Positions 1-64,000 of a stretch of DNA of 64,000 nt are shown here, piece by piece. The position numbers and the translations under genes are program-made. The first letter of the stretch is position 1, and each line of letters begins with the position of its first letter. The DNA lies in assembly GCA_947501605.1 (NCBI GenBank), contig CANMWZ010000018.1:12780-76779 (forward strand), given 5' to 3'. Below the pieces are notes generated by a model, which was not told the DNA's origin, searched no databases, and worked only from the letters and a program-made list of their open reading frames with translations. The stretch is from Planctomycetota bacterium (lineage in GTDB: Bacteria; Planctomycetota; UBA1135; UBA2386).

Positions 1-336
1 CAGCAGCGAGGAGGCGATCATGATCGGCACTTCCTGGCGCAGGATCTGTGCGTGCACCACGAGGGGCGTGATCAGCGCCGATACTCCGAGGATGAACAGG
101 ACGTTGAAGATGTTGCTACCGACGACGTTGCCGATGGCGATGTCGCTGTTGCCGTGGATCGCCGAGCCGACTGAGACCGCTACTTCGGGTGCGCTGGTGC
201 CAAAGGCGACAATCGTCAGTCCGACCACAAGCGGCGAAACGCCGCAGGACAGCGCCAGTCGGCTGCTGCCGCGAACGAGCAGTTCGGCGCCGATGACAAG
301 AGCAACGAGACCAAGGCAGAAGTAGAGGGTTTCCAC
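1..336 (-). CDS. CaCA-family Na+/Ca2+ exchanger (YrbG-like), N-terminal 112 codons; gene runs off the window start
   Basis: Not in the ORF track (GTG start at 334-336, no stop in window). Manual reverse translation gives VETLYFCLGLVALVIGAELLVRGSSRLALSCGVSPLVVGLTIVAFGTSAPEVAVSVGSAIHGNSDIAIGNVVGSNIFNVLFILG. This carries the alpha-repeat signature (GTSxPE ... GNxxGSNxFN) of sodium/calcium exchanger membrane proteins. Confidence 0.85.
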   Translation of the reverse strand, partial: METLYFCLGLVALVIGAELLVRGSSRLALSCGVSPLVVGLTIVAFGTSAPEVAVSVGSAIHGNSDIAIGNVVGSNIFNVLFILGVSALITPLVVHAQILRQEVPIMIASSLL

Positions 337-402
337 GGCGCCGGATGCTACTCAGGTGCCGAGTGCGTGCCCGGGCAAAATGGCGCGGCTCACGCACTCG
401 CG

Positions 403-1362
403 TCAGTCGCGCACGCCGGCGTCGCTACCGAGTCGGAAGGTGTGCTCGACCACGCCGCGACATTGGGCGCCGGGCACGGCTACTTCGGTGCCGGAGACCA
501 GCAGGCGGCCACAGGCGCGAATCAGCGTGAACGCAACAAAGCCGCCGGCCGCATTCTCGACTTCCTCGTGCACGTCAGTGCAGTCGTGGTGCAGCAAGCT
601 TGACGGTACGCCGAGGAAGCGCGCCCGCAGACGGTGGTCGTCGTGGCGGTTGTCGATGCGGATGCGCATGCGTACAAACGGCTCGTCAGCGCTGCCGGTG
701 AACTGCAGCAGGCAGTCGAAACCCGCCGAAGTGCGCCCGAGGCGGCCGCCGAGCAGCAAGTCGAACCAGCCGGCGCCGGCGACGTAGCGCACTGGGTCCA
801 AGAACTGGGCGGAGAAGATGCGCGGGCGCTCGTTCTCATCGCCGGCAAAGCCGTCGAGGGTGCCGCGATCGCTGCGCGCTTCGAAGCGAAGGCTGTTGGG
901 CGAGTTGACGCCGGCATCGCGGTCGACAAAGAGGACGCCTTCTTTGCGCGAAAAGCGAATGCGTGACCCCTTGCTCTCGACGACGAGGTCGCGCTTCTTG
1001 CGCAACTGCGAACCGGTGAACGTCTGCATTCGCGTCGGATCGTCCGGCGCTTCCTGAGGCGGCGCTGCGTTCGGACCGAGCGCAACCGCCTCTTCGAGTG
1101 CCACCATGAAGCCGCGCGCCGTGCCGTCCTGCACGGTGCCGGCCCACAGGTCGGGCCGCATCATCGGGTCGAATGCGTCGAGGCGCGCGCGTGCCGCAGC
1201 GCTGCGGCCAGCGGCTCGCAGGGCGCGCCACTGCAGCAGCTTGAGGTCGATCCGGCAGTCATGCGCGCCGCGGCCTGGCGGCTGCAGCGCCAGTTCCTGG
1301 TGGTGGTCGTCGGCAGGGATGGTGGCGAGCGTTGTGGCCCGGCGGTCGAGATGAGACCTCAA
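403..1362 (-). CDS. Hypothetical protein, 319 aa, with a glycoside-hydrolase-38 C-terminal-like motif
   Basis: Long ORF whose ATG overlaps the upstream methyltransferase stop by 4 nt (ATGA coupling). The segment IRIDNRHDDHRLRARF resembles the DHRLR motif I remember from the C-terminal domain of GH38 alpha-mannosidase / mannosylglycerate hydrolase. No catalytic N-terminal domain is present. Function is uncertain. Confidence 0.5.
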   Translation of the reverse strand: MRSHLDRRATTLATIPADDHHQELALQPPGRGAHDCRIDLKLLQWRALRAAGRSAAARARLDAFDPMMRPDLWAGTVQDGTARGFMVALEEAVALGPNAAPPQEAPDDPTRMQTFTGSQLRKKRDLVVESKGSRIRFSRKEGVLFVDRDAGVNSPNSLRFEARSDRGTLDGFAGDENERPRIFSAQFLDPVRYVAGAGWFDLLLGGRLGRTSAGFDCLLQFTGSADEPFVRMRIRIDNRHDDHRLRARFLGVPSSLLHHDCTDVHEEVENAAGGFVAFTLIRACGRLLVSGTEVAVPGAQCRGVVEHTFRLGSDAGVRD

Positions 1363-2060
1363 CGCGCGATCTCGATCGAATAGTGCCGGTCGCTGTTCAT
1401 CTCGACGCGAGCGTGGCCGATTCCAGCCGACTTCGCCAGAGCGCGCGCCTCGTCCAACGTCAGTGCGGCGCAGAGTGACTGCAGCAGCAGTTGCTGTTGA
1501 TCGGCCGGTGCCTGTCCCGCGTGCAGTGCCACCAGTCGCTTCGCCTCGGCCATGGTTTCGGGCCGATAGAGGTCGCGGATCAGCAGCACGCCGCCTTTCT
1601 GGAGAATGCGCGCGGCCTCGCGTACGAAGTCGATTGGCTCTGGGATGTGGTGCAGGATCGTGTTGCTGAACACCCCGTCGAACGAGCCGTCGGGATAGGG
1701 CAGCGCTTTCACATCTCCCTGCGCGAAGGTCACTCGTCGCGCCAACCCGAGCCGGGCTGCCTTCGGACTGGCCAAGGCCAGCATGGTGGCAGCAGCATCG
1801 ACGCCGACGATGTGGGCGATCGAGCTCTGCTGGGCCAGCAACATGGGGATGTCACCCGGCCCGGTTCCGAGGTCCACGACGCGAGAGCAAGCTCCACCGC
1901 CGAGCTGGAGAAATCGGTCGACCACGGCGGCATTGACCACCGAGTGGTCCATGGCGGCGTAGCTGTTCGCCTCGTCCGGGGTGTCCATGTATTCAGGCTC
2001 GAGCACGCGTTGCATCCGTGCGATCTTGGCGAAGCGACCTTCGGGTTCCAGTTCTGGCAC
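1359..2060 (-). CDS. Class I SAM-dependent methyltransferase
   Basis: 233 aa ORF with motif I VVDLGTGPGD, a later FDGVFSNTILHHIPEP segment and GGVLLIRD (Methyltransf_11/25-like layout). The true start may be the internal Met16 (MQRVLEPEYMD) at 2015. Confidence 0.85.
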   Translation of the reverse strand: MPELEPEGRFAKIARMQRVLEPEYMDTPDEANSYAAMDHSVVNAAVVDRFLQLGGGACSRVVDLGTGPGDIPMLLAQQSSIAHIVGVDAAATMLALASPKAARLGLARRVTFAQGDVKALPYPDGSFDGVFSNTILHHIPEPIDFVREAARILQKGGVLLIRDLYRPETMAEAKRLVALHAGQAPADQQQLLLQSLCAALTLDEARALAKSAGIGHARVEMNSDRHYSIEIAR

Positions 2061-2083
2061 GGAAATGCCGATGGCACCGCCTG

Positions 2084-4324
2084 ATGAAGCCTCTTCGCCT
2101 CTACGGGGATCCGTTCGCGAGCGGCAGTGCCGCCTCGGCGCTGCGCGCTGTGCTCGAGCTCAGTTTTCGGCGCGGGTTCCGCCCGAGCCTCTGTCTCTCG
2201 GCGATTCGCGCCGAAAAGGGCACCGGTCAGAGCGTCGTTGAACTTGGCAACGGCGTGCGCACGTTTGCCGTTGCGACCGAATTGACGCCAGCGCAGATCG
2301 AACTGCTGCAGCGCGCCGCGTCGACCCCGATTCCGGCGACAGCGCCGGTCGTGGTGTTCGCCCCGCGCCGGTTTGGCGACGAGATGATGTCGATGGCAGG
2401 CTTGGAGTGGCCGCGCGCCTGCACGGTGCGCAACGGCACGCTCGACTCGGCAACTGCGACGCTCGACCGCATCGAGGCAGAGCTGCGTTGGGCCGGAACC
2501 GAGGATCCTGCGATCGCCAGCGATCTCGCCGAACTCGAGGCCTGGGCGGCTCTGTCCGAGCCGCCCGAGGACGGGCCCGTTCTGCACGTCGGCGCCGAGG
2601 ATCCAGCGGCCGGCAGCGACATCGCGGTGCGCGCGTTCCTGGCCGCCTGCCCTGATGGCGATCGCATGCTGCGCCTCGTGTTGCCGATCGGTGCCGAAGA
2701 AACGGCCGCACGGTTGGCAGCACTCGCCAACGAACTCGGTGGCCTTGCCGCCGTGGCGCGCCTCGACTTCGTGCTGTCGCCGCTCGACCCCATGCATGCG
2801 GCAGGCTGCTCGGTCATTCTGCAACCGCTGCGTCGACTATTTGCCGGCGACGTACTGGCGCAGCTCCTGGCTTCTGGGCGTCCCGTGGTCGCGACCCGCT
2901 ATCACGCGACGGCGCCGGCCCTCGGAGCACCTGGCACCTGCATCCCGGTCGGCGGGATGCTCGTCACGGGTGACGACGGTTTGCCATTGTGTGAGCCGGA
3001 TCTCGACAACGTGATCTGTGGTTTGCAGAAGGCACTCGGCGATGCCGTTGCCGCCCGTTCCATCGGCCTGCGCGCTCGATCGCACGCAGTCGCGGAGTTG
3101 TCCGCGGACCGCCCGGCCGCGCCGCCGCGAAAGCTGCCTGCGGTGGCGAAGGGAGAAGCGAAGCCCGTGGTCGTGCTCGAAGCGCCGTTCTTCGAAGTCT
3201 CGTCGTCCGCCGAACTCAGCATCGAGACCGCGCGCGCACTGCTGCGTCGCGGCGAAGTCGATCTGCGTCTGGTGCCGACGGCGCCGTTCGTCGCCGACCT
3301 CGACATGTTGCGACAGCGCGCGCCGGAGCTGTGCTCGAGCCTGGCACGCGATCCGAAGGACGTCGATCTGTGGCTGTCGACCGGTTGGCCGCCGCGTTCT
3401 GAACGTCCGGACTGCCGCACCTTCGCGCTGCGCATCGACTGGGAGTACGGCGCGCTGCCAACCGAGCTGGTGCCGCTGGTGGCGCAGGAAGCCGACCTCG
3501 TCGTCGTTCACAGTCGTCACGTCGAGAAGACCGTCGTTGCAGCTGGCTGTGCGCCGTCGCGAATCGTGCGCATCCCGCACGGTGTCGATGCTGCGCTGTT
3601 CAGCGAGCAAGGCGCCGCGGATCAAGAGCTGCTCGCCTGGAAGGGCGACCTCCCGCTCGTGCTGTTCGTCGGTGGGATGGTGTTCCGCAAGGGCTTCGAC
3701 CTGTTGTTGCGGATGGCGCTCGATGCCGCGAGTCGCGGCGCGCGCTTTGTGCTCTGTGCCAAGACTGTGGGGCATGCCCAGCACTACGCGGGCTATCACA
3801 TGGCGGACTTGGCCGAGCGCTTCTGCAAGGCAAAGGGAGCGCCGCCGATGCGCATCCTGAACGGCGATCTCACGCGCGAACAGCTCGCCGGGATCTACCG
3901 CGCGTCCGACCTGCTGTGTCATCCGTATCGCGGCGAGGGCTTTGGCATGCCGGTGCTCGAGGCGCGCGCTTGCGGCGTCCCCGTGCTGGTCACGCGCGGC
4001 GGCTCGACCGACGACTTCGCCACCGGCGAAGGAACGGTCGGCATCCCGTCGGTGCGTCGCGCCATCGAACTCAACGGGGCGCACCTTGGGCAGCCCTGGG
4101 TGCTGGAGCCAAATGCCGGGCGCGCTGGCGAGTTGCTCGAGCAGAGTCTGCGGACTCTGCCGCAATTGCGCGCGAGTGCGCGGCAGGCGGCGGCGTCGGT
4201 GCAGAGGACGTTCTCGTGGGACGCTGCGGCGATTGCAATCGAGCGCTTGGCCGCGGCGAAGGCACCCCTTGCTGCGCCGGTCGACGTGCAACTGTCGCAG
4301 AAACCGTCACTCGCAGCGCTTTAG
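2084..4324 (+). CDS. Tandem two-module glycosyltransferase; the C-terminal module is an intact GT1/GT4-type (GT-B)
   Basis: The track ORF is 2018..4324; I prefer Met23 (ATG 2084) because it avoids overlap with the divergent methyltransferase. The C-terminal half carries the GT-B E-x7-E region (YRGEGFGMPVLEARACGVPVLVTRGGSTDDF). The N-terminal half has a degenerate second Rossmann-like module (GRPVVATRYHATAPALG). The stop is 85 nt upstream of flgB. Confidence 0.8.
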   Translation: MKPLRLYGDPFASGSAASALRAVLELSFRRGFRPSLCLSAIRAEKGTGQSVVELGNGVRTFAVATELTPAQIELLQRAASTPIPATAPVVVFAPRRFGDEMMSMAGLEWPRACTVRNGTLDSATATLDRIEAELRWAGTEDPAIASDLAELEAWAALSEPPEDGPVLHVGAEDPAAGSDIAVRAFLAACPDGDRMLRLVLPIGAEETAARLAALANELGGLAAVARLDFVLSPLDPMHAAGCSVILQPLRRLFAGDVLAQLLASGRPVVATRYHATAPALGAPGTCIPVGGMLVTGDDGLPLCEPDLDNVICGLQKALGDAVAARSIGLRARSHAVAELSADRPAAPPRKLPAVAKGEAKPVVVLEAPFFEVSSSAELSIETARALLRRGEVDLRLVPTAPFVADLDMLRQRAPELCSSLARDPKDVDLWLSTGWPPRSERPDCRTFALRIDWEYGALPTELVPLVAQEADLVVVHSRHVEKTVVAAGCAPSRIVRIPHGVDAALFSEQGAADQELLAWKGDLPLVLFVGGMVFRKGFDLLLRMALDAASRGARFVLCAKTVGHAQHYAGYHMADLAERFCKAKGAPPMRILNGDLTREQLAGIYRASDLLCHPYRGEGFGMPVLEARACGVPVLVTRGGSTDDFATGEGTVGIPSVRRAIELNGAHLGQPWVLEPNAGRAGELLEQSLRTLPQLRASARQAAASVQRTFSWDAAAIAIERLAAAKAPLAAPVDVQLSQKPSLAAL

Positions 4325-4357
4325 CTCATTCTCGAGGTGAATCGCCAACTGCCGACC

Positions 4358-4386
4358 TCAAGGCAGGATCCGCTCCACGCCGATGT
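4358..4386 (+). promoter_or_regulatory. Candidate sigma-28 (FliA)-like promoter upstream of flgB
   Basis: TCAAGG (4358-4363) followed by GCCGATGT (4379-4386), compared with the textbook TAAA-N15-GCCGATAA. It lies about 20 nt upstream of an AGAGGA Shine-Dalgarno and the flgB ATG at 4409. Spacing is one nt longer than in the two similar sites at 16079 and 17495. Confidence 0.3.
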
Positions 4387-4408
4387 GCAGTTTGCAGGCA
4401 GAGGAACC

Positions 4409-4756
4409 ATGATTGACTTCGATCGCGACACCGCGCTCTCGCAGAAGCTGCTCGACGCACTCGATGCGCGAGCCAAGGCTTCGATGCAGAACATCGCGAA
4501 CCAAAACACTCCTGGCTACAAGCGCCACGAAGTGCGGTTCGAGGAGTTGCTGCGCAAGGAGCTCGCCGGCGGTGGTTCCATCGAGAACGTGAGCCCCGTC
4601 ACGACCCGCGACGAGTCCGGCGGGCCTGGCGAGAACAATGTGTCGCTCGTCGAGGAGACGGCACTGCTCGACAAGACCAAGCTGATGCACGAGTTCGCCA
4701 CCAGGCGAGTCGGCAGCTACTTCAACTCGCTCAACAAAGCGATCTTCGGCAGGTGA
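4409..4756 (+). CDS. flgB: Flagellar basal-body rod protein FlgB
   Basis: The track ORF 4337..4756 was trimmed to Met25 (ATG 4409, preceded by agagga). The rod N-terminal motif is present (SMQNIANQNTPGYKRHEVRFEE). First gene of the flgB-flgC-fliE order. Confidence 0.9.
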   Translation: MIDFDRDTALSQKLLDALDARAKASMQNIANQNTPGYKRHEVRFEELLRKELAGGGSIENVSPVTTRDESGGPGENNVSLVEETALLDKTKLMHEFATRRVGSYFNSLNKAIFGR

Positions 4757-4764
4757 GGTGAACC

Positions 4765-5223
4765 ATGGCAGACCCCACGCAAGGCGTTTTCCAGGGCTTC
4801 GACATCGCCGCATCTGGGCTCCGTGCCGAGATGATGCGCAGCGAAGTCGCCGCCGCGAACATCGGCAACATGCACCGCACGGGCAACGCAACCAAGGAGC
4901 CCTACCGGCGCAAGTCGGTGGTCTTCGAGGAGATGCTCGATCGTGTGCAGTCGGCAAGCGGTGTTCCTGGTGGCGAAGAGCTGGCGCAGGGCGTCCGTGT
5001 GAAGGAAGTCGTCGAAGATCGTGAGACCGCTTTCCCGCGGTTCCGCAATCCGGGCCATCCCGATGCCGACGCCGACGGTTGGGTTTGGGGCAGCAACGTC
5101 GACGTCTTCCAGGAGTTGGTGGACCTCTCCGTGATCGAACGCAGCTTCGAGGCGAACCTCGCCTCCATGCGCTCGTACCGGACGATGTTGCAGAACACGC
5201 TGAACAACATGCGGTCATCGTGA
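4765..5223 (+). CDS. flgC: Flagellar basal-body rod protein FlgC
   Basis: 152 aa. FDIAASGLRAEMMRSEVAAANIGNMHRTG is the typical FlgC N-terminus. The C-terminal VDLSVIERSFEANLASMRSYRTMLQ matches the rod-protein C-terminal helix. Confidence 0.92.
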   Translation: MADPTQGVFQGFDIAASGLRAEMMRSEVAAANIGNMHRTGNATKEPYRRKSVVFEEMLDRVQSASGVPGGEELAQGVRVKEVVEDRETAFPRFRNPGHPDADADGWVWGSNVDVFQELVDLSVIERSFEANLASMRSYRTMLQNTLNNMRSS

Positions 5224-5251
5224 CCCACTCCTTCGAGTCTGAGGTGATCCA

Positions 5252-5629
5252 ATGAGCAGCTTCGGCATCGAAGGCATGGTGAGCCCGGCGACGTCCGGGA
5301 CATTCGCAGACATGCTGCAGAACCCAGGTCTCGCCAATCGGCGCGTCCAAGGTCCGGCAGAAGGTGAGAAGGTCAGTCCGAAGATCGCTGGTGGGTCGAG
5401 CGGCCCTCAGCTCGATTTCGGCGGCACGCTGGCGGACGCGATCGATCGCGTGGACAGCCTTCAGGGTGAAGTGGCGAGCAAGACGCAGGCACTCGCGACC
5501 GGCGAACCGGTTGCACTGCACGACGTGATGGTGTCGATGGGCAAGAGCGAAGTCGCGTTCAACCTCCTCCTGGAGGTCCGCAACAAGCTCATCGACGCCT
5601 GGGAAAAGTTGTCGCGATCGGTGGTTTGA
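5252..5629 (+). CDS. fliE: Flagellar hook-basal body complex protein FliE
   Basis: 125 aa. C-terminal LHDVMVSMGKSEVAFNLLLEVRNKLIDAWEKL matches the conserved FliE tail (xVRNKxxxAYxEi). Sits between flgC and fliF. Confidence 0.88.
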   Translation: MSSFGIEGMVSPATSGTFADMLQNPGLANRRVQGPAEGEKVSPKIAGGSSGPQLDFGGTLADAIDRVDSLQGEVASKTQALATGEPVALHDVMVSMGKSEVAFNLLLEVRNKLIDAWEKLSRSVV

Positions 5630-5632
5630 TCC

Positions 5633-7162
5633 ATGCGTCACTTCTTCAGTGAGCTCCAGAAGAACCTCGCGGGCATCTGGGCCCGTCTCGACGGTGGCCA
5701 GCGGCTGATCGTGATGTCGGTCATGGCTGCTGCCATGGTCGGCCTCGGCGCGATCCTCTGGTTTGCCGGCCAGCCGAGCTACGTAACCGTGCTCGAGCCT
5801 GCAAGCAGCGAGGAGATGCGCGATGCCAAGCGTGTGCTCAGCCAAGCCGGCGTGCCCACCGTGCCCGACGAAACCGGCCGCGGCATCCTCGTCGATCGGT
5901 CGCGCTACGGGCTTGCCCGCAGTGCGCTGATCGAAGGCGGCCTGCTCGACAAGAGCCAGCGCGGCCTGCTCGATTCGAGCCTCGTAGAGGACGCGGACAC
6001 CAAGCGCTTCAAGCTCGAAGCCGCGACCCGATCGCAGACCGAAGCGGCGATCGCCTCGCTCGCCGGCGTCCAGAGCGCAACCGTCACCGCGAGCCGACCC
6101 AAGCGTGCCGTGTTCCTGGACCAGGAAGCCGGATCGCAGGCGCAGGCGACGATCGCGCTGCGACTGCGCGCCGATGCCTCGTTCGAAGCCATTGCTCGTA
6201 GCGCAGCTTCGCTGGCCGCCTCGCAACTCGGCATCCCGATGACCAATGTCGAGGTCTTCGATGCTGGCAACCCCAGTCAGCGATGGCGCTACGACGCCGA
6301 CCGCGAAGCCGGCGGCGGTTCGGCCGAGTTCCTGGCGATGCAACGTCGCATCGCCAGCGAACGCACTCGGCAGGCGCAGGAAGCACTCGATGCGATCCAC
6401 CCCGGCAAGACGATGGTCAGGGTCGGCATCGAGCTCGACCCGCTGTGGGAAATCACCAATCAGAAGGTCCTACCGGAGACGCCGATCGTCATCACCGATG
6501 ACATGACGAAGGACGAGACCGACACGAGTCAGCGCACGCGCGCGGGCGGCGATCCGAGTCTCGCTTCGAACGGCGTCGACCAACCGGGCAACTCGAACAC
6601 GAGCAAGAAGGAGACGCGCAAGCGGACCTACCTCCCCGAGCTCGGCGAGCGCCGCAGTGGCCGGCACGCACCGGACATCAAACGCCTGTCGGTGGCGTTG
6701 CTCTACGACCGAACCCTGGAGCAGCGAGAGGGCTTCGACAAGGAGAGCCTCAAGAACATCGTCAAGTCGATCGTCGGCTGGGATCCAACACGCGACAACG
6801 ACACCACGTTCAGTTCGATCGTCGGCGACTTCGCCGCGGAGGAACTCGCCGTCGCCGAATCGGGACCTGGCTTTGGGGCGCTCGCCACCCAGTGGGGGCC
6901 AGTCGTCGGTCAAGTCGTCGGTGTCGTGCTCGTGCTGATGTTCTTGAAGAGTCTCATGCGAACCACGACGACACGCAGCGGTGGCGCCAGCGACTCGAAT
7001 CCAGGGACCGCTCCGAGTGGCAGCGGCGACGGGTCCGAACCGAATCTCACGCCAGAAGAACAACAGAAGCGGATGCGACGCGAGATCGAACGCGCCATCA
7101 CCAGTGATCCCGCCACGTTGGCGAAGATGCTGGAGAGTTGGCTCGCCGAACAGAAGGCCTGA
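5633..7162 (+). CDS. fliF: Flagellar MS-ring protein FliF
   Basis: 509 aa. N-terminal TM segment (LIVMSVMAAAMVGLGAILWFA), a YscJ/FliF-like periplasmic region and a second TM (VVGQVVGVVLVLMFL) near the C-terminus. Sits between fliE and fliG. Confidence 0.9.
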   Translation: MRHFFSELQKNLAGIWARLDGGQRLIVMSVMAAAMVGLGAILWFAGQPSYVTVLEPASSEEMRDAKRVLSQAGVPTVPDETGRGILVDRSRYGLARSALIEGGLLDKSQRGLLDSSLVEDADTKRFKLEAATRSQTEAAIASLAGVQSATVTASRPKRAVFLDQEAGSQAQATIALRLRADASFEAIARSAASLAASQLGIPMTNVEVFDAGNPSQRWRYDADREAGGGSAEFLAMQRRIASERTRQAQEALDAIHPGKTMVRVGIELDPLWEITNQKVLPETPIVITDDMTKDETDTSQRTRAGGDPSLASNGVDQPGNSNTSKKETRKRTYLPELGERRSGRHAPDIKRLSVALLYDRTLEQREGFDKESLKNIVKSIVGWDPTRDNDTTFSSIVGDFAAEELAVAESGPGFGALATQWGPVVGQVVGVVLVLMFLKSLMRTTTTRSGGASDSNPGTAPSGSGDGSEPNLTPEEQQKRMRREIERAITSDPATLAKMLESWLAEQKA

Positions 7163-7168
7163 TCCGCC

Positions 7169-8200
7169 ATGGAAGAGGAAGTAAAGAAGGAGACGCGCGC
7201 GATGTCGGCCGATCGGGCCATCGCCACGCTGCTGCTGACGATCGACCAAGAGTTGTCGGCGAAGGTCCTCCGGCACTTCTCCGATGACGCCGTCGACCGC
7301 GTCACCCGGGCGATGCAGGAGCTGCAGGAGCTTGCGATCGATCGCGAGAGCGTGCGGTTGGTGTATGTCGCGGCGGTGCAGCGACTGCGCCAAGGCAACA
7401 TCGCGCTCGGCGACGTCGGCGGGCTCATGCACAACGTCCTCATCAAGGCGTTCGGCGAGAACCGCGGTGCGGACGTCAACAAGCGGGCCAACAGCGACAT
7501 CCTGGCAAAGAAGCCGTTCGCGATGTTCGAGGCGCTGACGCCCGAGGACCTCGCCAATCTTCTCACCGAAGAACACCCGCAGATTGCCGCGGTGTTCATG
7601 GCGCACCTTGATCGCAAGAAGGGTGGTGAAGTGCTGCGCTTCCTCGAAGAAGACATGCGCGCCGATCTCGTGAGTCGAGTGGCCAATCTCGACCGAACGC
7701 CCCCTGACGTAGTGCAGCGAGTGCTCGACGTGATGCGCAAGAAGGTCAAGGACCTTGGCCTCACCACGCTGCGTGCCGAGCCGAAAGCGTGGGTCAAGGC
7801 CGCAGCTCAAATACTGAACAACGTCGGCGGTGGCGAGAAGGCGATCCTCGAGAAGATCGAGGCCTCTGACGCCGAGATGGCTGCTGCGATCCGCGAAGAG
7901 ATGTTCACCTTCGAGGACATCCAGAAGCTCGACAAGAAGTCGATCCAGAAGATCCTCGCCAGCGTCGACTCGCGCAATCTCGCGGTGTCGCTGAAGGCAA
8001 CGACCCCGGGCGTCGAGGCCAACGTGCTCAACAACCTCAGCAAGCGCGCTGCGGACATGGTCCGTGAAGAGCGCGACTCACTGGGGCCAACTCCGCTCTC
8101 CGATGTGCTGGCGGCGCAGAACGAGATCCTGAAGCTCATCCGCGACCTCGTCGACAAGGGCGATATCGCCGTCGGCGGCGCTGCCGAGCAACTGGTCTGA
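7169..8200 (+). CDS. fliG: Flagellar motor switch protein FliG
   Basis: 343 aa. Typical FliG segments are present: LLTIDQELSAKVLRHFSDD; EDLANLLTEEHPQIAAVFMAHLD; the C-terminal MFTFEDIQKLDKKSIQKIL...VSLKATTPGVEANVLNNLSKRAADMVREE torque-helix region. Confidence 0.93.
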   Translation: MEEEVKKETRAMSADRAIATLLLTIDQELSAKVLRHFSDDAVDRVTRAMQELQELAIDRESVRLVYVAAVQRLRQGNIALGDVGGLMHNVLIKAFGENRGADVNKRANSDILAKKPFAMFEALTPEDLANLLTEEHPQIAAVFMAHLDRKKGGEVLRFLEEDMRADLVSRVANLDRTPPDVVQRVLDVMRKKVKDLGLTTLRAEPKAWVKAAAQILNNVGGGEKAILEKIEASDAEMAAAIREEMFTFEDIQKLDKKSIQKILASVDSRNLAVSLKATTPGVEANVLNNLSKRAADMVREERDSLGPTPLSDVLAAQNEILKLIRDLVDKGDIAVGGAAEQLV

Positions 8201-8207
8201 ATCCACC

Positions 8208-8813
8208 ATGACGACGACTCACTCGGCCATTGCGCTCGACGCGCCGATGCGCAGCGTGCGCCTGCAGTCACGCGCCGCCACGACCGATGCCGCATCCCAA
8301 GCGAAGGTCGAGTGGCTGGTCCAACTCGGCGACCGACAAGCGCGTCGCGATGCGGAAACCAAGGCACTGCAGGTGACCGTTCAGGCAATTCAGCGAACTC
8401 TGCAGGCGATGAATGCGACCGTTGCGAGTCGTCTCGACGAGATTGCCGCCTTGGTCGTCGACCTCGGGTTGGCCGTTGCCCGCGAGATTGTCGGCAACGC
8501 TCTCGACCGCGGTCAGGTCGATCCGACGCCGACCGTGATTCACTGTCTGCGCGACTGCGTGCACGGCACCAGCGGCGCCGATCTGTCGATCGCGCTCAAT
8601 CCCGACGACCTTGCCTCGGTGCTGGCCAAACTTGCCGAACGAGTGGATCTGCAGCGGGAAGTCGCCGCCGCCGAGATCGTGGCCGACCCCGCCCTCGCTC
8701 GTGGTGCGGTGCGCGCGGAGACCGGCACGGGTCGCTTGCGCTATGACCCACGCGAGACGTTTGAACGCATCGCCGCAGCCGTTCGTAGCAGTGCGCAGGG
8801 CGGCACGACGTGA
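8208..8813 (+). CDS. fliH: Flagellar assembly protein FliH
   Basis: 201 aa, between fliG and fliI. The stop overlaps the fliI GTG start (GTGA). Coiled-coil N-terminus and a FliH/YscL-like C-terminus (LSIALNPDDLASV...). Called mainly on position and size. Confidence 0.72.
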   Translation: MTTTHSAIALDAPMRSVRLQSRAATTDAASQAKVEWLVQLGDRQARRDAETKALQVTVQAIQRTLQAMNATVASRLDEIAALVVDLGLAVAREIVGNALDRGQVDPTPTVIHCLRDCVHGTSGADLSIALNPDDLASVLAKLAERVDLQREVAAAEIVADPALARGAVRAETGTGRLRYDPRETFERIAAAVRSSAQGGTT

Positions 8814-10135
8814 TTGGTCGTCCACCGTTGCCGGCGCACCTAGAAGCCGCTCTCGCTGCAGGTCGCGCGCAGAACCGCATGATCGCTGAGGGTCGCGTGA
8901 AGGCGATCTCTGGCATCGCCATTCGCGTCAGCGGACTGCGAGCTGCGATCGGCGATGTCTGCACCATTCACTCGCAGAACGGTCGCGAGACGCTGCCGGC
9001 GGAGGTCGTCGGCTTCGACGGGGGCGAGGCCGTCGTGCTCGCACTCGGCGACCAGCATGGCGTCGCGCCATGGGATCTCGTGCGCAACGACCATCGCTCG
9101 CTGCAAGTGCCCGTCGGACCGGCCTTGCTGGGTCGGGTCCTCGACGCGCTCGGTCGTCCCATCGATGGCGGTCCGCCGCTCGAAGCGCCGACCCGATCGA
9201 TCACGGCGACGGCGCCGACTCCACTCGAACGCGCCCCGATCCACGAGCCTCTGGTCACCGGCGTGGCGGCGATCGACGGCTTTGCGACCTGCGGCAAGGG
9301 GCAGCGTATCGGCATCTTCGCGGGTTCCGGCGTCGGCAAGTCGACGCTCATGGGCACCATCGCCAAGAGCGGCTCGGCGGCGGTCAACGTCATTGCGATG
9401 ATCGGTGAGCGCGGCCGCGAAGTCGGTGAGTTTCTCACCGAGTCGCTGGGGCGCGAGGGCATGGCCAAGTCGGTCGTCATCGCGTGCACCTCCGACCAGG
9501 CGCCGATGTTGCGGCTGAAGGCGCCAATGGTCGCAGTCACCATTGCAGAGGCGTTTCGCGAGCAGGGCCAAGACGTGCTGTTCTTGATGGACAGCGTCAC
9601 GCGCTTCGCGATGGCCGCTCGCGAAGTCGGCCTCGCCGCCGGCGAGCCGCCGACGTTGCGCGGCTACCCGCCGTCCTTGTTCGCCAAGCTGCCGCAGCTG
9701 GTCGAACGTCTCGGCAACGACGGGCGCGGTTCGATCACGGGCATGCTGACCGTGCTGGTCGACGGCGACGACATGAACGAACCGGTCGCCGATGCTCTGC
9801 GCGGCTACCTCGACGGTCACATCGTGCTGTCGCGCAAGCTGGCGGAACGCGGGCGCTTTCCGGCAATCGACGTGCTGGCGTCGATCAGCCGTTTGATGCC
9901 GAAGGTCACGACCAAGGAGCACCAGCAGCGGGTGCGCAAGGTGCGCGAGTGGATGGCGCACTACGAGGAGAACCGCGATCTCATCACCGTCGGTGCCTAC
10001 AAGAAGGGCGGCGACCAGTTGCTGGACCAGGCGATTGCCCGTTTGCCGGCAATCGAGGAACTGCTGTTCCATGGCGCCACCCCGCGCCCGCTGGCGGAGA
10101 CCCAGAAGCGACTGCAGCAGCTGGCCGGGAGCTGA
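8810..10135 (+). CDS. fliI: Flagellum-specific ATPase FliI
   Basis: 441 aa. Walker A GIFAGSGVGKSTLMG, Walker B VLFLMDSVTRFAMAAREV, and F1/T3SS-ATPase-like PPSLFAKLPQLVERLG...GSITGMLTVLV. Confidence 0.95.
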   Translation: MIGRPPLPAHLEAALAAGRAQNRMIAEGRVKAISGIAIRVSGLRAAIGDVCTIHSQNGRETLPAEVVGFDGGEAVVLALGDQHGVAPWDLVRNDHRSLQVPVGPALLGRVLDALGRPIDGGPPLEAPTRSITATAPTPLERAPIHEPLVTGVAAIDGFATCGKGQRIGIFAGSGVGKSTLMGTIAKSGSAAVNVIAMIGERGREVGEFLTESLGREGMAKSVVIACTSDQAPMLRLKAPMVAVTIAEAFREQGQDVLFLMDSVTRFAMAAREVGLAAGEPPTLRGYPPSLFAKLPQLVERLGNDGRGSITGMLTVLVDGDDMNEPVADALRGYLDGHIVLSRKLAERGRFPAIDVLASISRLMPKVTTKEHQQRVRKVREWMAHYEENRDLITVGAYKKGGDQLLDQAIARLPAIEELLFHGATPRPLAETQKRLQQLAGS

Positions 10136-10197
10136 GGCGAAGGGGCGACCGGTAGGCGCCCGTTCCACTTCGGTGGAGTTCGCCTCATCAAGAGCCC

Positions 10198-10665
10198 ATG
10201 CCATGGCCGATAGACGAGACCATGGGTCGGTTCCAGTTCCGTTTGGCAGGTCTGCTCCGTCTGCGCACGCAGATGGAGAAGACTGCGCGGCGCACTCTCG
10301 CAGCGGCGATGGGCAACGTCGCCAACGTCGAGCAGCGCATGGCGACGGCCACGATTGGTCTGGCCGAGTGCGAGCAACTGGGATGCGGCACTGACGCGCA
10401 TGCACCGCTGGCGCGCGCCCTGGCGCAGGGCCTCGCGCGGCATCGGTTGCGGCTCCAGAACGAGCTGCGCGCAGCGCATGCGCAACTCGAGCGCACCCGC
10501 GGGGACTGGATCGAACGACGGCGCGAGCAACGCACGCTCGATGTCCTGCGCGACAAGCAGCGCGAAGAATGGCAGATGGAACGGCAGCGCGCCGAACAGC
10601 ACGAACTCGAAGAACTGGCACGCGGCCGCAAGGTCCTCGCGCCCGCTGAGGAGACGCAAGAATGA
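10198..10665 (+). CDS. fliJ: Flagellar export chaperone FliJ (probable)
   Basis: 155 aa predicted coiled coil (FQFRLAGLLRLRTQMEKTARRTLAAAMGNV...), directly after fliI. The stop overlaps the next start (ATGA). The start could instead be the internal Met at 10222. Confidence 0.65.
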   Translation: MPWPIDETMGRFQFRLAGLLRLRTQMEKTARRTLAAAMGNVANVEQRMATATIGLAECEQLGCGTDAHAPLARALAQGLARHRLRLQNELRAAHAQLERTRGDWIERRREQRTLDVLRDKQREEWQMERQRAEQHELEELARGRKVLAPAEETQE

Positions 10666-11759
10666 AGGGGCTCATCGTCAACGTCTTGGTAGGTGTCGGT
10701 CTGTTTGCCGGAGCTCTGGTGGGGGGGCTGATGGCCACGGGTCGCTGGAACAACGCGGGTGTCGCCAACATCCCCGTGCTCAACGGCATGTTCCCGGCAC
10801 CACCTGAGGGCGAAGGCTCGACTGCGGATGGTCACGCCGGCGCGCCGAAGGGCGAGGTTGGCAACAACGGCGGCAACGATGCCCACGGTGCGCCGAGCGA
10901 CGCCAATGCGACGCCGCACGACGGGGCACCCGTCGATGGTGCGCACGCGCAGGACCCGCAGAAGCCGCAAGAGCCACCGCTCGCGCCGCTGAAGCGTGGG
11001 CGTTCCATCGTGCAGAAGGACGAGCCAAAGGGTGGTGGTCACGGCGAGGCGCCCGCGAGCGGGCACGGCGAGAAGCCAGCAGCGCACGGGGCCGAGAAGC
11101 CGAAGAACGAGCACGCTACCCCCGAGCATGGCTCGGCGACCGAGCCTGACGCGAGCCACGGCTCGCTGCCAGACAAGGACTTCGCGCACCTGTCGAACCA
11201 GCTGAAGCAAGAACCCGACATCCGCTATTCGCCAGGGGCCTACTTCCGCTTTGACGGGATGCCTGCTGGGGTGACGCCCGACCAACTCAACGACGCCTGG
11301 AAGAGAGTTCAGGAGGCCGTCGGCGAACTGGAACGCCGCACCAAGGCGCTGGAGCTGCGCGAGCAGGAGTTGCGCGAGTTCTCCGACGACATCGCACGTC
11401 GCCAGACCGAGGTCGGTAAGGAGCGCGCCGAGATCGAAGCGATGCAACGTCGCCTCGACGAACGTGTCGAGCAGTTCCAGGACCAGGTCAAACTGATCAA
11501 GAACGACGAGATCGCCAGCTTGCAGAAGAACGCGAAGAGCTACGAGATCTTCGAACCCAGCAAGGCGGCCGAGCTCATCAAAGACCAGTGGAAGACCGAC
11601 GCTGGCCAGATCGAGATGCTCAAGATGATGGAGTTCATGAGCAAGGAGACGGTGGACCAGATTCTGGCGGCAATGCCCAACGAGCTGGTGCTCGACGTGA
11701 TGGCGAAGCGGCGAAAGATCAGCAGGGAGACGGTGCCACCGGCTGCTCCGCGCAAGTGA
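10662..11759 (+). CDS. MotE/YlxF/FlbB-like flagellar protein: N-terminal TM, His/Gly/Pro-rich linker, coiled coil, MgtE_N-like C-terminus
   Basis: 365 aa. TM segment LIVNVLVGVGLFAGALVGGLMA, then a low-complexity HG/HA-rich stretch (DGHAGAPKGE...GGHGEAPASGHGEKPAAHGAEKPKNEH). A coiled coil follows. The C-terminal PSKAAELIKDQW...IEMLKMMEFMSKETVDQILAAMPNELVLDVMAKR resembles the MgtE_N-type repeat of MotE / B. subtilis YlxF. It occupies the ylxF position after fliJ. Confidence 0.6.
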   Translation: MKGLIVNVLVGVGLFAGALVGGLMATGRWNNAGVANIPVLNGMFPAPPEGEGSTADGHAGAPKGEVGNNGGNDAHGAPSDANATPHDGAPVDGAHAQDPQKPQEPPLAPLKRGRSIVQKDEPKGGGHGEAPASGHGEKPAAHGAEKPKNEHATPEHGSATEPDASHGSLPDKDFAHLSNQLKQEPDIRYSPGAYFRFDGMPAGVTPDQLNDAWKRVQEAVGELERRTKALELREQELREFSDDIARRQTEVGKERAEIEAMQRRLDERVEQFQDQVKLIKNDEIASLQKNAKSYEIFEPSKAAELIKDQWKTDAGQIEMLKMMEFMSKETVDQILAAMPNELVLDVMAKRRKISRETVPPAAPRK

Positions 11760-11833
11760 AGATCTTTTGAACACCGTGAGCGGATCGAGTCGATAGACGA
11801 ACCGAAGGATCGGCGGCGAGGGAGTGACGCAGA

Positions 11834-12355
11834 GTGGCTGACGACAAGAAGAAAGAAGCAGACGCCAAAGCCGAGGACGGCAAGAAGAAGAAGAAGGGCT
11901 TGCCGCCCGTCCTTTTGATCGCCGTCGGTGCTGCCTTGGGCGGTGTCGGCGTCGTGTTCGGAGTGCCGCCAAAGCAGGTGGAAGTCCACGTGCCCGAGGT
12001 GGTGCACACGTTCACGCCGATCCAGCATCCAGACCTCCTCGAGTTCCAATTCAACCCGCGCGCGCAAGCCGGCAAGGCCTACGCGAGCGTGTCGTTCTAC
12101 TTCGTCTACGTCGCCCGCGACGACCGCGAAGAAGCGGCGTTCGAGGCGATCAAGACCAACTGGGATCGCATTCGTTCGCGCGTGCTGGAACTGCTCAGCA
12201 ACACCAGCGTGAGCGATCTCAACGCCGAGAACGGCAAACGCATGCTGGCGAAGGCCTTGGTCGACGACCTCGACGCGACCATCTTCCCCGGCAAGGCAGA
12301 TGAGAAAGTGGCCAAGGTGAGCGAAGTGCTCTGGGCCAAGTGGATCCTTCAGTAG
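11834..12355 (+). CDS. fliL: Flagellar basal body-associated protein FliL
   Basis: 173 aa, GTG start. Lys-rich N-terminus, a single TM (PPVLLIAVGAALGGVGVVFGV) and a FliL-like C-terminal domain (...LSNTSVSDLNAENGKRMLAKALVDDLDA). Located immediately upstream of fliM. Confidence 0.8.
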   Translation: MADDKKKEADAKAEDGKKKKKGLPPVLLIAVGAALGGVGVVFGVPPKQVEVHVPEVVHTFTPIQHPDLLEFQFNPRAQAGKAYASVSFYFVYVARDDREEAAFEAIKTNWDRIRSRVLELLSNTSVSDLNAENGKRMLAKALVDDLDATIFPGKADEKVAKVSEVLWAKWILQ

Positions 12356-12374
12356 CAACCAACCGGACAACTGC

Positions 12375-13355
12375 GTGAACGAGATCCTCAGCAACGAAGA
12401 GATCGACACCCTGCTCGACATGTTTCGAGCCGGAGCGGGCGAGGACGAAGTCCCCGTTGCCGCGCCGAAGCTCGAAACGGTCGTCGACGACCGCATCAGC
12501 GAGGTCGATCTCCTGAAGCCCAACCGCCTCGCGCGCGAGCAGCTGCGCGGGATGGAGCGCTACTTCGAGAGCGCGGGCAAGCTGCTGTCGGCAACGATCT
12601 CGGACAAGCTCCGCATCGACACGCGCTGCGATTGCGTTGCGGTCGAACAGCAGCGATTCGGCACGTGGCTCGAACAGCTCCCCGGACCGGTCGCGATCTA
12701 CGTCTGCAAGATGGAACCGTTCCGGACGCCGGTCTTGCTCACCGCCAGCACCAGTCTGCTGTACGGCGCCGTCGACCGCATCCTCGGGGGTTCTGGTCGC
12801 GTGTCGAGGGTTCCGAAGGACTTCACGCAGGCCGAGTACACCGTTGCCGACGCGCTGATGGGGCCTTGCCTCGATCGCATCGTCGAGAGTCTCGAAGACG
12901 TCATCCCCTTGAAGTGGCAGATCGAGAATCGATTCTGCAACCCGTCGATGGCGCAGATCCTGCCGTCGCAGGATGTGGTGCTCTCGGTCTACTTCCAGGT
13001 TGCGGGCGAGTTCCTGATTGGCGACCTGCGACTGCTGGTGCCGTTCCAGTCGATCGAGCCCTACCTCGACAAGTTCGCCAAAGACAGCGTCACGCGCATG
13101 GAGCCAGGAACGATGCGCGAACAGGTTGCACGAACGGTCAAGAGCGTGCCGCTCGACCTAGCCGTCGAACTCGGCAACGCGCGCATCACGTTGCGTCAAC
13201 TGCTCGATCTTCAGCAAGGCGACGTGATCCCGCTCGATACCCGCTTTGGCAGCCCCGCGGTCGTGCCAGTGATGGGGCGCCCCAAGTTCCTCGGTCAGAT
13301 CGGCCGGATCGGCAACAGGTTGGGTGTGCAGGTTGCCGATGTCATCGGGGCGTAG
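12375..13355 (+). CDS. fliM: Flagellar motor switch protein FliM
   Basis: 326 aa, GTG start. The N-terminal LSNEEIDTLLD is the CheY-P-binding LSQxEIDALL-type motif. The C-terminal SpoA-like region is present (LRQLLDLQQGDVIPLD...PVMGRPKFLGQIGRIGNRLGVQV). Confidence 0.92.
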   Translation: MNEILSNEEIDTLLDMFRAGAGEDEVPVAAPKLETVVDDRISEVDLLKPNRLAREQLRGMERYFESAGKLLSATISDKLRIDTRCDCVAVEQQRFGTWLEQLPGPVAIYVCKMEPFRTPVLLTASTSLLYGAVDRILGGSGRVSRVPKDFTQAEYTVADALMGPCLDRIVESLEDVIPLKWQIENRFCNPSMAQILPSQDVVLSVYFQVAGEFLIGDLRLLVPFQSIEPYLDKFAKDSVTRMEPGTMREQVARTVKSVPLDLAVELGNARITLRQLLDLQQGDVIPLDTRFGSPAVVPVMGRPKFLGQIGRIGNRLGVQVADVIGA

Positions 13356-13358
13356 AGC

Positions 13359-13754
13359 ATGAGCGACTCGTCGATGAATCCTGGTGACGCATGGGAAGCC
13401 GCGGGCGAACTCGCGCGCGCCTCGGCAGAAATGGCCGCGGCGGCCGTGCAGCCGGTTGCGTTCGGCCAGCTTGGCCCGAGCGTGCGCGGCAATGCCCGCA
13501 ACCTCGATCTGCTGCTCGACGTCGAGATCCCGATCTCGGTCGAAGTCGGTCGTGCCCAGATGAGCCTCGAAGAGGTTCTCAAGCTCGTGCCTGGCAGCGT
13601 CGTCGCCCTCGACAAGAAGGCCGAAGAGCCGGTCGATCTGCGAGTGAATGGCAAGCTCGTAGCGCGCGGCGAAGTCGTGCTCGTCGACGACACCTACGGA
13701 CTGCGCATCACGCAGATCGTGGACGCTTCCGGTCGCATCGAAAGCCTGCGCTGA
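13359..13754 (+). CDS. fliN: Flagellar motor switch protein FliN
   Basis: 131 aa. SpoA domain: LDVEIPISVEVGRAQMSLEEVLKLVPGSVVALDKKAEEPVDLRVNGKLVARGEVVLVDDTYGLRITQIV. Confidence 0.93.
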   Translation: MSDSSMNPGDAWEAAGELARASAEMAAAAVQPVAFGQLGPSVRGNARNLDLLLDVEIPISVEVGRAQMSLEEVLKLVPGSVVALDKKAEEPVDLRVNGKLVARGEVVLVDDTYGLRITQIVDASGRIESLR

Positions 13755-13872
13755 GGCTACGGGCCCGGTGCCGGTGACTGTCGTTGGGTCTGCCACCGAG
13801 CAGATCGTTCGAGCCTCGCGAACTCTGCGCCCTCGAGGTGAGCTGGATCGACAGCAAAGAACGCTCTGCATT

Positions 13873-13917
13873 GCCGATGCGCGGACGTAGTCGCGGTGAA
13901 GACCGCAAGGCATCGGC
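13873..13917 (+). terminator. Nested hairpin about 120 nt downstream of fliN; possible operon terminator or structured RNA
   Basis: The outer arms GCCGATGC (13873-13880) and GCATCGGC (13910-13917) are exact reverse complements. An inner hairpin is GCGGT-GAAG-ACCGC (13893-13906). No U-tract follows. It lies in a ~360-nt stretch between fliN and dinB with no convincing ORF. Confidence 0.4.
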
Positions 13918-14115
13918 TTGCGCCTCGGACCGTTCCGCTGCCTCGGGGGTCGCGCCGATCGTCGGTGCGATCGGGTCTGGCCGGCAAGCGTCGTCCCGGA
14001 CTCCCGCGTCAGGCGTCGGAACGAGCGGGCTCATTCCACCGGCCAGAAGCTCTCAGACCGCGGTTGGTTCCTGCGGCTCGCCATCACCGCTCCCAACCCA
14101 GCTATCTTCTGCACG

Positions 14116-14619
14116 ATGTCCCCGCTCGAGGCCCGTCTGCTCGTTACCTACCACCACTGGGCGCGCGATCGCGCGACCGAAGCCGTTGCTCGCCTCACAG
14201 CGGCGCAGTTCACCCAGCCTCTCGGCAATTCCTTTGCCTCCGTGCGCGACACGCTCGCGCATCTCTACGGTGCGGACGTCGTCTGGCTGCAGCGCTTCTG
14301 CGGCAGCAGCCCGAGCGGTCTCCCGCCTGCCGAACAGTTTCTAGACCTTGCCGCGCTGCAGGCCGCGTGGAGCGAAGTCGACGACCGCCTTCGTACCTTC
14401 GTCGCGAGCCTCGACGAACCAGCGCTTGCGACATCGATCACCTACCGCGCCTTCAACGGCCAGGACGCCACGCTGCCCTACTGGCAGATGCTCCAGCACC
14501 TCGTCAACCACGGCAGCTACCACCGCGGCCAGGTCACGACCCTGCTGCGACAACTCGGCGCGCCAGCACCGCGCGGCATGGACCTCGTCGCGTTCTATCG
14601 CGAACGGCAAGTGCACTGA
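14116..14619 (+). CDS. DinB-family (DinB_2 / YfiT-like) metal-dependent protein
   Basis: The track ORF 13918..14619 was trimmed to the internal ATG at 14116 (MSPLEARLLVTYHHWARDR...). A DinB four-helix pattern with a His triad context is present (HHWA ... TLAHLYGADVVW ... LQHLVNHGSYHRGQV). Confidence 0.8.
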   Translation: MSPLEARLLVTYHHWARDRATEAVARLTAAQFTQPLGNSFASVRDTLAHLYGADVVWLQRFCGSSPSGLPPAEQFLDLAALQAAWSEVDDRLRTFVASLDEPALATSITYRAFNGQDATLPYWQMLQHLVNHGSYHRGQVTTLLRQLGAPAPRGMDLVAFYRERQVH

Positions 14620-14845
14620 CCTGCGCCCCGGTGGAGCAGACTAGCGGGTGCCCTGGTCGCGCGCGGTGTCGTTCGATCGAGCTAGCCGCCTGTTGCAGCA
14701 CGCATCCTGCCTGCTTGCGCGGTAGCTGGTCCGATCTCTGCGCCGCGCGAACGGCGTCGAATCTGCAGATCCGACACAGTTTGCGCCACTTGATCTGAAA
14801 CCAGATCCTGAGCCATCGGCGACGGAGCCGTTCGTCAGCAGGCTG

Positions 14846-15025
14846 CTAACGCAGCTTCGCGATCAGCAGCTTGTCGAGCTTGGCCCGGATCTTCACGGAC
14901 TCCTCGCTGCGCGTGAGGGAGTTGCAGATGGCTTTGAGGCTCATGCCTTTGTTGGCCATCTGGTGGAGCTTCTGGATCTCGGTCGGCGTCCACGGCTGAC
15001 GGTGGCGTTCGAAGCGTTCGGTCAT
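14846..15025 (-). CDS. Small (59 aa) Myb/SANT- or GcrA-N-terminal-like HTH protein
   Basis: Only the last 59 codons of track ORF 14846..16027 look coding: MTERFERHRQPWTPTEIQKLHQMANKGMSLKAICNSLTRSEESVKIRAKLDKLLIAKLR. The W-x-x-x-E...L...G.S...IA...R pattern resembles single Myb-like / GcrA-type DNA-binding helices. The segment looks less GC-rich than its flanks (by eye). Confidence 0.5.
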   Translation of the reverse strand: MTERFERHRQPWTPTEIQKLHQMANKGMSLKAICNSLTRSEESVKIRAKLDKLLIAKLR

Positions 15026-15061
15026 GGTGAGGTGGTCGGTCAGTGCGGAGAAGGCGGCCAA

Positions 15062-15110
15062 GCCTAGAAGTGGTTTGTCAAAGCGCCAGCGGCTGCACCG
15101 GTCCTCGGTC
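15062..15110 (+). repeat. Third, partial copy of the GTGGTTT(C/G)TCAAAGCG-initiated leader/promoter motif
   Basis: AGTGGTTTGTCAAAGCGCCAGCGGCTGCACCGGTCCTCGGTCG aligns with the first ~45 nt of the repeats at 16071 and 17487. It lies ~150 nt upstream of the proposed YciI-like lipoprotein start. Confidence 0.5.
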
Positions 15111-15259
15111 GTCGCCGGGGTCGCGGAAGCGAACGATCGGCCCCTGACCGGTCGCCCATGCGGCCGCGGCGCTGCGTGGCAGGCAACGCCGACGATGGTC
15201 AGGCTCGACGACTGGATCTGCTCGCCCTGGCGCCAAAGCCGCGGCATGCTGCGGGCATC

Positions 15260-15952
15260 TTGCGCACCACTTCGCTGCTGCTCGCGGTTGCCTTCTCGAT
15301 CGCTGGTTGCCACACGGCAGAGGCGAACGTCGACGCCGCTCCCTACACGTTGGTCTATCTCAAGACCGGCCCGACCAAGGGCCTGAGCAAAGAGCGGCAG
15401 CAGGAGGTGTTTGCCGGGCACTTCGCGAACATGGAACGGCTCGCGCAGCAAGGCCACTTGGTGCTCGCGGGTCCGTTCGGCACGCGCAAGACCGACGCGT
15501 CCCTGCGCGGCATCTTCGTGCTCGCGACCGGCGACGAGGCGAAAGCGCGCGCGCTGGCCGAGACCGATCCCGGCGTGGTGGCGGGCGTGTTCGTGTTGGA
15601 GTACCACGCGCTCGCGACCGCGGCAGCTCTGCCGAAGTGGGTCGCTGCGGAGATGGCGCGCGACGCGGCGTTGAAGGCGACGGGGAAGACGCCAAAGCCT
15701 GGCGAGTTTGGGCGCGGATTTGTGCTCTTGATTGGCGAGGATGGAGCGAGCGTTCGCCGCGAGTTGACCGGGCAGAAGGGCGTGTTGCTGCTGGCGAGCT
15801 ATGACGAGAAGGGCGCCTTTGCGGTGCTCGATGCGGTCGATTGCGGTGCGGCAACGACGAAGTTCGGTGCAGTCTTGCCAAAGGTCGGCGCGCATCGGCT
15901 GGAAGACTGGTTTGCCAGTCGCGGGCTCGAGCAGTTGCCGCTCATGAAGTGA
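15260..15952 (+). CDS. YciI-like domain lipoprotein
   Basis: Track ORF is 15158..15952. An in-frame TTG at 15260 gives a classic lipoprotein signal, MRTTSLLLAVAFSIAGC (lipobox IAGC). It is followed by a YciI-like fold pattern (YTLVYLKTGP...FAGHFANMERLAQQGHLVLAGPF...DPGVVAGVFVLEYHAL). The start codon is uncertain. Confidence 0.7.
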   Translation: MRTTSLLLAVAFSIAGCHTAEANVDAAPYTLVYLKTGPTKGLSKERQQEVFAGHFANMERLAQQGHLVLAGPFGTRKTDASLRGIFVLATGDEAKARALAETDPGVVAGVFVLEYHALATAAALPKWVAAEMARDAALKATGKTPKPGEFGRGFVLLIGEDGASVRRELTGQKGVLLLASYDEKGAFAVLDAVDCGAATTKFGAVLPKVGAHRLEDWFASRGLEQLPLMK

Positions 15953-16070
15953 CCACGGCACCAAGCCGAGCCCGCAACGCGACTGCTCCCGTGTAGACAC
16001 GCACGTGGAGCGGCCAAGCCTTGGCAAAGACGGCGCATCTTCACGGTTCCTGCGGAGTCGCAGGCTAGGA

Positions 16071-16223
16071 GTGGTTTCTCAAAGCGCCAGCGCCTGCGGC
16101 CGGCACGTCGGTCGATGGCTGTGTCGCGAACTCCCAGCGGAATCCACGGATCCCGCCATCAGTCCGCTCCTTGTCCTCAACTGTCGTGGCTCGGTCGCGC
16201 GCGCAGGCCATTTGGGCAACCAC
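16071..16223 (+). repeat. Conserved ~155-nt 5' leader, copy A (upstream of paralog A1)
   Basis: Aligns colinearly with 17487-17640 at high identity by eye, including identical runs CGATGGCTGTGTCGCGAACTC and GCGGAATCCACGGATCCCGCCA. Indels change the reading frame between the copies, so it is not coding. It begins with GTGGTTTCTCAAAGCG. Confidence 0.8.
16079..16106 (+). promoter_or_regulatory. Candidate sigma-28-like promoter inside leader copy A
   Basis: TCAAAG (16079-16084) and GCCGGCAC (16099-16106) have the same spacing as the copy B site. The -10 is weaker (GCCG only). Confidence 0.25.
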
Positions 16224-16301
16224 TCCGTGGAAGGCGCCTCGTCGCCCTGCCATGCGGTGGTGCTGCTTCCTCTTCTCCACACAGACTTCGCGATTCCTCC
16301 A

Positions 16302-17411
16302 ATGCGTCATCTCACTATCCCCACGGGGCTCCTTCTCAGTCTTTCCGTTGCCAGCATGTCGGTCTCGGCTGCGGCCCAAGTCTTGGCCAGCGACAGCTTT
16401 TCCTATGCCGGGGCGCTGACGGCCAACGGTTGGGCGGCACACAGCGGTGCTGGCGCGAAGCTGATTCTCTCGAATGGCTCCATCGCGACGTTGAACCAGG
16501 GCCCGGGCTCGGGCGAAGACGTCAACTTGGCGTTCCCCGCGCTGACCGCGACCGACACGGTGTTCGCCTCGTTCACGTTGAATGTGCCGTCGGGCACCCC
16601 GGTCACGCCGCCCGCCGCCGGTCTCTACTTCGCGCACTTCAAGGACACGACGACACTGTTCCGCGCCCGCACCGGCGTCGTGGCGCCAACTGCTGGCGGC
16701 AACTTCCGTATCGCGATCCATGCCGACAACGCCAACCTCTCGCTCGGCACGTCGTGGCCGACGGAGCAGGTGTTCAATACCGACTACAAGGTCGTCATCA
16801 GCTGGAACGCGGCGACCGGTCAGTCGCAGCTGTGGATCGATCCGACGGCTGTGACGGATCCGTCGATCTCCCACACGGGCACGTTGGTCGGCACGATCAT
16901 CTCGCAGTTCGCGCTGCGTCAGGCGAGTGACTACACCGGCTTCCTCACCATCGACGACGTGCTCGTCGGCCGCACGTTCGCCGATGTCTGTGGAACTCCG
17001 GGTAGCTACACCACCTTCGGCGCCGGCTGCGCCAGCTCGGTCGGTGTCGCAACCAACACGGCGAGCCCGGTCCCCGCGATCGGTGTCACCACGGTGGTCA
17101 CGCTCTCGCCGGTGCCGAACCCCGGCGTCGGGCTGCTCCTGATCGGCTCGAGCAACACGTTCTCGAACTCGTTCGGCCCGCTGCCGCTCGACCTCACGTT
17201 CTTCGGTGCGCCTGGCTGCAGTGGTCGCGTCAGCGATGACGTCGCGCAGTTCTTCGGCATTGGTGCGGGCAGCATCAGCTTCAACGTCGGCATCCCGAAC
17301 GACCCGTTCTTCGTCGGCCTCCAGCTCTACACCCAGGGCCTCGTGTTCGAGAACGTGAACGCGCTCGGCATCGTGTTCTCGGATGCCGCGACGATGGTGA
17401 TCGGCGGTTGA
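16302..17411 (+). CDS. Secreted protein A1: signal peptide, beta-rich N-domain of unknown function and the shared C-terminal domain
   Basis: The track ORF 16005..17411 was trimmed to ATG 16302 (MRHLTIPTGLLLSLSVASMSVSAAAQ, a Sec signal). It is a paralog of 17721..18818 over its full length. The tail ...FGAGCASSVGV...GLLLIGSSN...GPLPLDLTFFGAPGCSGRVS...VGIPNDPFFVGLQLYTQGLVFENVNALGIVFSDAATMVIGG carries the shared C-terminal domain. Confidence 0.85.
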   Translation: MRHLTIPTGLLLSLSVASMSVSAAAQVLASDSFSYAGALTANGWAAHSGAGAKLILSNGSIATLNQGPGSGEDVNLAFPALTATDTVFASFTLNVPSGTPVTPPAAGLYFAHFKDTTTLFRARTGVVAPTAGGNFRIAIHADNANLSLGTSWPTEQVFNTDYKVVISWNAATGQSQLWIDPTAVTDPSISHTGTLVGTIISQFALRQASDYTGFLTIDDVLVGRTFADVCGTPGSYTTFGAGCASSVGVATNTASPVPAIGVTTVVTLSPVPNPGVGLLLIGSSNTFSNSFGPLPLDLTFFGAPGCSGRVSDDVAQFFGIGAGSISFNVGIPNDPFFVGLQLYTQGLVFENVNALGIVFSDAATMVIGG

Positions 17412-17486
17412 GCCCAAAGCGGAGAGTTGGCAACGCCTGCGTCCAACGGACGTAGGCGCACAATCGCCATACTGCGGGCCGTAGAC

Positions 17487-17640
17487 GTGGTTTCTCAAAG
17501 CGTCTGCGGCTGTGGCCGATCCCGACGGCCGATGGCTGTGTCGCGAACTCGCCGCGGAATCCACGGATCCCGCCACGAGTCCGCTCGTGGTCCTCGACTG
17601 TCGTGGCTCGGCCGCGCCCGCAGGTCCTTTGGGAAACCGC
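17487..17640 (+). repeat. Conserved ~155-nt 5' leader, copy B (upstream of paralog A2)
   Basis: See copy A. It contains a perfect local hairpin CCACGAG-TCCG-CTCGTGG that is not conserved in copy A. Confidence 0.8.
17495..17522 (+). promoter_or_regulatory. Candidate sigma-28 (FliA)-like promoter inside leader copy B
   Basis: CAAAGCGT-N11-GCCGATCC (equivalently CAAA-N15-GCCGAT), compared with the textbook TAAAGTTT-N11-GCCGATAA. It would give a ~190-nt 5' UTR before ATG 17721. Confidence 0.35.
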
Positions 17641-17720
17641 TTCTGGCGACTGCGGCCGCGCTAGAACGCCCAGTCAGCGGCCCGATCCCCTATCCTGCGT
17701 CGCTACCCAGACGATCCAGA

Positions 17721-18818
17721 ATGCGCCACTTCGCCACCACATTCCTCAGTGCGGCTCTCGCCCTTTCGACCGCCGCTTCGGCTCAGCAACTGCTGCGCGA
17801 CGACTTCGCCTACGCCGGCCCGCTGACCAGCAACGGCTGGTTTGCACACAGCTCGGGCGGCCAGCGTACCATCGTGTCGTTCGGCGACTACGCGATCTTG
17901 AGCCAGGGCACGGGCGCCGGCGAGGACCTCAGCCGCGGGTTCCCGCAGCTTGCGGCGACGGACTCGGTCTACGCCGCGTTTCGACTCAACGTGCCGTCAG
18001 GCAACGCGGTCAATCCGGCATCCGCCGGGCTCTACTTCATCCACTTCAAGGACGGTACCACGGGCTTCCGTGCGCGCACGGGTGTGCTCGCGCCGGCGTC
18101 AGGTGGTGCGTTTCGGTTGGCGATTCATGCCGACAGTGCCAATCTCGGCCTCGGCGCTGCGTGGCCATCGGATCTTGCGTTCGACACCGACTACCTGGTC
18201 GTCATCGGCTTCGATGGCGCGCTCAATCGAGCGACGCTTTGGGTCGATCCGATCACTGCAGCCTCGCCTTCGATCGGACACACCGGGACGCTGCCGACCC
18301 CGTTCGTGACCGCCATCGCGCTGCGGCAGAGCAGTGAATACACCGGCTCGCTCCGCATCGACAACCTGATCGTCGGGCGCACCTTTGTGGATGTCGCCGG
18401 CGCCGGCCGTAGCTACGTGACGTTCGGCGCGGGCTGCTCCGGCTCGGTCGGGGTTCCGTCCAACACCGCGAGCCCGCTGCCTCGCCTTGGTCGCACGACG
18501 ACGATCACCATCGGCAACGTGACGGTGCCCGCCATCGCGCTGCTGCTGGTCGGCACCAGCAACACGTTCTCGCCGTCGTTCGGTCCGCTGCCGATCGACC
18601 TCACGGCGTTTGGTGCGCCGGGCTGCTCAGGCCGCGTCAGTGATGACGTAACGCAGTTCTTCGCTCTTGGCTTTGCCGGCGTGCCCTTTGACGTGGCGAT
18701 TCCCAATGACACCTACTTCATGGGGCTGCAGCTCTACACGCAGGCACTGGTGTTCGAGAACGTGAACCCGTTGGGGCTCGTGCTCTCGGACGCTGCGACG
18801 TTCGTCATCGGCGGCTGA
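17721..18818 (+). CDS. Secreted protein A2 (paralog of A1) with the shared C-terminal domain
   Basis: The track ORF 17427..18818 was trimmed to ATG 17721 (MRHFATTFLSAALALSTAASAQQ). It is colinear with A1. The tail is ...FGAGCSGSVGV...ALLLVGTSN...GPLPIDLTAFGAPGCSGRVS...IPNDTYFMGLQLYTQALVFENVNPLGLVLSDAATFVIGG. Confidence 0.85.
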   Translation: MRHFATTFLSAALALSTAASAQQLLRDDFAYAGPLTSNGWFAHSSGGQRTIVSFGDYAILSQGTGAGEDLSRGFPQLAATDSVYAAFRLNVPSGNAVNPASAGLYFIHFKDGTTGFRARTGVLAPASGGAFRLAIHADSANLGLGAAWPSDLAFDTDYLVVIGFDGALNRATLWVDPITAASPSIGHTGTLPTPFVTAIALRQSSEYTGSLRIDNLIVGRTFVDVAGAGRSYVTFGAGCSGSVGVPSNTASPLPRLGRTTTITIGNVTVPAIALLLVGTSNTFSPSFGPLPIDLTAFGAPGCSGRVSDDVTQFFALGFAGVPFDVAIPNDTYFMGLQLYTQALVFENVNPLGLVLSDAATFVIGG

Positions 18819-18877
18819 CCGGCGCATATCGCCGACGCGCTGCAGGCGAACGCTCGTCCGCTGCAGGTGCGGAACCG

Positions 18878-18916
18878 CGCCGTCCCGGACCGAGTCGTTC
18901 CGGGCAGGGGACGGCG
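18878..18916. terminator. Bidirectional hairpin between the convergent A2 and thioredoxin-fold genes
   Basis: CGCCGTCC...GGACGGCG outer stem with an inner CCGGA-CCGAGTCGT-TCCGG stem. A second hairpin, GAGCCC-N14-GGGCTC, lies at 18919-18944. Confidence 0.5.
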
Positions 18917-18953
18917 GCGAGCCCACGCTAGGTGGCGCGGGCTCGCGGGGCCA

Positions 18954-19949
18954 TCAGCCCTTGGTCGAGAACTTCCCCAGCATCTCCTCGGCCTGCTGGG
19001 CGGCGTGCGTACCGGCGTACTTCTTGGTGCTCTTGAACTTCTCTAGTTCTTCGACCAGCTTGCGTCGTTGCGCGACCTTGCCGGCGTCGAACTTGCCGAC
19101 CACCTTCTCGAGCGCCTTCGAGGCCGCGATCTCGTCCTTGACGTGCGCGTCCTTGGCAAAGCGTTCGAGCTCTGACTTGGCCGCGTCGGCGGGCGGCAGG
19201 CCGGCCCAGTCCTTTTGCAGGCGCTCCAGCTGATTCAAGGCGGTGTAGAAGTCCGGACCCTTGCCCAGCGTCTGCACGCGAGCCGTCGCGCGCTCCATCC
19301 GCTTCTGCAGCTCCGCTTGCTGGCTTTCGTAGACTGTCCGCAGTTCCGCGTCGACGGTCGGTTGCCCCAGCATCTTGGTGAGGTAGTCACCGAGCTTCTT
19401 GAACTCCTTCTTCTGCCAGAGGCTGCGAATCGCGTCGAAACGCGAATCCACCGGCATCTTGGGCGAGAGCGAGACGTTTGCGAGCTGCTCCTCGATGAAT
19501 GCCTCCGTCGGCATGCGATCGTCGGGCACAGTCAGGATCGTGCCATCGGGCGCAATGCAGTAGACGCTGGGGAAGAAACCGATGCGGTACTGCTCGTTGA
19601 CGCCCTTGGCGCAGACGAACGGGTACTTGGCACCGAGTTTGGTGATGAAGGTCTCTTCGATCAGGCTTTCGTTCTCATCGGACACGCCGATGAGTAGCAA
19701 CCCCCGCTCCGCGTACTTCTCGTGAAGTTCGTTGAGGTGCGGGACGGCTGCCTTACACGGGCCTCACCAGGTCTGGGCGAAGTCGAGGATGACCAGCTTG
19801 CCTTCGAACTCGTCGAACTTGGCGGGGCCGTCGTTCCAGACCTTGGCGATCTCGAAGGCCGGAGCCGGCGAGCCCTTCGCGAGCTGGGCTGGCGCCGCGG
19901 CGGCAAACAGCAGCGTTGCGGCGGTGGCGAAATGGATGTTCTTGTTCAT
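18954..19949 (-). CDS. Secreted thioredoxin-fold (TlpA/redoxin-like) protein with an in-frame TGA at the first active-site Cys (W-U-G-P-C): probable selenoprotein
   Basis: Two track ORFs in the same frame (18954..19700 and the last 61 codons of 19764..21191) are separated only by TGA at 19764-19766. The joined product is MNKNIHFATAATLLFAAAAPAQ (signal)...GKLVILDFAQTW-[TGA]-GPCKAAVPHLNELHEKYAERGLLLIGVSDENE..., so the canonical WCGPC motif has TGA in place of the first Cys. The frame stays open for 270 codons after the TGA. An imperfect extended hairpin can be drawn 13-67 nt downstream of the TGA (19697-19751). Confidence 0.75.
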
Positions 19950-20087
19950 GGTAATGGCGGCCCCGCAGCGGGAGCCGAGCGGCGGAGGATACTCGTTCAT
20001 CCGTCGATGCCCAAGGTGTCCCTCTTGCTCGTCGGCAAATGACCCGTCCCAAGTCCGTAGCCTTGCTATGCTCTCCGCCCGCTTCGC

Positions 20088-23000
20088 ATGACCCCAGCCT
20101 TCGACCCATTCGAGCGTCAGGACCGTTTCCCCATCCTCCGAACGCTGCGCGATCGCGTGCTCGTGTTCGACGGCGGCATGGGGACGATGATTCAGCGCGC
20201 CACCCTCACCCTTGACGACTTCCACGGCAAGGAGGGCTGCAACGAGATCCTCGTCCGCACCCGCCCCGATGTCATCGAGGACATTCACTCGGCCTACTTT
20301 GCCGCGGGGGCGGATGTCGTCGAGACCAACACCTTCGGCGGCATGCCCTACGTGCTGGGCGAGTTCGACATGGCCGACGAGGCCTTCGAACTGAACCGCA
20401 TCGGCGCCGAAGTCGCGCGCCGAGCCGCTGACAAGTTCAGCACCAAGGCGAGGCCGCGCTTTGTTGCCGGTTCGATGGGGCCCGGCACGCGCCTCGTGAC
20501 GCTCGGTCACATCTCGGTCGACGAGCTGTACGACGCGTATCGAGTGTTTGCCAAAGGCCTCATCGCTGGCGGCGTCGACTGTCTCAACATCGAGACCTGC
20601 CAGGACATCCTCCAGGTCAAGATGGCGATCCTGGCGTCGCGCGACGCCATGGCCGAACTCGGCCGCGAGGTGCCGATCTTCTGCACAGTGACCATCGAGA
20701 CGACCGGAACGATGCTGGTCGGCAGTGACATCGCTGCCGCGCTGACGACACTGGAGCATCTGCCGGTGGACGTGGTCGGCCTCAACTGCGCCACGGGTCC
20801 AGACTTGATGCAGGAGTCGGTGCGCCACCTCGGCAAGTTGTCGACGCGTTCGGTGATGGTGATGCCCAATGCCGGCTTGCCGCGCAATGTGGGCGGCGTC
20901 GCGGTCTATGACCTCACGCCCGAGGAGCTCGGCGCGTTTCATGCTCGCTTCGTCCGCGAGTTTGGCGTCAGCATCGTCGGCGGCTGCTGCGGCACCACGC
21001 CGGAGCACATCGCCGCGGTGCAGAAGGCGGTTCAGGGACTCGTGCCCTCGGAGCGCCCCCGCGACTACTTGCCGCAGGTCGCGAGCCTGTTTCACTCGGT
21101 GCCGTTGACGCAGGACCAGGGGCCGCTGCTCATCGGCGAGCGCACCAATGCGAACGGCAGCAGGAAGTTCAAGGAGCTGATGCTGGCTCAAGACATCGAG
21201 GGCATGCTGCAGATTGCCAAGGAGCAGTCACACGAAGGCGCGCACGTTCTCGACGTCTGCACTGCCTACGTCGGCCGCAATGAAGTTGCGGACATGACCA
21301 ACCTGCTCCGGCCGCTGGTCCAGAAGGTCACCGCGCCGGTGATGATCGACAGCACGCAGCTCGACGTCGTCGAGGCCGCGCTCAAAGTCACGCCCGGTCG
21401 CGCGATCATCAACTCGATCAACCTCGAAGACGGCGAAGAGCGCGCTGACGCGCTGTGCCGGCTCGCCGTCCGCTACGGCGCGATGTTCGTCGCCCTGACC
21501 ATCGACGAGGAGGGCATGGCGAAGACTGCGCAGCGCAAGCTGGAGGTCGCGCAGCGAATTCACGACATCGTCGTCAAGCGGCACGGCATGAAGCCGCAGG
21601 ACCTGATCTTCGACCCGTTGACCTTCACGATCGGGTCCGGCGACGAAGCCTCGCGTGACGCGGGCGTTCAGACACTGCTCGGCATCAAGCTGATCAAGGA
21701 ACAGATTCCGGGGGTCCGCACGATCCTTGGTCTCTCCAACATCAGCTTTGGTCTCGATCCGTATCCGCGGCAGATCCTCAACTCGGTCTACCTCGCCGAA
21801 GCGATCCGTCACGGGCTCGACGCCGCGATCGTGCACGCGAGCAAGATCGTGCCGATCCACAAGCTCGACGAAGACGACCGCGTGGTCACTCTCGATCTGA
21901 TCCACGACCGTCGCCGCGAAGGCTACGACCCGCTGTTCAAGTTCATCGAGCGGTTCTCCGGCCAGAAGCGCATCGAGTTCGGCAAGGGCCAGAACGAGAT
22001 GGACGTCGCGGTCGAGGAGCGGCTGAAGCGACGCATCATCGACGGCAATCGCATCGGCATCGAGAAGCACCTCGAAGAGGCGATGACGAAGCACAAGCCC
22101 CTGGAGATCATCAACGAGATCCTGCTCGATGGCATGAAAGTCGTCGGCGACCTGTTCGGCAGCGGTGAGATGCAGTTGCCGTTCGTGTTGCAGAGCGCCG
22201 AGGCCATGAAGGCTGCGGTCGGTTACTTGCAGCAGTTCATGGAGAAGCTCGACGGCGAAGAGAAGGGCACCCTCGTGCTCGCGACCGTGCGCGGCGACGT
22301 GCACGACATCGGCAAGAACCTCGTCGACATCGTCGTCAGCAACAACGGCTACCGCGTCGTGAACCTCGGTATCAAGGTCCCGATCGAGCGGATCCTCGAG
22401 GCGGCGCGCACGGAGAAGGCCAACGCAATCGGCATGAGCGGCCTGTTGGTCAAGTCGACTGTCGTGATGAAGGAGAACCTCGAGCTGATGAGCCAGCGCG
22501 GGATCGCGACGCCGGTCATCTGCGGCGGCGCAGCGCTCAATCGCGCCTACGTCGAACTCGACCTTCGCGCGGCGTACACCACTGGCCCGGTCTATTACGG
22601 GCAGGACGCGTTTGCCGGGCTGCACATCATGGACGAGCTCACGGGCCGTTCGAAGGTGCCGACGCTCACCGAATCCAAGGAGCCGCAGGTACGGGCGACC
22701 AATCGCCGCAGAATGACGCGCGCCGACAAAGAGAAGATGTTGGAGCACGCTTACACCGAGTTCGCCGACAGCGGCGTTCCGCGTGCAGAGCGGGTGCCGA
22801 CACCGCCGTTCTGGGGGCCGCAGCTCGTCAGCACCGCGGAGCTCGATCTCGGCACGGTGCTTCAATACGTCAACAAGAAGGCTCTCTTCCGCCTGCAGTG
22901 GCAGTATCGCCAGGGCAAGCGCAGCGAAGAGGACTACAAGAAGTTCGTCGCCGAACACGTCGAGCCGAGATTCCGCGAATGGCAGAAGCGTGTGCGGGAG

Positions 23001-23603
23001 AACGCCATGCTCGAGCCTCGTGTCGTCTACGGCTATTGGCCGTGCTACAGCGAGCGCAACGCGCTCGTGGTGCTCGATCCCAAGGATCACGCCCGCGAAC
23101 TGTGCCGCTTCGACTTCCCGCGCCAGCCGGGCGGTCGCCGGCTGTGCATGTCGGACTTCTACCGCCGTCGCGACGACGGTCCGGATGTGGTCGGGTTCTC
23201 GCTCGTGACGATGGGTGCGCGCGCGACCATCGAGAGCGAGCGCTTGTTCAAGGAGAACCGCTACGACGAGTACCTCCACTTCCACGGCCTCGCGGTCGAG
23301 GGCGCCGAGGCACTCGCGGAGTACTGGCACAAGCGCATGCGCCAGCAGTTGTCGATCGCGGCCAATGACGCCCCGGACGTCGACGATCTGTTCAAGCAGC
23401 GCTATCAGGGCAGCCGCTACTCGTTCGGTTACCCGGCCTGCCCGAACCTCGAAGATCAGGACAAGCTACTGCGGCTGCTCGAGGCAACCCGCATCGGTGT
23501 GACGTTGAGCGAGGAGTCGCAGCTGGTGCCCGAGCAGAGCACTTCGGCGGTCATCTGCCACCACCCGGCAGCGAAGTACTTCAACGTCAGCGTCACGACC
23601 TGA
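20088..23603 (+). CDS. metH: Cobalamin-dependent methionine synthase MetH
   Basis: 1171 aa with these modules: Hcy-binding S-methyltransferase N-terminus (VLVFDGGMGTMIQ, GGCCGTTPEHI); pterin-binding module; B12-binding DxHxxG (GDVHDIGKN); C-terminal AdoMet activation domain (FGYPACPNLEDQ). Confidence 0.95.
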   Translation: MTPAFDPFERQDRFPILRTLRDRVLVFDGGMGTMIQRATLTLDDFHGKEGCNEILVRTRPDVIEDIHSAYFAAGADVVETNTFGGMPYVLGEFDMADEAFELNRIGAEVARRAADKFSTKARPRFVAGSMGPGTRLVTLGHISVDELYDAYRVFAKGLIAGGVDCLNIETCQDILQVKMAILASRDAMAELGREVPIFCTVTIETTGTMLVGSDIAAALTTLEHLPVDVVGLNCATGPDLMQESVRHLGKLSTRSVMVMPNAGLPRNVGGVAVYDLTPEELGAFHARFVREFGVSIVGGCCGTTPEHIAAVQKAVQGLVPSERPRDYLPQVASLFHSVPLTQDQGPLLIGERTNANGSRKFKELMLAQDIEGMLQIAKEQSHEGAHVLDVCTAYVGRNEVADMTNLLRPLVQKVTAPVMIDSTQLDVVEAALKVTPGRAIINSINLEDGEERADALCRLAVRYGAMFVALTIDEEGMAKTAQRKLEVAQRIHDIVVKRHGMKPQDLIFDPLTFTIGSGDEASRDAGVQTLLGIKLIKEQIPGVRTILGLSNISFGLDPYPRQILNSVYLAEAIRHGLDAAIVHASKIVPIHKLDEDDRVVTLDLIHDRRREGYDPLFKFIERFSGQKRIEFGKGQNEMDVAVEERLKRRIIDGNRIGIEKHLEEAMTKHKPLEIINEILLDGMKVVGDLFGSGEMQLPFVLQSAEAMKAAVGYLQQFMEKLDGEEKGTLVLATVRGDVHDIGKNLVDIVVSNNGYRVVNLGIKVPIERILEAARTEKANAIGMSGLLVKSTVVMKENLELMSQRGIATPVICGGAALNRAYVELDLRAAYTTGPVYYGQDAFAGLHIMDELTGRSKVPTLTESKEPQVRATNRRRMTRADKEKMLEHAYTEFADSGVPRAERVPTPPFWGPQLVSTAELDLGTVLQYVNKKALFRLQWQYRQGKRSEEDYKKFVAEHVEPRFREWQKRVRENAMLEPRVVYGYWPCYSERNALVVLDPKDHARELCRFDFPRQPGGRRLCMSDFYRRRDDGPDVVGFSLVTMGARATIESERLFKENRYDEYLHFHGLAVEGAEALAEYWHKRMRQQLSIAANDAPDVDDLFKQRYQGSRYSFGYPACPNLEDQDKLLRLLEATRIGVTLSEESQLVPEQSTSAVICHHPAAKYFNVSVTT

Positions 23604-23634
23604 GTCGTCCGCAGCACGCGCCGTAGAAATGCAG

Positions 23635-23669
23635 ACGCCGGTGATGCCGACCTGCGGCACCACCGGCGT
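23635..23669. terminator. Hairpin between convergent metH and NIDO-like paralog 1
   Basis: ACGCCGGTG (23635-23643) and CACCGGCGT (23661-23669) are exact reverse complements with a 17-nt loop. Confidence 0.5.
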
Positions 23670-23699
23670 TGCTGTTGATCTACTCGCGAGCGCGCGGCG

Positions 23700-25445
23700 T
23701 CAGATCCCGATCGTCCAACGAACGCCGTTGGAGACGCGGTAGCCAAACGCATTGGCCGTGAGGTCGTCGCTGATCGCTTGCGACATCAGTTGCACGCCGA
23801 CGAAGGCGGGCGTGTTGGGGATCGCGATCAGGTAGGTCGTGGTTGGCGCGCCGAGCGTCAGGTTGAAGTACGAGAGCAGCTCCGGCAGCGCGATGTAGGC
23901 CGTGCAGCCAGTGAGGCCGAAGCCATCGAGCGGGAAGCCGCCGGGGAGTTCGTTGCTGATCAACAAGATGCTGAAGACACCGTTGGGCAGGCTCGCGATG
24001 TTGTTGGTATCCAGCGTGTAGTTGCTGCCGATGGTCGGAACCGAGCCGGTTGGGACCGACAGGGTCAGCGGGAACACCTGGGTGCCCGGTACGGTGAGAC
24101 CATTGACGGTTGACAGGTCGGCGGCGCCGGAGTTCTGCACGTTGCCGCCGCGCGAGTATCCCGCCAGGAAGAAGCCGGTGTTCAGCGACACGTTCTGCCA
24201 GCGGATCGTGAACTGACCCGTCGGGCTGAGCGCGATCTGGACGTTGATGGGGGTCGCCGCGCCGTACTCCGGCACGTTGCGCCAGCTGATAACGAATTCG
24301 CCAGTGCCGGCGTCGAGCGCGTGCTCAACCGTGCCGCCAGAGGTCGGATCGAGGTCTTCCCACCAAGCTGCAATGCGAGCCGGTCCGCTGACGAGCACAG
24401 CAGGGTCTCCCGTGCAGCACCCGTCACCCGGATCCGTACCGCCGATGGTCAAGAAGCCGTTCGACGACACATAGATCGAGGTCTCGTTGGCGCCGTTGAA
24501 CGGGAACGCGAACGGCAAGGGGACCAAGTGCGAACTGTCATCGAGTGCCAGCAGTGGGGTTCCAGCGCCAGCGAACCACACCGGCGAAAGGCCGGGCAGC
24601 GCGATGTAGTCGTTGCCCGACGGCAAGAAGCTGAGGTTGAGGCCGCTGAGGTCGGGGGCGTTGTTGGCGCTGAACTGCTCATAGAGCGTGGGCGAAGCCG
24701 CAGCCGGGCAGCCAGCGCCGACTACGGTCGAGGTGGCGACGTTCGACGTGCACGTGACGTCGGTGACGACGTAGCCAGGGTTGGTCGGCGTGAACAGCCA
24801 CTTCGAGTTGGCGTAGGGCAGGAGCTGGCCGGGAGCACGCGTGATCACTTGGGCAAATGCGTTGGTCGCGATGTTCAGCGGGCGCGTGGCGAAGTTGACG
24901 GTCGGTGTCGCCACACCAGGACTCGCGCCGATGATCGCGGTGTTGGCCTGGAACGTCGACGTCGTGCCCAACGTGCCGTAGGCCACCGTGAAGGTGTTGT
25001 TGGCGAAGAGCGAGATCTGCATCGTGCCTGGCAACGTCGTGCCGTAGGTGTAGACGCGGATCCACGAAACGCGCGCGACGCCCGGCGTCGAGTTGTCGAA
25101 GTAGACCTGGCCGCTGCCCGCAATCGTGGGGTTGAAGTCGTTCCAGTAGGGGCAGATGCGCGCGCCGCCGGTCGCCATCTCAGCGAGCGTTGGCGAGTAG
25201 TCGCCGCCGTTCAGCGTCGACACGTTGGTGGAGCCGAGCACGAGGTAGCCGTTGGCGCACACCGAGATGCTGCTGTGGACAACACCGTTGTAGGTGAACG
25301 AGAACCCGAGGGGCAGCGGTGCCGTGACCTGGTCGTCACCGAGTGCGAGGCTGGGCCCGAAGTTGGTGTCGAAGCACGGACTCTGGGCCAACAGAGATGC
25401 AGCAAAGCTGGCTGCGAGAGCGGACGAGAGAAGGCTGCGGAGCAT
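23700..25445 (-). CDS. Secreted two-module NIDO-like protein with the shared C-terminal domain, paralog 1 of 5
   Basis: The track ORF 23700..25535 was trimmed to ATG 25445 (AGGAG upstream; MLRSLLSSALAASFAASLLAQSPCFD). Module 1: LGDDQVTAPLPLGFSFTYNGVVHSSISVCANGYLVLG...ARICPYWNDFNP. Module 2: DDSSHLVPLPFAFPFNGANETSIYVSSNGFLTIGGTDPGDGCC...RIAAWWEDLDP. Tail: ...ILLISNELPGGFPLDGFGLTGCTAYIALPE...IPNTPAFVGVQLMSQAISDDLTANAFGYRVSNGVRWTIGI. Confidence 0.85.
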   Translation of the reverse strand: MLRSLLSSALAASFAASLLAQSPCFDTNFGPSLALGDDQVTAPLPLGFSFTYNGVVHSSISVCANGYLVLGSTNVSTLNGGDYSPTLAEMATGGARICPYWNDFNPTIAGSGQVYFDNSTPGVARVSWIRVYTYGTTLPGTMQISLFANNTFTVAYGTLGTTSTFQANTAIIGASPGVATPTVNFATRPLNIATNAFAQVITRAPGQLLPYANSKWLFTPTNPGYVVTDVTCTSNVATSTVVGAGCPAAASPTLYEQFSANNAPDLSGLNLSFLPSGNDYIALPGLSPVWFAGAGTPLLALDDSSHLVPLPFAFPFNGANETSIYVSSNGFLTIGGTDPGDGCCTGDPAVLVSGPARIAAWWEDLDPTSGGTVEHALDAGTGEFVISWRNVPEYGAATPINVQIALSPTGQFTIRWQNVSLNTGFFLAGYSRGGNVQNSGAADLSTVNGLTVPGTQVFPLTLSVPTGSVPTIGSNYTLDTNNIASLPNGVFSILLISNELPGGFPLDGFGLTGCTAYIALPELLSYFNLTLGAPTTTYLIAIPNTPAFVGVQLMSQAISDDLTANAFGYRVSNGVRWTIGI

Positions 25446-25580
25446 GGGACTCCTGAGAGGGGTGTATGGCCAGTGGGGGACAATGGGAGCTGGCCGGGGT
25501 GGATTGCGACGAACGCTGTCCCCTTGGGGTTCCATCTTGCCATACCCGCGATCCCGTGCCTGTGGGGTTGCAGCACAAAT

Positions 25581-25621
25581 GACGACGCCCGGCCGACCGC
25601 GAGGGTCGTCCGGGCGTCGTC
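25581..25621 (-). terminator. Strong hairpin 19 nt downstream of paralog 2
   Basis: The 12-nt arms GACGACGCCCGG and CCGGGCGTCGTC are exact reverse complements, with further inner pairing CGACC/GGTCG. On the minus strand it is followed by ATTTGTG. Confidence 0.6.
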
Positions 25622-25639
25622 GTTCGGGCGCGAGCTAGA

Positions 25640-27400
25640 TCACAGACCGAGGATCCAGCGGACGCCGTTCGACACGCGGTAGCCGAAGGCATTTGCGGTC
25701 AGGTCATCGCTGATCGCCTGCGACATGAGCGTCACGCCGGCGAAGGCGGGGACGTTTGGGATCGGGATCGAGAACGTCGTGGTTGGCGCGCCAAGCGTCA
25801 GGTTGAAGTACGACAGCAGCTCTGGCAGCGCGATGTAGGCCGTGCAGCCAGTGAGGCCGAAGCCATCGAGCGGGAAGCCGCCGGGGAACTCGGTGCTGAT
25901 CAACAGGATGCAGAAGATGCCGTTCGGCAGGCTCTGGATGTTGGTCGCATCGAGCGTCATGGTCTGGCCGAGCTGCGGCAGGCCCGTCGGGGTCAGTTCG
26001 AGCGGAACCGAGATCAGGCCGCTGACCAGCTGGCCGCTGACCGCCGAAATGTCGGTGACACCCGGATCCCCCGTGTTGCTGCCGGCGGAGTAGCCGGAGA
26101 TCCACGTGTGACCTTGGTCGCTCACCGACTGCCAACGGATGGTGAACAGGCCGCTCGGGTTCAGCGCGATCTGGAAGGTCTCTAGCGGGCCTGCAAAGAA
26201 CTCGGGGACCTGATTCCAGGTGATGACGTACTCTCCAGTCGCGACGTCGAAATCGGCGAAGACGCCGCCGCCGGGGCCGGCGCCCGGAGGATAGATGTCC
26301 GCCCAGAAGCCCGAAATGCGCGGTGGCCCGGAGAGCATCGTCAAGACGTCGCCTGAGCAGCAGCCGCTGAACGGATCCGTAGCACCCAGCGTGAGGAAGC
26401 CGTTCGACGAGACGTAGATCTGGGTCTCGACCCCGCCGTTGTATGGGAACGGGAACGGCAACGTGATCTGGATCGTCTCGTCGTCGTTCATCAGGAGGTT
26501 GTTGGTGAACCCGGCGTACCACGTCGGGGCCACGTTCGGCAGGGCTAGGTAGTCGATAGCCCCCGAGGGCACGAAGCTCAGGTTGAGGCCGCTCAGGTCC
26601 GGCTGGTTGCCGAAGGTGTCGAAGATCTCGTAGAGCGACGGGCCGCTGCGACCAGGGCAGCCGCTACCGACGACCTCCGTCGAAGCGGGGCCGGGGAACG
26701 AGTTCGGCGTGCAGGTGAGGTCCGAGACTACGTAGCCTGGGGACGTCGGCGACCACAGCATCTTGAAGCCGAAGGGGATCGGCAGGCCGGGCGTTGTGCC
26801 GACGAAATCGCTGAACGAGTTCGAGGCGGTGACGACGGGCCGGGTCGCCAGCGAGATGGGATTCGAGACCGCGCCGAAGCCCGGGCTCGCGCCGATCAGG
26901 TAGTCCGTGCTGAACGCACCGATCTCGAGGGTCGGGCCGTAGGCGATGGTGACGCTGTTGCTGGCGTCGAGTGTGAGCTGGAAGCTGTTCGGCGTCGTGG
27001 TTGCGAATGCGAACACGCCAGCCCAAGAGATTCGGGCGACACCGGGCGTCGAGTTGTCGAAGTAGACGTGGCCGCTGCCGGTGGCACCTGGATTGAGGTC
27101 GGTCCAAAAGGCGCAGATGCGTGGATCACCGGCCAGCAGCTCCGCTTCGGTCGGGGTGTAATCGCCGCCGAACTGAGGGTTGACGCTGCCGAGCCAGATG
27201 TACCCATTCGAGCACACCTGAATGTCCGTGTAGGTGACGCCGTTGTAGGTGAAGTTGAAGCCGAGCGGCAACGGTGCCGACGTGTCGTCGTCGAAGAGAT
27301 TCAGGTCGGTGCCGATCGTGAGATCGAAGCACGGGCCCTGCGCAGGGAGCGTCGCGAAGAGAGTCGTCGCGATCGCGGCAGTCAGAATGCTGCGAAGCAT
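25640..27400 (-). CDS. Secreted two-module NIDO-like protein with the shared C-terminal domain, paralog 2 of 5
   Basis: Trimmed to ATG 27400 (MLRSILTAAIATTLFATLPAQGPCFD). Same architecture as paralog 1: DDDTSAPLPLGFNFTYNGVTYTDIQVCSNGYIWLG; ITLPFPFPYNGGVETQIYVSSNGFLTLGATDPFSGCC; tail ...RVSNGVRWILGL. Confidence 0.85.
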   Translation of the reverse strand: MLRSILTAAIATTLFATLPAQGPCFDLTIGTDLNLFDDDTSAPLPLGFNFTYNGVTYTDIQVCSNGYIWLGSVNPQFGGDYTPTEAELLAGDPRICAFWTDLNPGATGSGHVYFDNSTPGVARISWAGVFAFATTTPNSFQLTLDASNSVTIAYGPTLEIGAFSTDYLIGASPGFGAVSNPISLATRPVVTASNSFSDFVGTTPGLPIPFGFKMLWSPTSPGYVVSDLTCTPNSFPGPASTEVVGSGCPGRSGPSLYEIFDTFGNQPDLSGLNLSFVPSGAIDYLALPNVAPTWYAGFTNNLLMNDDETIQITLPFPFPYNGGVETQIYVSSNGFLTLGATDPFSGCCSGDVLTMLSGPPRISGFWADIYPPGAGPGGGVFADFDVATGEYVITWNQVPEFFAGPLETFQIALNPSGLFTIRWQSVSDQGHTWISGYSAGSNTGDPGVTDISAVSGQLVSGLISVPLELTPTGLPQLGQTMTLDATNIQSLPNGIFCILLISTEFPGGFPLDGFGLTGCTAYIALPELLSYFNLTLGAPTTTFSIPIPNVPAFAGVTLMSQAISDDLTANAFGYRVSNGVRWILGL

Positions 27401-27526
27401 GGGTTCCTTGAAAGATGGGGGGCGTTCACCTCTGCGACGTCGGGAGCCGTGCGCAGGTGCAGTCGATCCTAGAGATAATGGCACACTTAGCGATGAGGCC
27501 ACCGGCGGCAGTGTGTCGCCAAAATG

Positions 27527-27568
27527 CAAAACGCCCGGGGCACCGGCGAGCGGGCCACGGGCGTTTTG
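27527..27568 (-). terminator. Rho-independent-type terminator downstream of paralog 3
   Basis: The arms CAAAACGCCCG (27527-27537) and CGGGCGTTTTG (27558-27568) are exact reverse complements. On the minus strand the stem is followed by CATTTTGG (U-run). Confidence 0.65.
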
Positions 27569-27616
27569 CGGACGGGCGCGCGAGCCGCGTCCGTCACCGT
27601 CCTCAGAGCGCTTGGC

Positions 27617-29383
27617 TCAGAGGCCGAAGTTCCAGCGGAGACCGTTCGACACGCGGTAGCCGAAGGCGTTCGCGGTGAGGTCGTCGCTGACGGCCTGCGA
27701 CATCAGGCTGACGCCGTAGAAGGCGTTGTCGTTCGGGATGCTGATCGGCCACGACGTGGTCGCTGCGCCCAGCGTCAAGTTGAAGAACGACGCGATCTCT
27801 GGCAGCGCGACGTAGGCCGTGCAACCTGTGAGGCCGAAGCCGTCGAGCGGGAAGCCGCCCGGGACTTCGGTGCTGATCAGCAGGATGCAGAACACGCCGT
27901 TCGGCAGGGTCTGGACGCCGGTCGCATTGACCGTGAACGTGCCGCCGACTTGCGGGCGCGAGTTCAGGGCCGCCGCGATCGACAGCGGCGTGACCGTCGC
28001 CGGGATGTTGTTCGAGTAGTAGCCCAACGGCTGCGTCAGCACCAAGTAGTCGAGGCCGGTGTTGAACATCACGACTTCGAGGCCAGTCATGTCGATCGGC
28101 GACGCGTTGTTCGCGAACGTCTGGTACATCGTCGTGGCGTTGACGCCGGCGACGCCCGAGATGTCCGTGACACCCGGATCCGCAGCGCCGCCACCGACCG
28201 AGAAGCCGGTGAGCGCCACGCGCGTGGCGCTGACGATGCCGACGTTCAGGAAGCGCATCGTGACGGTGCCCGTCGGCGACAGCGCGATCTGGAAGTTGTT
28301 CGCCGGCTGCGGGGTGGCGCCGAACTCACCAGCGGAGACCCAGTTGATCACGTACTCGCCCGTGATCGCATCGACGTAGGCGTTGACTTCGCCGTTGCCG
28401 GTCGCCGACAGGTTGAGGTCCTGCCAGAAGGCCGCGAGGCGCGTCGGGCCCGTAAGCAGCGTGGCGGGGCTACCGGCGCAGCAGCCAGAGCCTGGGTTGG
28501 TCGTGCCGAGGGTCAGGAAGCCGTTCGACGAGACGACGATGTTGTTGAACGTGCCCGTCGGTGCCGGGAACGCGAACGGCAGGGTGAGTGCATGCGTGGT
28601 GTCGTCACCGGCGTTGAGGGCCGGGCTCACAAGGGCTGGGCAACCGACGCCGACGACTGCCGAGCTGGCCGGGGGCGGCAGCTGGTTCGGCGTGCAGGTG
28701 ACATCCGAGATCACGAAGCCGGGGTTGGTCGGGGTCCACAGCATCTTGAAGTTGCCGTAGGGGATCGGGACGCCGTTCACTGCCGGAATCGCTTCCGAGA
28801 ACGTGTTCGACGTCGAGATGATCGGGCGCGTGGCGAACGAGACCGGGTTGGCCACCGAGGCAGCACCGGGGCTGGCGCCGATGAGGACGGTCGTGTTCAG
28901 CGTGCCGGGAACGGCCGCGGCGCCGTAGGTGACCGTGACGCTGTTGCTGGCATCGAAGCTGACCTGGAAGTTGATGCCAGTCGTCGTGCCGAAGGCGAAC
29001 ACACCGGCCCAAGTGACCGTGGCGACGCCCGGCGTCGAGTTGTCGAACCAGACTTTGCCGCTGCCGACCGCGCCCGGGTTGAAGTCGCTCCAGAGCGGGC
29101 AGATGCGCGGCGCACCGGCGAGCAGTTCGGCCTCGGTCGGCGAGAAGTCACCGCCGGCGATGCCGGTCGTGCCGAGCCAGATGTAGCCGTTCGAGCACAC
29201 GCTTACCTGCGTGTAGGCGACACCGTTGTAGGTGAACGTGAAGCCGAGGTTCTGGGCCGCCGACGTGGAGTCGTCGATCAGCGCGAGATCGGTGCCGAGA
29301 GGGAGGCTGAAGCACGGGGCCTGGGCGCCGAGTGAGGCGGCGAGGGCCGTTGCAACGGCGGTCGTGAACAAACTACGAATCAT
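27617..29383 (-). CDS. Secreted two-module NIDO-like protein with the shared C-terminal domain, paralog 3 of 5
   Basis: Trimmed to ATG 29383 (MIRSLFTTAVATALAASLGAQAPCFS). It has IDDSTSAAQNLGFTFTYNGVAYTQVSVCSNGYIWLG; LTLPFAFPAPTGTFNNIVVSSNGFLTLGTTNPGSGCC; tail ...RVSNGLRWNFGL. The middle region is the most divergent of the five. Confidence 0.85.
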   Translation of the reverse strand: MIRSLFTTAVATALAASLGAQAPCFSLPLGTDLALIDDSTSAAQNLGFTFTYNGVAYTQVSVCSNGYIWLGTTGIAGGDFSPTEAELLAGAPRICPLWSDFNPGAVGSGKVWFDNSTPGVATVTWAGVFAFGTTTGINFQVSFDASNSVTVTYGAAAVPGTLNTTVLIGASPGAASVANPVSFATRPIISTSNTFSEAIPAVNGVPIPYGNFKMLWTPTNPGFVISDVTCTPNQLPPPASSAVVGVGCPALVSPALNAGDDTTHALTLPFAFPAPTGTFNNIVVSSNGFLTLGTTNPGSGCCAGSPATLLTGPTRLAAFWQDLNLSATGNGEVNAYVDAITGEYVINWVSAGEFGATPQPANNFQIALSPTGTVTMRFLNVGIVSATRVALTGFSVGGGAADPGVTDISGVAGVNATTMYQTFANNASPIDMTGLEVVMFNTGLDYLVLTQPLGYYSNNIPATVTPLSIAAALNSRPQVGGTFTVNATGVQTLPNGVFCILLISTEVPGGFPLDGFGLTGCTAYVALPEIASFFNLTLGAATTSWPISIPNDNAFYGVSLMSQAVSDDLTANAFGYRVSNGLRWNFGL

Positions 29384-29527
29384 GGTTTCCTCGATGTACA
29401 GGGGGCTGCATTGGCCGGAAACGGTGCATAGGGCTCCGGTTCTGGGGGCTTTGCTTGGATGAAGCCTACGCGCGAGAGGTTCCCTCACAATGGCCCGATG
29501 TAACTGCGGAGTCTCCCCGAAATGCGG

Positions 29528-29564
29528 AACGCCGGTAGTGCTGGCGACCAGCACTACCGGCGTT
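29528..29564 (-). terminator. Perfect 17-bp hairpin downstream of paralog 4
   Basis: AACGCCGGTAGTGCTGG-CGA-CCAGCACTACCGGCGTT. The arms are exact reverse complements. It lies 40 nt after the paralog 4 stop and upstream of the real paralog 3 start. Confidence 0.65.
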
Positions 29565-29603
29565 CAGGACGCAGGGCGCAGCAGGCGCGCCCGATCTGGC
29601 CGA

Positions 29604-31358
29604 TCAGAGGCCGCCGATGTTCCAGCGGAGGCCGTTCGACACGCGGTAGCCAAAGGCGTTGGCCGTCAGGTCGTCACTGATCGCCTGGGTCATGAGCGAC
29701 AGGCCCAGGAACGCATTGTCGTTCGGGATGCCGATCGTGAAGGTCGTGCTCGGGGCGCCGATCGTCAGGTTGAAGAACGACGCGATCTCTGGCAGCGCGA
29801 CGTAGGCCGTGCAGCCCGTGAGACCAAAGCCGTCGAGCGGGACGCCGCCCGGGATCTCGGTGCTGATCAGGAGGATGCAGAACACGCCGTTCGGCAGGCT
29901 CTGGATACCGCTGGCGGTGGAGCTGAAGGACAGACCGATGGTCGGGCGGGTGCCCGAGGCAAAGCCGAGCGACAGCGGAATGGTGCGGCAACCGAGGTTG
30001 ACGCCATTGAGTGCCGACACGTCACTGCTGCCGGGGTTCGTCGCACCGCCACCGCTGCTGTAGCCAGTGAGTTGGGTGCCGCCGGCGAATGCCAAGGCGA
30101 CCCAGCGGATCGTGAACTGGCCCGACGGGCTCAGGGCGATCTGGAAGGTCTCGGTGTTGGTTTGGCCGAACTCGCGGACCGCGTTCCATGTGATGCAGAA
30201 CTCACCCGTCACGGTGTCGAGGTCGGCAAAGACCGCACCGCCAGCGGCGGGGTTCAGGTCTTCCCACATGCCAGCGATGCGCGGCGAGCCGGCGAGCAGC
30301 GCCACGGGGTCACCCGCGCAGCAGCCCGAGCCCGGATCCGTGCCATCCAGCGTGATGAAGCCGTTCGACGAGACCCAGACGTTACTGACCGTGCCGCCGC
30401 CGTGCGGGAAGGCGAAGGGCAGCGCGACATTGCTCGTGCTGTCGTCGGTGAGCAACAGGTTGTTGGCGGCGCCAGTGAAGAACGTCGGCGAGATGCCGGG
30501 GACCACGAAGTAGCCGCCGCAGCCGTTCGGGACGAACGACTTGTCGAGGCCGGCGAGGTCGATCGAGGCCGGGACCGTGAACGTCTCGTAGACCGAGACG
30601 CTGGTCGCGGTCGGGCAACCGGTGCCGACGACCGCTGCGCTACCAGGAAGCGGCAGCGGGATCGCCGTGCACGCGACGTCGGTGATCACGAAGCCCGGGG
30701 ACGTCGGGGTCCACTGCATCTTCGTGTTGGCGTACGGCGCCACGGTGCCCGTGGGATTGAGGATGACCTGATAGGTCGTGTCCGAAGCGCTGATGATCGG
30801 ACGCGGCGTCAGCACGATGTTGTTGGCAACCGCGCCGCCACCCGTCGTGGCACCGATGATCGTCGTGCCGCCCTGGGCCGTCGACGACGGGCCGAGCTGA
30901 CCGATCGTGACCGTCACGCTATTGGTGAGGTCCAACGTGATCTGCATGTCGGTCTTGATCGTCGTGCCGAACGTGTAGACGCCGGCCCACGTGACGCGGG
31001 CGAAACCCGGGGTCGAGTTGTCGAAGTAGACGTGGCCGCTACCGACGATAGTGGGGTTGAAGTCCATCCACGCGCCGCAGATGCGCGGGCCCTGCGCCAG
31101 CAGTTCGGCTTCGGTCGGGTTCCAATCGGCAACGGCATTGGCCGCGCCAAGCCACACGTAGCCGTTCGAGCAGACGCGGACTTGCGTGTAGGCAACGCCG
31201 CCGTAGGTGAACGTGAAGCCGAGATTCAGAGCTGAAGACGTGGTGTCGTCACCCAGGTTGAGATCGGTGCCGGCCGGCAAGTCGAAGCACGGGGCCTGGG
31301 ACGTGAGACCAGCAGCAAAGGTTGCTGCAACAAACGTAGTGAGCAAGGTACGGAGCAT
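29604..31358 (-). CDS. Secreted two-module NIDO-like protein with the shared C-terminal domain, paralog 4 of 5
   Basis: Trimmed to ATG 31358 (MLRTLLTTFVAATFAAGLTSQAPCFD). It has LGDDTTSSALNLGFTFTYGGVAYTQVRVCSNGYVWLG; VALPFAFPHGGGTVSNVWVSSNGFITLDGTDPGSGCC; tail ...RVSNGLRWNIGGL. Confidence 0.85.
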   Translation of the reverse strand: MLRTLLTTFVAATFAAGLTSQAPCFDLPAGTDLNLGDDTTSSALNLGFTFTYGGVAYTQVRVCSNGYVWLGAANAVADWNPTEAELLAQGPRICGAWMDFNPTIVGSGHVYFDNSTPGFARVTWAGVYTFGTTIKTDMQITLDLTNSVTVTIGQLGPSSTAQGGTTIIGATTGGGAVANNIVLTPRPIISASDTTYQVILNPTGTVAPYANTKMQWTPTSPGFVITDVACTAIPLPLPGSAAVVGTGCPTATSVSVYETFTVPASIDLAGLDKSFVPNGCGGYFVVPGISPTFFTGAANNLLLTDDSTSNVALPFAFPHGGGTVSNVWVSSNGFITLDGTDPGSGCCAGDPVALLAGSPRIAGMWEDLNPAAGGAVFADLDTVTGEFCITWNAVREFGQTNTETFQIALSPSGQFTIRWVALAFAGGTQLTGYSSGGGATNPGSSDVSALNGVNLGCRTIPLSLGFASGTRPTIGLSFSSTASGIQSLPNGVFCILLISTEIPGGVPLDGFGLTGCTAYVALPEIASFFNLTIGAPSTTFTIGIPNDNAFLGLSLMTQAISDDLTANAFGYRVSNGLRWNIGGL

Positions 31359-31578
31359 GGGTTCCTCGATGTACGGGGGGTAGGCACGCGAGGCGCGCAC
31401 TCCGCCATGAGCCGGAGTGCGGGACTGCGAGCGCCGGAGGATACCAGCGGATCGCTGTCTCGCTAGTGGGGCCTCCCCATCCCCAGCCGAGGCAGAGGTT
31501 GCCCGCGAGGGACGCGGACTTGCGGCGCTACGGACCTGCTGCGAACTTCGTAGGGCTCAGATGCGCCGTAGCGAACCG

Positions 31579-33333
31579 TCAGAGGCCGAGGTTCCAGCGC
31601 AGGCCGTTGGAGACGCGGAAACCAAAAGCGTTGGCGCCGAGATCGTCACTCACCGCCTGTGACACCAGGGACACGCCGGCGAAGGCTGGGTTGGACGGGA
31701 TCGCAATCGAGTAGGCAGTCGTTGGCGCGCCAAGCGTCAGGTTGAAGTAGGACAGCAACTCCGGGAGGGCGACGTAGGCGGTGCAGCCGGTGAGGCCGAG
31801 CCCGTCGAGCGGGACACCGACCGGAACCTCGAGGCTGATCAAGAGGATGCAGAAGACGCCGTCTGGCAGCGGCTGGATGCCGCCAGCGTTGACGGTGAAG
31901 GTCGTGCCGATCGAGGGGCGCGAGTTGGCGGCAGCCGCGATCGTCAGCGGCGCCCGGACCGTGGCACTGATGGTGCGGCCATTGACGGCAGTCAGGTCCG
32001 TCGAGCCGGTGTCGGGAGTGCCGGTGCCGCGCGAGTAGCCAGCGAGGTAGCTGCCGCTCGTGCGCGCCACGTTTTGCCAGCGCGTTGTCATCATGCCGCT
32101 TGGGCTGAACGCGATTTGGAAGGTGTTGGGGCTGCTCGTGCCGTACTCGACCACCGCGTTCCAGGTGACCACAAAGTCACCGGACGTGGCGTCGAAGTCG
32201 GCGTAGACCGCGCCGCCGGCGGCGGGGTTCAGGTCTTCCCACCAGCCGCACAAGCGTGGCGAGCCCGCGAGCATCGTGGCGACGTTCGGCGTGCAGCAGC
32301 CACTGCCGGGACTGGCGCCGCCAATCGTCAAGAAGCCGTTCGATGACACGTAAATCGTCGACTCGCTGGAGCCGTTGAACGGCAGCGGGAAGGGCAGCGT
32401 GATCGGCACGGCCGCGTCGTCACCAAGGAACAGGTTGTTGCTGAAGCCCGCGAACCACGTCGGTGAGATGTTGGGGATCGCGATGTAGTCCGTGGCGCCG
32501 GCCGGCAGCAAGCTGAGGTTGAAGCCATTCAGGTCCGCGGCGTTCGTTGGCGTGAACAGCTCGTAGAGCGAAGGGCCGCTGCGGCCAGGGCAGCCGTCAC
32601 CGAGGATCTGCGAGCTCGCCGGCACCGGCAACGAGTTCTGTGTGCAACTGACATCAGTGATGACGAAGCCCGGGCTGGTCGGCGTCCACAACAGCTTGAC
32701 GTTGCCGTAGGGGATCGGAACGCCGCTCACCACCGCGAGGGCTTCATGGAACGTGTCCGAGGTCGAGATCATCGGTCGCGTGGCCAGCGAGACCGGGTTC
32801 GAGAGCGCGGCGGCACCAGGACTGGCGCCGATGACGATCGTCGTGTTCAGCGTGCCGGGGACGGCCGGGGCGCCATACGCGATCTGGATACTGTTGGTCT
32901 GATCGAACGTGACCTGGAAGCTCGCTGGCGTTGTGGAGCCGAACGGATAGACCCCAGCCCACGTCACGCGGGCGCTGCCTGGCGTGGCGTTGTCGAAGTA
33001 AATGTGGCCGCTGCCGGGCGCACTGGGATCAAAGTCGCTCCACATCGGGCAGATGCGCGGCGCGCCGGCGAGCAGCTCGGCGGCAGTCGGCGAGAAGTCA
33101 CCGCCGGCGATGCCGGTCGTGCCGAGCCAGATGTAGCCGTTCGAGCAGACACTGATCTGCGTGTAGACGACGCCGTTGTAGGTGAACGGGAAGCCGAGAC
33201 TCAGAGCGGGCGACGTCATGTCGTCGGTCAGAGCGAGGTCGGTGCCGAGCGCGAGATCGAAGCACGGGCTCTGGGCTGCGAGCGCGGCGGCGACGCCCAT
33301 GGCGAGCACAGAAGCGGCGATTTGACGGATCAT
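31579..33333 (-). CDS. Secreted two-module NIDO-like protein with the shared C-terminal domain, paralog 5 of 5
   Basis: This is the C-terminal 584 codons of the 1198-aa track ORF 31579..35175, starting at ATG 33333 (MIRQIAASVLAMGVAAALAAQSPCFD). It has LTDDMTSPALSLGFPFTYNGVVYTQISVCSNGYIWLG; ITLPFPLPFNGSSESTIYVSSNGFLTIGGASPGSGCC; tail ...RVSNGLRWNLGL. Confidence 0.85.
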   Translation of the reverse strand: MIRQIAASVLAMGVAAALAAQSPCFDLALGTDLALTDDMTSPALSLGFPFTYNGVVYTQISVCSNGYIWLGTTGIAGGDFSPTAAELLAGAPRICPMWSDFDPSAPGSGHIYFDNATPGSARVTWAGVYPFGSTTPASFQVTFDQTNSIQIAYGAPAVPGTLNTTIVIGASPGAAALSNPVSLATRPMISTSDTFHEALAVVSGVPIPYGNVKLLWTPTSPGFVITDVSCTQNSLPVPASSQILGDGCPGRSGPSLYELFTPTNAADLNGFNLSLLPAGATDYIAIPNISPTWFAGFSNNLFLGDDAAVPITLPFPLPFNGSSESTIYVSSNGFLTIGGASPGSGCCTPNVATMLAGSPRLCGWWEDLNPAAGGAVYADFDATSGDFVVTWNAVVEYGTSSPNTFQIAFSPSGMMTTRWQNVARTSGSYLAGYSRGTGTPDTGSTDLTAVNGRTISATVRAPLTIAAAANSRPSIGTTFTVNAGGIQPLPDGVFCILLISLEVPVGVPLDGLGLTGCTAYVALPELLSYFNLTLGAPTTAYSIAIPSNPAFAGVSLVSQAVSDDLGANAFGFRVSNGLRWNLGL

Positions 33334-33473
33334 TGGATAGGTGGGTTCGTGGTCACGCCTGCCCGCTGCCGGATGCAGGTCGGAAATGGCGACGAAGCGA
33401 CTCGCCAATGGAAGGCTACTCTGGGGCGCACCGGCGGGCGGGCGCGGGCTCCGCGCCGGTTCCTTCGTGGGAC

Positions 33474-35090
33474 TCAGTAGCGGACGCTGGCGCGCGCGTG
33501 CGGCCCAACAGCGCCCGTGACGTCGGCTGTTCCCCATGGGCGGGCGACGATCAGGTCGATGCCGAGGATCACCGAAACCAGGATCAGGGTCCTTGCGCGC
33601 GACCAGTTGGGAATCGTGGGAACGAGCGGTGCGAGCGCCGCAGACCAGAGCAAGGCAAGTGCTGGAATGCACAGCGCGCCAAGTCGCGCATAGCCGAAGA
33701 ACACGGTTGCGACCGCGAGTTTCGTCAGCAGCCAGAGCGCGAGAGCGGCCGCCGCTGGTTCGCGACGCAGGCGCCATGCGCCCGAAACCGCAAGCAGCAG
33801 CAACGAAGTGCGCCAGGCGACTGCGAACCAGTTGTCGGCGACGACGAGGTCCACAGGCTCGCGCGTGCCGCTGCGGCCGAGCGGCAGATTGGCGAGACCC
33901 AGGCCCGCGGTGGCGCCGCGCCACGCCTGCGCGATTTTGCGCGTGACGAGATCCAATGCGCCACCGGGGTGCCCGACGACCCAGTCGAGCCCGAGCCGGT
34001 AGCCGTCGTTCACGGCCCGCAAATGTGGTGGGTACGAGAGTTCGAGTTCTCGCGGCAGCACGTTCAGCAATCCCGCTGGATAGCGATCGAGTCCACCAGT
34101 GAGCGGCGGTCGGCGATCGAGTGGTCCGCGCGTGAAGCCGCCGTCGCTCTCGCTGCAGTTGGCGAGGAAGAAGTTGAGCGGGCCGTACAGCGCGATCAGC
34201 GGCGTGTGCAACGGCGCGGGCATGTAGCCGTAGGCCTCGGTGACGATGCGCAGGTCGCCTGGCGTCACGCGCGCGCCAGCACGGACCCGGACGGTGTCGC
34301 CGACGAACGCCGCGGTCGAGAGTTGCGCAAATGGCGGTAGCGCGCGAACTGCTGCAAGGGCCTCGTCCGCCCAAGGCAACGAACCGGGCAACGGCAGCCT
34401 CGGCGCGCTGCTGCCGATCTTGCCGCTGTTGAAGTCGGCGATCGTGCGATGCACATGCAGTTGCCAGGGCAGCAAGACGAGCACGAAGGTCGCGATCGCC
34501 ACGCCGAGGTCGCGAGCGCGCGAGTTCTGCTTTTGCCACAGCAGCCATGCGATGCTGGCGACGAAGCAGAGCAGATGGTCGGCGCGGAACAGGCATGCGA
34601 CTGCGTGCAGCATGGCCCAGCGCACGGCCGCCGCTGGCGCCGCCCCGGTGCGCAACCGGTCGAAGTCGGCGAGCGTCAGGACGAACAAGAGCAGATACGG
34701 GATCTCGCCGTGCACGCCGTTGCCGAGGACGATCAAGGCGTTGCTGAGGGCGCAGATCCAACCCGCGGCGAGTGCAATCGGTGCCGCGAAGGTGCGTCGC
34801 AAAGCGAGGTAGAGCAGTGGCGCGACCAGCGCTCCGAGGGCGACCATCAAAGCGCGTGGCAACAGCGCATCCACGCCGCCGTCCCACGTTGCGCGCGCGA
34901 GCCAGCCCATCGCCGGTGGGCGAAACGGGAGCGCTGCTTCGAGGCCCGCGGTGCCGTTCGCGAACTGTTGCCAGTATGGCGCGTCCCCCTGGTACGAGGC
35001 TTCGAACGGCGCGCTCCGCTGCGGTGACGCAAGCCAGTGCACTGCACGCACAGTCAGGCTGGCGGAGAACAACGCAACGGCGTGACGCAT
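33474..35090 (-). CDS. Polytopic membrane glycosyltransferase, GT-C fold (PMT_2 / ArnT / GT39-like)
   Basis: 538 aa with about 10 or more hydrophobic segments around a large central soluble loop. The N-terminal third resembles dolichyl-phosphate-mannose / undecaprenyl-phosphate-sugar transferase families (RPPAMGWL...LPRALMVALGALVAPLLYLALRR). It lies in a different frame from the overlapping part of ORF 31579..35175 and looks far more protein-like. The family assignment is from memory only. Confidence 0.6.
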   Translation of the reverse strand: MRHAVALFSASLTVRAVHWLASPQRSAPFEASYQGDAPYWQQFANGTAGLEAALPFRPPAMGWLARATWDGGVDALLPRALMVALGALVAPLLYLALRRTFAAPIALAAGWICALSNALIVLGNGVHGEIPYLLLFVLTLADFDRLRTGAAPAAAVRWAMLHAVACLFRADHLLCFVASIAWLLWQKQNSRARDLGVAIATFVLVLLPWQLHVHRTIADFNSGKIGSSAPRLPLPGSLPWADEALAAVRALPPFAQLSTAAFVGDTVRVRAGARVTPGDLRIVTEAYGYMPAPLHTPLIALYGPLNFFLANCSESDGGFTRGPLDRRPPLTGGLDRYPAGLLNVLPRELELSYPPHLRAVNDGYRLGLDWVVGHPGGALDLVTRKIAQAWRGATAGLGLANLPLGRSGTREPVDLVVADNWFAVAWRTSLLLLAVSGAWRLRREPAAAALALWLLTKLAVATVFFGYARLGALCIPALALLWSAALAPLVPTIPNWSRARTLILVSVILGIDLIVARPWGTADVTGAVGPHARASVRY

Positions 35091-35199
35091 GCAGTGGGGG
35101 TGCGGTCTTGAAACGAACCGGGGCGCGGTTGTACCGCGCCCCGGTCGTCGCGTCAGCGGTGCGCGCAGCAGCCACTTGGCCGCTGCACCGCGCGCTGCA

Positions 35200-38190
35200 T
35201 CACGGAACGAACAGACTCTTGTGCTGGTTCGACAGCGTGAAGCTGCCGTCCGGCTCGAACACCAACACCTGCGTGTAGAGCAGGATGCCCTGCGCGGGCA
35301 TGCCCGGGAACGACGGGAAGTTCAGGCTGTAGAGCCCGGTCGGACCTGAGAAGTCAGTGAAGAAATCGAGCGTGCCACCGACCGAGGCGGTCGGGAAACC
35401 AGGAGCGCTCGTCGGGCCGCCAGTGTCACCGAGCACCAGCACGAACAACTTCGCGGCACCGTTGGTGGTGATTGCGATGTTGACGTTCTGGCTGGCGCTG
35501 GACTGTTCCGGCGTCATCTGCAGAGTGGCCGCGAGCGGCGGCACGGTACGCGTGCCGAGTTCGAGGTCGTCGATCGTCCAGCCGCCGAGTTGCAGACCGC
35601 CGTCCGTGATCAGGCGGAACTCGACCTGCACCGATGGATTGTTGTCTGCCATCGGCAGCGCGTACTCGAAGGTCTGCCACGACGTGTCGATCAAGTTGCC
35701 GGTGGTCGGGTTCTGCCAGACGAGCACCCCGTTCACGTTGATCTGGGCCTGATCGAAGACGGCTTCTTCGACCGTGAGCCAGCGCTTGAAGCGCAGCACG
35801 ACGCCCGAGCGGCCGGTGCAGTCGATGATCGGTGACCGCACGAACTCGTTGATGCTCGCCGGGTAGGCACCATTGGCCGTGCCGGTGCCGAGGTCGGTCG
35901 CCACCGCGCGCGTGCCGGTCGGAGCGCCGAGCGGATCGGCCCAGGCGATGCCGAGCGAAGTGCCCAACTTGCCGTTTGGCGCGCCGAACTGCCAGTCGAC
36001 CGTGCCGGTCGTGCTGGAGCGGCCAGTGGTCCAACCCGCGGGTGTGCCAGCACCTTCGAAGCCCTGCGAGAAGAACTGGACGTAGGTGCCACCGAGGCTG
36101 CCGCTCACCGTGTAGGTGAGTTCGCCGGTCAGCGGGAAGCGACCTGTTCCAGTCGTGCTCGTGGCTTCGACGTGGTAGCTGATCTGGCCCGAGGACAGGC
36201 CCGGCAGCATCGAGCGGTAACCCGTCAAGGTGCCGTCCGTCACCATGTTGCGCGTCTGCGTGGGCCCACCGGCGGCCGAGTAGACAAGGCGCATCTGCGT
36301 GATCGCGCCGAGGTCGTTGGCGATGCCCTGGGCGCTGACGAGGCGCGAGTTGTAGCGGTCGCCCGTGTTCGTCAGTGCCGTGTGTACGACGGTCACTGGC
36401 TGGAACGTGGGGAACGGGATCGCCTTGATGTTGGCCGCGGCGCTGAGTTCGGTGTAGTGCGGGACGCCGTTGAACAGGTTGCCGTCGTCGTCATCCGCGA
36501 TGAACACTTCACGCACGGCGTCGACGCGCGTCTGCGCGTTGGCGACCAACGTGCCGATGACGATGTCGTTCGTCAGTGCGATTGCTGCAGGGCTGCCAAG
36601 GCTCGTGCGCAGTTGCTGACGCAGTTGCCAGGCAAAGCCCATCCACACCTGTCCCGCTGTGTGCGGCGAAGTGCCGGAGGCCGGCCACAGCAGCGTGTTG
36701 TTGCCACTGCGCAGCGCGACGTTCGCGGTCTGGAAGCCACTGCCGAGCGACGGGCTGTCGACGAGGTAGAGGCCGACGACGTCGCCCCAGCCTTCGCTCA
36801 AGCCTTCGGCGTTCGAGTTGAAGATGCCACCGTAGCGCTCGTCGATGCCGTGGCCCCATTCGTGGGCGATGACCGTCGAGAATGCCGTGTTCGCGCAACC
36901 GCCGCCCTGGGCGTAGAAGTTGATCGTGTTGCCCGTGTAGTAGGCATTGCACGTCGACGCGATGTTGACCGTCGGCGTGATGCCGCTTGCGGTCGCGAGT
37001 TGCGCCGAGTTGCCGAGGATCGAGCGGCAGAACTCGTTGGTCCGGTCGATCCAGTAGCTGGTCGTGACGTCCGAGGCCTGTTCGGGCGTGTCCGTCGAGG
37101 CGCCCAGCTGGACCGTGTTCGGCACGCCTGGCGTGATCGTGAAGGTGCCGCCAGTCGACTGGCCCCCGATCAGCGTGGCGTGGTGGCGACCGTCGAGCGC
37201 GCCGATCGTGATGTTGACCGGTACTGCGATGTCGACCGTGAACTGGCCGTTGTTGTCCGTCGTCACGTTGCCGATGCCCGGAACGTTGACCACGAGGCCG
37301 GGGATTCCGGCGTTGCTCAGCGCGCTGAAGGCGTCGTTGCCGGTGCGGGTCCACTGCTGGACCGTCACCGTCGTCTGGACGAGGGCGCTGCCGTCCTTGC
37401 CCTTGATCGAGGCCGCGAGGCGAGCCGTCTCGGAAAGGCTGCAATTGGCCATGCCGCACTCGTGCTTGTCGGTGCGGAAATGGAGGACGTTGCCGTTCTT
37501 GGCGTCGATGTAGTAGCGGCCGATCGGGCCGAGGCCTTCGGCGTCGACGTTGCTGACCGGGACTTCCCAGGCCAGGTAGATCGGTGCCGCGTCCTGAGCT
37601 TCCACGTCGCCCCAGATGACGAGCCGCAGTTCGCGCGGCTTGCCGGGCTGGGTGACGCCGGTCGGCTGCTGGCCGAGGGCCATCCAGGCACGCGCAGTCG
37701 CCTCGGCTTCTGCGATCGTCGGCATGACGTCGAAGTTGGCGGGGACTTGCCAAGCGGTGCTGCCGATCATGGCGAGCACGCCCTTCATGTTGATGCGGAC
37801 GTCGGCGCGCCCGTCGATGCAGGGCAGACTGCGGAAGTACTGGTCAAAGGTGAACGACCAAGTGCGACCCATGCGCGCACCGATGCTCTCGCGAAACTCG
37901 GAGACGCCGAGGCCGAGAAGGTCACCGTGCTCGCCAAGGGCGAGGTTGGCGTGGCGGCGGGCCTCTTCGATCGAGTTGCCGCGCCAACCGGCGAGCGTGG
38001 CGCCGGAGCCGTAGATGGCGCGTGGGGTGTTGGTTGCAACTGTCCATTGCGCCAGCCATTGGCCGCCGAGCCGTTCGCTCAGTGCTGGGAAAGGCATGGG
38101 CTGGAAGTTCTTCGAAAGGGGCACCTGCTTGGTGTCCTGTGCCATGGCGAAGGACGCCAAGATCAGACTGAGAAGCGGCGTGAAACGCAT
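35200..38190 (-). CDS. Secreted zinc metalloprotease, M36 (fungalysin)-like, with extra beta domains and a divergent copy of the shared C-terminal domain
   Basis: Trimmed to Met21 (ATG 38190; MRFTPLLSLILASFAMAQD signal). An FTP/PepSY-like propeptide region is present. The zinc site is VIAHEWGHGIDE followed by EGLSEGWGD (the HExxH...EGWxD pattern of M36). A later jelly-roll-like region (WQFGAPNG...GGWTIDDLELG) follows. The tail is ...KLFVLVLGDTGG...FPSFPGMPAQGILLYTQVLVFEPDGSFTLSNQHKSLFVP. Confidence 0.8.
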   Translation of the reverse strand: MRFTPLLSLILASFAMAQDTKQVPLSKNFQPMPFPALSERLGGQWLAQWTVATNTPRAIYGSGATLAGWRGNSIEEARRHANLALGEHGDLLGLGVSEFRESIGARMGRTWSFTFDQYFRSLPCIDGRADVRINMKGVLAMIGSTAWQVPANFDVMPTIAEAEATARAWMALGQQPTGVTQPGKPRELRLVIWGDVEAQDAAPIYLAWEVPVSNVDAEGLGPIGRYYIDAKNGNVLHFRTDKHECGMANCSLSETARLAASIKGKDGSALVQTTVTVQQWTRTGNDAFSALSNAGIPGLVVNVPGIGNVTTDNNGQFTVDIAVPVNITIGALDGRHHATLIGGQSTGGTFTITPGVPNTVQLGASTDTPEQASDVTTSYWIDRTNEFCRSILGNSAQLATASGITPTVNIASTCNAYYTGNTINFYAQGGGCANTAFSTVIAHEWGHGIDERYGGIFNSNAEGLSEGWGDVVGLYLVDSPSLGSGFQTANVALRSGNNTLLWPASGTSPHTAGQVWMGFAWQLRQQLRTSLGSPAAIALTNDIVIGTLVANAQTRVDAVREVFIADDDDGNLFNGVPHYTELSAAANIKAIPFPTFQPVTVVHTALTNTGDRYNSRLVSAQGIANDLGAITQMRLVYSAAGGPTQTRNMVTDGTLTGYRSMLPGLSSGQISYHVEATSTTGTGRFPLTGELTYTVSGSLGGTYVQFFSQGFEGAGTPAGWTTGRSSTTGTVDWQFGAPNGKLGTSLGIAWADPLGAPTGTRAVATDLGTGTANGAYPASINEFVRSPIIDCTGRSGVVLRFKRWLTVEEAVFDQAQINVNGVLVWQNPTTGNLIDTSWQTFEYALPMADNNPSVQVEFRLITDGGLQLGGWTIDDLELGTRTVPPLAATLQMTPEQSSASQNVNIAITTNGAAKLFVLVLGDTGGPTSAPGFPTASVGGTLDFFTDFSGPTGLYSLNFPSFPGMPAQGILLYTQVLVFEPDGSFTLSNQHKSLFVP

Positions 38191-38471
38191 TCTTTGGAAC
38201 CTGGTGGTGGGAGAGACCCGGCGATGCCGGGCTTGACTGCTCCAGTCCAAAGGGCAGGGTGTGGACCAGATCCGGGCAGGGAGAGGATTAGTCTGGTGGG
38301 TTTTCCTAGGTTGTCAAGTTGGGGCAGTTTCTTGGAGTTGCGCGCAGCAGTGGCGAGCCGCTTCGATCGCTGGCATCGGGAGCAAGGTCATGCCCGACAA
38401 TCGGCGCGCTGTGCGGTTGCGGCGCACGGGATAGGCTTCTGCGCCCCACGCCCCGTTGCGCCTCCATCCTG

Positions 38472-39806
38472 ATGACCACCAACCAAGCCCTCGGGCAGCC
38501 TCCGGATCCGGCGAGCAACGCTGGTTTTGGGTCAGTGCTCGGCGTGCGTCTGTGGTTGGAGGAAGCTGGGCTCGCGGCCGCGGCGGGCATCGTCGCCTAC
38601 CTGCTGTCGTGTCTGATTGAGCCGGCGCGATCCGTTCCGCACGGCTTCGGCATCCAGTGGGCAACGATGTCGGAGGCGCCGTTCGAGTTCACCGGCCAGC
38701 TGCCGCATCGGCTGCTGACCCCGCTGCTCGCGCATCTCGTCGGCTTGCAGGGCACGAGCTACACCGACTTCACCCGCCTCTCCGGGGCGGCGATGCTGGC
38801 GCTGGTCTTCTTCGTTGCCCGCCGGCGAGGGGCGCTGCGGATCGACGCGTGGTTGATCACGCTGGCGATTGCGGCCACCGGCGCGATCCAGATCTACAAG
38901 CGCGGGATGATCGGCTACTGCGACAACGTCGGCTTCTCGTTGTTCCTGCTCGCCTGGTTGTTCCGCGGTCATGGCCTCGTGTTCTGGCCGCTCTACTTTC
39001 TCAATCTCGTCAATCACGACATGGCAGCGTTCTTCCTGCCGTGGATGTGGTTTCTGCGGCGCGAGGCCGGCGCCTTGCGCCGGTACGACGCGATCGGCGC
39101 TGGGCTCGTGCTGTTCGGCTACTACCTGTTCCGGCTCTACGTTTCGCAGCACGCAGCGAGTTGGGAGTACGACGAGGGATACTTCCTGGCGAACTGCTTC
39201 TTGCCCTTCAATTTCATCTGGCTGTGGTACTTGGCTGCATGTCACTTGATGCTGCAGTTCGGCCCGATGCTGACGGTCGTGTTGTGGCATGCGTGGTGGC
39301 CGCGACCTGCGCACGAACGGATGCACACAGGTCTGATCTTGCTCGGCATGGGCGCGGTGTTCGGCTTCGCCTACGACGTGCATCGCCACGGCAACCTGAT
39401 CTTCCTGCCGCTGCTGTTCGCCTCGACACGCTTCCTCGTCGACGCGCGGAGTCGAGCGTTCTACTGCGGCCTGATCGCGCTCCAGATCCTCTGCTATCGC
39501 ACCTACTCGTGGCGGCCGGCATCGGAAGACCCGTGGGCCTTCCAGTCACCGGGGTGGATGTTCGATCAGATCACCGGCGTCATGGTGTTTCAGAACGGCG
39601 GCCACCGCATCATTCAGCCGGAGCATCGGTTTGACTTGTCGGTCCACTGGGACCTGCTGACGCAGTCGTTGCCGATGCTGGCGCGCGAGATGATCGGCTT
39701 CGCGTACGGCGCGCTCCTGGTCGTGGCGCTCAGTCGCTGGTTTGTGCGCGCCAACATCGGCGGTCCACGGTGGCGCGCGCTGCCCCGCCGCCATGCAAAC
39801 GGGTGA
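38472..39806 (+). CDS. Polytopic integral membrane protein of unknown function (about 10 TM segments)
   Basis: The track ORF 38319..39806 was trimmed to ATG 38472 (MTTNQALGQPP...). It is highly hydrophobic and Trp/Phe/His-rich (FWPLYFLNLVNHDMAAFFLPWMWFLRRE; NFIWLWYLAACHLMLQFGPMLTVVLWHAWW). It is divergent from the metalloprotease gene. I recognise no family. Confidence 0.6.
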   Translation: MTTNQALGQPPDPASNAGFGSVLGVRLWLEEAGLAAAAGIVAYLLSCLIEPARSVPHGFGIQWATMSEAPFEFTGQLPHRLLTPLLAHLVGLQGTSYTDFTRLSGAAMLALVFFVARRRGALRIDAWLITLAIAATGAIQIYKRGMIGYCDNVGFSLFLLAWLFRGHGLVFWPLYFLNLVNHDMAAFFLPWMWFLRREAGALRRYDAIGAGLVLFGYYLFRLYVSQHAASWEYDEGYFLANCFLPFNFIWLWYLAACHLMLQFGPMLTVVLWHAWWPRPAHERMHTGLILLGMGAVFGFAYDVHRHGNLIFLPLLFASTRFLVDARSRAFYCGLIALQILCYRTYSWRPASEDPWAFQSPGWMFDQITGVMVFQNGGHRIIQPEHRFDLSVHWDLLTQSLPMLAREMIGFAYGALLVVALSRWFVRANIGGPRWRALPRRHANG

Positions 39807-39818
39807 CGGCGAAGCCGG

Positions 39819-41297
39819 TCAGGGTTGCCAGCGCGGCGCTAGCAGTCGGCGCTTGCCGTCGCGCGAACGCGAGACATCCTCGTCGCTGAACTGGCGGTCC
39901 CAGAGCTGACACGTCACTTCCTTGTGCTTCTGGTCGAGACCTTCGCAGTAGTTCGTGAACTTGCAGCGGCGCACTTCGTTGCCGCGCCCGAGTTCTGTCT
40001 TGCGGAACCAGTCTGGGTCGGCGAGCGATTGCCGCGCGCTGGCGACGATGTCGGCGTCGCCGTTCGCCAGGATGGCCTCGGCCTGTTCGAACGACGCGAT
40101 GCCGCCCGCCGCGACGATCGGCGTCGAGAAGCCAGCCTCGCGCACCGCGCGGCGGACCGCGCTCGCGAACGGCACGTTGCGCGAGAATGGCCCGCGTTCG
40201 TCGCTGCGCACTGTCGGCATGCACTCGTGGCCCGAGGGACCGGTGTACGGATACGCAGCTTCGCCGATGTTCGGCTGCTTGGCGTCGTCGAACTTGCCGC
40301 CGCGGCTGATCGACAAGAAGTCGAAGCCCGCCTTGGCGAACGCCACGCCGTGGTGCGCGGCGTCGGCGACGGTGCTGCCGCCAGCGATCACCTCGTCGCC
40401 GAGAAATCGCACGCCGGTGCAGAAGTCGCGGCCGACTGCCGTCCGCACCGCGGCGAAGACTTCGAGTGGGAGTCGCTGCCGGCCTTCGATCGAGCCGCCA
40501 TAACCGTCGCTGCGCACGTTGGTCCGCGACAGCAACGAGGCCATCGTATAGGCGTGCGCGAAATGCAGCTCGACGCCGTCGAAGCCGGCCGTGCGGGCGC
40601 GCATGGCGGCGGCGGCGAACAGCGGTGGTAGGGTCTGCGGCAAGTCGCGCACATGTGCGAGGTGCAGGTCATCGACCTGTTCGCGTTGGCCGAAGTCGAG
40701 GTCGCGAAGTTCGCGCTCCGTGAGTGCTGCGCGCTGTGCCGCTGTTGGCATTGCTGCCAGCGTGGCGCGAACCGCGGCATCGTCCGGCAGCGGCGAGCCT
40801 GCGTGCGCCGCGGCGGCCACGCGATGGCGATCCGTGAGTTGCAGGAATCGTGCGAGGAACTTCTCCGGCTCGGGGCGTCGCCTTATCGACAGGAAGTCGA
40901 GGATCTGCACGAAGAGCCGTGTGCGGCCGCTGCTCCGCTCGCGCACGAGGCGCACGAGTTCGCGAAGGCCATCGAGAAATCGATCGTGGCCGATGCGCAG
41001 CAATGGCCCGCTCGGCACATCGCGGATGCCAGTCGCTTCGACGACGAGCACGCCAGGCTGGCCGTCGGCAAAGCGGCCATACCAGTCGAGCACGTTTTGC
41101 GTGACGAACCCATCCTCGCTCGCCCGCCACGGCACCATTGCCGGGACCCACGTGCGCGTGCGTGCCGTGACCGGACCGAGCTGCACTGGCGAGAACCAGC
41201 GCGATGCAGCGGCTTGCTCCGCTGTCGGCCACTGCGCGTCCGGTAGTTGGTGCCAGACGACTCTGCTGCGTGCGTTCGGATCCGAAGGGGCGCTCAC
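39819..41297 (-). CDS. Old Yellow Enzyme-family NAD(P)H:flavin oxidoreductase (2,4-dienoyl-CoA reductase-like TIM barrel)
   Basis: 492 aa with these OYE features: VLVVEATGIRDV...; GFDGVELHFAHAYTMASLLSRTNVRSDGYGGSIEGRQRLPLEV; IVAAGGI...ILANGDADIVASARQSLADPDW. It carries an internal insertion relative to the ~360-aa OYEs. Confidence 0.8.
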   Translation of the reverse strand: MSAPSDPNARSRVVWHQLPDAQWPTAEQAAASRWFSPVQLGPVTARTRTWVPAMVPWRASEDGFVTQNVLDWYGRFADGQPGVLVVEATGIRDVPSGPLLRIGHDRFLDGLRELVRLVRERSSGRTRLFVQILDFLSIRRRPEPEKFLARFLQLTDRHRVAAAAHAGSPLPDDAAVRATLAAMPTAAQRAALTERELRDLDFGQREQVDDLHLAHVRDLPQTLPPLFAAAAMRARTAGFDGVELHFAHAYTMASLLSRTNVRSDGYGGSIEGRQRLPLEVFAAVRTAVGRDFCTGVRFLGDEVIAGGSTVADAAHHGVAFAKAGFDFLSISRGGKFDDAKQPNIGEAAYPYTGPSGHECMPTVRSDERGPFSRNVPFASAVRRAVREAGFSTPIVAAGGIASFEQAEAILANGDADIVASARQSLADPDWFRKTELGRGNEVRRCKFTNYCEGLDQKHKEVTCQLWDRQFSDEDVSRSRDGKRRLLAPRWQP

Positions 41298-41310
41298 GAG
41301 GCGCGACAGC

Positions 41311-42429
41311 CTACTTGTCGGTGCTCGGCACTGCTGCCGTCCATTGCGCGAACGCCATCCCGTCCGGTCCTTTGCCGCCGGGGATGCGGTCCGTGACGGT
41401 GAAGGTCTTCAGGTCGATCACTGCGAGGAACTCACCGCGCTGGCACGCAATCCAGGCAAACGCCCCGTCGGGCTGCACGCAGATGCCGATCGGCACGGGA
41501 CTGAGTTCGGTGTTGTCCGCGAGTAGATCGACCGTGTGGGCGAGAGTCTTGGTTGCGGCGTCAAACACCTGCACACAACCGGCCTCGGCGCACGACACCA
41601 GCGCGTGCGCTCCGTCGGCCGTGAAGGCGACACGGATTGGGAACGACGCGGTCTCGAGTGTGGTGGTCACGGCCCGCTTCTGTGCATCGACGACGCTGAT
41701 GGTGTTGGCACTGCGGTTGCCGACCCAGATCGAGCCGTCGCGAGGCGAGATCGCCAGACCTTCGGCGCCGTCGCCGGTCGGCAGCACGCTGGCGGTCTCG
41801 GCGCTGCCATCGACTGCAAACCAGCCGAGTGAACCGTCCTGGATGCTGGTGCCGTAGGCCGTTCTGCCGTCAGGCGAGAGGTCGACCATGTGGAGTGTTG
41901 GCTGCGCGGTCTTCAGTGACCGAACGACCTTCTGGGTTTCGAGATCGACGACGAGCAGTCGGCGCAGCATCTCGCTGGTGACGACCACGTGGCGTCCATC
42001 GGGCAGGAAACGCAGGCCGTGCGGGCGCAGAAAGGTGCGCTGTTTGACTTTGCCATCGACCGTCTCTGCGTCGCTCAGTCCGATCGTGGCGAGGACGCGC
42101 GCATTCGGGATGTCGATCACGGTCAGCGTGCTACCAGGGCGCTGGTCGCCGTAGTCGCTCACCACCGCGGTGCGGCCGTTGGGTGCCACTGCAACTTCGT
42201 GCGGGCCGTTGCCAACCGGCACGGTGGCGACCAGCGTGCGGGTGGTTGGGTCGAACAACTGCGCGCGCGCGGCGGACTTCTCCAGCACGATGAGGCGGGA
42301 TCCGCCTCCGGGTGCTCTCGTGTCGGTGTTCGGCTCCTGAGCAGTGGCACACAGAAGCAGGCCGGGCGAGAGCAAGAAGACGAACAAGACTGGAAGCATG
42401 GAGTTCAAAGCGACGGGCGCGGCTTGCAC
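41311..42429 (-). CDS. Secreted YVTN-type beta-propeller repeat protein
   Basis: 372 aa with a signal peptide (MLPVLFVFLLSPGLLLCATAQE). It has repeated VATVPVGNGPHEVAVAPNGRTAVVSDYG-type units typical of the 40-residue YVTN / lactonase-like propeller. Confidence 0.8.
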   Translation of the reverse strand: MQAAPVALNSMLPVLFVFLLSPGLLLCATAQEPNTDTRAPGGGSRLIVLEKSAARAQLFDPTTRTLVATVPVGNGPHEVAVAPNGRTAVVSDYGDQRPGSTLTVIDIPNARVLATIGLSDAETVDGKVKQRTFLRPHGLRFLPDGRHVVVTSEMLRRLLVVDLETQKVVRSLKTAQPTLHMVDLSPDGRTAYGTSIQDGSLGWFAVDGSAETASVLPTGDGAEGLAISPRDGSIWVGNRSANTISVVDAQKRAVTTTLETASFPIRVAFTADGAHALVSCAEAGCVQVFDAATKTLAHTVDLLADNTELSPVPIGICVQPDGAFAWIACQRGEFLAVIDLKTFTVTDRIPGGKGPDGMAFAQWTAAVPSTDK

Positions 42430-42476
42430 AATGCAGCGCGCCTTCGCTCCTCTACCTACGCGCGTCCCCTGCTCTC

Positions 42477-44546
42477 GTGCGAATCCCCACCCGCCATTTT
42501 CAGGCTGTGCTGCTGTCTACTCTTGCCGCCGCCACTGCGGCGCAGCAGCCGAACCCGCCGCGGCCGGCGTCCACCGCACCTGCAGCCAAGCAGCCATGCG
42601 AGTCAGACTCAGGGAAGGACCAGGAGGCGCTGCTCGAGTCTGCACTGCAGCGCTGGGCGGAAGCGTCGAAGAAGCAGGATGCAAAGCGCTTGGCGGCGCT
42701 GCGAACGCTGGCGGCGTTTGACGACCCGCGCGTGACCGAAGTTCTGCTCGACGCACTTCGACGGTCCGGCGGCGATTGGACGTCATCGCAGATCGCGGAT
42801 GCAATCGGCCTGAAGCCGCGTGCCAACGTGCTCACGCCGCTACTCGATCTGCTCGCAGCAAAGGGCACGCAGCCAGGGTTGCGCACGGCGGCGTGCCGCG
42901 CCATCGCGCGCCAGGGCAGCCGCGGCATCGACGCGTTGATCGCGATCGCAGCTGATGACACCGGCACCCAGTCGCACGAACTGAAGGTGGCGGCGATGAA
43001 TGGACTGAGCGCTTGTGGTGAGGAGCGTGCGTGGCGCGGCCTCGCGCCACTCGCACTGCGCGGCAACTCCACAGAGCAACTCGCCGTCTTGCGACTTCTG
43101 GCCGCGGCCAAGGATGTGAAGGCGGTGACGCAAGTGCGCCTTCGACTGCTCCAGGACAGCGATGACGTGCTCGCAGCCGCAGCGTGGCGGCAGCTCGCGG
43201 CGGAGGGTCATGCCAAATCACCGAGCGCGTTCGATGACCTGATCGGGCGGATGGGCGAGTCGCCCAGGCCAGCCGCGTGCGTCGAGTTGATCCAAGGACT
43301 CACCTACGGCATGCGACCGTCGACGTTCGAGGACTTCCTTCGCCTCGCCAGCAACTCTTCGCCGATGGTCTATGCCGTGCTTTCGGCAACGGCCGGCGAC
43401 TTTGCCAAGGACGGCAAACTCGTGCATTGGCTGCTCGAGGATGCGATCGACGGTGCGAGCGAGCCGTCGCGGTTGGTGATTCTCGCGATCCTCAGCAAGG
43501 CGAGCGTCGAGGACCTGAAGCCGATGGTCGGCAAGATCCGCGCCGGATTGGCCAAGCCGACGCGAGAAGCAGTCGAACTCGCGATTGCGACGTTGCCGGC
43601 ACTGATCGCAGATCCCGCTTTCGAGCAGGACCTGCAGCGTATGGTCGACTCACAGGACCCACCGTTGCGCACGACGGGGCTCACGCTGATGTTGAACCTC
43701 GGCATCGACAGTGCTGTTCCGATTGCGCAGAGGCAGCTCGCCGCCAAGGAATGGGAGCTGCGCTCGGTGTGCTACCGCTACCTGGGCAAGTTCCGCAGTC
43801 TCGGGTCCATTCCGCTGCTGATCGATCGATTTGGCAAGGAGGACGGCCGCTTGCTGGCCGAGTTGTCCGAGGCCTTGTTCGTTCATGCTGGCGTCCGTTG
43901 CTGGAGCCGCGACGAGTGGGACGACTGGTGGCAGAAGAGCAAAGCCGGTCACGCACTGCCAGCCTGGGAGAGCGTGCACACGGCCAAGAAGAGTGCGTCA
44001 GGCGGCGGCTCGACGGCGGCGTACTACGGCATCCCGATGGTCAGCCGACGCGCCGTGTTCTTGATCGATACCTCAGGGTCGATGAGCGCGCCGATCGGGA
44101 CCGATCGCAAGAGGACGCGGCTCGACGAAGTGAAGAAGCAGTTGCGCGCGTCGGTCGAGAAGTTGCCCGATGACCAGCTGTTCAACATCTACTTCTATGC
44201 CGGCGGCGTGAACCCGATGTGGCCGCAGCTGCAGAAGGCGGTCGGCGCCGATCGCAAGGCGGTGCTCGAGCGAGTCGAGAAGACCGCGATCGGCGATGGC
44301 GGCACCAACATCTTCGATTCGATCGAGCGCGCGTTCGCCGATCTCGAGGTCGACACGATCTATCTGCTCAGCGATGGTGCGCCGACGGCGGGTCGCGTCA
44401 TCGAGCCATCGCAGCTTGCCGATCAGGTGCGCCGCTGGAACTACGCGCGTCAGATCGTGATCCACTGTGTGGCCGTCGGCACCCGTTCGGAGTTGCTCGA
44501 GCGCCTCGCCAAGGAGTCTGGCGGCGAGTACGTGTTCGTGCAGTGA
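42477..44546 (+). CDS. Secreted HEAT-repeat protein with a C-terminal von Willebrand factor A domain
   Basis: Track ORF is 42312..44546. The first in-frame start that clears the convergent upstream gene is GTG 42477 (VRIPTRHFQAVLLSTLAAATAAQQ, signal-like). It has HEAT-like repeats (DPRVTEVLLDALRRS..., LRTAACRAIARQGSRG...). The C-terminal VWA has a MIDAS-type motif: VFLIDTSGSMS...GGTNIFDSIERAF...IYLLSDGAPT. The start is uncertain. Confidence 0.75.
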   Translation: MRIPTRHFQAVLLSTLAAATAAQQPNPPRPASTAPAAKQPCESDSGKDQEALLESALQRWAEASKKQDAKRLAALRTLAAFDDPRVTEVLLDALRRSGGDWTSSQIADAIGLKPRANVLTPLLDLLAAKGTQPGLRTAACRAIARQGSRGIDALIAIAADDTGTQSHELKVAAMNGLSACGEERAWRGLAPLALRGNSTEQLAVLRLLAAAKDVKAVTQVRLRLLQDSDDVLAAAAWRQLAAEGHAKSPSAFDDLIGRMGESPRPAACVELIQGLTYGMRPSTFEDFLRLASNSSPMVYAVLSATAGDFAKDGKLVHWLLEDAIDGASEPSRLVILAILSKASVEDLKPMVGKIRAGLAKPTREAVELAIATLPALIADPAFEQDLQRMVDSQDPPLRTTGLTLMLNLGIDSAVPIAQRQLAAKEWELRSVCYRYLGKFRSLGSIPLLIDRFGKEDGRLLAELSEALFVHAGVRCWSRDEWDDWWQKSKAGHALPAWESVHTAKKSASGGGSTAAYYGIPMVSRRAVFLIDTSGSMSAPIGTDRKRTRLDEVKKQLRASVEKLPDDQLFNIYFYAGGVNPMWPQLQKAVGADRKAVLERVEKTAIGDGGTNIFDSIERAFADLEVDTIYLLSDGAPTAGRVIEPSQLADQVRRWNYARQIVIHCVAVGTRSELLERLAKESGGEYVFVQ

Positions 44547-44564
44547 CCAGCGGGTGGCGCGGGC

Positions 44565-45602
44565 TCAGGCCTGCGCGCGGTCTCGTATTGCTGTGACGAT
44601 TCGCTGCAGCAACACCCAGCCGGCCTCGAGTTCTGCACCGGTGATGCGTTCTTCGTCGGTGTGTGCGAGCGTGATGCTGCCGGGGCCAGCGAGCACGATG
44701 GCGCGGTTGCGAGCAAACTGCCGGAGACGGGGCGCATCGCTGCCAAACGGCACCGGCTTGTGGGTGAAGCCCTGCAGCGGCGGATAGTGGTCGGCTTCGC
44801 AGGCGCCAAGCAGTTCGACCTCCGCATGCTCGGGCGCGAAAGCGCGGGCGGTCGACTCGAATTCGCAGCCGGGCAGGGTGCGGACGAACACCTCCGCCGC
44901 CGCGAATGCAGCCACGACGTTGGGGGCGGCGCCGCCAGTGACGGTGCCAAGGTTCCAAGTCTCGGCGCCGAGTTCTGAGTCTTCACGCCCGGCGAAGGAG
45001 CGCAGTCGTTGCAGCCAGTCGATCAGCTCCCAAAGTGCGGAGCGGCCGAGTTCGGGTGTGCCCGAGTGTGCTGGCACGCCATTGGTCTTGAGTCGCAGGT
45101 GCAGTGTGCCGCGCTGTCCGGTCGCCAGCACGTTATCGGTCGGTTCGCCGTTGATGACACCAAGGACATCGCCGCAGCGCGCGCGCAAGTCGAGAGCCGC
45201 CTTCGCACCAATGCTGTCGGTCTCCTCGCCAACGACGCCGAGCCAAGCGACGTCGGTTTGTCCGGCAGCGAGCATCGAGCGGATCGCGGCGAGTTGCGTG
45301 ACGATCTGCCCCTTGGCGTCGCAGGCGCCGCGGCCGTGCAGCAGGTCGCGCTGCAACCTTGGCTCGATGTAGGGCGGCACCGTGTCGAGGTGCGTGCTGA
45401 ACAAGACCGATGGTTTGTTGCACCAACGCGCGAGCACGTTGCTGCGACCGGGCGCAACGCGCTGCAGTTCGACGTCAGCGCCGAGTTCGCGCAGTACAGC
45501 GTGCAGCGCGGCGAGTCCGCGGTCCTCGTGCCCCGTGGTGGTGTCGTCGGCACACAGCGCCTCGAGACGGTCGAGCATCCAGCCTCGCAGACCGTCTGTC
45601 AT
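44565..45602 (-). CDS. M20-family metallopeptidase (ArgE/DapE/acetylornithine deacetylase-like)
   Basis: Trimmed to Met71 (ATG 45602; MTDGLRGWMLDRLEALC...). Motifs present: FSTHLDTVPP, GRGACDAKGQ, VVGEETDSIGA. Confidence 0.8.
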   Translation of the reverse strand: MTDGLRGWMLDRLEALCADDTTTGHEDRGLAALHAVLRELGADVELQRVAPGRSNVLARWCNKPSVLFSTHLDTVPPYIEPRLQRDLLHGRGACDAKGQIVTQLAAIRSMLAAGQTDVAWLGVVGEETDSIGAKAALDLRARCGDVLGVINGEPTDNVLATGQRGTLHLRLKTNGVPAHSGTPELGRSALWELIDWLQRLRSFAGREDSELGAETWNLGTVTGGAAPNVVAAFAAAEVFVRTLPGCEFESTARAFAPEHAEVELLGACEADHYPPLQGFTHKPVPFGSDAPRLRQFARNRAIVLAGPGSITLAHTDEERITGAELEAGWVLLQRIVTAIRDRAQA

Positions 45603-45612
45603 GGCAACTGGT

Positions 45613-45966
45613 TCAGGCGAGCTTGGTGATGCCGGCGTAGGCCGCGAAACCAGCGATCGCGAGCGCGACGATCCACCCCAGTGGGCGGGGGATGACTCCG
45701 CGACGGACCAGCACAGGCAGGACTGCGGCGAAGACCCAGGCGCCGATCTTGGCCCAGATCCAACTTTGCCAGTCATTGGGTGCGGAAAGTCCGAGCCGCG
45801 AGAGCATGCCAAAACCGGCGACCAGCAGCAGCAGCAGGCCGACGCCGTGGAAGATCATCGATGCCTTGTGCGGCGCGTCCTTCGGCGACGCCAGCGCCAC
45901 GCCGGTCGAGATCATCAACAGGGCGAGGCCCAGGACGTGGAGGACCCTGTACAGTTCGAGCGTCAT
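45613..45966 (-). CDS. Small four-TM membrane protein (SirB2-like size and topology)
   Basis: 117 aa with four hydrophobic helices. It ends 10 nt upstream of the M20 gene start on the same strand. Confidence 0.55.
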   Translation of the reverse strand: MTLELYRVLHVLGLALLMISTGVALASPKDAPHKASMIFHGVGLLLLLVAGFGMLSRLGLSAPNDWQSWIWAKIGAWVFAAVLPVLVRRGVIPRPLGWIVALAIAGFAAYAGITKLA

Positions 45967-46029
45967 GCGCCGCAGGGTAGATGTGTCGCGTGGCGAAGTC
46001 GAGCCCGCAGCACGAGCTGCATGGCGGGT

Positions 46030-47148
46030 TCAGCGAGTGAACTTGGCGATCGCTCCGACTACGTCGATCTGCTCGGCCTCCGTCAGGCCCTGGAAGATCG
46101 GCAGGGCAAGGCTGGTAGCTGCGGCCTTCTCGGCGACCGGGAAGTCCCCGGGCTTGCCGTTCAGGTAGCGGAAGCACGGCTGCAGATGGAACGGGATCGG
46201 ATAGTAGACCGCACTGCCGATGCCCTGTTCGCGCAGGTGCTGCAACAGGTCGTCGCGATGCTCTTGCGGCACGCGCATGACGAACTGGTGGTAGGCGTGT
46301 CGATCGCCGACGTCGGTTGGCAGTTGCAGCCACTCGGTCACTGTCGTCTTGGCGAAGAGGGTCCGATAGCGCGCGGCGTTGTCGCGGCGCGTCGCCGTGA
46401 TCTTCTCGATGTCGCGCAGCCGAACGCGCAGGGCCGCCGCCTGGATGGCGTCCATGCGGAAGTTGCCGCCGACGATGTTGTGCTTGTAGAGCTCGGCCTG
46501 GCCGTGGTTCCGCAGCATCTTGCAGCGGTCGTAGAAGTCCCTGTCGTTGGTTGTCAGGAAGCCGCCATCGCCGATGCCGCCGAGGTTCTTGGTCGGGAAC
46601 GTCGACCAGCCCGAGCACAGGCCGTCGTTGCCGCACATGCGGCCCTTGTACTTGGTGCCGATCGCTTGCGCGGCGTCTTCGATCAGTGGCACGCCTGCCT
46701 TGCGGCAGATCGCGCTGATCGAGTCCACGTCGAACGGAGCGCCGAACAGGTGCACGGCCATGACGGCCTTGACCTTCTTCGAGCGCTTCAGTGCCTCTTC
46801 GAGCCGTTGTGGGTCGATGCCCAAGAACGTGGGCTCGACATCGACGAACACTGGCGTCGCACCCGTTCGCGCGACGACGCCGGCCGTAGCGAAGAACGAA
46901 TACGTCGGCAGCAGCACTTCGTCCCCTGGGCCGATGCCGAGTGCCATGAGCGGGCACAGCAACGCATCGGTGCCGGACGACATCGAAAGGGCATGGGCAC
47001 ACCCGAGGTAGGCGCAGAGCTCTTGCTCGAAGCGCTCGACCTCGGGTCCGAGGATGTACTGGCCGCTTCTGACGACGGCGCTGATGACGGCTTCGATCTG
47101 GGCGAGCTGTGCCTTGTCGCGGCACAGGTCGATCATTGGCACGGGCAT
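46030..47148 (-). CDS. DegT/DnrJ/EryC1/StrS-family PLP-dependent sugar aminotransferase
   Basis: Trimmed to ATG 47148 (MPVPMIDLCRDKAQL...). Family motifs: GQYILGPEVERFEQELCAYLG, SGTDALL, DAAQAIG, FPTKNLGGIGDGG (PLP Lys), NFRMDAIQAA. Confidence 0.88.
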   Translation of the reverse strand: MPVPMIDLCRDKAQLAQIEAVISAVVRSGQYILGPEVERFEQELCAYLGCAHALSMSSGTDALLCPLMALGIGPGDEVLLPTYSFFATAGVVARTGATPVFVDVEPTFLGIDPQRLEEALKRSKKVKAVMAVHLFGAPFDVDSISAICRKAGVPLIEDAAQAIGTKYKGRMCGNDGLCSGWSTFPTKNLGGIGDGGFLTTNDRDFYDRCKMLRNHGQAELYKHNIVGGNFRMDAIQAAALRVRLRDIEKITATRRDNAARYRTLFAKTTVTEWLQLPTDVGDRHAYHQFVMRVPQEHRDDLLQHLREQGIGSAVYYPIPFHLQPCFRYLNGKPGDFPVAEKAAATSLALPIFQGLTEAEQIDVVGAIAKFTR

Positions 47149-47221
47149 GGGCGGGCAGGATAGGGGCCCGCCGCGCGCATGGAAGAGCGGGCAGCGGGTT
47201 GCGTCGGCAGCCCGCGGTGCG

Positions 47222-50029
47222 TCACTGCGCGCGCAAGTTCGTCTGCAGGCCGTCCGACGACGACAGGCCTTGCGGCTGGCAGGCGTCGAACCACGCGAAC
47301 TGCGTGTAGATCGGCAAGCCGTCGTAGAGCAGCAGGCTCGGCAGCGGCAGCAACCGTGCGGCCGTGCCCTGCGCGTCAGCCGCGAGGAACTCAACCCACG
47401 CCGAGGGGTTGGCGAGATCGACCAGCACGGTGACTCCGGCGATCGGCACGTTTGCCGAGGCGAAGCCGAGTGCGAAGAAGCCGGCGCCGCTTGCGGGGGC
47501 GTTGTCGCCGACAAGGGCAAACGTCGCGCTGCCGAGGCGGGCTTCGCTGTTGGCGCGAATGCGCGGTGCACCTGGACAACCGTTGGTCGCGATGCCGTAC
47601 TGGATCGACTGCTCGTCGCCATCCAGTGCGTTGTCGAGGTCGCGATCGCGCGCCATGCGCTGGCCCGCACCCGGCGGCACGCCGGTGAAGGTCAGCGCGG
47701 CATTGCCTGCCTGCGCCAGTGCGACGAGCTGCGTGCGCGTCTGCGCCACGAAGCCCGTGGCGTTGCCCTGGAAGGAGCCAAGTGAGGTCGAGTAGAGCAG
47801 GCCGCGGACGACGCTCGAAACCGTGCCTTGGGCGACGACGTCAAGGTCTCCGGCGATCGCGCGCGCGATCAGCAGATCCAGGTCGGCAAGGGCCGCCGCG
47901 TTGGTCGCGTTCGATTGGTCGATCGTGACCTGCAGGCCGACGGCCGGCGCCGTGCCGGTGTCCATGGCCATGACGAAGGGGACGATCTTCGACATCACGT
48001 TCGCGCCCAGCGCCGAGCGCCACGGGTTGAACACTGGCAGGGCGAGGAAGTCCGCGACGGTGCCCACCGAGCCATCGTGCGTGTAGCCAAAGCCGCTCTT
48101 CTGCGGACCCGCCGTCCGCGTCAAGCCGACCTTGCGGTACATGTTGCGCAACTGTGCGACCTTCATCTGCTGCGGCTCTTGCAGGATCGAGCCAGTGACA
48201 ACCTGTCGGTTCGTGCCGGTGAGGTTGCCGACGTCGTGGGTGTGGCAGGTGTTGCAGCTGATCGTGACGAATCCGCCAAGGTTGCTGGCGGTCGCGTCAA
48301 ACGCCACCTGGCCTTCGGACTCGCTGGCGCCAGCCGGCGTGGTGCGCAGCGTGCGCGTCTTCAGCTGGTTCGGGTTCGGCGGGAACGCGATGCTGGTCGC
48401 GAACTGCGCGTAGAGGTTCATGTCTGCAGTCGACAGCAGCGAGCCGCCCATCAGCGAGTTGAAGGCGCCATTGAACGCCTGGAAGTTGACGCGATCGCCG
48501 CGCCAGTGGAACGGCGCAGTTGCCGACAGACCCTTCAGAGTCTGCGTCGTCATCGCGCCCTTCATCGGGTGGAACGACGACAGCGGCAGAAGGTTGAACG
48601 GGCTGACGGTGTTCACCGGCGCCGAAGCCATGGTGCCGCTCGGATCGCCGAGGTCCCATGAGAGGCCGTCGAGGTCGCCATCGGTGTGGCACGAAGCGCA
48701 GCTCATCGTGCCGTTACCGGCGAGCTTGGCGTCGTAGAGGAACTTGCGGCCGTCGCGGATATTGGTCGGCGTCGGGTCGTAGGAGCCGAGCGCCACTTCG
48801 CCTAGCAGTGCATTGCTGCTGGTGTCGATCACACTGATCGACGACGAGAGCTTGTTGTGCACGTAGAGGCGCTGGGTTGCTGTTGCCAGTGCGAGGCCAC
48901 GCGGGCCGCGCTTGTTGATGGTGTTGATGAGCGCGCCCGGCGTGCCGCCCATTTCGATGCGCGCGAGCACATTGCCACTGCCGTCGAGCACGCCGATGCG
49001 GTCGGTGCCCTGCGCGGCGACGTAGATGCGACCGACGGCGGCGTCGATGGCGACGCCGTAGGGTTCGGCAAGGGCCGTCGACAGCGCTGCGTTGTTCGGC
49101 AGCAATGCGTAGTTGATGCCCGGGTTGAGGTCGATCGGCGTGACCACCGGCGAGGCGCCCGTGGTGATGCGCGTGATCCGGCTGTCGATCGCGTGGCCCT
49201 TGAGCACCGGCTCGAACGCGACCAGGTTGCGCGCTTCGGTATTGGCAACCCAGAGATCGCCGGTCAGAGGGTTCACAGCGATGCCGGTGTTGGTGGTCCC
49301 GACGGCGCGGAAGTTGCGCGTGACAGTCAGCGACGCGACGTCGATTTCGGCGATGTCGTTGTCAGGCAACGTGAACGGGATCTGCGCGGCCCACGCTGGG
49401 TCGTCGGCGCGGACGATCTTGCTGGTCAGCGGCGCGGCCGGCAGCGACGTATTGGTGGGCGCCGGTTGTGACTGGTTTGGAACCGTGGTGGTGCCGTTAC
49501 CCGAGCGCTGCACGACGGCGTAGACCTTGGTTCCGGCAGCGTTGACCGCGAGGTTGCGCGGGTCCTTGCCGAATACCGCGACAGAGCCCAGCGACGCGCG
49601 AGACGTCGCATCGAACACGGCGACGCGATCGCTGGCTGCCGCTGTCACGAAGGCTTTGCCGCCCGCGAACACGACGTCCGATGGCTCGTCGGCGACTTGC
49701 AGAGTGGCGACGACGCGACCCTGAGCCAGCGACACGATGCTGACCGAGTCAGAGAGGTGGTTGACAACCCAGACTTCGTCGCTGGTGCGCGGATTGACGG
49801 ATACTGGCTCGAGGCCGACGGGGATCTCGTGCAGCAGCACCGGCGCGTTCGGGTTCTGCAGGCTGTAGACGCAGAGCCGTTGGTCGGCAGTGTGCGCTGC
49901 AAACAGCCGCGTGCCATCGGCGGAGAGGCGGATCGAGCTGACGATCGGACTCTCGTAGTTGACGAACGACTGCGCATTGGCCGCGACCGTCAGGAGCACT
50001 GCTGCCGCGAGGACATGGGATCGATGCAT
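47222..50029 (-). CDS. Secreted beta-propeller / di-haem cytochrome c peroxidase-like protein with a divergent copy of the shared C-terminal domain
   Basis: Trimmed to ATG 50029 (MHRSHVLAAAVLLTVAANAQS signal). It has N-terminal YVTN-like propeller repeats (VPVGLEPVSVNP..., LQVADEPSDVVFA...) and two CxxCH haem c sites (SCASCHTDG and SCNTCHTHD). The tail is YGIATNGCPGAPRI...LGSATFALVGDNAPASGAGFFALGFAS...LLLYDGLPIYTQFAWFDACQPQGLSSSDGLQTNLRAQ. Confidence 0.8.
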   Translation of the reverse strand: MHRSHVLAAAVLLTVAANAQSFVNYESPIVSSIRLSADGTRLFAAHTADQRLCVYSLQNPNAPVLLHEIPVGLEPVSVNPRTSDEVWVVNHLSDSVSIVSLAQGRVVATLQVADEPSDVVFAGGKAFVTAAASDRVAVFDATSRASLGSVAVFGKDPRNLAVNAAGTKVYAVVQRSGNGTTTVPNQSQPAPTNTSLPAAPLTSKIVRADDPAWAAQIPFTLPDNDIAEIDVASLTVTRNFRAVGTTNTGIAVNPLTGDLWVANTEARNLVAFEPVLKGHAIDSRITRITTGASPVVTPIDLNPGINYALLPNNAALSTALAEPYGVAIDAAVGRIYVAAQGTDRIGVLDGSGNVLARIEMGGTPGALINTINKRGPRGLALATATQRLYVHNKLSSSISVIDTSSNALLGEVALGSYDPTPTNIRDGRKFLYDAKLAGNGTMSCASCHTDGDLDGLSWDLGDPSGTMASAPVNTVSPFNLLPLSSFHPMKGAMTTQTLKGLSATAPFHWRGDRVNFQAFNGAFNSLMGGSLLSTADMNLYAQFATSIAFPPNPNQLKTRTLRTTPAGASESEGQVAFDATASNLGGFVTISCNTCHTHDVGNLTGTNRQVVTGSILQEPQQMKVAQLRNMYRKVGLTRTAGPQKSGFGYTHDGSVGTVADFLALPVFNPWRSALGANVMSKIVPFVMAMDTGTAPAVGLQVTIDQSNATNAAALADLDLLIARAIAGDLDVVAQGTVSSVVRGLLYSTSLGSFQGNATGFVAQTRTQLVALAQAGNAALTFTGVPPGAGQRMARDRDLDNALDGDEQSIQYGIATNGCPGAPRIRANSEARLGSATFALVGDNAPASGAGFFALGFASANVPIAGVTVLVDLANPSAWVEFLAADAQGTAARLLPLPSLLLYDGLPIYTQFAWFDACQPQGLSSSDGLQTNLRAQ

Positions 50030-50360
50030 GGGAGAGGCCTGGGGGGAGAAGAGAATCGTAGACTCGTGGGCGTGGACGGTTTCGCGGCCGTCCGCGGTCC
50101 CGCGAGCAGGCTGGGCGGAGGCACAGGAGCATAACTCCTGACCAGCGATTTGGGGCCCGTGCGAGTGGCGCTTCGTTGCCGTCCGTTCGGTCGACCGCCT
50201 TGCCGGCCGGGCGAGGCCTCTCGCGCCGAGTGAATGACCGGTGGCGCCGCAGTCGTGGGGCGAGACGACCGTGCTGGTGGCATGTGCCAGTGCGCCGATC
50301 CTAGAACGGGACTCTGCGACCCGGCAGCGAAGCCGCCTGCTTCCGCTGGTCCGATAGGTC

Positions 50361-51113
50361 GTGACGATGCCCGACCCTCGGCCAGTCCGTCGCCTTGCCC
50401 TCGCCGCGATGGCGACCGCTCTTGCGTTCGTTGCCGTGCACTGCCTGTTCTTCCTGACGTGGACCATTCAGCGGCGAACGCCGATGGCAGTGAAGAACTG
50501 GTTTGACCTGCGCAATGACTACAGCCTGCCGTCGTGGTTTGGCTTCCTGTGCCTGTCTGCCGCTGGCATTGCCTGCCTGCGTTGGGGGCAGCGCTCGGGC
50601 CGGCGAGGCATCCTCACGACAGGCGTGTTGTTCCTATTCCTCACCGTCGACGACCTGTTGATGCTGCACGAGCGCATCGGTGGGCTGTTTGCCGAGAGCC
50701 TGAGTCGGACGGGCACCTACGCCTGGGTTCTGGTGCTCGTCATTCCGCTCTGCCTCTCCGGGCTGGTCGCTGCATGGTCCTGCTGGTCGGCGCTCGCTGG
50801 CGACCGTCCAGCGCGAAGGATGCTGTTTGGGGGCTTTGCCTGCCTCGGCACTTCGATGGTGATCGAGGCCTTCGAGCAGAAAGTGACGCACTCAGGGCTC
50901 CGTTGGCGCGAGCTCGATCTGGTGCTCTACACCCAGGTCGTCGAAGAGACCTTGGAGATGGTCGGCCCACTGTTGGTTGCATGGGCTGCCGCCGAAGCGT
51001 GGCGGAGAACTCCGCAGCGGCCGCGGCGTGCACCGCGGACGATGGCCGCGGCCGCGGCCGTGCTGGTGGCAGCGCCGCAGGAGCAAGAACAAGAGGTTGG
51101 TTGCGGCGTGTGA
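50361..51113 (+). CDS. Integral membrane protein of unknown function (about 6 TM)
   Basis: 250 aa with hydrophobic segments and conserved-looking acidic motifs (LTVDDLLMLHERIG; VVEETLEMVGPLLV). No family recognised. The start is uncertain. Confidence 0.55.
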   Translation: MTMPDPRPVRRLALAAMATALAFVAVHCLFFLTWTIQRRTPMAVKNWFDLRNDYSLPSWFGFLCLSAAGIACLRWGQRSGRRGILTTGVLFLFLTVDDLLMLHERIGGLFAESLSRTGTYAWVLVLVIPLCLSGLVAAWSCWSALAGDRPARRMLFGGFACLGTSMVIEAFEQKVTHSGLRWRELDLVLYTQVVEETLEMVGPLLVAWAAAEAWRRTPQRPRRAPRTMAAAAAVLVAAPQEQEQEVGCGV

Positions 51114-51116
51114 GCC

Positions 51117-52022
51117 TCAGGATGGCCCAGACGAGTTGGCGCGCGCTTGCCGGTCGAGGTCCCTCTTGAACTCGGCAATGCGCATGCGCCGCATGCCCAT
51201 GACGACGCCGAAGCCAGCGCCCGCGATGCCGATGCAGCTGCCACCAATCGCACCGATCCATGCGGCGTACTCACCGATGCCGGTCCAGCACATGACCGAG
51301 AAGGCCGTGGCGAACACCAATGGCATGGCGATCCCGAGCATCCAGAACAAGCCGAGGATCTTCGCGTCGCGCAGCGAATCGTACATCTGCGCCAGATCTG
51401 GGTTGCCGGCAGCATCGAGCGGCTCCGGTTCGAGCAGCATGCGCCGCAACACCCACGGCAGGATCGCGGCGATGAGCAGGACTTGCGACGCATAGCCCGC
51501 TAGCTGCATGAGCCATGCGCGCTGCAGGCCGTCATTCTCGAACGGTGCCCCAAGTGCGCGCGCACTGATGGCGGCCAGACCTGCGATCGCAGCGAGTGCG
51601 AACATCCACCAGTGGCTCCGGCGAAGCGGGCTCTTCCGGGCGCGGTTCACGAGACCCGCGATGCGAACGCTGTCAGAGGGTCGAAAGCCAGACTCGTCCG
51701 CCATGCCAGTCTTGGCCCGCAGAATGGGCGTGGCGAGCACGAACCACAGCGGGAAGAACATCATCCAGCCCATACGGGCGACCCACGGCAGGACGCCGCC
51801 GAGGGGATACTGTCGACTCAGCAGGAACGAGCCGAACCAGAGTGTCACCGCCGTCAGCGTTGCCAAGAGGAGCACGATGGTGCGAGCCCGAATCAAGGCG
51901 TGGGCTGCCGGTGTCGCGTCGCGCGTGCGGACAAACAACACGACAAGCAGAGGCATCAACAACATCAACGGCACGAAGATCAGCGTGAACAGGTTGCCGA
52001 GTACGGACGCGGGGTCGTTCAT
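51117..52022 (-). CDS. Integral membrane protein, co-transcribed with a YtrA-type GntR regulator
   Basis: 301 aa with about 8 TM segments. It starts 12 nt after the GntR gene stop on the same strand. Confidence 0.6.
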   Translation of the reverse strand: MNDPASVLGNLFTLIFVPLMLLMPLLVVLFVRTRDATPAAHALIRARTIVLLLATLTAVTLWFGSFLLSRQYPLGGVLPWVARMGWMMFFPLWFVLATPILRAKTGMADESGFRPSDSVRIAGLVNRARKSPLRRSHWWMFALAAIAGLAAISARALGAPFENDGLQRAWLMQLAGYASQVLLIAAILPWVLRRMLLEPEPLDAAGNPDLAQMYDSLRDAKILGLFWMLGIAMPLVFATAFSVMCWTGIGEYAAWIGAIGGSCIGIAGAGFGVVMGMRRMRIAEFKRDLDRQARANSSGPS

Positions 52023-52034
52023 GGTCGTTCTCGA

Positions 52035-52436
52035 TCAGGCGTTGATGTAGGTCTGGTTCCAGAGCTTCGCGAGTTGGCGTTCGATCAGCGTGCGCGTGTC
52101 GGCAAGCGACATCCCGGCGATCTTGGCGTCGGCGAGTGCTGCCGCGACCGAGACTTCGATGCGCTTGCGCTCGACTGCCGGGCGCCCGGATGGGCGTTCG
52201 GTCGTCGACAGCACGACCGTGCCGCGCCCGCGCGCGGACGCCAACAGGCCAGCGTCGGTCAGTTCGCGATAGGCGCGGGCAACGGTGTTCAGGTTGATGC
52301 CCAAGTCATTGGCGAGCTGGCGAACAGGCGGCAGTTCGTCGCCGGCGACCAGCTTGCCACTGGCGAGCAGTCGGCGCAGTTCGGCGACGATCTGGTCGTG
52401 CAGTGGTACCTGGCTGCTCAGCGAGACGACGATCAC
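52035..52436 (-). CDS. GntR-family transcriptional regulator (short YtrA-like subfamily)
   Basis: 133 aa. Winged HTH: PLHDQIVAELRRLLASGKLVAGDELPPVRQLANDLGINLNTVARAYRELTDAGLLASARGRGTVV. The short C-terminal domain is typical of YtrA-type members. Confidence 0.88.
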   Translation of the reverse strand: MIVVSLSSQVPLHDQIVAELRRLLASGKLVAGDELPPVRQLANDLGINLNTVARAYRELTDAGLLASARGRGTVVLSTTERPSGRPAVERKRIEVSVAAALADAKIAGMSLADTRTLIERQLAKLWNQTYINA

Positions 52437-52938
52437 GAGCGCAAAGTATCACACTATGCGACAAGTGCAAGGGGGTGGGGACGACCCAGCTTGGCGACTG
52501 GCCGCGCCCGATGGCGGCAAACCTCGCAGCGGCCCCAACAACACGGAGTTTCTCGCGCACCTCGACCGCCATCGGCGACCTGCCGCAGGCGACGCACGAG
52601 TGACGTCCACCGGCAGAGAGTCGGTCGCTGGCCCCGGTGCTTCTGCACCGCAGTAGCGGCGAGCGCCACGTCGTTGCGCCACGTGCGGCGAGGATGAGGC
52701 TCGCGGAGTCACGCCGGCAACTGGTGGATGGGCTGCGCCGAGTCGACGGGCGCACGACGGGCGCCATCTACGTGCCGCATGTCGGGCTCGGCAAGTTGCC
52801 ATTTCCCCAGTGAGTGGCTTGCTTTCGTTGCCACGAAGCTCGGCACGCGATGCAGATCCGCGAGTTCGCAGGCCAACTGGCGGCCAAGTGACCGCACTGG
52901 CGTTGTTGGGCGGGCTCGTCTGACCTAGCCCCGCAGCG

Positions 52939-55900
52939 TCACTTCTGCTGGAGGTGACCCTGGCGCCAGCGGTCGGCGAGTGCCTGAATCGACTCTGTCA
53001 GGAGATCGGCAACGGGCATCTGTTCCAGCAGCGACTCGTCGAATGACGGCTCCGTCTCGGTGACGGAGTCGGAGAGTGCGGCGAAGCGGTTGCGATAGGT
53101 CGACAGCACACTGCGCACGGCGGAAGCAGGAAGCCGGTCGGCGAAGCGAACGTGCAGCAGAGTGATCCCGGTGGTGACGTTGCGGTCGATCTCCGGCACG
53201 AGGATCACCGTGCGATCGTCGCTGCGACCCTTGGCGACGAGGCACTGCTTCTCCATCGCGACGAGGTGCTTGGTTCCCCGTAGCTGCGGGTTCTTCCCGG
53301 TGCGAGAACGCAGCTGTGTCGCGACGCCGCGTTGATCGACGACGTGAATCGTCGCCGTGCCATTCTCGAGGTCGCCGTCGATGCGGTACCGGGTCGAGCC
53401 GAGCACTTCGACGGTGGCGGCGTCGAGGCCCGCGAGCGCCCGAAGGTCGCGGTAGACGATGTGGTCGCGCACGGCGCCAGCAGCAATCGTTGCGCGTACG
53501 AGTGGCACCGTGAGCAGCGTCTCGTCCGAGCGCGAGATGCCGACGGTCACTGTCTTGGCTTGGTGCTTGATCGCATCGACCGGGCGTGTGAGCTGGTCGA
53601 TCGCTGCGGTCAGTTCCTCGGTCAGTGCGTCGACCACGACTCCAGGCGATCCCGGATGGCCGAACTCGACCGCGAAGGAGTCGAGCGGCATCAATGCCAA
53701 CGCATAGTTGAACAGGGAGGTCAGGCTCGCAGATGTTCGGGCTTCCAGGGCGCCGTCATAGCGCCCGAGCATGAGGTCCTTGCGGAAATCGATCCAGTGC
53801 GGCAGCAGTCGTGGTTGTAGGTAGTGCAGTGGCTCGGCGCGCAACTCGCGCTTCGATGCAATCTCTTCGATGGCGCCGCGAGCGCGGCGCAATGGCAGCG
53901 CGAGCATGTCGATTGCGAGCGCGGCGCGGTAGCCGAACAGGTGGCCGGCCATCGTCGACAAGACAAACGCGAGAGACGGGTGCGCGACCGGAACGCTGAT
54001 CGTGGCGGTCGCAGCTGCGAAGCGCTTCTCTCCGGTCGTGGCGATCACGATCGGCGCGGCCTTGTGGGCCTGGTAGATCGCGATCTCCTTGGCAACGTCG
54101 TCGGCGGTCGAGCCGGTGAGGCCCGCAGCGCAGATGAGGATCATCGGTTCGCAGGAGAGATCGATGTGCTTCTTGTCTTCGGTCGCGTCGCACGCGATCG
54201 ACTTGTAGCAAAGCTCACTGAGCTTGATGCGGACCTCGGCCGCAGCGACGCGGTTCTTGCCGTTGCCGACCAGTGCCCAGTGGCGTCGTTGCGGCGCGTG
54301 CGCTGTCGCGATCGCGGCAATCGCGTCGTCCTGCGCCAGAACCTCGCGCATCGCCTTGGGCAGCTCCAGCAAGGCGCGCAAGAGCGAGTCCTCGGCGGCG
54401 TCGTCAGCGACGCCGGCGGCGCGGGCGAGCGTGAGTGCCAGGATCCAGCCCGCAGCGCACTGCGCATAGAAGGCCTTGGTGCTGGCGACGCTCATTTCGA
54501 TGTCGCGTCCATCGCTCGTGAACACGACGCCGTCGGCCTTGTCGCAGAGGTCGCTGCCGCGACGGTTGACGATCGCCAGGACGGGTGCGCCGCGGCCTCG
54601 AACCAGATCCACGGTGCGGTTGGTGTCAGTAGTCGTGCCCGACTGCGAGATCGCGATGATGAGCGTGTCGCGCATGTCGTCGCCGAGGCCGAAGCCCGAC
54701 AGCTCCGTGGCCGGCAGCGCGCGAATGTCGATGGGAGTCTTTGCCAAGGTCTCCGCGAGCGCGGCGGCGACCGCCTGGCCGGCAACAGCAGCCGTGCCCT
54801 GGCCGATCACCAGGATGCGACGGAACTGGCCCGCGCGCAGTGCCGTGGTGACCTTCTCCGGCAACGACGTCGAGGGCAATGCAGCGCGCACTCCGTTGCC
54901 TTCACGCACGATGCGACCACGCAGCGTCTTCTGCAGCGAGACCGGAGCTTCGCTGATCTCCTTCAGCAGGAAGTGCGGGTAGCCGGCGCGATCGATGTCA
55001 CGCGTGGTGACTGTGGCGGTCACTAGGTGCTTGCTCTGCAACGGCAGCGGCGTGCCGTCGAAGGCCTCGCGCGCGATGCCGCCAAGAGTGCCTGCGCGTC
55101 GGCGATCGAGGACGATCACCTGCCCCCGACTCGCGGACGGGTTCTGCGGGTTGCCAGCAGTCTCTCCGTCCATGCGCAGATACTGACGGCAGTCCTCGAT
55201 CACACCGTACGGTTCGCTGGCAACCACGAAGGTGTCGTCGGCGATGCCGATGTACAGGGCCTGACCCGAGCCACGCAGCGACAGTGCGAGGCGGTGTGGT
55301 TCGGACGCAGATGCTGCAGCGACCGCGACCGAGCCGTCAAACGTCGAGACCGTGCGGCGGAACGACTCGGCGAACGCGACGCCGCCCTGCATGTGGCGAG
55401 CCACCAGGGTCGGGATGACCTTGGCATCGGTGGTGATCTCGGGCGCGATGTCGAGCCCGTGCCGCTGCACCAGTTCTTGATGGTTGTCGACGTCGCCGTT
55501 GAGCACGCCGATCAGGTAGGGCGTGCCGCGCGGCGTCTGTTCTTCGCTGTTCAGCGGATGGGTGTTGGGCTGACTGATGACGCCGACGCTGGCCCAGCGA
55601 GTGTGGCCGAGCACGAGCGCTTCGGCGTTGTCGTTCTGCAGCAAGGCGCGCAGCAAGGTGTCCTCGCGGATCGCGGAACGCAGTGCTTTGACGTTGTCGC
55701 CGAGTTCGCCGATCTCGGCCGCGTGCTTGTAGACCAGGTCGATGGCCGTCTCGAGGACTCGAACGGAGCGATGGCCGAAGAGCGGGTCGTCGGTGCGTGA
55801 TTGCGCAATCCTACGGATCTCCGGCGAGTTGGTATCGATCCCCGTGATCAGCACGCTCACCCCGGCCGAGTCGCGCCCGCGGACCTCCAGTCGGTCGAGT

Positions 55901-56376
55901 GCCGCCAGGGCGGTTTGAATGCTGGACCATGAGGTCGCGGCGGCAGGGCCGAGCGCGCCGGGCCCGGCAAGGTCGCGCACGGCTTCGGCGTGCTGTAGGC
56001 GGTCTTTCCAAACGGACCAGAGCGCGTCCTTCAGACGGACGAGTGCTGCGTTGCGCTGTTCGAGTTGGTCGTCGAGGGTCAGCGACGCGTCCTGGTCGAG
56101 CGTGCGTTCAAACGCTGTGACCTGTTGGTGCAGTGCCTCAAGCTGCTGCTTTGCCGTGGCTGCAGCAGCGGGTGCGTCGAGCAGGCAGCGCAGACCGGGT
56201 ACGGAACGGAGCTCGCGATCGAGGTCAGCGAGCGCAGTTGCCGCCGCCGTCAGGTTCTTGGCGTCGAAGCCCTGCGCGATGGCTCTCGTGGCAACGGCGA
56301 CGGCTTGTTCGAGGACTGCGACTGCCGGCGGCGCTTGCCGCGATCTCTGCCGCAACACGGCGATGATGCCACACAT
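52939..56376 (-). CDS. Atypically long (1145 aa) GlmS-like protein: class II (Ntn) glutamine amidotransferase with a ~150-aa insertion, two SIS domains and an extra ~270-aa C-terminal region
   Basis: MCGIIAVL provides the Cys2 nucleophile. A helical insertion follows before RGRDSAGVSVL, then GHTRWASVG and NGDVDNHQEL (GATase-2 motifs). SIS motifs are present (IAISQSGTTTDT; a second SIS around LVGNGKNRVAAAEVRIKLSEL). The region after about residue 870 has no GlmS counterpart that I recognise. Confidence 0.75.
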   Translation of the reverse strand: MCGIIAVLRQRSRQAPPAVAVLEQAVAVATRAIAQGFDAKNLTAAATALADLDRELRSVPGLRCLLDAPAAAATAKQQLEALHQQVTAFERTLDQDASLTLDDQLEQRNAALVRLKDALWSVWKDRLQHAEAVRDLAGPGALGPAAATSWSSIQTALAALDRLEVRGRDSAGVSVLITGIDTNSPEIRRIAQSRTDDPLFGHRSVRVLETAIDLVYKHAAEIGELGDNVKALRSAIREDTLLRALLQNDNAEALVLGHTRWASVGVISQPNTHPLNSEEQTPRGTPYLIGVLNGDVDNHQELVQRHGLDIAPEITTDAKVIPTLVARHMQGGVAFAESFRRTVSTFDGSVAVAAASASEPHRLALSLRGSGQALYIGIADDTFVVASEPYGVIEDCRQYLRMDGETAGNPQNPSASRGQVIVLDRRRAGTLGGIAREAFDGTPLPLQSKHLVTATVTTRDIDRAGYPHFLLKEISEAPVSLQKTLRGRIVREGNGVRAALPSTSLPEKVTTALRAGQFRRILVIGQGTAAVAGQAVAAALAETLAKTPIDIRALPATELSGFGLGDDMRDTLIIAISQSGTTTDTNRTVDLVRGRGAPVLAIVNRRGSDLCDKADGVVFTSDGRDIEMSVASTKAFYAQCAAGWILALTLARAAGVADDAAEDSLLRALLELPKAMREVLAQDDAIAAIATAHAPQRRHWALVGNGKNRVAAAEVRIKLSELCYKSIACDATEDKKHIDLSCEPMILICAAGLTGSTADDVAKEIAIYQAHKAAPIVIATTGEKRFAAATATISVPVAHPSLAFVLSTMAGHLFGYRAALAIDMLALPLRRARGAIEEIASKRELRAEPLHYLQPRLLPHWIDFRKDLMLGRYDGALEARTSASLTSLFNYALALMPLDSFAVEFGHPGSPGVVVDALTEELTAAIDQLTRPVDAIKHQAKTVTVGISRSDETLLTVPLVRATIAAGAVRDHIVYRDLRALAGLDAATVEVLGSTRYRIDGDLENGTATIHVVDQRGVATQLRSRTGKNPQLRGTKHLVAMEKQCLVAKGRSDDRTVILVPEIDRNVTTGITLLHVRFADRLPASAVRSVLSTYRNRFAALSDSVTETEPSFDESLLEQMPVADLLTESIQALADRWRQGHLQQK

Positions 56377-56395
56377 GGATGCTTTCGACTCCTGG

Positions 56396-57607
56396 TCAAC
56401 GGGCCTGCGCCGCGATCGATACGAACTGCTCTAGACGCTGACGAAGGGCGCCGGCGAGCGACGGATCGCCTGACTCTTCGATCGCAGCGGCTAGTTGCTT
56501 GAGCCAGTCTGCCGCAGGTTGCGGCAAGGCTGAGGGTGCGACCGCAGCCTGCGGCCGATCCGTTCGCAACTGCAGGCGAAGCTTGTCGCAGATGACCACA
56601 CCGTTCTCCTGTGGTAGCTCGAGCGCCGTCGCGGTGCGCAGCAGTTTGGTCCAGTGCGCAGGGGCGATCTGTCGCGAATGCGAGCAGTCTGGCGAGGGCC
56701 CTCCCTGCACGAGTCCGTCGGCGGACCACCGCAGGAATAGGTCGCCGTTCTTGCAGGAGAGGATCTCGATCCCGCCCAAGAATGTGAGGTTCGGGTCGGC
56801 CTGCGTAACCGTGGCTGGCGTGCTGCCGCCATCTTTGGCCGCGATGGCGTCCGCGAGGCGAAGGCGCGCCGGCGCGTGCTCCTGATCGGTGGCGTCAATG
56901 CGGTAGCCGCAGTCCGTGCCGAGCAGAGCCGTGAGCGCGGTGAGAGCTTCGGCGGCGCGACGCTTGCCCCACGGGTCGCCGAGAAAGGTGCGTCGGTCAC
57001 TGAGGGCCGTGAAGAGTTCGCGCGAGTTGCCGCGTAGTGCCGCGAGTCGTGTGCGCGCGCGCGGATCAGACTCCACGGTGCGTACGATCTGGCCTGGCGC
57101 AGTCTCGACGTCGAAGTCGCGAGTCGGGTCGTCGGCGAGCCAGCGCGCAAACGTGCGCATCAGCCACGCCGGGTCCTCGACGAACTCGGCGAACACCGGA
57201 GCGAACTTCGCCCGCAGCGCCGCTTCGTTGTGCGCGCGAAGTGCCAGGCCGCGCAGCGCCTGTGCGCGCCAGTAGAAATCGCGATCGAGCGCCCACTGCT
57301 GGAGCAAACCGAGCACAGCTTCGCCGTTACCACCCGCATCGGCGATCGCTTCGACGAGGGCGACGGGCAACGAGTTGAGCCCGAGTTTGTCGGTCCAAGC
57401 GCGCACGGCTGGCATCGCGGCGTCGCCACCCGCTGCGACCTTCTTGCTTGCCGACAGGCGCAAGCCGTAGCGGGCGTGCGTGCACGCGCGTTCGACGTGC
57501 TTCTGCCAGTCCTCGCTGTTGGGCGCGGTCGCATCTTGAGCGGCCGTCGTTGCGGTGAGGCAGGTCAGCAACGCCACCAGCGCGGGTCTCGGAAACGTGC
57601 GGCTCAT
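56396..57607 (-). CDS. Secreted alpha-helical (HEAT/ARM-like) protein of unknown function
   Basis: Trimmed to ATG 57607 (MSRTFPRPALVALLTCLTATTAAQD signal). 403 aa. The start overlaps the DUF3299 gene stop by 4 nt, and the gene ends 19 nt before the GlmS-like start. Confidence 0.6.
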   Translation of the reverse strand: MSRTFPRPALVALLTCLTATTAAQDATAPNSEDWQKHVERACTHARYGLRLSASKKVAAGGDAAMPAVRAWTDKLGLNSLPVALVEAIADAGGNGEAVLGLLQQWALDRDFYWRAQALRGLALRAHNEAALRAKFAPVFAEFVEDPAWLMRTFARWLADDPTRDFDVETAPGQIVRTVESDPRARTRLAALRGNSRELFTALSDRRTFLGDPWGKRRAAEALTALTALLGTDCGYRIDATDQEHAPARLRLADAIAAKDGGSTPATVTQADPNLTFLGGIEILSCKNGDLFLRWSADGLVQGGPSPDCSHSRQIAPAHWTKLLRTATALELPQENGVVICDKLRLQLRTDRPQAAVAPSALPQPAADWLKQLAAAIEESGDPSLAGALRQRLEQFVSIAAQAR

Positions 57608-58011
57608 TGCACCGAGTCGGCGTCGAGGACGTAGATGGAGACGACCTCGTCTTCTTCGGTTTGTTCGCCGACGTAGAGCTTCCCGGTCACCTGCACGATC
57701 CCGGCCTTGATCTCCATCGTGGTGCCTTCCGCGAGAGCGCAGAAGACGATCTCGTTCAGCTTCGGGGTGCCGTTGCAGCCGCAGGCATCGTTGATCATCA
57801 GGAACTGTCCTACCGGCCCGCTGCCTGGTACCTCGCGCGCCATGAAGCCGGACAGTTGGACGATCTTGCCGTCGAGTGCCGTGACTTCGTCGGGCAGTTT
57901 CATGCCCTTGGAGAACTCGAAGCCGGCCAGCACCGCGAAGTTGGTGCGCACGGGGTCCTGCATCAGCAGGCACAGTGGCAGCAGGAGCGCAAACGACTTC
58001 ATGTGGCGCAT
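57604..58011 (-). CDS. DUF3299-like periplasmic protein
   Basis: Trimmed to ATG 58011 (MRHMKSFALLLPLCLLM...). FAVLAGFEF...LPDEVTALDGKIVQLSGFMAREV...FLMINDACGCNGTPKLNEIVF matches my memory of the DUF3299 layout (F..L..F, LdGk.V.i.GFm, internal C.C). Confidence 0.65.
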   Translation of the reverse strand: MRHMKSFALLLPLCLLMQDPVRTNFAVLAGFEFSKGMKLPDEVTALDGKIVQLSGFMAREVPGSGPVGQFLMINDACGCNGTPKLNEIVFCALAEGTTMEIKAGIVQVTGKLYVGEQTEEDEVVSIYVLDADSVQ

Positions 58012-58037
58012 GCTAGCGCGCGAGCCCGGCCGCCGAC

Positions 58038-58259
58038 TCATGTCGCTGGGTTGGCATCCAGCTTGATCACTTCGACGGGACAGTCCTTGGCGGCCTGCTC
58101 GATTTCGTCTTGGAGCTTGCGGAAGTGTGCCGCCGCGTCGGGGCGAATGATGCAGGTGCCGTCGCCGTCGACTTCGAAGACTTGGGGCGCAAGGTCTTCG
58201 CAGACCTTGCACGAGATGCAGCCTTCTTCGATCCAGACACGGCGGATGGGGGACGTCAC
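58038..58259 (-). CDS. Small ferredoxin (single [3Fe-4S]/[4Fe-4S] cluster type)
   Basis: 73 aa: VWIEEGCISCKVCEDLAPQVFEVDGDGTCII...AAKDCPVEVIKL. The CxxCxxC...CP arrangement matches Fer4_13/15-type ferredoxins. Confidence 0.8.
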   Translation of the reverse strand: MTSPIRRVWIEEGCISCKVCEDLAPQVFEVDGDGTCIIRPDAAAHFRKLQDEIEQAAKDCPVEVIKLDANPAT

Positions 58260-58426
58260 GGCGGCCTGCTTAGCCCGCCGCGGCGCTGCGATCTACGGGG
58301 GATCTGCGGGCGGCTCCGAAAGCCGGGATTGTCGCGTGCCAGCGTGGCGTGCGAGTATCGATGCCATGGGGCGGGCGCGCGCTGCAAGGCTGAGCAACTC
58401 CTGAACAAACTTGACAAAGTAGATAG

Positions 58427-58441
58427 TTAGACGCAGTCTAA
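58427..58441. promoter_or_regulatory. Perfect 6-3-6 palindrome TTAGAC-GCA-GTCTAA, candidate Fur/PerR-family operator (autoregulation)
   Basis: It ends 5 nt upstream of the regulator ATG (58447), in the only AT-rich patch of the region. A TTGACA hexamer sits at 58411-58416. A near-identical palindrome lies upstream of ahpC. Confidence 0.55.
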
Positions 58442-58446
58442 GAGAT

Positions 58447-58848
58447 ATGGATCACCCCGCTGTCGTCCGCCTGCTCGAGGCCCATGCGATCCGCCCCTCC
58501 GCGCAGCGGGTTGCGATCGCCGGCTACGTGCTCGCGACCGCCGAGCATCCCTCCGCCGATCAGGTCTGGCGCCGCGTCAAGCTGGAGTTCCCAATGGTCT
58601 CGCGTGCGACCGCCTACAACACTCTTAAGTTGTTCGTGGAAAAAGGGTTGCTTCGTGAACTCGTGTTGGCTCCAGGCTACGCGGTCTACGATCCAAACAC
58701 TGCACCGCACCACCACTTCCTCGACGAAGATCGCGGCTCGATCCACGATGTCCCGTGGTCGGCCCTGACCGTCGACCTCGTGGGCGACTTGCCCGACCTC
58801 GAGGTGCGCAACGTGAGCGTCGTGCTACGAGGCCGACGCCGCAGCTGA
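58447..58848 (+). CDS. Fur-family metalloregulator (PerR-like by genomic context)
   Basis: 133 aa. Fur-type winged helix (RPSAQRVAIAGYVLATAEHPSADQVWRRV...VSRATAYNTLKLFVEKGLL) and an HHHF metal-site region. No C-terminal CxxC pairs. It sits immediately upstream of ahpC / ahpD-like / dps. Confidence 0.8.
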   Translation: MDHPAVVRLLEAHAIRPSAQRVAIAGYVLATAEHPSADQVWRRVKLEFPMVSRATAYNTLKLFVEKGLLRELVLAPGYAVYDPNTAPHHHFLDEDRGSIHDVPWSALTVDLVGDLPDLEVRNVSVVLRGRRRS

Positions 58849-58881
58849 CCTTGGCCGCCGACCCTCGAACATGCCCCTCTC

Positions 58882-58896
58882 TTGGACAGAGTCCAA
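58882..58896. promoter_or_regulatory. Perfect 6-3-6 palindrome TTGGAC-AGA-GTCCAA, second candidate Fur/PerR-family operator
   Basis: It lies 28 nt upstream of the ahpC ATG (58924). It shares the TTrGAC-N3-GTCyAA pattern with the site at 58427. Confidence 0.55.
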
Positions 58897-58923
58897 AACA
58901 ACACAGAGTGCACAGGAGTCACG

Positions 58924-59463
58924 ATGATCACCGTAGGAGACCGATTTCCCGCCTTCCGCATCACCGCCACCCTGTCTCGCGAGTCGGGCAAAGAGTTCGC
59001 GCAGCTGACGGACCAGAGCTTTCCAGGCAAGTGGCTTGTGCTGTTCAGCTGGCCGCTCGACTTCACCTTCGTCTGCCCGACGGAGATCGCTGAGTTCGGC
59101 CGCAGGAACGCGGACTTCCTAGGCCGCGACGCCCAGCTACTCGGGTTGTCGCTCGACTCGGAGTATGTCCATCTCGCCTGGCGCAACCAGCACCCGGATC
59201 TAGCGACCTTGCCGTTTCCGATGCTCGCCGACGTGAAGCGCGAACTCTGCACCGCCCTGGGAATTCTCCACCGCGATGCAGGCATCCCGTTGCGTGCGAC
59301 GTTCGTCGTCGACCCACAAGGCTTGGTCCGCTTCGTCTCGGTCCACGATCTCGATGTCGGTCGCAACGTCGACGAGGTGCTGCGCACCCTCGACGCGCTG
59401 CAGACCGGAGAGATGTGTCCGTGCAACTGGAAGAAGGGCGAGAAGACCCTGGAGATGAAGTGA
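58924..59463 (+). CDS. ahpC: 2-Cys peroxiredoxin AhpC
   Basis: The track ORF 58882..59463 was trimmed to ATG 58924 (AGGAG upstream; MITVGDRFPAFRI...). The peroxidatic site is DFTFVCPTEI. The resolving region is GEMCPCNWKKGE. Confidence 0.92.
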   Translation: MITVGDRFPAFRITATLSRESGKEFAQLTDQSFPGKWLVLFSWPLDFTFVCPTEIAEFGRRNADFLGRDAQLLGLSLDSEYVHLAWRNQHPDLATLPFPMLADVKRELCTALGILHRDAGIPLRATFVVDPQGLVRFVSVHDLDVGRNVDEVLRTLDALQTGEMCPCNWKKGEKTLEMK

Positions 59464-59838
59464 TTGCGGCACTGAGCGCTGCTGGTGGCAGTGACGTGAG
59501 GCCCGAGGTCATGGCCGATGCTCAGGCGGTTGCTGCGCTGATGGCGATGAACAACGCCTGCGACCGCGTTCGCCACATGGTGCAGCAGCCGTCCTACCAG
59601 CCGTTGCCGCCGCGCCTGCAGAAGCTGGCCCTGGCGCAGGCCAACACGACAGTCCCCGAGCTCTTCGGTCTCGCGGTCAGCGTCATCGATGGATGTGATC
59701 CCTGCGTCGTTGCCCGCCAGCGCCTTGTCATCGAAGCCGGGTCGACCGAGGGCCAGGTGAACGATGTCCAGCCGCATTGCTGCGACGGTCAATGCCGTTG
59801 CGACCGCCGCCGCCATGAGGAGGGACGTCGTCGCGTGA
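59460..59838 (+). pseudogene. ahpD: ahpD-like alkylhydroperoxidase (CMD family): N-terminally short, with an apparent +1 frameshift near 59769 and a degenerate active site
   Basis: Frame A (within track ORF 59415..60377) reads ...AALMAMNNACDRVRHMV...LPPRLQKLAL...ELFGLAVSVIDGCDPCVVARQRLVIEAGSTEGQVNDV, colinear with the C-terminal half of AhpD (AIMAMNNVYYRF...LAVSAINGCGMCIDAHE...). After 59768 this frame turns into nonsense-like QPHCCDGQCRCDRRRH. The +1 frame gives the expected tail SRIAATVNAVATAAAMRRDVVA and a stop at 59836-59838. The His of CxxCxxxH is Arg here. This could also be a sequencing error. Confidence 0.55.
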
Positions 59839-59900
59839 ATGTCATGAGCTGCGGCCCAGGGCCAGCTCTCCGAACCCCTAACTACCCCAGGAAAACGATC

Positions 59901-60377
59901 ATGTATGCATCTCCGACCCCGCTACCGCTCGAAGCTCGCGCTGCGATCGTGAAGTCGCTCAACGCGGTGTTGATCGACGGTCTCGACCTGCATTCGCAGA
60001 TCAAGGTTGCGCACTGGAACATCAAAGGTCCGCACTTCGCGGCGCTGCACCCGTTGTTCGACACGTTTGCCACCGAGTTGTCGGTGCACAACGATGCCAT
60101 CGCCGAGCGCGCCGTCACGCTCGGCGGCGTCGCGGTTGGTACCGTGCGGCAGGTGGCGCAGCAGTCGGGTCTGCCCGAACTGCCGGCCCAGGCAACGCGC
60201 GACTTGGAACTCGTCGAGCTGCTCGCATTGCGCTTCGAGAAGTATCTCGGCGGTGTGCGCATCGGCCGCGATGTTGCCGGCGAGTCGGGCGACGAAGAAG
60301 CGGTCGACCTGTTGACCCAAGTGGTGCAGGACTTCGAGAAGCACGCGTGGTTCCTGCGCGCGACTCTTGGTCGCTGA
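59901..60377 (+). CDS. dps: Dps (DNA-binding ferritin-like protein)
   Basis: ATG 59901 (MYASPTPLPLEARAAIVKSLNAVLIDGLDLHSQIKVAHWNIKGPHFAALHPLFD...). The ferroxidase-centre pattern HWN...H..F(D/E)...E is present. 158 aa. Confidence 0.9.
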   Translation: MYASPTPLPLEARAAIVKSLNAVLIDGLDLHSQIKVAHWNIKGPHFAALHPLFDTFATELSVHNDAIAERAVTLGGVAVGTVRQVAQQSGLPELPAQATRDLELVELLALRFEKYLGGVRIGRDVAGESGDEEAVDLLTQVVQDFEKHAWFLRATLGR

Positions 60378-60574
60378 GTCGCGGGCAGAGAGGCGACCCC
60401 ATCGCTGTTCGCGCTGGGGCGGTGCGCCGTACGCGGCAGCCCGAGGGGCGGCAGTCCTTCGAGCTCGGGCGTGACCGGTGGGTGCTGCAAAGGAAACGTG
60501 AGTTTCTCTGCTTCGCCGCACGATCTCGTTCGTAACCTGCCCGCCTGTTTTCCCGACCGAGGTCTAAATACCAC

Positions 60575-61558
60575 ATGTTCGCCCGTCCTAGCGTTCTGTT
60601 TGCTGTTGCTCTTACCTTCGCTCCTGCCGCAATCGTGGCCCAAGAAGGAGGCGCGGCACCGGCAGCCGAGTGGCTGCAGAACTTCGCTGACGCCAAGGCC
60701 AAGGCCGCGGCGGCTGGCAAAGACCTGCTGGTCGACTTCACCGGGTCCGATTGGTGCGTTTGGTGTCAGCGTCTTGACGCGGAAGTTTTCGAGAAGGCGG
60801 ACTTCCAGGCCGAGATCACGAAGAACTTCGTGCTGGTCAAGCTCGACTACCCGCAGAACCAGGAGTTGGTGACCGCGGAGATCAAGGCACAAAACGCCGA
60901 GCTCCAGGCCAAGTACAAGGTCCAGGGCTTCCCGACGATCTTCCTCATGGATGCCGAGGGCAAGCCCTACGCGCAGACGGGTTATCAGGAAGGCGGGGAC
61001 GCGAAGTACCTCGAGCACGTCAGCGGGATGCGCAGCAACAAGGTTGGCCGCGACGAGCATTTCGGCAAGGCCAAGGACGCCAAGGGCATCGATCGCGCCA
61101 CGCACCTCGCCGCCGGTCTCGAAGCACTGAAGAACGACGAGATGGTCCTCGCGCACTACCGCGCCGAGATCGACGAGGTCATGAGCCTCGACGCCGACGG
61201 GAAGGCTGGCCTCAAGGGCAAGTTCGAGGCCAAGGTCGCGAAGGCCGAGCTCGAGGGCAAGTTTCAGGAGCTGGCGCAGGCCGGTGATTGGGACGGTGTC
61301 GACAAGCTGATGGCCGAGATGCTCGAGAAGTTCAAAGGCAACGGCGAACTCGAGCAGATGGCGACGTTCTACCGCGCCGTCGTGCTGATCGAGTCGAAGC
61401 AGGACTTCGACGGCGCGCTCAAGCTGGTCGATGCAGCCTTGGCGTTTGCGCCGGAAAGCGACATGGGCAAGCAGCTGCCGCGTATCCGCAAGAACATCGA
61501 GAAGATCCAGAAGCAGTCGCAGGGCGGCGACGAAGAGAAGAAAGACGGCGGCAAGTGA
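60575..61558 (+). CDS. Secreted thioredoxin-like protein (Thioredoxin_7-type, CxxC = CVWC) with a helical C-terminal extension
   Basis: 327 aa with a signal peptide (MFARPSVLFAVALTFAPAAIVAQE). The thioredoxin-like core is KDLLVDFTGSDWCVWCQRLDAEVF...GFPTIFLMDAEGKP. A Lys/Glu-rich helical tail follows. Confidence 0.8.
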   Translation: MFARPSVLFAVALTFAPAAIVAQEGGAAPAAEWLQNFADAKAKAAAAGKDLLVDFTGSDWCVWCQRLDAEVFEKADFQAEITKNFVLVKLDYPQNQELVTAEIKAQNAELQAKYKVQGFPTIFLMDAEGKPYAQTGYQEGGDAKYLEHVSGMRSNKVGRDEHFGKAKDAKGIDRATHLAAGLEALKNDEMVLAHYRAEIDEVMSLDADGKAGLKGKFEAKVAKAELEGKFQELAQAGDWDGVDKLMAEMLEKFKGNGELEQMATFYRAVVLIESKQDFDGALKLVDAALAFAPESDMGKQLPRIRKNIEKIQKQSQGGDEEKKDGGK

Positions 61559-61683
61559 TGCTGTCGTTCTGAGCGCGGGCCTCGCGGTTCGTGCCGATGA
61601 CCGTGCCCTTGCGGGGCGCGAACGCGCGGCGTTCGCGCCCCGCTGCAATTGCGGCGCGATCGTCGGGTGCTACGTTCGCCGGA

Positions 61684-62721
61684 ATGACGTCCATGCGCTG
61701 CGTCGTCGTGCGTGAACACGGCGGTTTCGACAGGCTGCTCCTCGAAGAGCGTCCGGTGCCTGCTCCCGGCCCGGGTCAGGTCCGCGTCAAGCTCGCTGCG
61801 ATCGGCCTGAACCACCTCGACACGTGGGTGCGACGCGGCGTTCCGGGCCACACGTTTCCGTTGCCGCAGATCCCCGGAAGTGACGGTTGCGGCTTCGTCG
61901 ATGCGCTGGGCCTCGGCGTGACCAACTGCAAGGAAGGCGACGAGGTCGTGGTGCTGCCGGGAGTGTCGTGCGGCGTCTGCGTCGCCTGCGCGTCAGGATC
62001 GGACCAGTTGTGCCGTCACTACCACATTCTCGGCGAGACGGGCGATGGTCTGTGTGCCGACTACGCCGTTGTGCCCGCTGCCAACGTCGCGCCCAAACCG
62101 CACGGCCTTGGCCGGGCCGAGGCCGCGAGCATCTGCCTCGTGTTCTTGACCGCGTGGAACATGCTCGTCCGTCGAGCCGAGTTGCGCGCCGGTGAGACGG
62201 TACTCGTGCATGCTGGTCTCTCGGGCGTCGGCAGTGCCGCCGTACAGATCGCCAACGTGCTCGGGGCGCGCGTGATCGCTACCGCTGGTGGCGAGCGCAA
62301 GTGTGGACTCGTGCAGGCTCTCGGCGCCCATCACGTGATCGATTATCGCAGCAAGGACTTTGCGACCGAGGTCCGTACGCTGACCGGCAAGGCCGGCGTC
62401 GACGTGGTCTTCGAACACGTTGGCGCCGCGACCTTCGAAGGCTCCATCAAGTGCCTCGCGCGCGGCGGCAGATTGGTCACTTGCGGCGCGACCACTGGTG
62501 GAACTGTGCAGATCTCACTGCATCAGGTGTTCTTCAAGAGCCTCTCGATCCTCGGGAGCACGATGGGCAGCAAGGGTGATTTGCGCACGATCCTGAAGAT
62601 GTTCGATCAGGGCCGCTTCCGCGCCGTGGTCGATCGCACGCTGCCGCTCGCCGAGGTCGGTGAGGCGCATCGGTTGCTCGAGGCCCGCGAGGCATACGGC
62701 AAGATCGCGTTGCTGATCTGA
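61684..62721 (+). CDS. Zinc-type alcohol dehydrogenase / quinone oxidoreductase (MDR superfamily)
   Basis: The track ORF 61591..62721 was trimmed to ATG 61684 (MTSMRCVVVREHGGFDRLLLEE...). It has GSDGCGFV, structural-Zn Cys residues (GVSCGVCVACASGSDQLC) and the NAD(P) fold motif (VHAGLSGVGSAAVQIA). Confidence 0.88.
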   Translation: MTSMRCVVVREHGGFDRLLLEERPVPAPGPGQVRVKLAAIGLNHLDTWVRRGVPGHTFPLPQIPGSDGCGFVDALGLGVTNCKEGDEVVVLPGVSCGVCVACASGSDQLCRHYHILGETGDGLCADYAVVPAANVAPKPHGLGRAEAASICLVFLTAWNMLVRRAELRAGETVLVHAGLSGVGSAAVQIANVLGARVIATAGGERKCGLVQALGAHHVIDYRSKDFATEVRTLTGKAGVDVVFEHVGAATFEGSIKCLARGGRLVTCGATTGGTVQISLHQVFFKSLSILGSTMGSKGDLRTILKMFDQGRFRAVVDRTLPLAEVGEAHRLLEAREAYGKIALLI

Positions 62722-62800
62722 CGCGGCCTGTCCGGTGACCTGGCCAGCGTTCCGCGATGCGGCGTTCGGGTTCGTGCCGGTGCGCCCGTAGCATCTCGCA

Positions 62801-64000
62801 ATGCGCCCGCTCGCCCTTTCGCTGTCGTTCGTACTGGTAGTGATTGCCTCGACGATCACGCCCGCGCAAGTCCCGAGTCCGACTGCGTTCCTCGGTCACG
62901 AAGTTGGCGCCGACCATCGGCTGTGCAACCACACCGACTTGCTGCGGTACTTCGAGGCAATCGACGCGGCGAGTGATCGTGTCAAGCTCGTCGACATCGG
63001 CACCTCAAGTTACGGCCGTCGCATGACCATGGCGGTGATCACCTCACCGGAGAACCACCAGCGTCTCGAAGAGTTGCGCCAGATCGCGGTTCGCTTGTGT
63101 CGGGCTCGCGATGACGAGCAATCGGCCGAGTCTCTGGTCGAGCAGGGTCGCGCTGTCGTCTGGATCGATGCCGGGCTGCACGCGAATGAGTCGATCGCCG
63201 CTCAGAACATCATCGAACTCGTCTGGCAGATGGCGTCGCGCGAAGACGAAGAGGTCCGTCGCATCCTCGACGAGGTTGTGTTGCTCGCGTGCCCGGTCAA
63301 TCCCGACGGCCTCGAACTGGTGGCGAATGCCTACACGGCGACGGGTTCGCAGGACATCCCCATCCTCTACCAGCGCTACATCGGCCACGACAACAACCGC
63401 GACTACTACATCAGCAACCAGCTGGAGACGCGCAACGTGAGCCGTGTCTTCTTCACCGACTGGTGCCCGCAGATTGTCTACAACCATCACCAATCAGCAC
63501 CGAGCGGCACGATCCTGTTCACGCCGCCGTTTCGCGACCCTTTCAACTACAGCGCTGACCCACTGGTGATGCGCGGCATCGATTGGGTTGCTGGTTCGAT
63601 GAATCGCCGGTTTGCCAGTGAGCAAAAGCCTGGGGTCATCTCGCGCGGCGGCGCGCCTTACTCCGGCTGGTGGAATGGCGGCCTGCGTTCGACCTGCTAC
63701 TTCCACAACATCATCGGCATCCTCACCGAGGCCTTCGGGCATCCGGACCCGACGCGCATCGTGCAGACGATCGATCGCCGATTGACCTCGGGGGACTATC
63801 CAGATCCCGTGCCGACGCAGATGTGGCACGCGCGCCAGACCATCGAGTACCTGCAGACCGCGAACTTCGGCATCCTTGACCATGCCTCGCGCTACCGCCG
63901 CGAACTGCTGCGCGACATCTATCGAATGGGGCGCAACTCGATCGCGCGAGGTGGGCGCGACCACTGGACCGTCACGCCAAAGCTGATCGCCATGGCGAAG
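62801..64000 (+). CDS. Secreted M14-family zinc carboxypeptidase, N-terminal 400 codons; gene runs off the window end
   Basis: Not in the ORF track (no stop in window). Manual translation from ATG 62801 gives MRPLALSLSFVLVVIASTITPAQVPSPTAFLGHEVGADHRL...YGRRMTMAVITSPENH...VWIDAGLHANESIAAQ (HxxE zinc motif) ...NPDGLELV...GHDNNRDYY. This layout is typical of M14 peptidases. Confidence 0.8.
   Translation, partial: MRPLALSLSFVLVVIASTITPAQVPSPTAFLGHEVGADHRLCNHTDLLRYFEAIDAASDRVKLVDIGTSSYGRRMTMAVITSPENHQRLEELRQIAVRLCRARDDEQSAESLVEQGRAVVWIDAGLHANESIAAQNIIELVWQMASREDEEVRRILDEVVLLACPVNPDGLELVANAYTATGSQDIPILYQRYIGHDNNRDYYISNQLETRNVSRVFFTDWCPQIVYNHHQSAPSGTILFTPPFRDPFNYSADPLVMRGIDWVAGSMNRRFASEQKPGVISRGGAPYSGWWNGGLRSTCYFHNIIGILTEAFGHPDPTRIVQTIDRRLTSGDYPDPVPTQMWHARQTIEYLQTANFGILDHASRYRRELLRDIYRMGRNSIARGGRDHWTVTPKLIAMAK

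What the first reader, a model, noticed from the sequence alone, without database searches (positions are those of the whole stretch)
23700..31870. Mosaic conservation in the array: the 3' ~300 nt are near-identical between paralogs while the rest has diverged, and each copy has its own terminator
At nucleotide level the last ~290-300 nt of each paralog (the C-terminal domain) are far more similar than the upstream coding sequence.
- Paralogs 1 and 2 share an uninterrupted identical 64-nt run (23884-23947 vs 24824-equivalent 25824-25887).
- They differ at only about 10 positions in the surrounding ~133 nt that I compared by hand.
- A few hundred nt further 5' the two genes are hard to align at DNA level.
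- Paralogs 2 and 3 are similarly close over the same block by eye, and the protein tails of paralogs 4 and 5 are similarly conserved.
This pattern fits gene conversion or concerted evolution, or very strong purifying selection down to synonymous sites, restricted to the tail. Each intergenic gap (~90-220 nt) also carries a strong private hairpin (25581-25621, 27527-27568, 29528-29564, 23635-23669). The copies therefore look like separate transcription units rather than one operon.
Basis: seen in the sequence. Interest (0 to 1): 0.55.

Follow-up and report, generated by a model that had tools for sequence, protein, structure and literature searches.

The report
Five tandem genes, one conserved tail
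Five neighbouring copies of a secreted-protein gene in an uncultured planctomycete keep their last ~97 codons alike mainly because that end domain is strongly constrained as a protein, with a few short gene-conversion patches on top; this is ordinary for a tandem gene family, although the end domain itself has no model in Pfam or NCBIfam.

Summary
Five minus-strand paralogs (581-588 aa) share a 96-97-codon C-terminal tail. The tail is 75-85% identical in DNA and the rest of the genes 61-70%, so it is not near-identical. The 64-nt identical run between P1 and P2, and four strong hairpins after P1-P4, are confirmed.

Most of the mosaic comes from selection on the protein:
- dN is 3-5 times lower in the tail than in the body.
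- Copies from different genomes show the same mosaic (tail up to 88%, body 68%).
- The 3' half of the tail is saturated at synonymous sites.

Gene conversion is also real, but narrow.
- It shows only in the 5' ~150 nt of the tail among P1-P4. Comparison with a sister genome carrying the same array gives clear support for P1/P2 and weaker support for P3/P4.
- It is not confined to the tail. The first domain of P5 is P3-like here and P4-like in the sister genome.

The hairpins are among the strongest structures in the window and are conserved in relatives, so each copy probably has its own terminator. There are no transcript data to confirm this.

The tail is a confidently predicted beta-sandwich with no Pfam, NCBIfam or PDB match. 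It sits at the extreme C-terminus of more than 3,000 protein clusters whose other domains are diverse.

The parts
23700..25445 (-). Paralog P1 (581 aa). It is the last gene of the array and converges on metH. It has a signal peptide, two weak NIDO-like regions and the C-terminal tail.
   Evidence: Clear orthologs exist in other genomes: A.P1, L001.3, L003.2, L007.1 and L008.1.
25640..27400 (-). Paralog P2 (586 aa).
   Evidence: It is 83% identical to ortholog P0002 in sister genome GCA_040080205.1.
27617..29383 (-). Paralog P3 (588 aa). It carries a relocated ~40-aa module.
   Evidence: The AlphaFold2 model has mean pLDDT 90 and is all-beta.
29604..31358 (-). Paralog P4 (584 aa).
   Evidence: The two fragments of its sister-genome ortholog are 80-82% identical to it.
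31579..33333 (-). Paralog P5 (584 aa). It is the first gene of the array. The true start is the ATG at 33333; the open frame runs further upstream.
   Evidence: The sister-genome ortholog is 74% identical.
23703..23990 (-). Conserved C-terminal tail domain of P1 (96 codons). The equivalent tails are P2 25643-25930, P3 27620-27907, P4 29607-29897 and P5 31582-31869.
   Evidence: The tail-only AlphaFold2 model has pLDDT 92 and 8 beta strands.
23832..23951 (-). Probable conversion tract in the P1 tail, copied from P2 (P2 equivalent about 25772-25891). It contains the 64-nt identical core 23884-23947 = 25824-25887.
   Evidence: The identical run has permutation p = 0.001. Seven of seven informative residues at tail positions 19-53 are P2-type, and the flanks are P1-type. 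Site patterns group by genome in the comparison with the sister genome.
27758..27907 (-). 5' half of the P3 tail. It shows reduced synonymous divergence from P4 (29748-29897) and from P2, and includes the 45-nt identical run 27779-27823 = 29769-29813.
   Evidence: p = 0.034; dS 0.25; 11 against 2 sites, p = 0.022.
32562..33229 (-). First-domain region of P5 that is P3-like (P3 equivalent 28612-29279). It includes the 62-nt identical run 33086-33147 = 29136-29197. The sister genome's P5 is P4-like over the same region.
   Evidence: repeat families D4 and D8; p = 3.5e-7 and 0.0095.
23635..23669 (-). Terminator-like hairpin 30 nt after the P1 stop, followed by CTGCATTTC. It lies between the convergent P1 and metH genes.
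   Evidence: (-38.1 kcal/mol, z = -6.8).
25585..25617 (-). Terminator-like hairpin 22 nt after the P2 stop, followed by CATTTGTG.
   Evidence: -43.6 kcal/mol, z = -5.3. It is the strongest 46-nt fold in the window. It is identical over 41 nt in the sister genome.
27531..27564 (-). Terminator-like hairpin 52 nt after the P3 stop, followed by TTTTGCATTTTGG.
   Evidence: -39.4 kcal/mol, z = -3.5. It is the only one of the four found by the terminator scan.
29529..29563 (-). Terminator-like hairpin 40 nt after the P4 stop, with an 18-bp perfect stem, followed by CCGCATTTC.
   Evidence: -43.9 kcal/mol, z = -7.0; I6. It is conserved in the sister genome.
25508..25533 (-). Conserved non-coding block upstream of P1 with the motif GGAAC-N17-CGTC, which resembles an ECF-sigma promoter. 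A similar block, GGAAC-N17-CATC, lies upstream of P3 at 29458-29483.
   Evidence: The blocks are conserved between the window and the sister genome. The motif is not enriched in the window: 7 matches found, 5.1 expected. This is a lead only.
33474..35090 (-). PMT_2-like membrane glycosyltransferase gene immediately upstream of the array. Its linkage to the array is conserved.
   Evidence: weak PF13231 match. Synteny holds in L001-L004, L013 and L026.
35200..38250 (-). M36/M4-like metallopeptidase gene upstream of the glycosyltransferase. Its linkage is conserved, and its C-terminus loosely resembles the tail.
   Evidence: The tail profiles do not detect it.
16005..18818 (+). Two further tandem genes (ORFs 16005-17411 and 17427-18818) from a different family that end in a divergent copy of the same tail domain.
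   Evidence: E about 1e-6 to 1e-7; E about 1e-31 with the broader profile.

Best explanation
This is a tandem array of five genes for Sec-secreted proteins in an uncultured Planctomycetota genome. Each protein has two weak NIDO-like regions and ends in a ~97-residue beta-sandwich domain.

The tail looks more alike in DNA than the rest for two layered reasons.
1. The tail domain is under much stronger protein-level purifying selection than the rest of the protein. With 87-90% GC at third codon positions, conserved amino acids alone give about 75-80% DNA identity. This part is shown.
2. Short-tract gene conversion between neighbouring copies has repeatedly homogenised the 5' ~120-150 nt of the tail among P1-P4. 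This is shown for P1/P2 and probable for P3/P4 and for P2 with P3 and P4.

The constrained tail supplies the runs of identity that homologous recombination needs, so selection and conversion reinforce each other. This step is inferred.

Conversion is a property of the whole array, not of the tail. A ~540-nt tract has replaced the first domain of P5 in at least one of two sister lineages. This is shown.

P1 to P4 are each followed by a strong GC-rich hairpin with a short T-stretch. These are conserved in position across related genomes and most likely act as intrinsic terminators or 3'-end stabilisers, giving largely separate transcripts. This is inferred. P5 and P4 may be co-transcribed.

The tail's job is most likely to sort or anchor the secreted protein. 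This is inferred from its strict C-terminal position on many different kinds of secreted protein.
For: **Selection on the protein**
- Tail dN is 0.08-0.18 and body dN is 0.30-0.47.
- Between orthologs in the window and the sister genome, dN/dS is 0.09-0.24 in the tail and 0.16-0.46 in the body.
- The same tail/body mosaic appears between different genomes. L002.1 against P3 gives tail 0.85 protein and 0.88 DNA identity, and body 0.59 and 0.68.
- The chance that two copies of the same amino acid use the same codon is 0.56 from codon bias alone. The observed value is 0.58 in the 3' half of the tail and 0.64 in the body.

**Conversion in the tail**
- In the 5' half of the tail, P1/P2 synonymous codon identity is 39/46 against 141/240 in the body (p = 4e-4). 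P2/P4 gives 0.78 (p = 0.012), P2/P3 0.79 (p = 0.025) and P3/P4 0.82 (p = 0.058). Pairs involving P5 sit at the codon-bias baseline.
- dS in the 5' half is 0.20 for P1/P2 and 0.25 for P3/P4, against 0.74-0.92 in the body. That is no larger than the 0.23-0.58 seen there between orthologs of the window and the sister genome.
- In the four-sequence comparison (window P1 and P2, sister-genome P1 and P2), the body has 278 sites grouping by ortholog, 12 by genome and 11 in the third pattern. The first half of the tail has 0-2 by-ortholog and 6-7 by-genome sites, depending on the alignment and window used.
- In the 5' half of the tail, window P1 is closer to window P2 than to sister-genome P2 (14 against 3 sites, p = 0.013). 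Window P3 is closer to window P4 than to sister-genome P4 (11 against 2, p = 0.022).
- The P1 tail is a mosaic. Positions 19-53 are P2-type and the flanks are P1-type. The sister genome's P1 carries a different P2-type tract at positions 7-34.
- The 20-codon identical run has permutation p = 0.001.

**Conversion in the body**
- Alignment columns 40-220 of window P5 are 0.79-0.92 identical to P3. The same columns of the sister genome's P5 are 0.77-0.88 identical to P4. The two P5 orthologs are only 0.54-0.76 identical to each other there. The three-sequence test gives p = 3.5e-7.

**Not an assembly artefact**
- Each exact paralog sequence occurs on 1-16 independently assembled contigs, some up to 117 kb long.

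**Hairpins**
- Hairpins with a trailing (C)GTTTG follow almost every array gene in related genomes and are conserved in the sister genome.

**Tail as a modular C-terminal domain**
- 3,225 clusters match at E <= 1e-3, and 142 of 160 domain envelopes end within 5 residues of the C-terminus.
- The other domains of the tail-bearing proteins scanned (18 representatives; others had no Pfam hit) include PKD, M43 peptidase, sulfatase, Kelch, Rax2 propeller, LTD and FG-GAP.
- 62 of 79 full-length carriers have a signal-peptide-like N-terminus by a crude test.
Against: - Informative sites in a 50-codon segment are few. Most single tests have p = 0.01-0.06 without correction for about 10-48 comparisons. 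Only P1/P2 is supported by several independent tests.
- The tail of the sister genome's P3 was not recovered, so P3/P4 could not be tested with four sequences.
- The dS estimates (Nei-Gojobori method) ignore codon bias and are near saturation in the body.
- Ortholog dS in the tail is about half the body value for P2 and P4, so some constraint on synonymous sites cannot be excluded.
- The hairpins have short, interrupted U-tracts, and three of the four fail a standard terminator pattern.
- No promoter was identified: the sigma-70 scan found none, and the ECF-like motif is not enriched.
- The sorting or anchoring role of the tail rests on its architecture alone.
Confidence: 0.72

Rival explanations
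1. Concerted evolution alone. The whole ~290-nt tail is kept similar by frequent gene conversion among all five copies, and protein-level constraint plays little part.
For: Conversion signatures exist in the tail. For P1, the ortholog pair is no more conserved in the tail than in the body: 0.83 against 0.84 DNA identity.
Against: - The 3' half of the tail is saturated at synonymous sites (0.58 against a 0.56 baseline; dS 0.5-1.3) yet still conserved as protein.
- The P5 tail shows no synonymous excess with any copy.
- Tails group by ortholog for P1/P4 (24 by ortholog, 4 by genome, 1 other), P2/P4 (20/1/3) and P4/P5 (21/3/3).
- Copies from different genomes show the same mosaic.
Confidence: 0.08
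2. Selection alone. There is no gene conversion, and the extra DNA similarity in the 5' half of the tail reflects selection on synonymous sites (codon usage, mRNA structure or an embedded nucleotide-level element) plus chance.
For: - Ortholog dS in the tail is lower than in the body for P2 (0.30 against 0.46) and P4 (0.27 against 0.45).
- GC at third codon positions is slightly higher in the tail (0.90-0.94 against 0.86-0.90).
- Most individual p-values are modest.
Against: - Synonymous constraint would preserve similarity between orthologs as well. Instead, window P1 and P2 are closer to each other (0.91-0.94) than to their own orthologs (0.85-0.91).
- In the first half of the tail the informative sites group almost entirely by genome rather than by ortholog: 6-7 by genome against 0-2 by ortholog.
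- The P2-type tract in P1 has P1-type flanks and differs in extent between the two sister genomes.
- P5 pairs show no excess.
- No Rfam family matches anywhere in the window.
Confidence: 0.12
3. Assembly artefact. The mosaic tracts were created when a metagenome assembler switched between paralogs inside shared identical runs.
For: - The window appears to come from a metagenome assembly.
- Two strain variants on short contigs (P0277, 2,968 nt; P0278, 7,084 nt) join a P1 body to a P5-type or P2-type 3' tail. Such joins are what chimeric assembly would produce.
Against: - The exact protein sequences of all five paralogs recur on 1-16 contigs each, from several sources and up to 117 kb long.
- The P1 tract is internal, with P1-type sequence on both sides, so it would need two switches within about 120 nt.
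- The sister genome shows its own, different tract.
Confidence: 0.03
4. The hairpins are not terminators. They are a repeated palindromic element (REP-like) or mRNA-processing and stabilising sites inside a single operon transcript running from P5 to P1.
For: - They share a common stem base (ACGCCSG...CSGGCGT) that occurs only at these four places in the window.
- The U-tracts are short.
- All five genes lie on one strand with no recognisable sigma-70 promoter between them.
- P5 lacks a strong hairpin.
Against: - Each hairpin sits 22-52 nt after a stop codon and is followed by a T-rich stretch.
- The same arrangement recurs after array genes in distant relatives, with different stem sequences.
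- A comparable hairpin follows the unrelated peptidase gene at 35113-35158.
- The gaps between genes contain conserved blocks downstream of the hairpins that could be promoters.
Confidence: 0.2

Closest known systems
Concerted evolution of duplicated bacterial genes by short-tract gene conversion (for example the tufA/tufB pair in Salmonella, and surface-protein gene families such as Neisseria opa or Treponema tpr). This comparison is from my own knowledge and was not tested here.
   Same: Patches of tens to hundreds of nt are copied between paralogs. Tracts are bounded by orthologous sequence. Exchange favours adjacent or highly similar segments.
   Different: Here conversion is sparse and the copies stay about 50% divergent in protein over most of their length. 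There is no evidence of a programmed variation mechanism, silent cassettes or phase variation.
C-terminal sorting domains of type IX secretion cargo (Por_Secre_tail, PF18962 and TIGR04183)
   Same: Both are ~80-100-residue all-beta domains at the extreme C-terminus of many signal-peptide-bearing proteins whose other domains are unrelated. Distant NIDO-containing homologs in other lineages end in PF18962 where these proteins carry the tail.
   Different: There is no sequence match to PF18962 or to any NCBIfam sorting-domain model. No solved type IX C-terminal domain appears among the 50 Foldseek hits listed, and the best hit has E = 0.2. The organism is a planctomycete, and the presence of type IX machinery was not examined.
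NIDO (nidogen-like) extracellular domain, PF06119
   Same: Two regions per protein (about residues 60-120 and 385-425) give weak PF06119 matches. Many homologs carry a precomputed PF06119 hit.
   Different: Only P5 reaches Pfam's cut-off (25.1 against 25 bits), and the matches cover a fraction of the model. The function of NIDO is itself unknown.
Rho-independent (intrinsic) terminators
   Same: A GC-rich stem-loop lies shortly after the stop codon and is followed by T residues. The one between convergent genes (P1 and metH) could work in both directions.
   Different: The T-stretch is only 3-4 T and is interrupted (GCATTTC, CATTTGTG). Three of the four fail a consensus scan.

Membership tests
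Gene conversion / concerted evolution between paralogs | Paralogs within a genome group together, against their orthologs in a sister genome, in the tract | tested here: met
   For P1/P2, the first half of the tail has 0-2 sites grouping by ortholog and 6-7 by genome, depending on the alignment and window used. The body has 278 and 12. DNA identity of window P1 to window P2 is 0.91-0.94, against 0.85-0.91 to their orthologs. The pattern is not seen for P1/P4, P2/P4 or P4/P5 tails.
Gene conversion / concerted evolution between paralogs | Reduced synonymous divergence inside the tract compared with flanking coding sequence | tested here: met
   This holds only for the 5' half of the tail among P1-P4. 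P1/P2 gives dS 0.20 against 0.92 and codon identity 0.85 against 0.59 (p = 4e-4). The 3' half and all P5 pairs sit at the saturation baseline.
   About 540 nt of the first domain of P5 is P3-like in the window and P4-like in the sister genome.
Intrinsic terminator | Stable GC-rich stem-loop just downstream of the stop codon | tested here: met
   Folding energies are -38 to -44 kcal/mol with z-scores of -3.5 to -7, and the hairpins lie 22-52 nt after the stops of P1-P4. They are in the top 0.1% of local folds in the window. P5 has none.
Intrinsic terminator | Run of U (at least 5 of 8) directly after the stem | tested here: not met
   Only the P3 hairpin passes (27544-27530). The others are followed by 3-4 T.
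Intrinsic terminator | Transcripts end at the site in vivo | not testable with these tools
   No RNA data are available. Conservation in position across relatives is only indirect support.
Type IX secretion C-terminal sorting domain | Sequence match to PF18962, TIGR04183 or TIGR04131 | tested here: not met
   Scans of 25 proteins (the five paralogs and their two upstream neighbours, the two other tail-bearing window proteins, and 16 representative carriers), each against Pfam-A, NCBIfam or both, found no model over the tail.
Type IX secretion C-terminal sorting domain | Extreme C-terminal position on many secreted proteins with unrelated other domains | tested here: met
   3,225 clusters match. 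142 of 160 domain envelopes end within 5 residues of the C-terminus. The other domains are diverse.
Type IX secretion C-terminal sorting domain | Fold matches solved C-terminal domain structures | tested here: not met
   Foldseek of the pLDDT-92 tail model against the PDB gives a best E of 0.2. The hits are generic Ig, FN3 and macroglobulin-type sandwiches.
Type IX secretion C-terminal sorting domain | Cognate secretion and sortase machinery (PorU, PorV, SprA and others) in the genome | not tested
   Only a 64-kb window and scattered contigs were available.
NIDO domain (PF06119) | Score at or above Pfam's gathering threshold (25 bits) | tested here: inconclusive
   P5 scores 25.1 bits, P2 18.0 and P4 16.2. 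P1 and P3 have no hit. Many homologs carry a precomputed PF06119 hit.

The most novel reading that the evidence does not exclude
The ~97-residue tail is a previously undescribed C-terminal sorting or cell-surface-anchoring domain of a Planctomycetota lineage. It would be functionally analogous to type IX or PEP-CTERM-type signals but unrelated to them in sequence and fold. It is carried by thousands of secreted proteins. The recurrent, lineage-specific homogenisation of its 5' half between neighbouring copies would then keep the copies matched to a shared recognition partner. An example is the FPLDGF...AYIALPE version in this genome against IPLDGL...A[YH]VALPE in the sister genome.
Probability: 0.3. 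Interest if true: 0.6.

Novelty: new member of a known kind. Interest (0 to 1): 0.33.

Why it matters
- **Evolutionary pattern.** This is a textbook case: a constrained domain within a tandem family supplies the sequence identity on which short-tract conversion acts. It mainly warns against reading gene conversion from DNA similarity in a genome with ~90% GC at third codon positions, where conserved protein sequence alone gives 75-80% DNA identity.
- **By-product.** More useful is the tail itself. It is a confidently folded C-terminal beta-sandwich with no Pfam, NCBIfam or PDB counterpart. It is present on more than 3,000 protein clusters with diverse extracellular domains. It is linked here to a conserved locus holding a metallopeptidase and a PMT-like glycosyltransferase. 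If it is a sorting or anchoring signal, it would open a way into protein export or surface display in an uncultured planctomycete lineage.

Tried and rejected
- **Sigma-70 promoter scan of 23-36 kb.** It found no sites, against 0.9 expected.
- **Standard terminator scan.** It found only one of the four hairpins and no enrichment (7 found, 6.1 expected). I therefore judged the hairpins by folding energy, by rank within the window and by conservation.
- **ECF-like GGAAC-N16-18-CRTC motif.** It is conserved upstream of P1 and P3 in both genomes but not enriched in the window (7 against 5.1). I kept it only as a lead.
- **Rfam at gathering threshold over the whole window.** No matches.
- **Foldseek of the full-length model and of the tail model against the PDB.** Nothing significant.
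- **PDB sequence search.** Nothing for the tail; only noise for the full length.
- **Literature search for a planctomycete C-terminal sorting domain.** Nothing relevant among 228 loose hits.
- **Whole-tail dS comparison.** It was ambiguous until I split the tail into halves and calibrated it against the codon-bias baseline.
- **M36-like peptidase C-terminus.** It aligns loosely with the tail by eye and in MAFFT, but neither tail profile detects it, so I do not count it as a member.
- **High synonymous identity between the P3 tail and the L002.1 tail (0.81).** I considered this as a sign of transfer between genomes and set it aside as within noise for about 75 codons.

Full report
**What is there**

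The region holds five tandem genes on the minus strand:
- P1 23700-25445
- P2 25640-27400
- P3 27617-29383
- P4 29604-31358
- P5 31579-33333

Each starts at an M[LI]R... signal-peptide-like N-terminus preceded by an AGGA-type ribosome-binding site. The proteins are 581-588 aa. They align end to end, apart from one relocated module in P3.

Pfam gives only weak NIDO (PF06119) matches in two regions per protein, and only P5 reaches the cut-off. NCBIfam gives nothing.

Upstream on the same strand lie a PMT_2-like membrane glycosyltransferase (33474-35090) and an M36/M4-like metallopeptidase (35200-38250). Downstream, metH (20088-23603) converges on P1.

**Checking the observation**

The 64-nt identical run is exact. 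P1 and P2 differ at 10 positions in the 133 nt at 23850-23982, and at 42 of the 291 tail positions.

Over all ten pairs, DNA identity is 0.75-0.85 in the tail and 0.61-0.70 in the body. An independent repeat finder gives 75-85% for five 300-nt copies (family D1). So the contrast is real, but "near-identical" is too strong.

The tail is not the only conserved block. P3 and P5 share a 62-nt identical run and 300 nt at 81% identity near their N-termini.

The four hairpins exist, with folding energies of -38 to -44 kcal/mol and z-scores of -3.5 to -7. They share the stem base ACGCCSG...CSGGCGT, which occurs nowhere else in the window: 4 matches found, 0.3 expected. Three of them are the first, second and fourth most stable 46-nt folds in the 64 kb. 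P5 has no comparable hairpin.

**Where the array comes from**

Homologs are all from uncultured Planctomycetota genomes assembled from metagenomes.

Tandem arrays of two to five copies recur in these genomes. They have the same neighbours: peptidase, glycosyltransferase, array, then metH. One genome (L003) has only a P5-like first copy and a P1-like last copy.

A sister genome, GCA_040080205.1, has the same five-gene array. I call it "A" and the window "W" below. I recovered its P1, P2 and P5 whole, P4 in two pieces, and only the N-terminal part of P3. Its orthologs are 74-86% identical to the window's proteins.

The exact sequences of all five window paralogs recur on 1-16 independently assembled contigs of up to 117 kb. 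Mis-assembly is therefore unlikely.

**Selection or conversion?**

I used three kinds of evidence.

*1. Between-genome controls.* Copies from different genomes cannot convert each other, yet they show the same mosaic. L002.1 against P3 has a tail that is 0.85 identical in protein and 0.88 in DNA, and a body at 0.59 and 0.68. Tail dN is 3-5 times lower than body dN among paralogs. Ortholog dN/dS is 0.09-0.24 in the tail and 0.16-0.46 in the body. Protein-level constraint is therefore the main cause.

*2. A codon-bias baseline.* GC at third codon positions is 0.86-0.98. Two independent codons for the same amino acid therefore match with probability 0.56. The observed match rates were:

| Region | Identical-codon fraction |
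|---|---|
| Expected from codon bias alone | 0.56 |
| 3' half of the tail | 0.58 |
| Body | 0.64 |
| 5' half of the tail, all pairs | 0.71 |

The 3' half is saturated and the body nearly so. Within the 5' half the excess is confined to P1-P4:

| Pair | Identical-codon fraction | p against body |
|---|---|---|
| P1/P2 | 0.85 | 4e-4 |
| P3/P4 | 0.82 | 0.058 |
| P2/P3 | 0.79 | 0.025 |
| P2/P4 | 0.78 | 0.012 |
| any pair with P5 | 0.54-0.67 | not significant |

In the 5' half, dS is 0.20 for P1/P2 and 0.25 for P3/P4. That is no larger than the divergence between W and A orthologs, although the bodies of these paralogs are saturated.

*3. Site patterns against the sister genome.* I compared W.P1, A.P1, W.P2 and A.P2. 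In the body, 278 sites group by ortholog, 12 by genome and 11 in the third pattern. In the first half of the tail, 0-2 sites group by ortholog and 6-7 by genome, depending on the alignment and window used. In the remainder of the tail, 8-10 group by ortholog and 2 by genome.

In sliding windows, W.P1 and W.P2 are 0.91-0.94 identical there. That is more than either is to its own ortholog.

I classified tail residues against four distant P1 orthologs. W.P1 is P2-type at all seven informative positions between 19 and 53, and P1-type on both flanks. A.P1 has a different P2-type tract, at positions 7-34. The two sister lineages therefore each copied P2 sequence into P1, independently, over overlapping stretches of roughly 100 nt.

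A three-sequence test gives a similar but weaker signal for P3/P4 (11 against 2 sites, p = 0.022). Tails of P1/P4, P2/P4 and P4/P5 behave as plain orthologs.

**Conversion is not confined to the tail**

Alignment columns 40-220 of W.P5, its first domain, are 0.79-0.92 identical to P3. The same columns of A.P5 are 0.77-0.88 identical to P4. The two P5 orthologs are only 0.54-0.76 identical to each other there, against 0.73-0.87 elsewhere.

W.P4 is significantly closer to A.P5 than to W.P5 in the body (192 against 104 sites, p = 3.5e-7).

At least one P5 has therefore had about 540 nt overwritten since, or around, the split of the two genomes.

**Likely mechanism**

Selection holds the tail similar enough to provide long identical runs. 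Homologous recombination between neighbouring copies then copies short patches, which further homogenises the most conserved stretch. This last step is inferred.

dS is not uniform, so the idea is not refuted. The dip is limited to about 150 nt and to P1-P4.

**Hairpins and transcription**

Each hairpin lies 22-52 nt after a stop codon and is followed by GCATTT, CATTTG or TTTTGCATTTT.

In related genomes, almost every array gene is likewise followed by a GC-rich hairpin and (C)GTTTG, with different stem sequences.

Between W and A, the P2 hairpin is identical over 41 nt and the P4 hairpin is nearly so, while the flanking spacer has diverged.

This supports a function as terminators or 3'-end stabilisers. 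However, the U-tracts are short and only one hairpin passes a consensus scan.

Conserved blocks downstream of the hairpins could be promoters. One is GGAAC-N17-CGTC at 25508-25533 and another is GGAAC-N17-CATC at 29458-29483. The motif is not enriched in the window.

P5 lacks a strong hairpin, so P5 and P4 may be co-transcribed. Nothing here can settle this without RNA data.

**What the tail is**

The full-length AlphaFold2 model is confident (pLDDT 90) and all-beta. The tail alone folds as an eight-strand beta domain (pLDDT 92). It has no significant structural or sequence relative in the PDB.

A profile of the tail finds 3,225 clusters at 50% identity (E <= 1e-3). The match lies at the extreme C-terminus in 142 of 160 domain envelopes.

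The carriers have diverse other domains: PKD, M43 peptidase, sulfatase, Kelch, Rax2 propeller, lamin-tail and FG-GAP. They mostly have signal-peptide-like N-termini by a crude test. No Pfam or NCBIfam model covers the tail.

Two further tandem genes in this window (ORFs 16005-17411 and 17427-18818) end in a divergent copy of the tail.

This architecture resembles that of C-terminal sorting or anchoring domains such as type IX secretion C-terminal domains. The sequence and fold tests for membership of that family fail. I therefore describe the tail as working like such a domain and do not file it as one.

**Verdict**

The finding is a real but ordinary tandem family. It has a constrained C-terminal domain plus sporadic short-tract conversion. 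The most interesting by-product is the unmodelled C-terminal domain.

Noticed in passing
window 16005-17411 and 17427-18818 (+): A second tandem pair of paralogs (62% identical over 344 aligned residues) from a different family has no Pfam or NCBIfam hit. Both end in a divergent copy of the same C-terminal tail (...GLQLYTQALVFENVNPLGLVLSDAATFVIGG). A homolog lies next to metH in L003 (12938-13846).
   Followed up: partly
window 27617-29383 (P3), about residues 410-450, against about residues 255-295 of the other paralogs: A ~40-residue module lies between the two NIDO-like regions in P1, P2, P4 and P5 (LYExF...DLSGLNLSF.P.G..DY.A.P). In P3 it is missing there, and a homologous stretch (MYQTFANNASPIDMTGLEVVMFNTGLDYLVL) sits after the second region, next to the tail (single-comparison BLASTP E = 9e-5). 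The N-terminal part of the sister genome's P3 also lacks the module at the first site. This may mean the module belongs structurally to the tail domain and the second NIDO-like region is an insertion within it.
   Followed up: partly
window 33474-38250; L001, L002, L003, L004, L013, L026: The gene order M36-like peptidase, PMT_2-like glycosyltransferase, NIDO/tail array, then convergent metH is conserved across related genomes. Array copy number varies from 2 (L003) to 5 (the window, sister genome GCA_040080205.1 and L004). The first copy is P5-like and the last is P1-like, so expansion seems to occur in the middle.
   Followed up: partly
L001 9842-11653 and 11906-13804: Two adjacent copies in this genome are identical over the whole aligned gene, and their downstream hairpins match as well. 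This looks like a very recent tandem duplication, or possibly an assembly duplication.
   Followed up: no
proteins P0277 and P0278 (strain variants of P1): Two variants more than 90% identical to P1 join a P1 body to a tail whose 3' half is P5-type (P0277, 2,968-nt contig) or partly P2-type (P0278, 7,084-nt contig). They are either real recombinants segregating in the population or assembler chimeras formed at the shared identical run.
   Followed up: partly
L026 10001-11755 (sister-genome P5): In the sister genome, the first domain of P5 (alignment columns about 60-220) is 77-88% identical to P4 and only 54-76% identical to the window's P5. This is a large conversion tract in the body of the gene.
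   Followed up: yes
window 25508-25533 and 29458-29483 (-): GGAAC-N17-CGTC and GGAAC-N17-CATC motifs lie in the gaps upstream of P1 and P3 and are conserved in the sister genome. They resemble ECF-sigma promoters. The pattern is not enriched in the window (7 found, 5.1 expected).
   Followed up: partly
window 35113-35158 and 61612-61657: Two other very stable hairpins (-34 to -37 kcal/mol in 46 nt) were seen. The first lies just after the stop of the M36-like peptidase gene. This fits GC-rich hairpins being this genome's usual gene-end signal.
   Followed up: no
window about 5633-13355 (+): A run of ORFs have translations that look like flagellar genes (FliF-, FliG-, FliI- and FliM-like), judged by eye. 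No family search was run on them.
   Followed up: no
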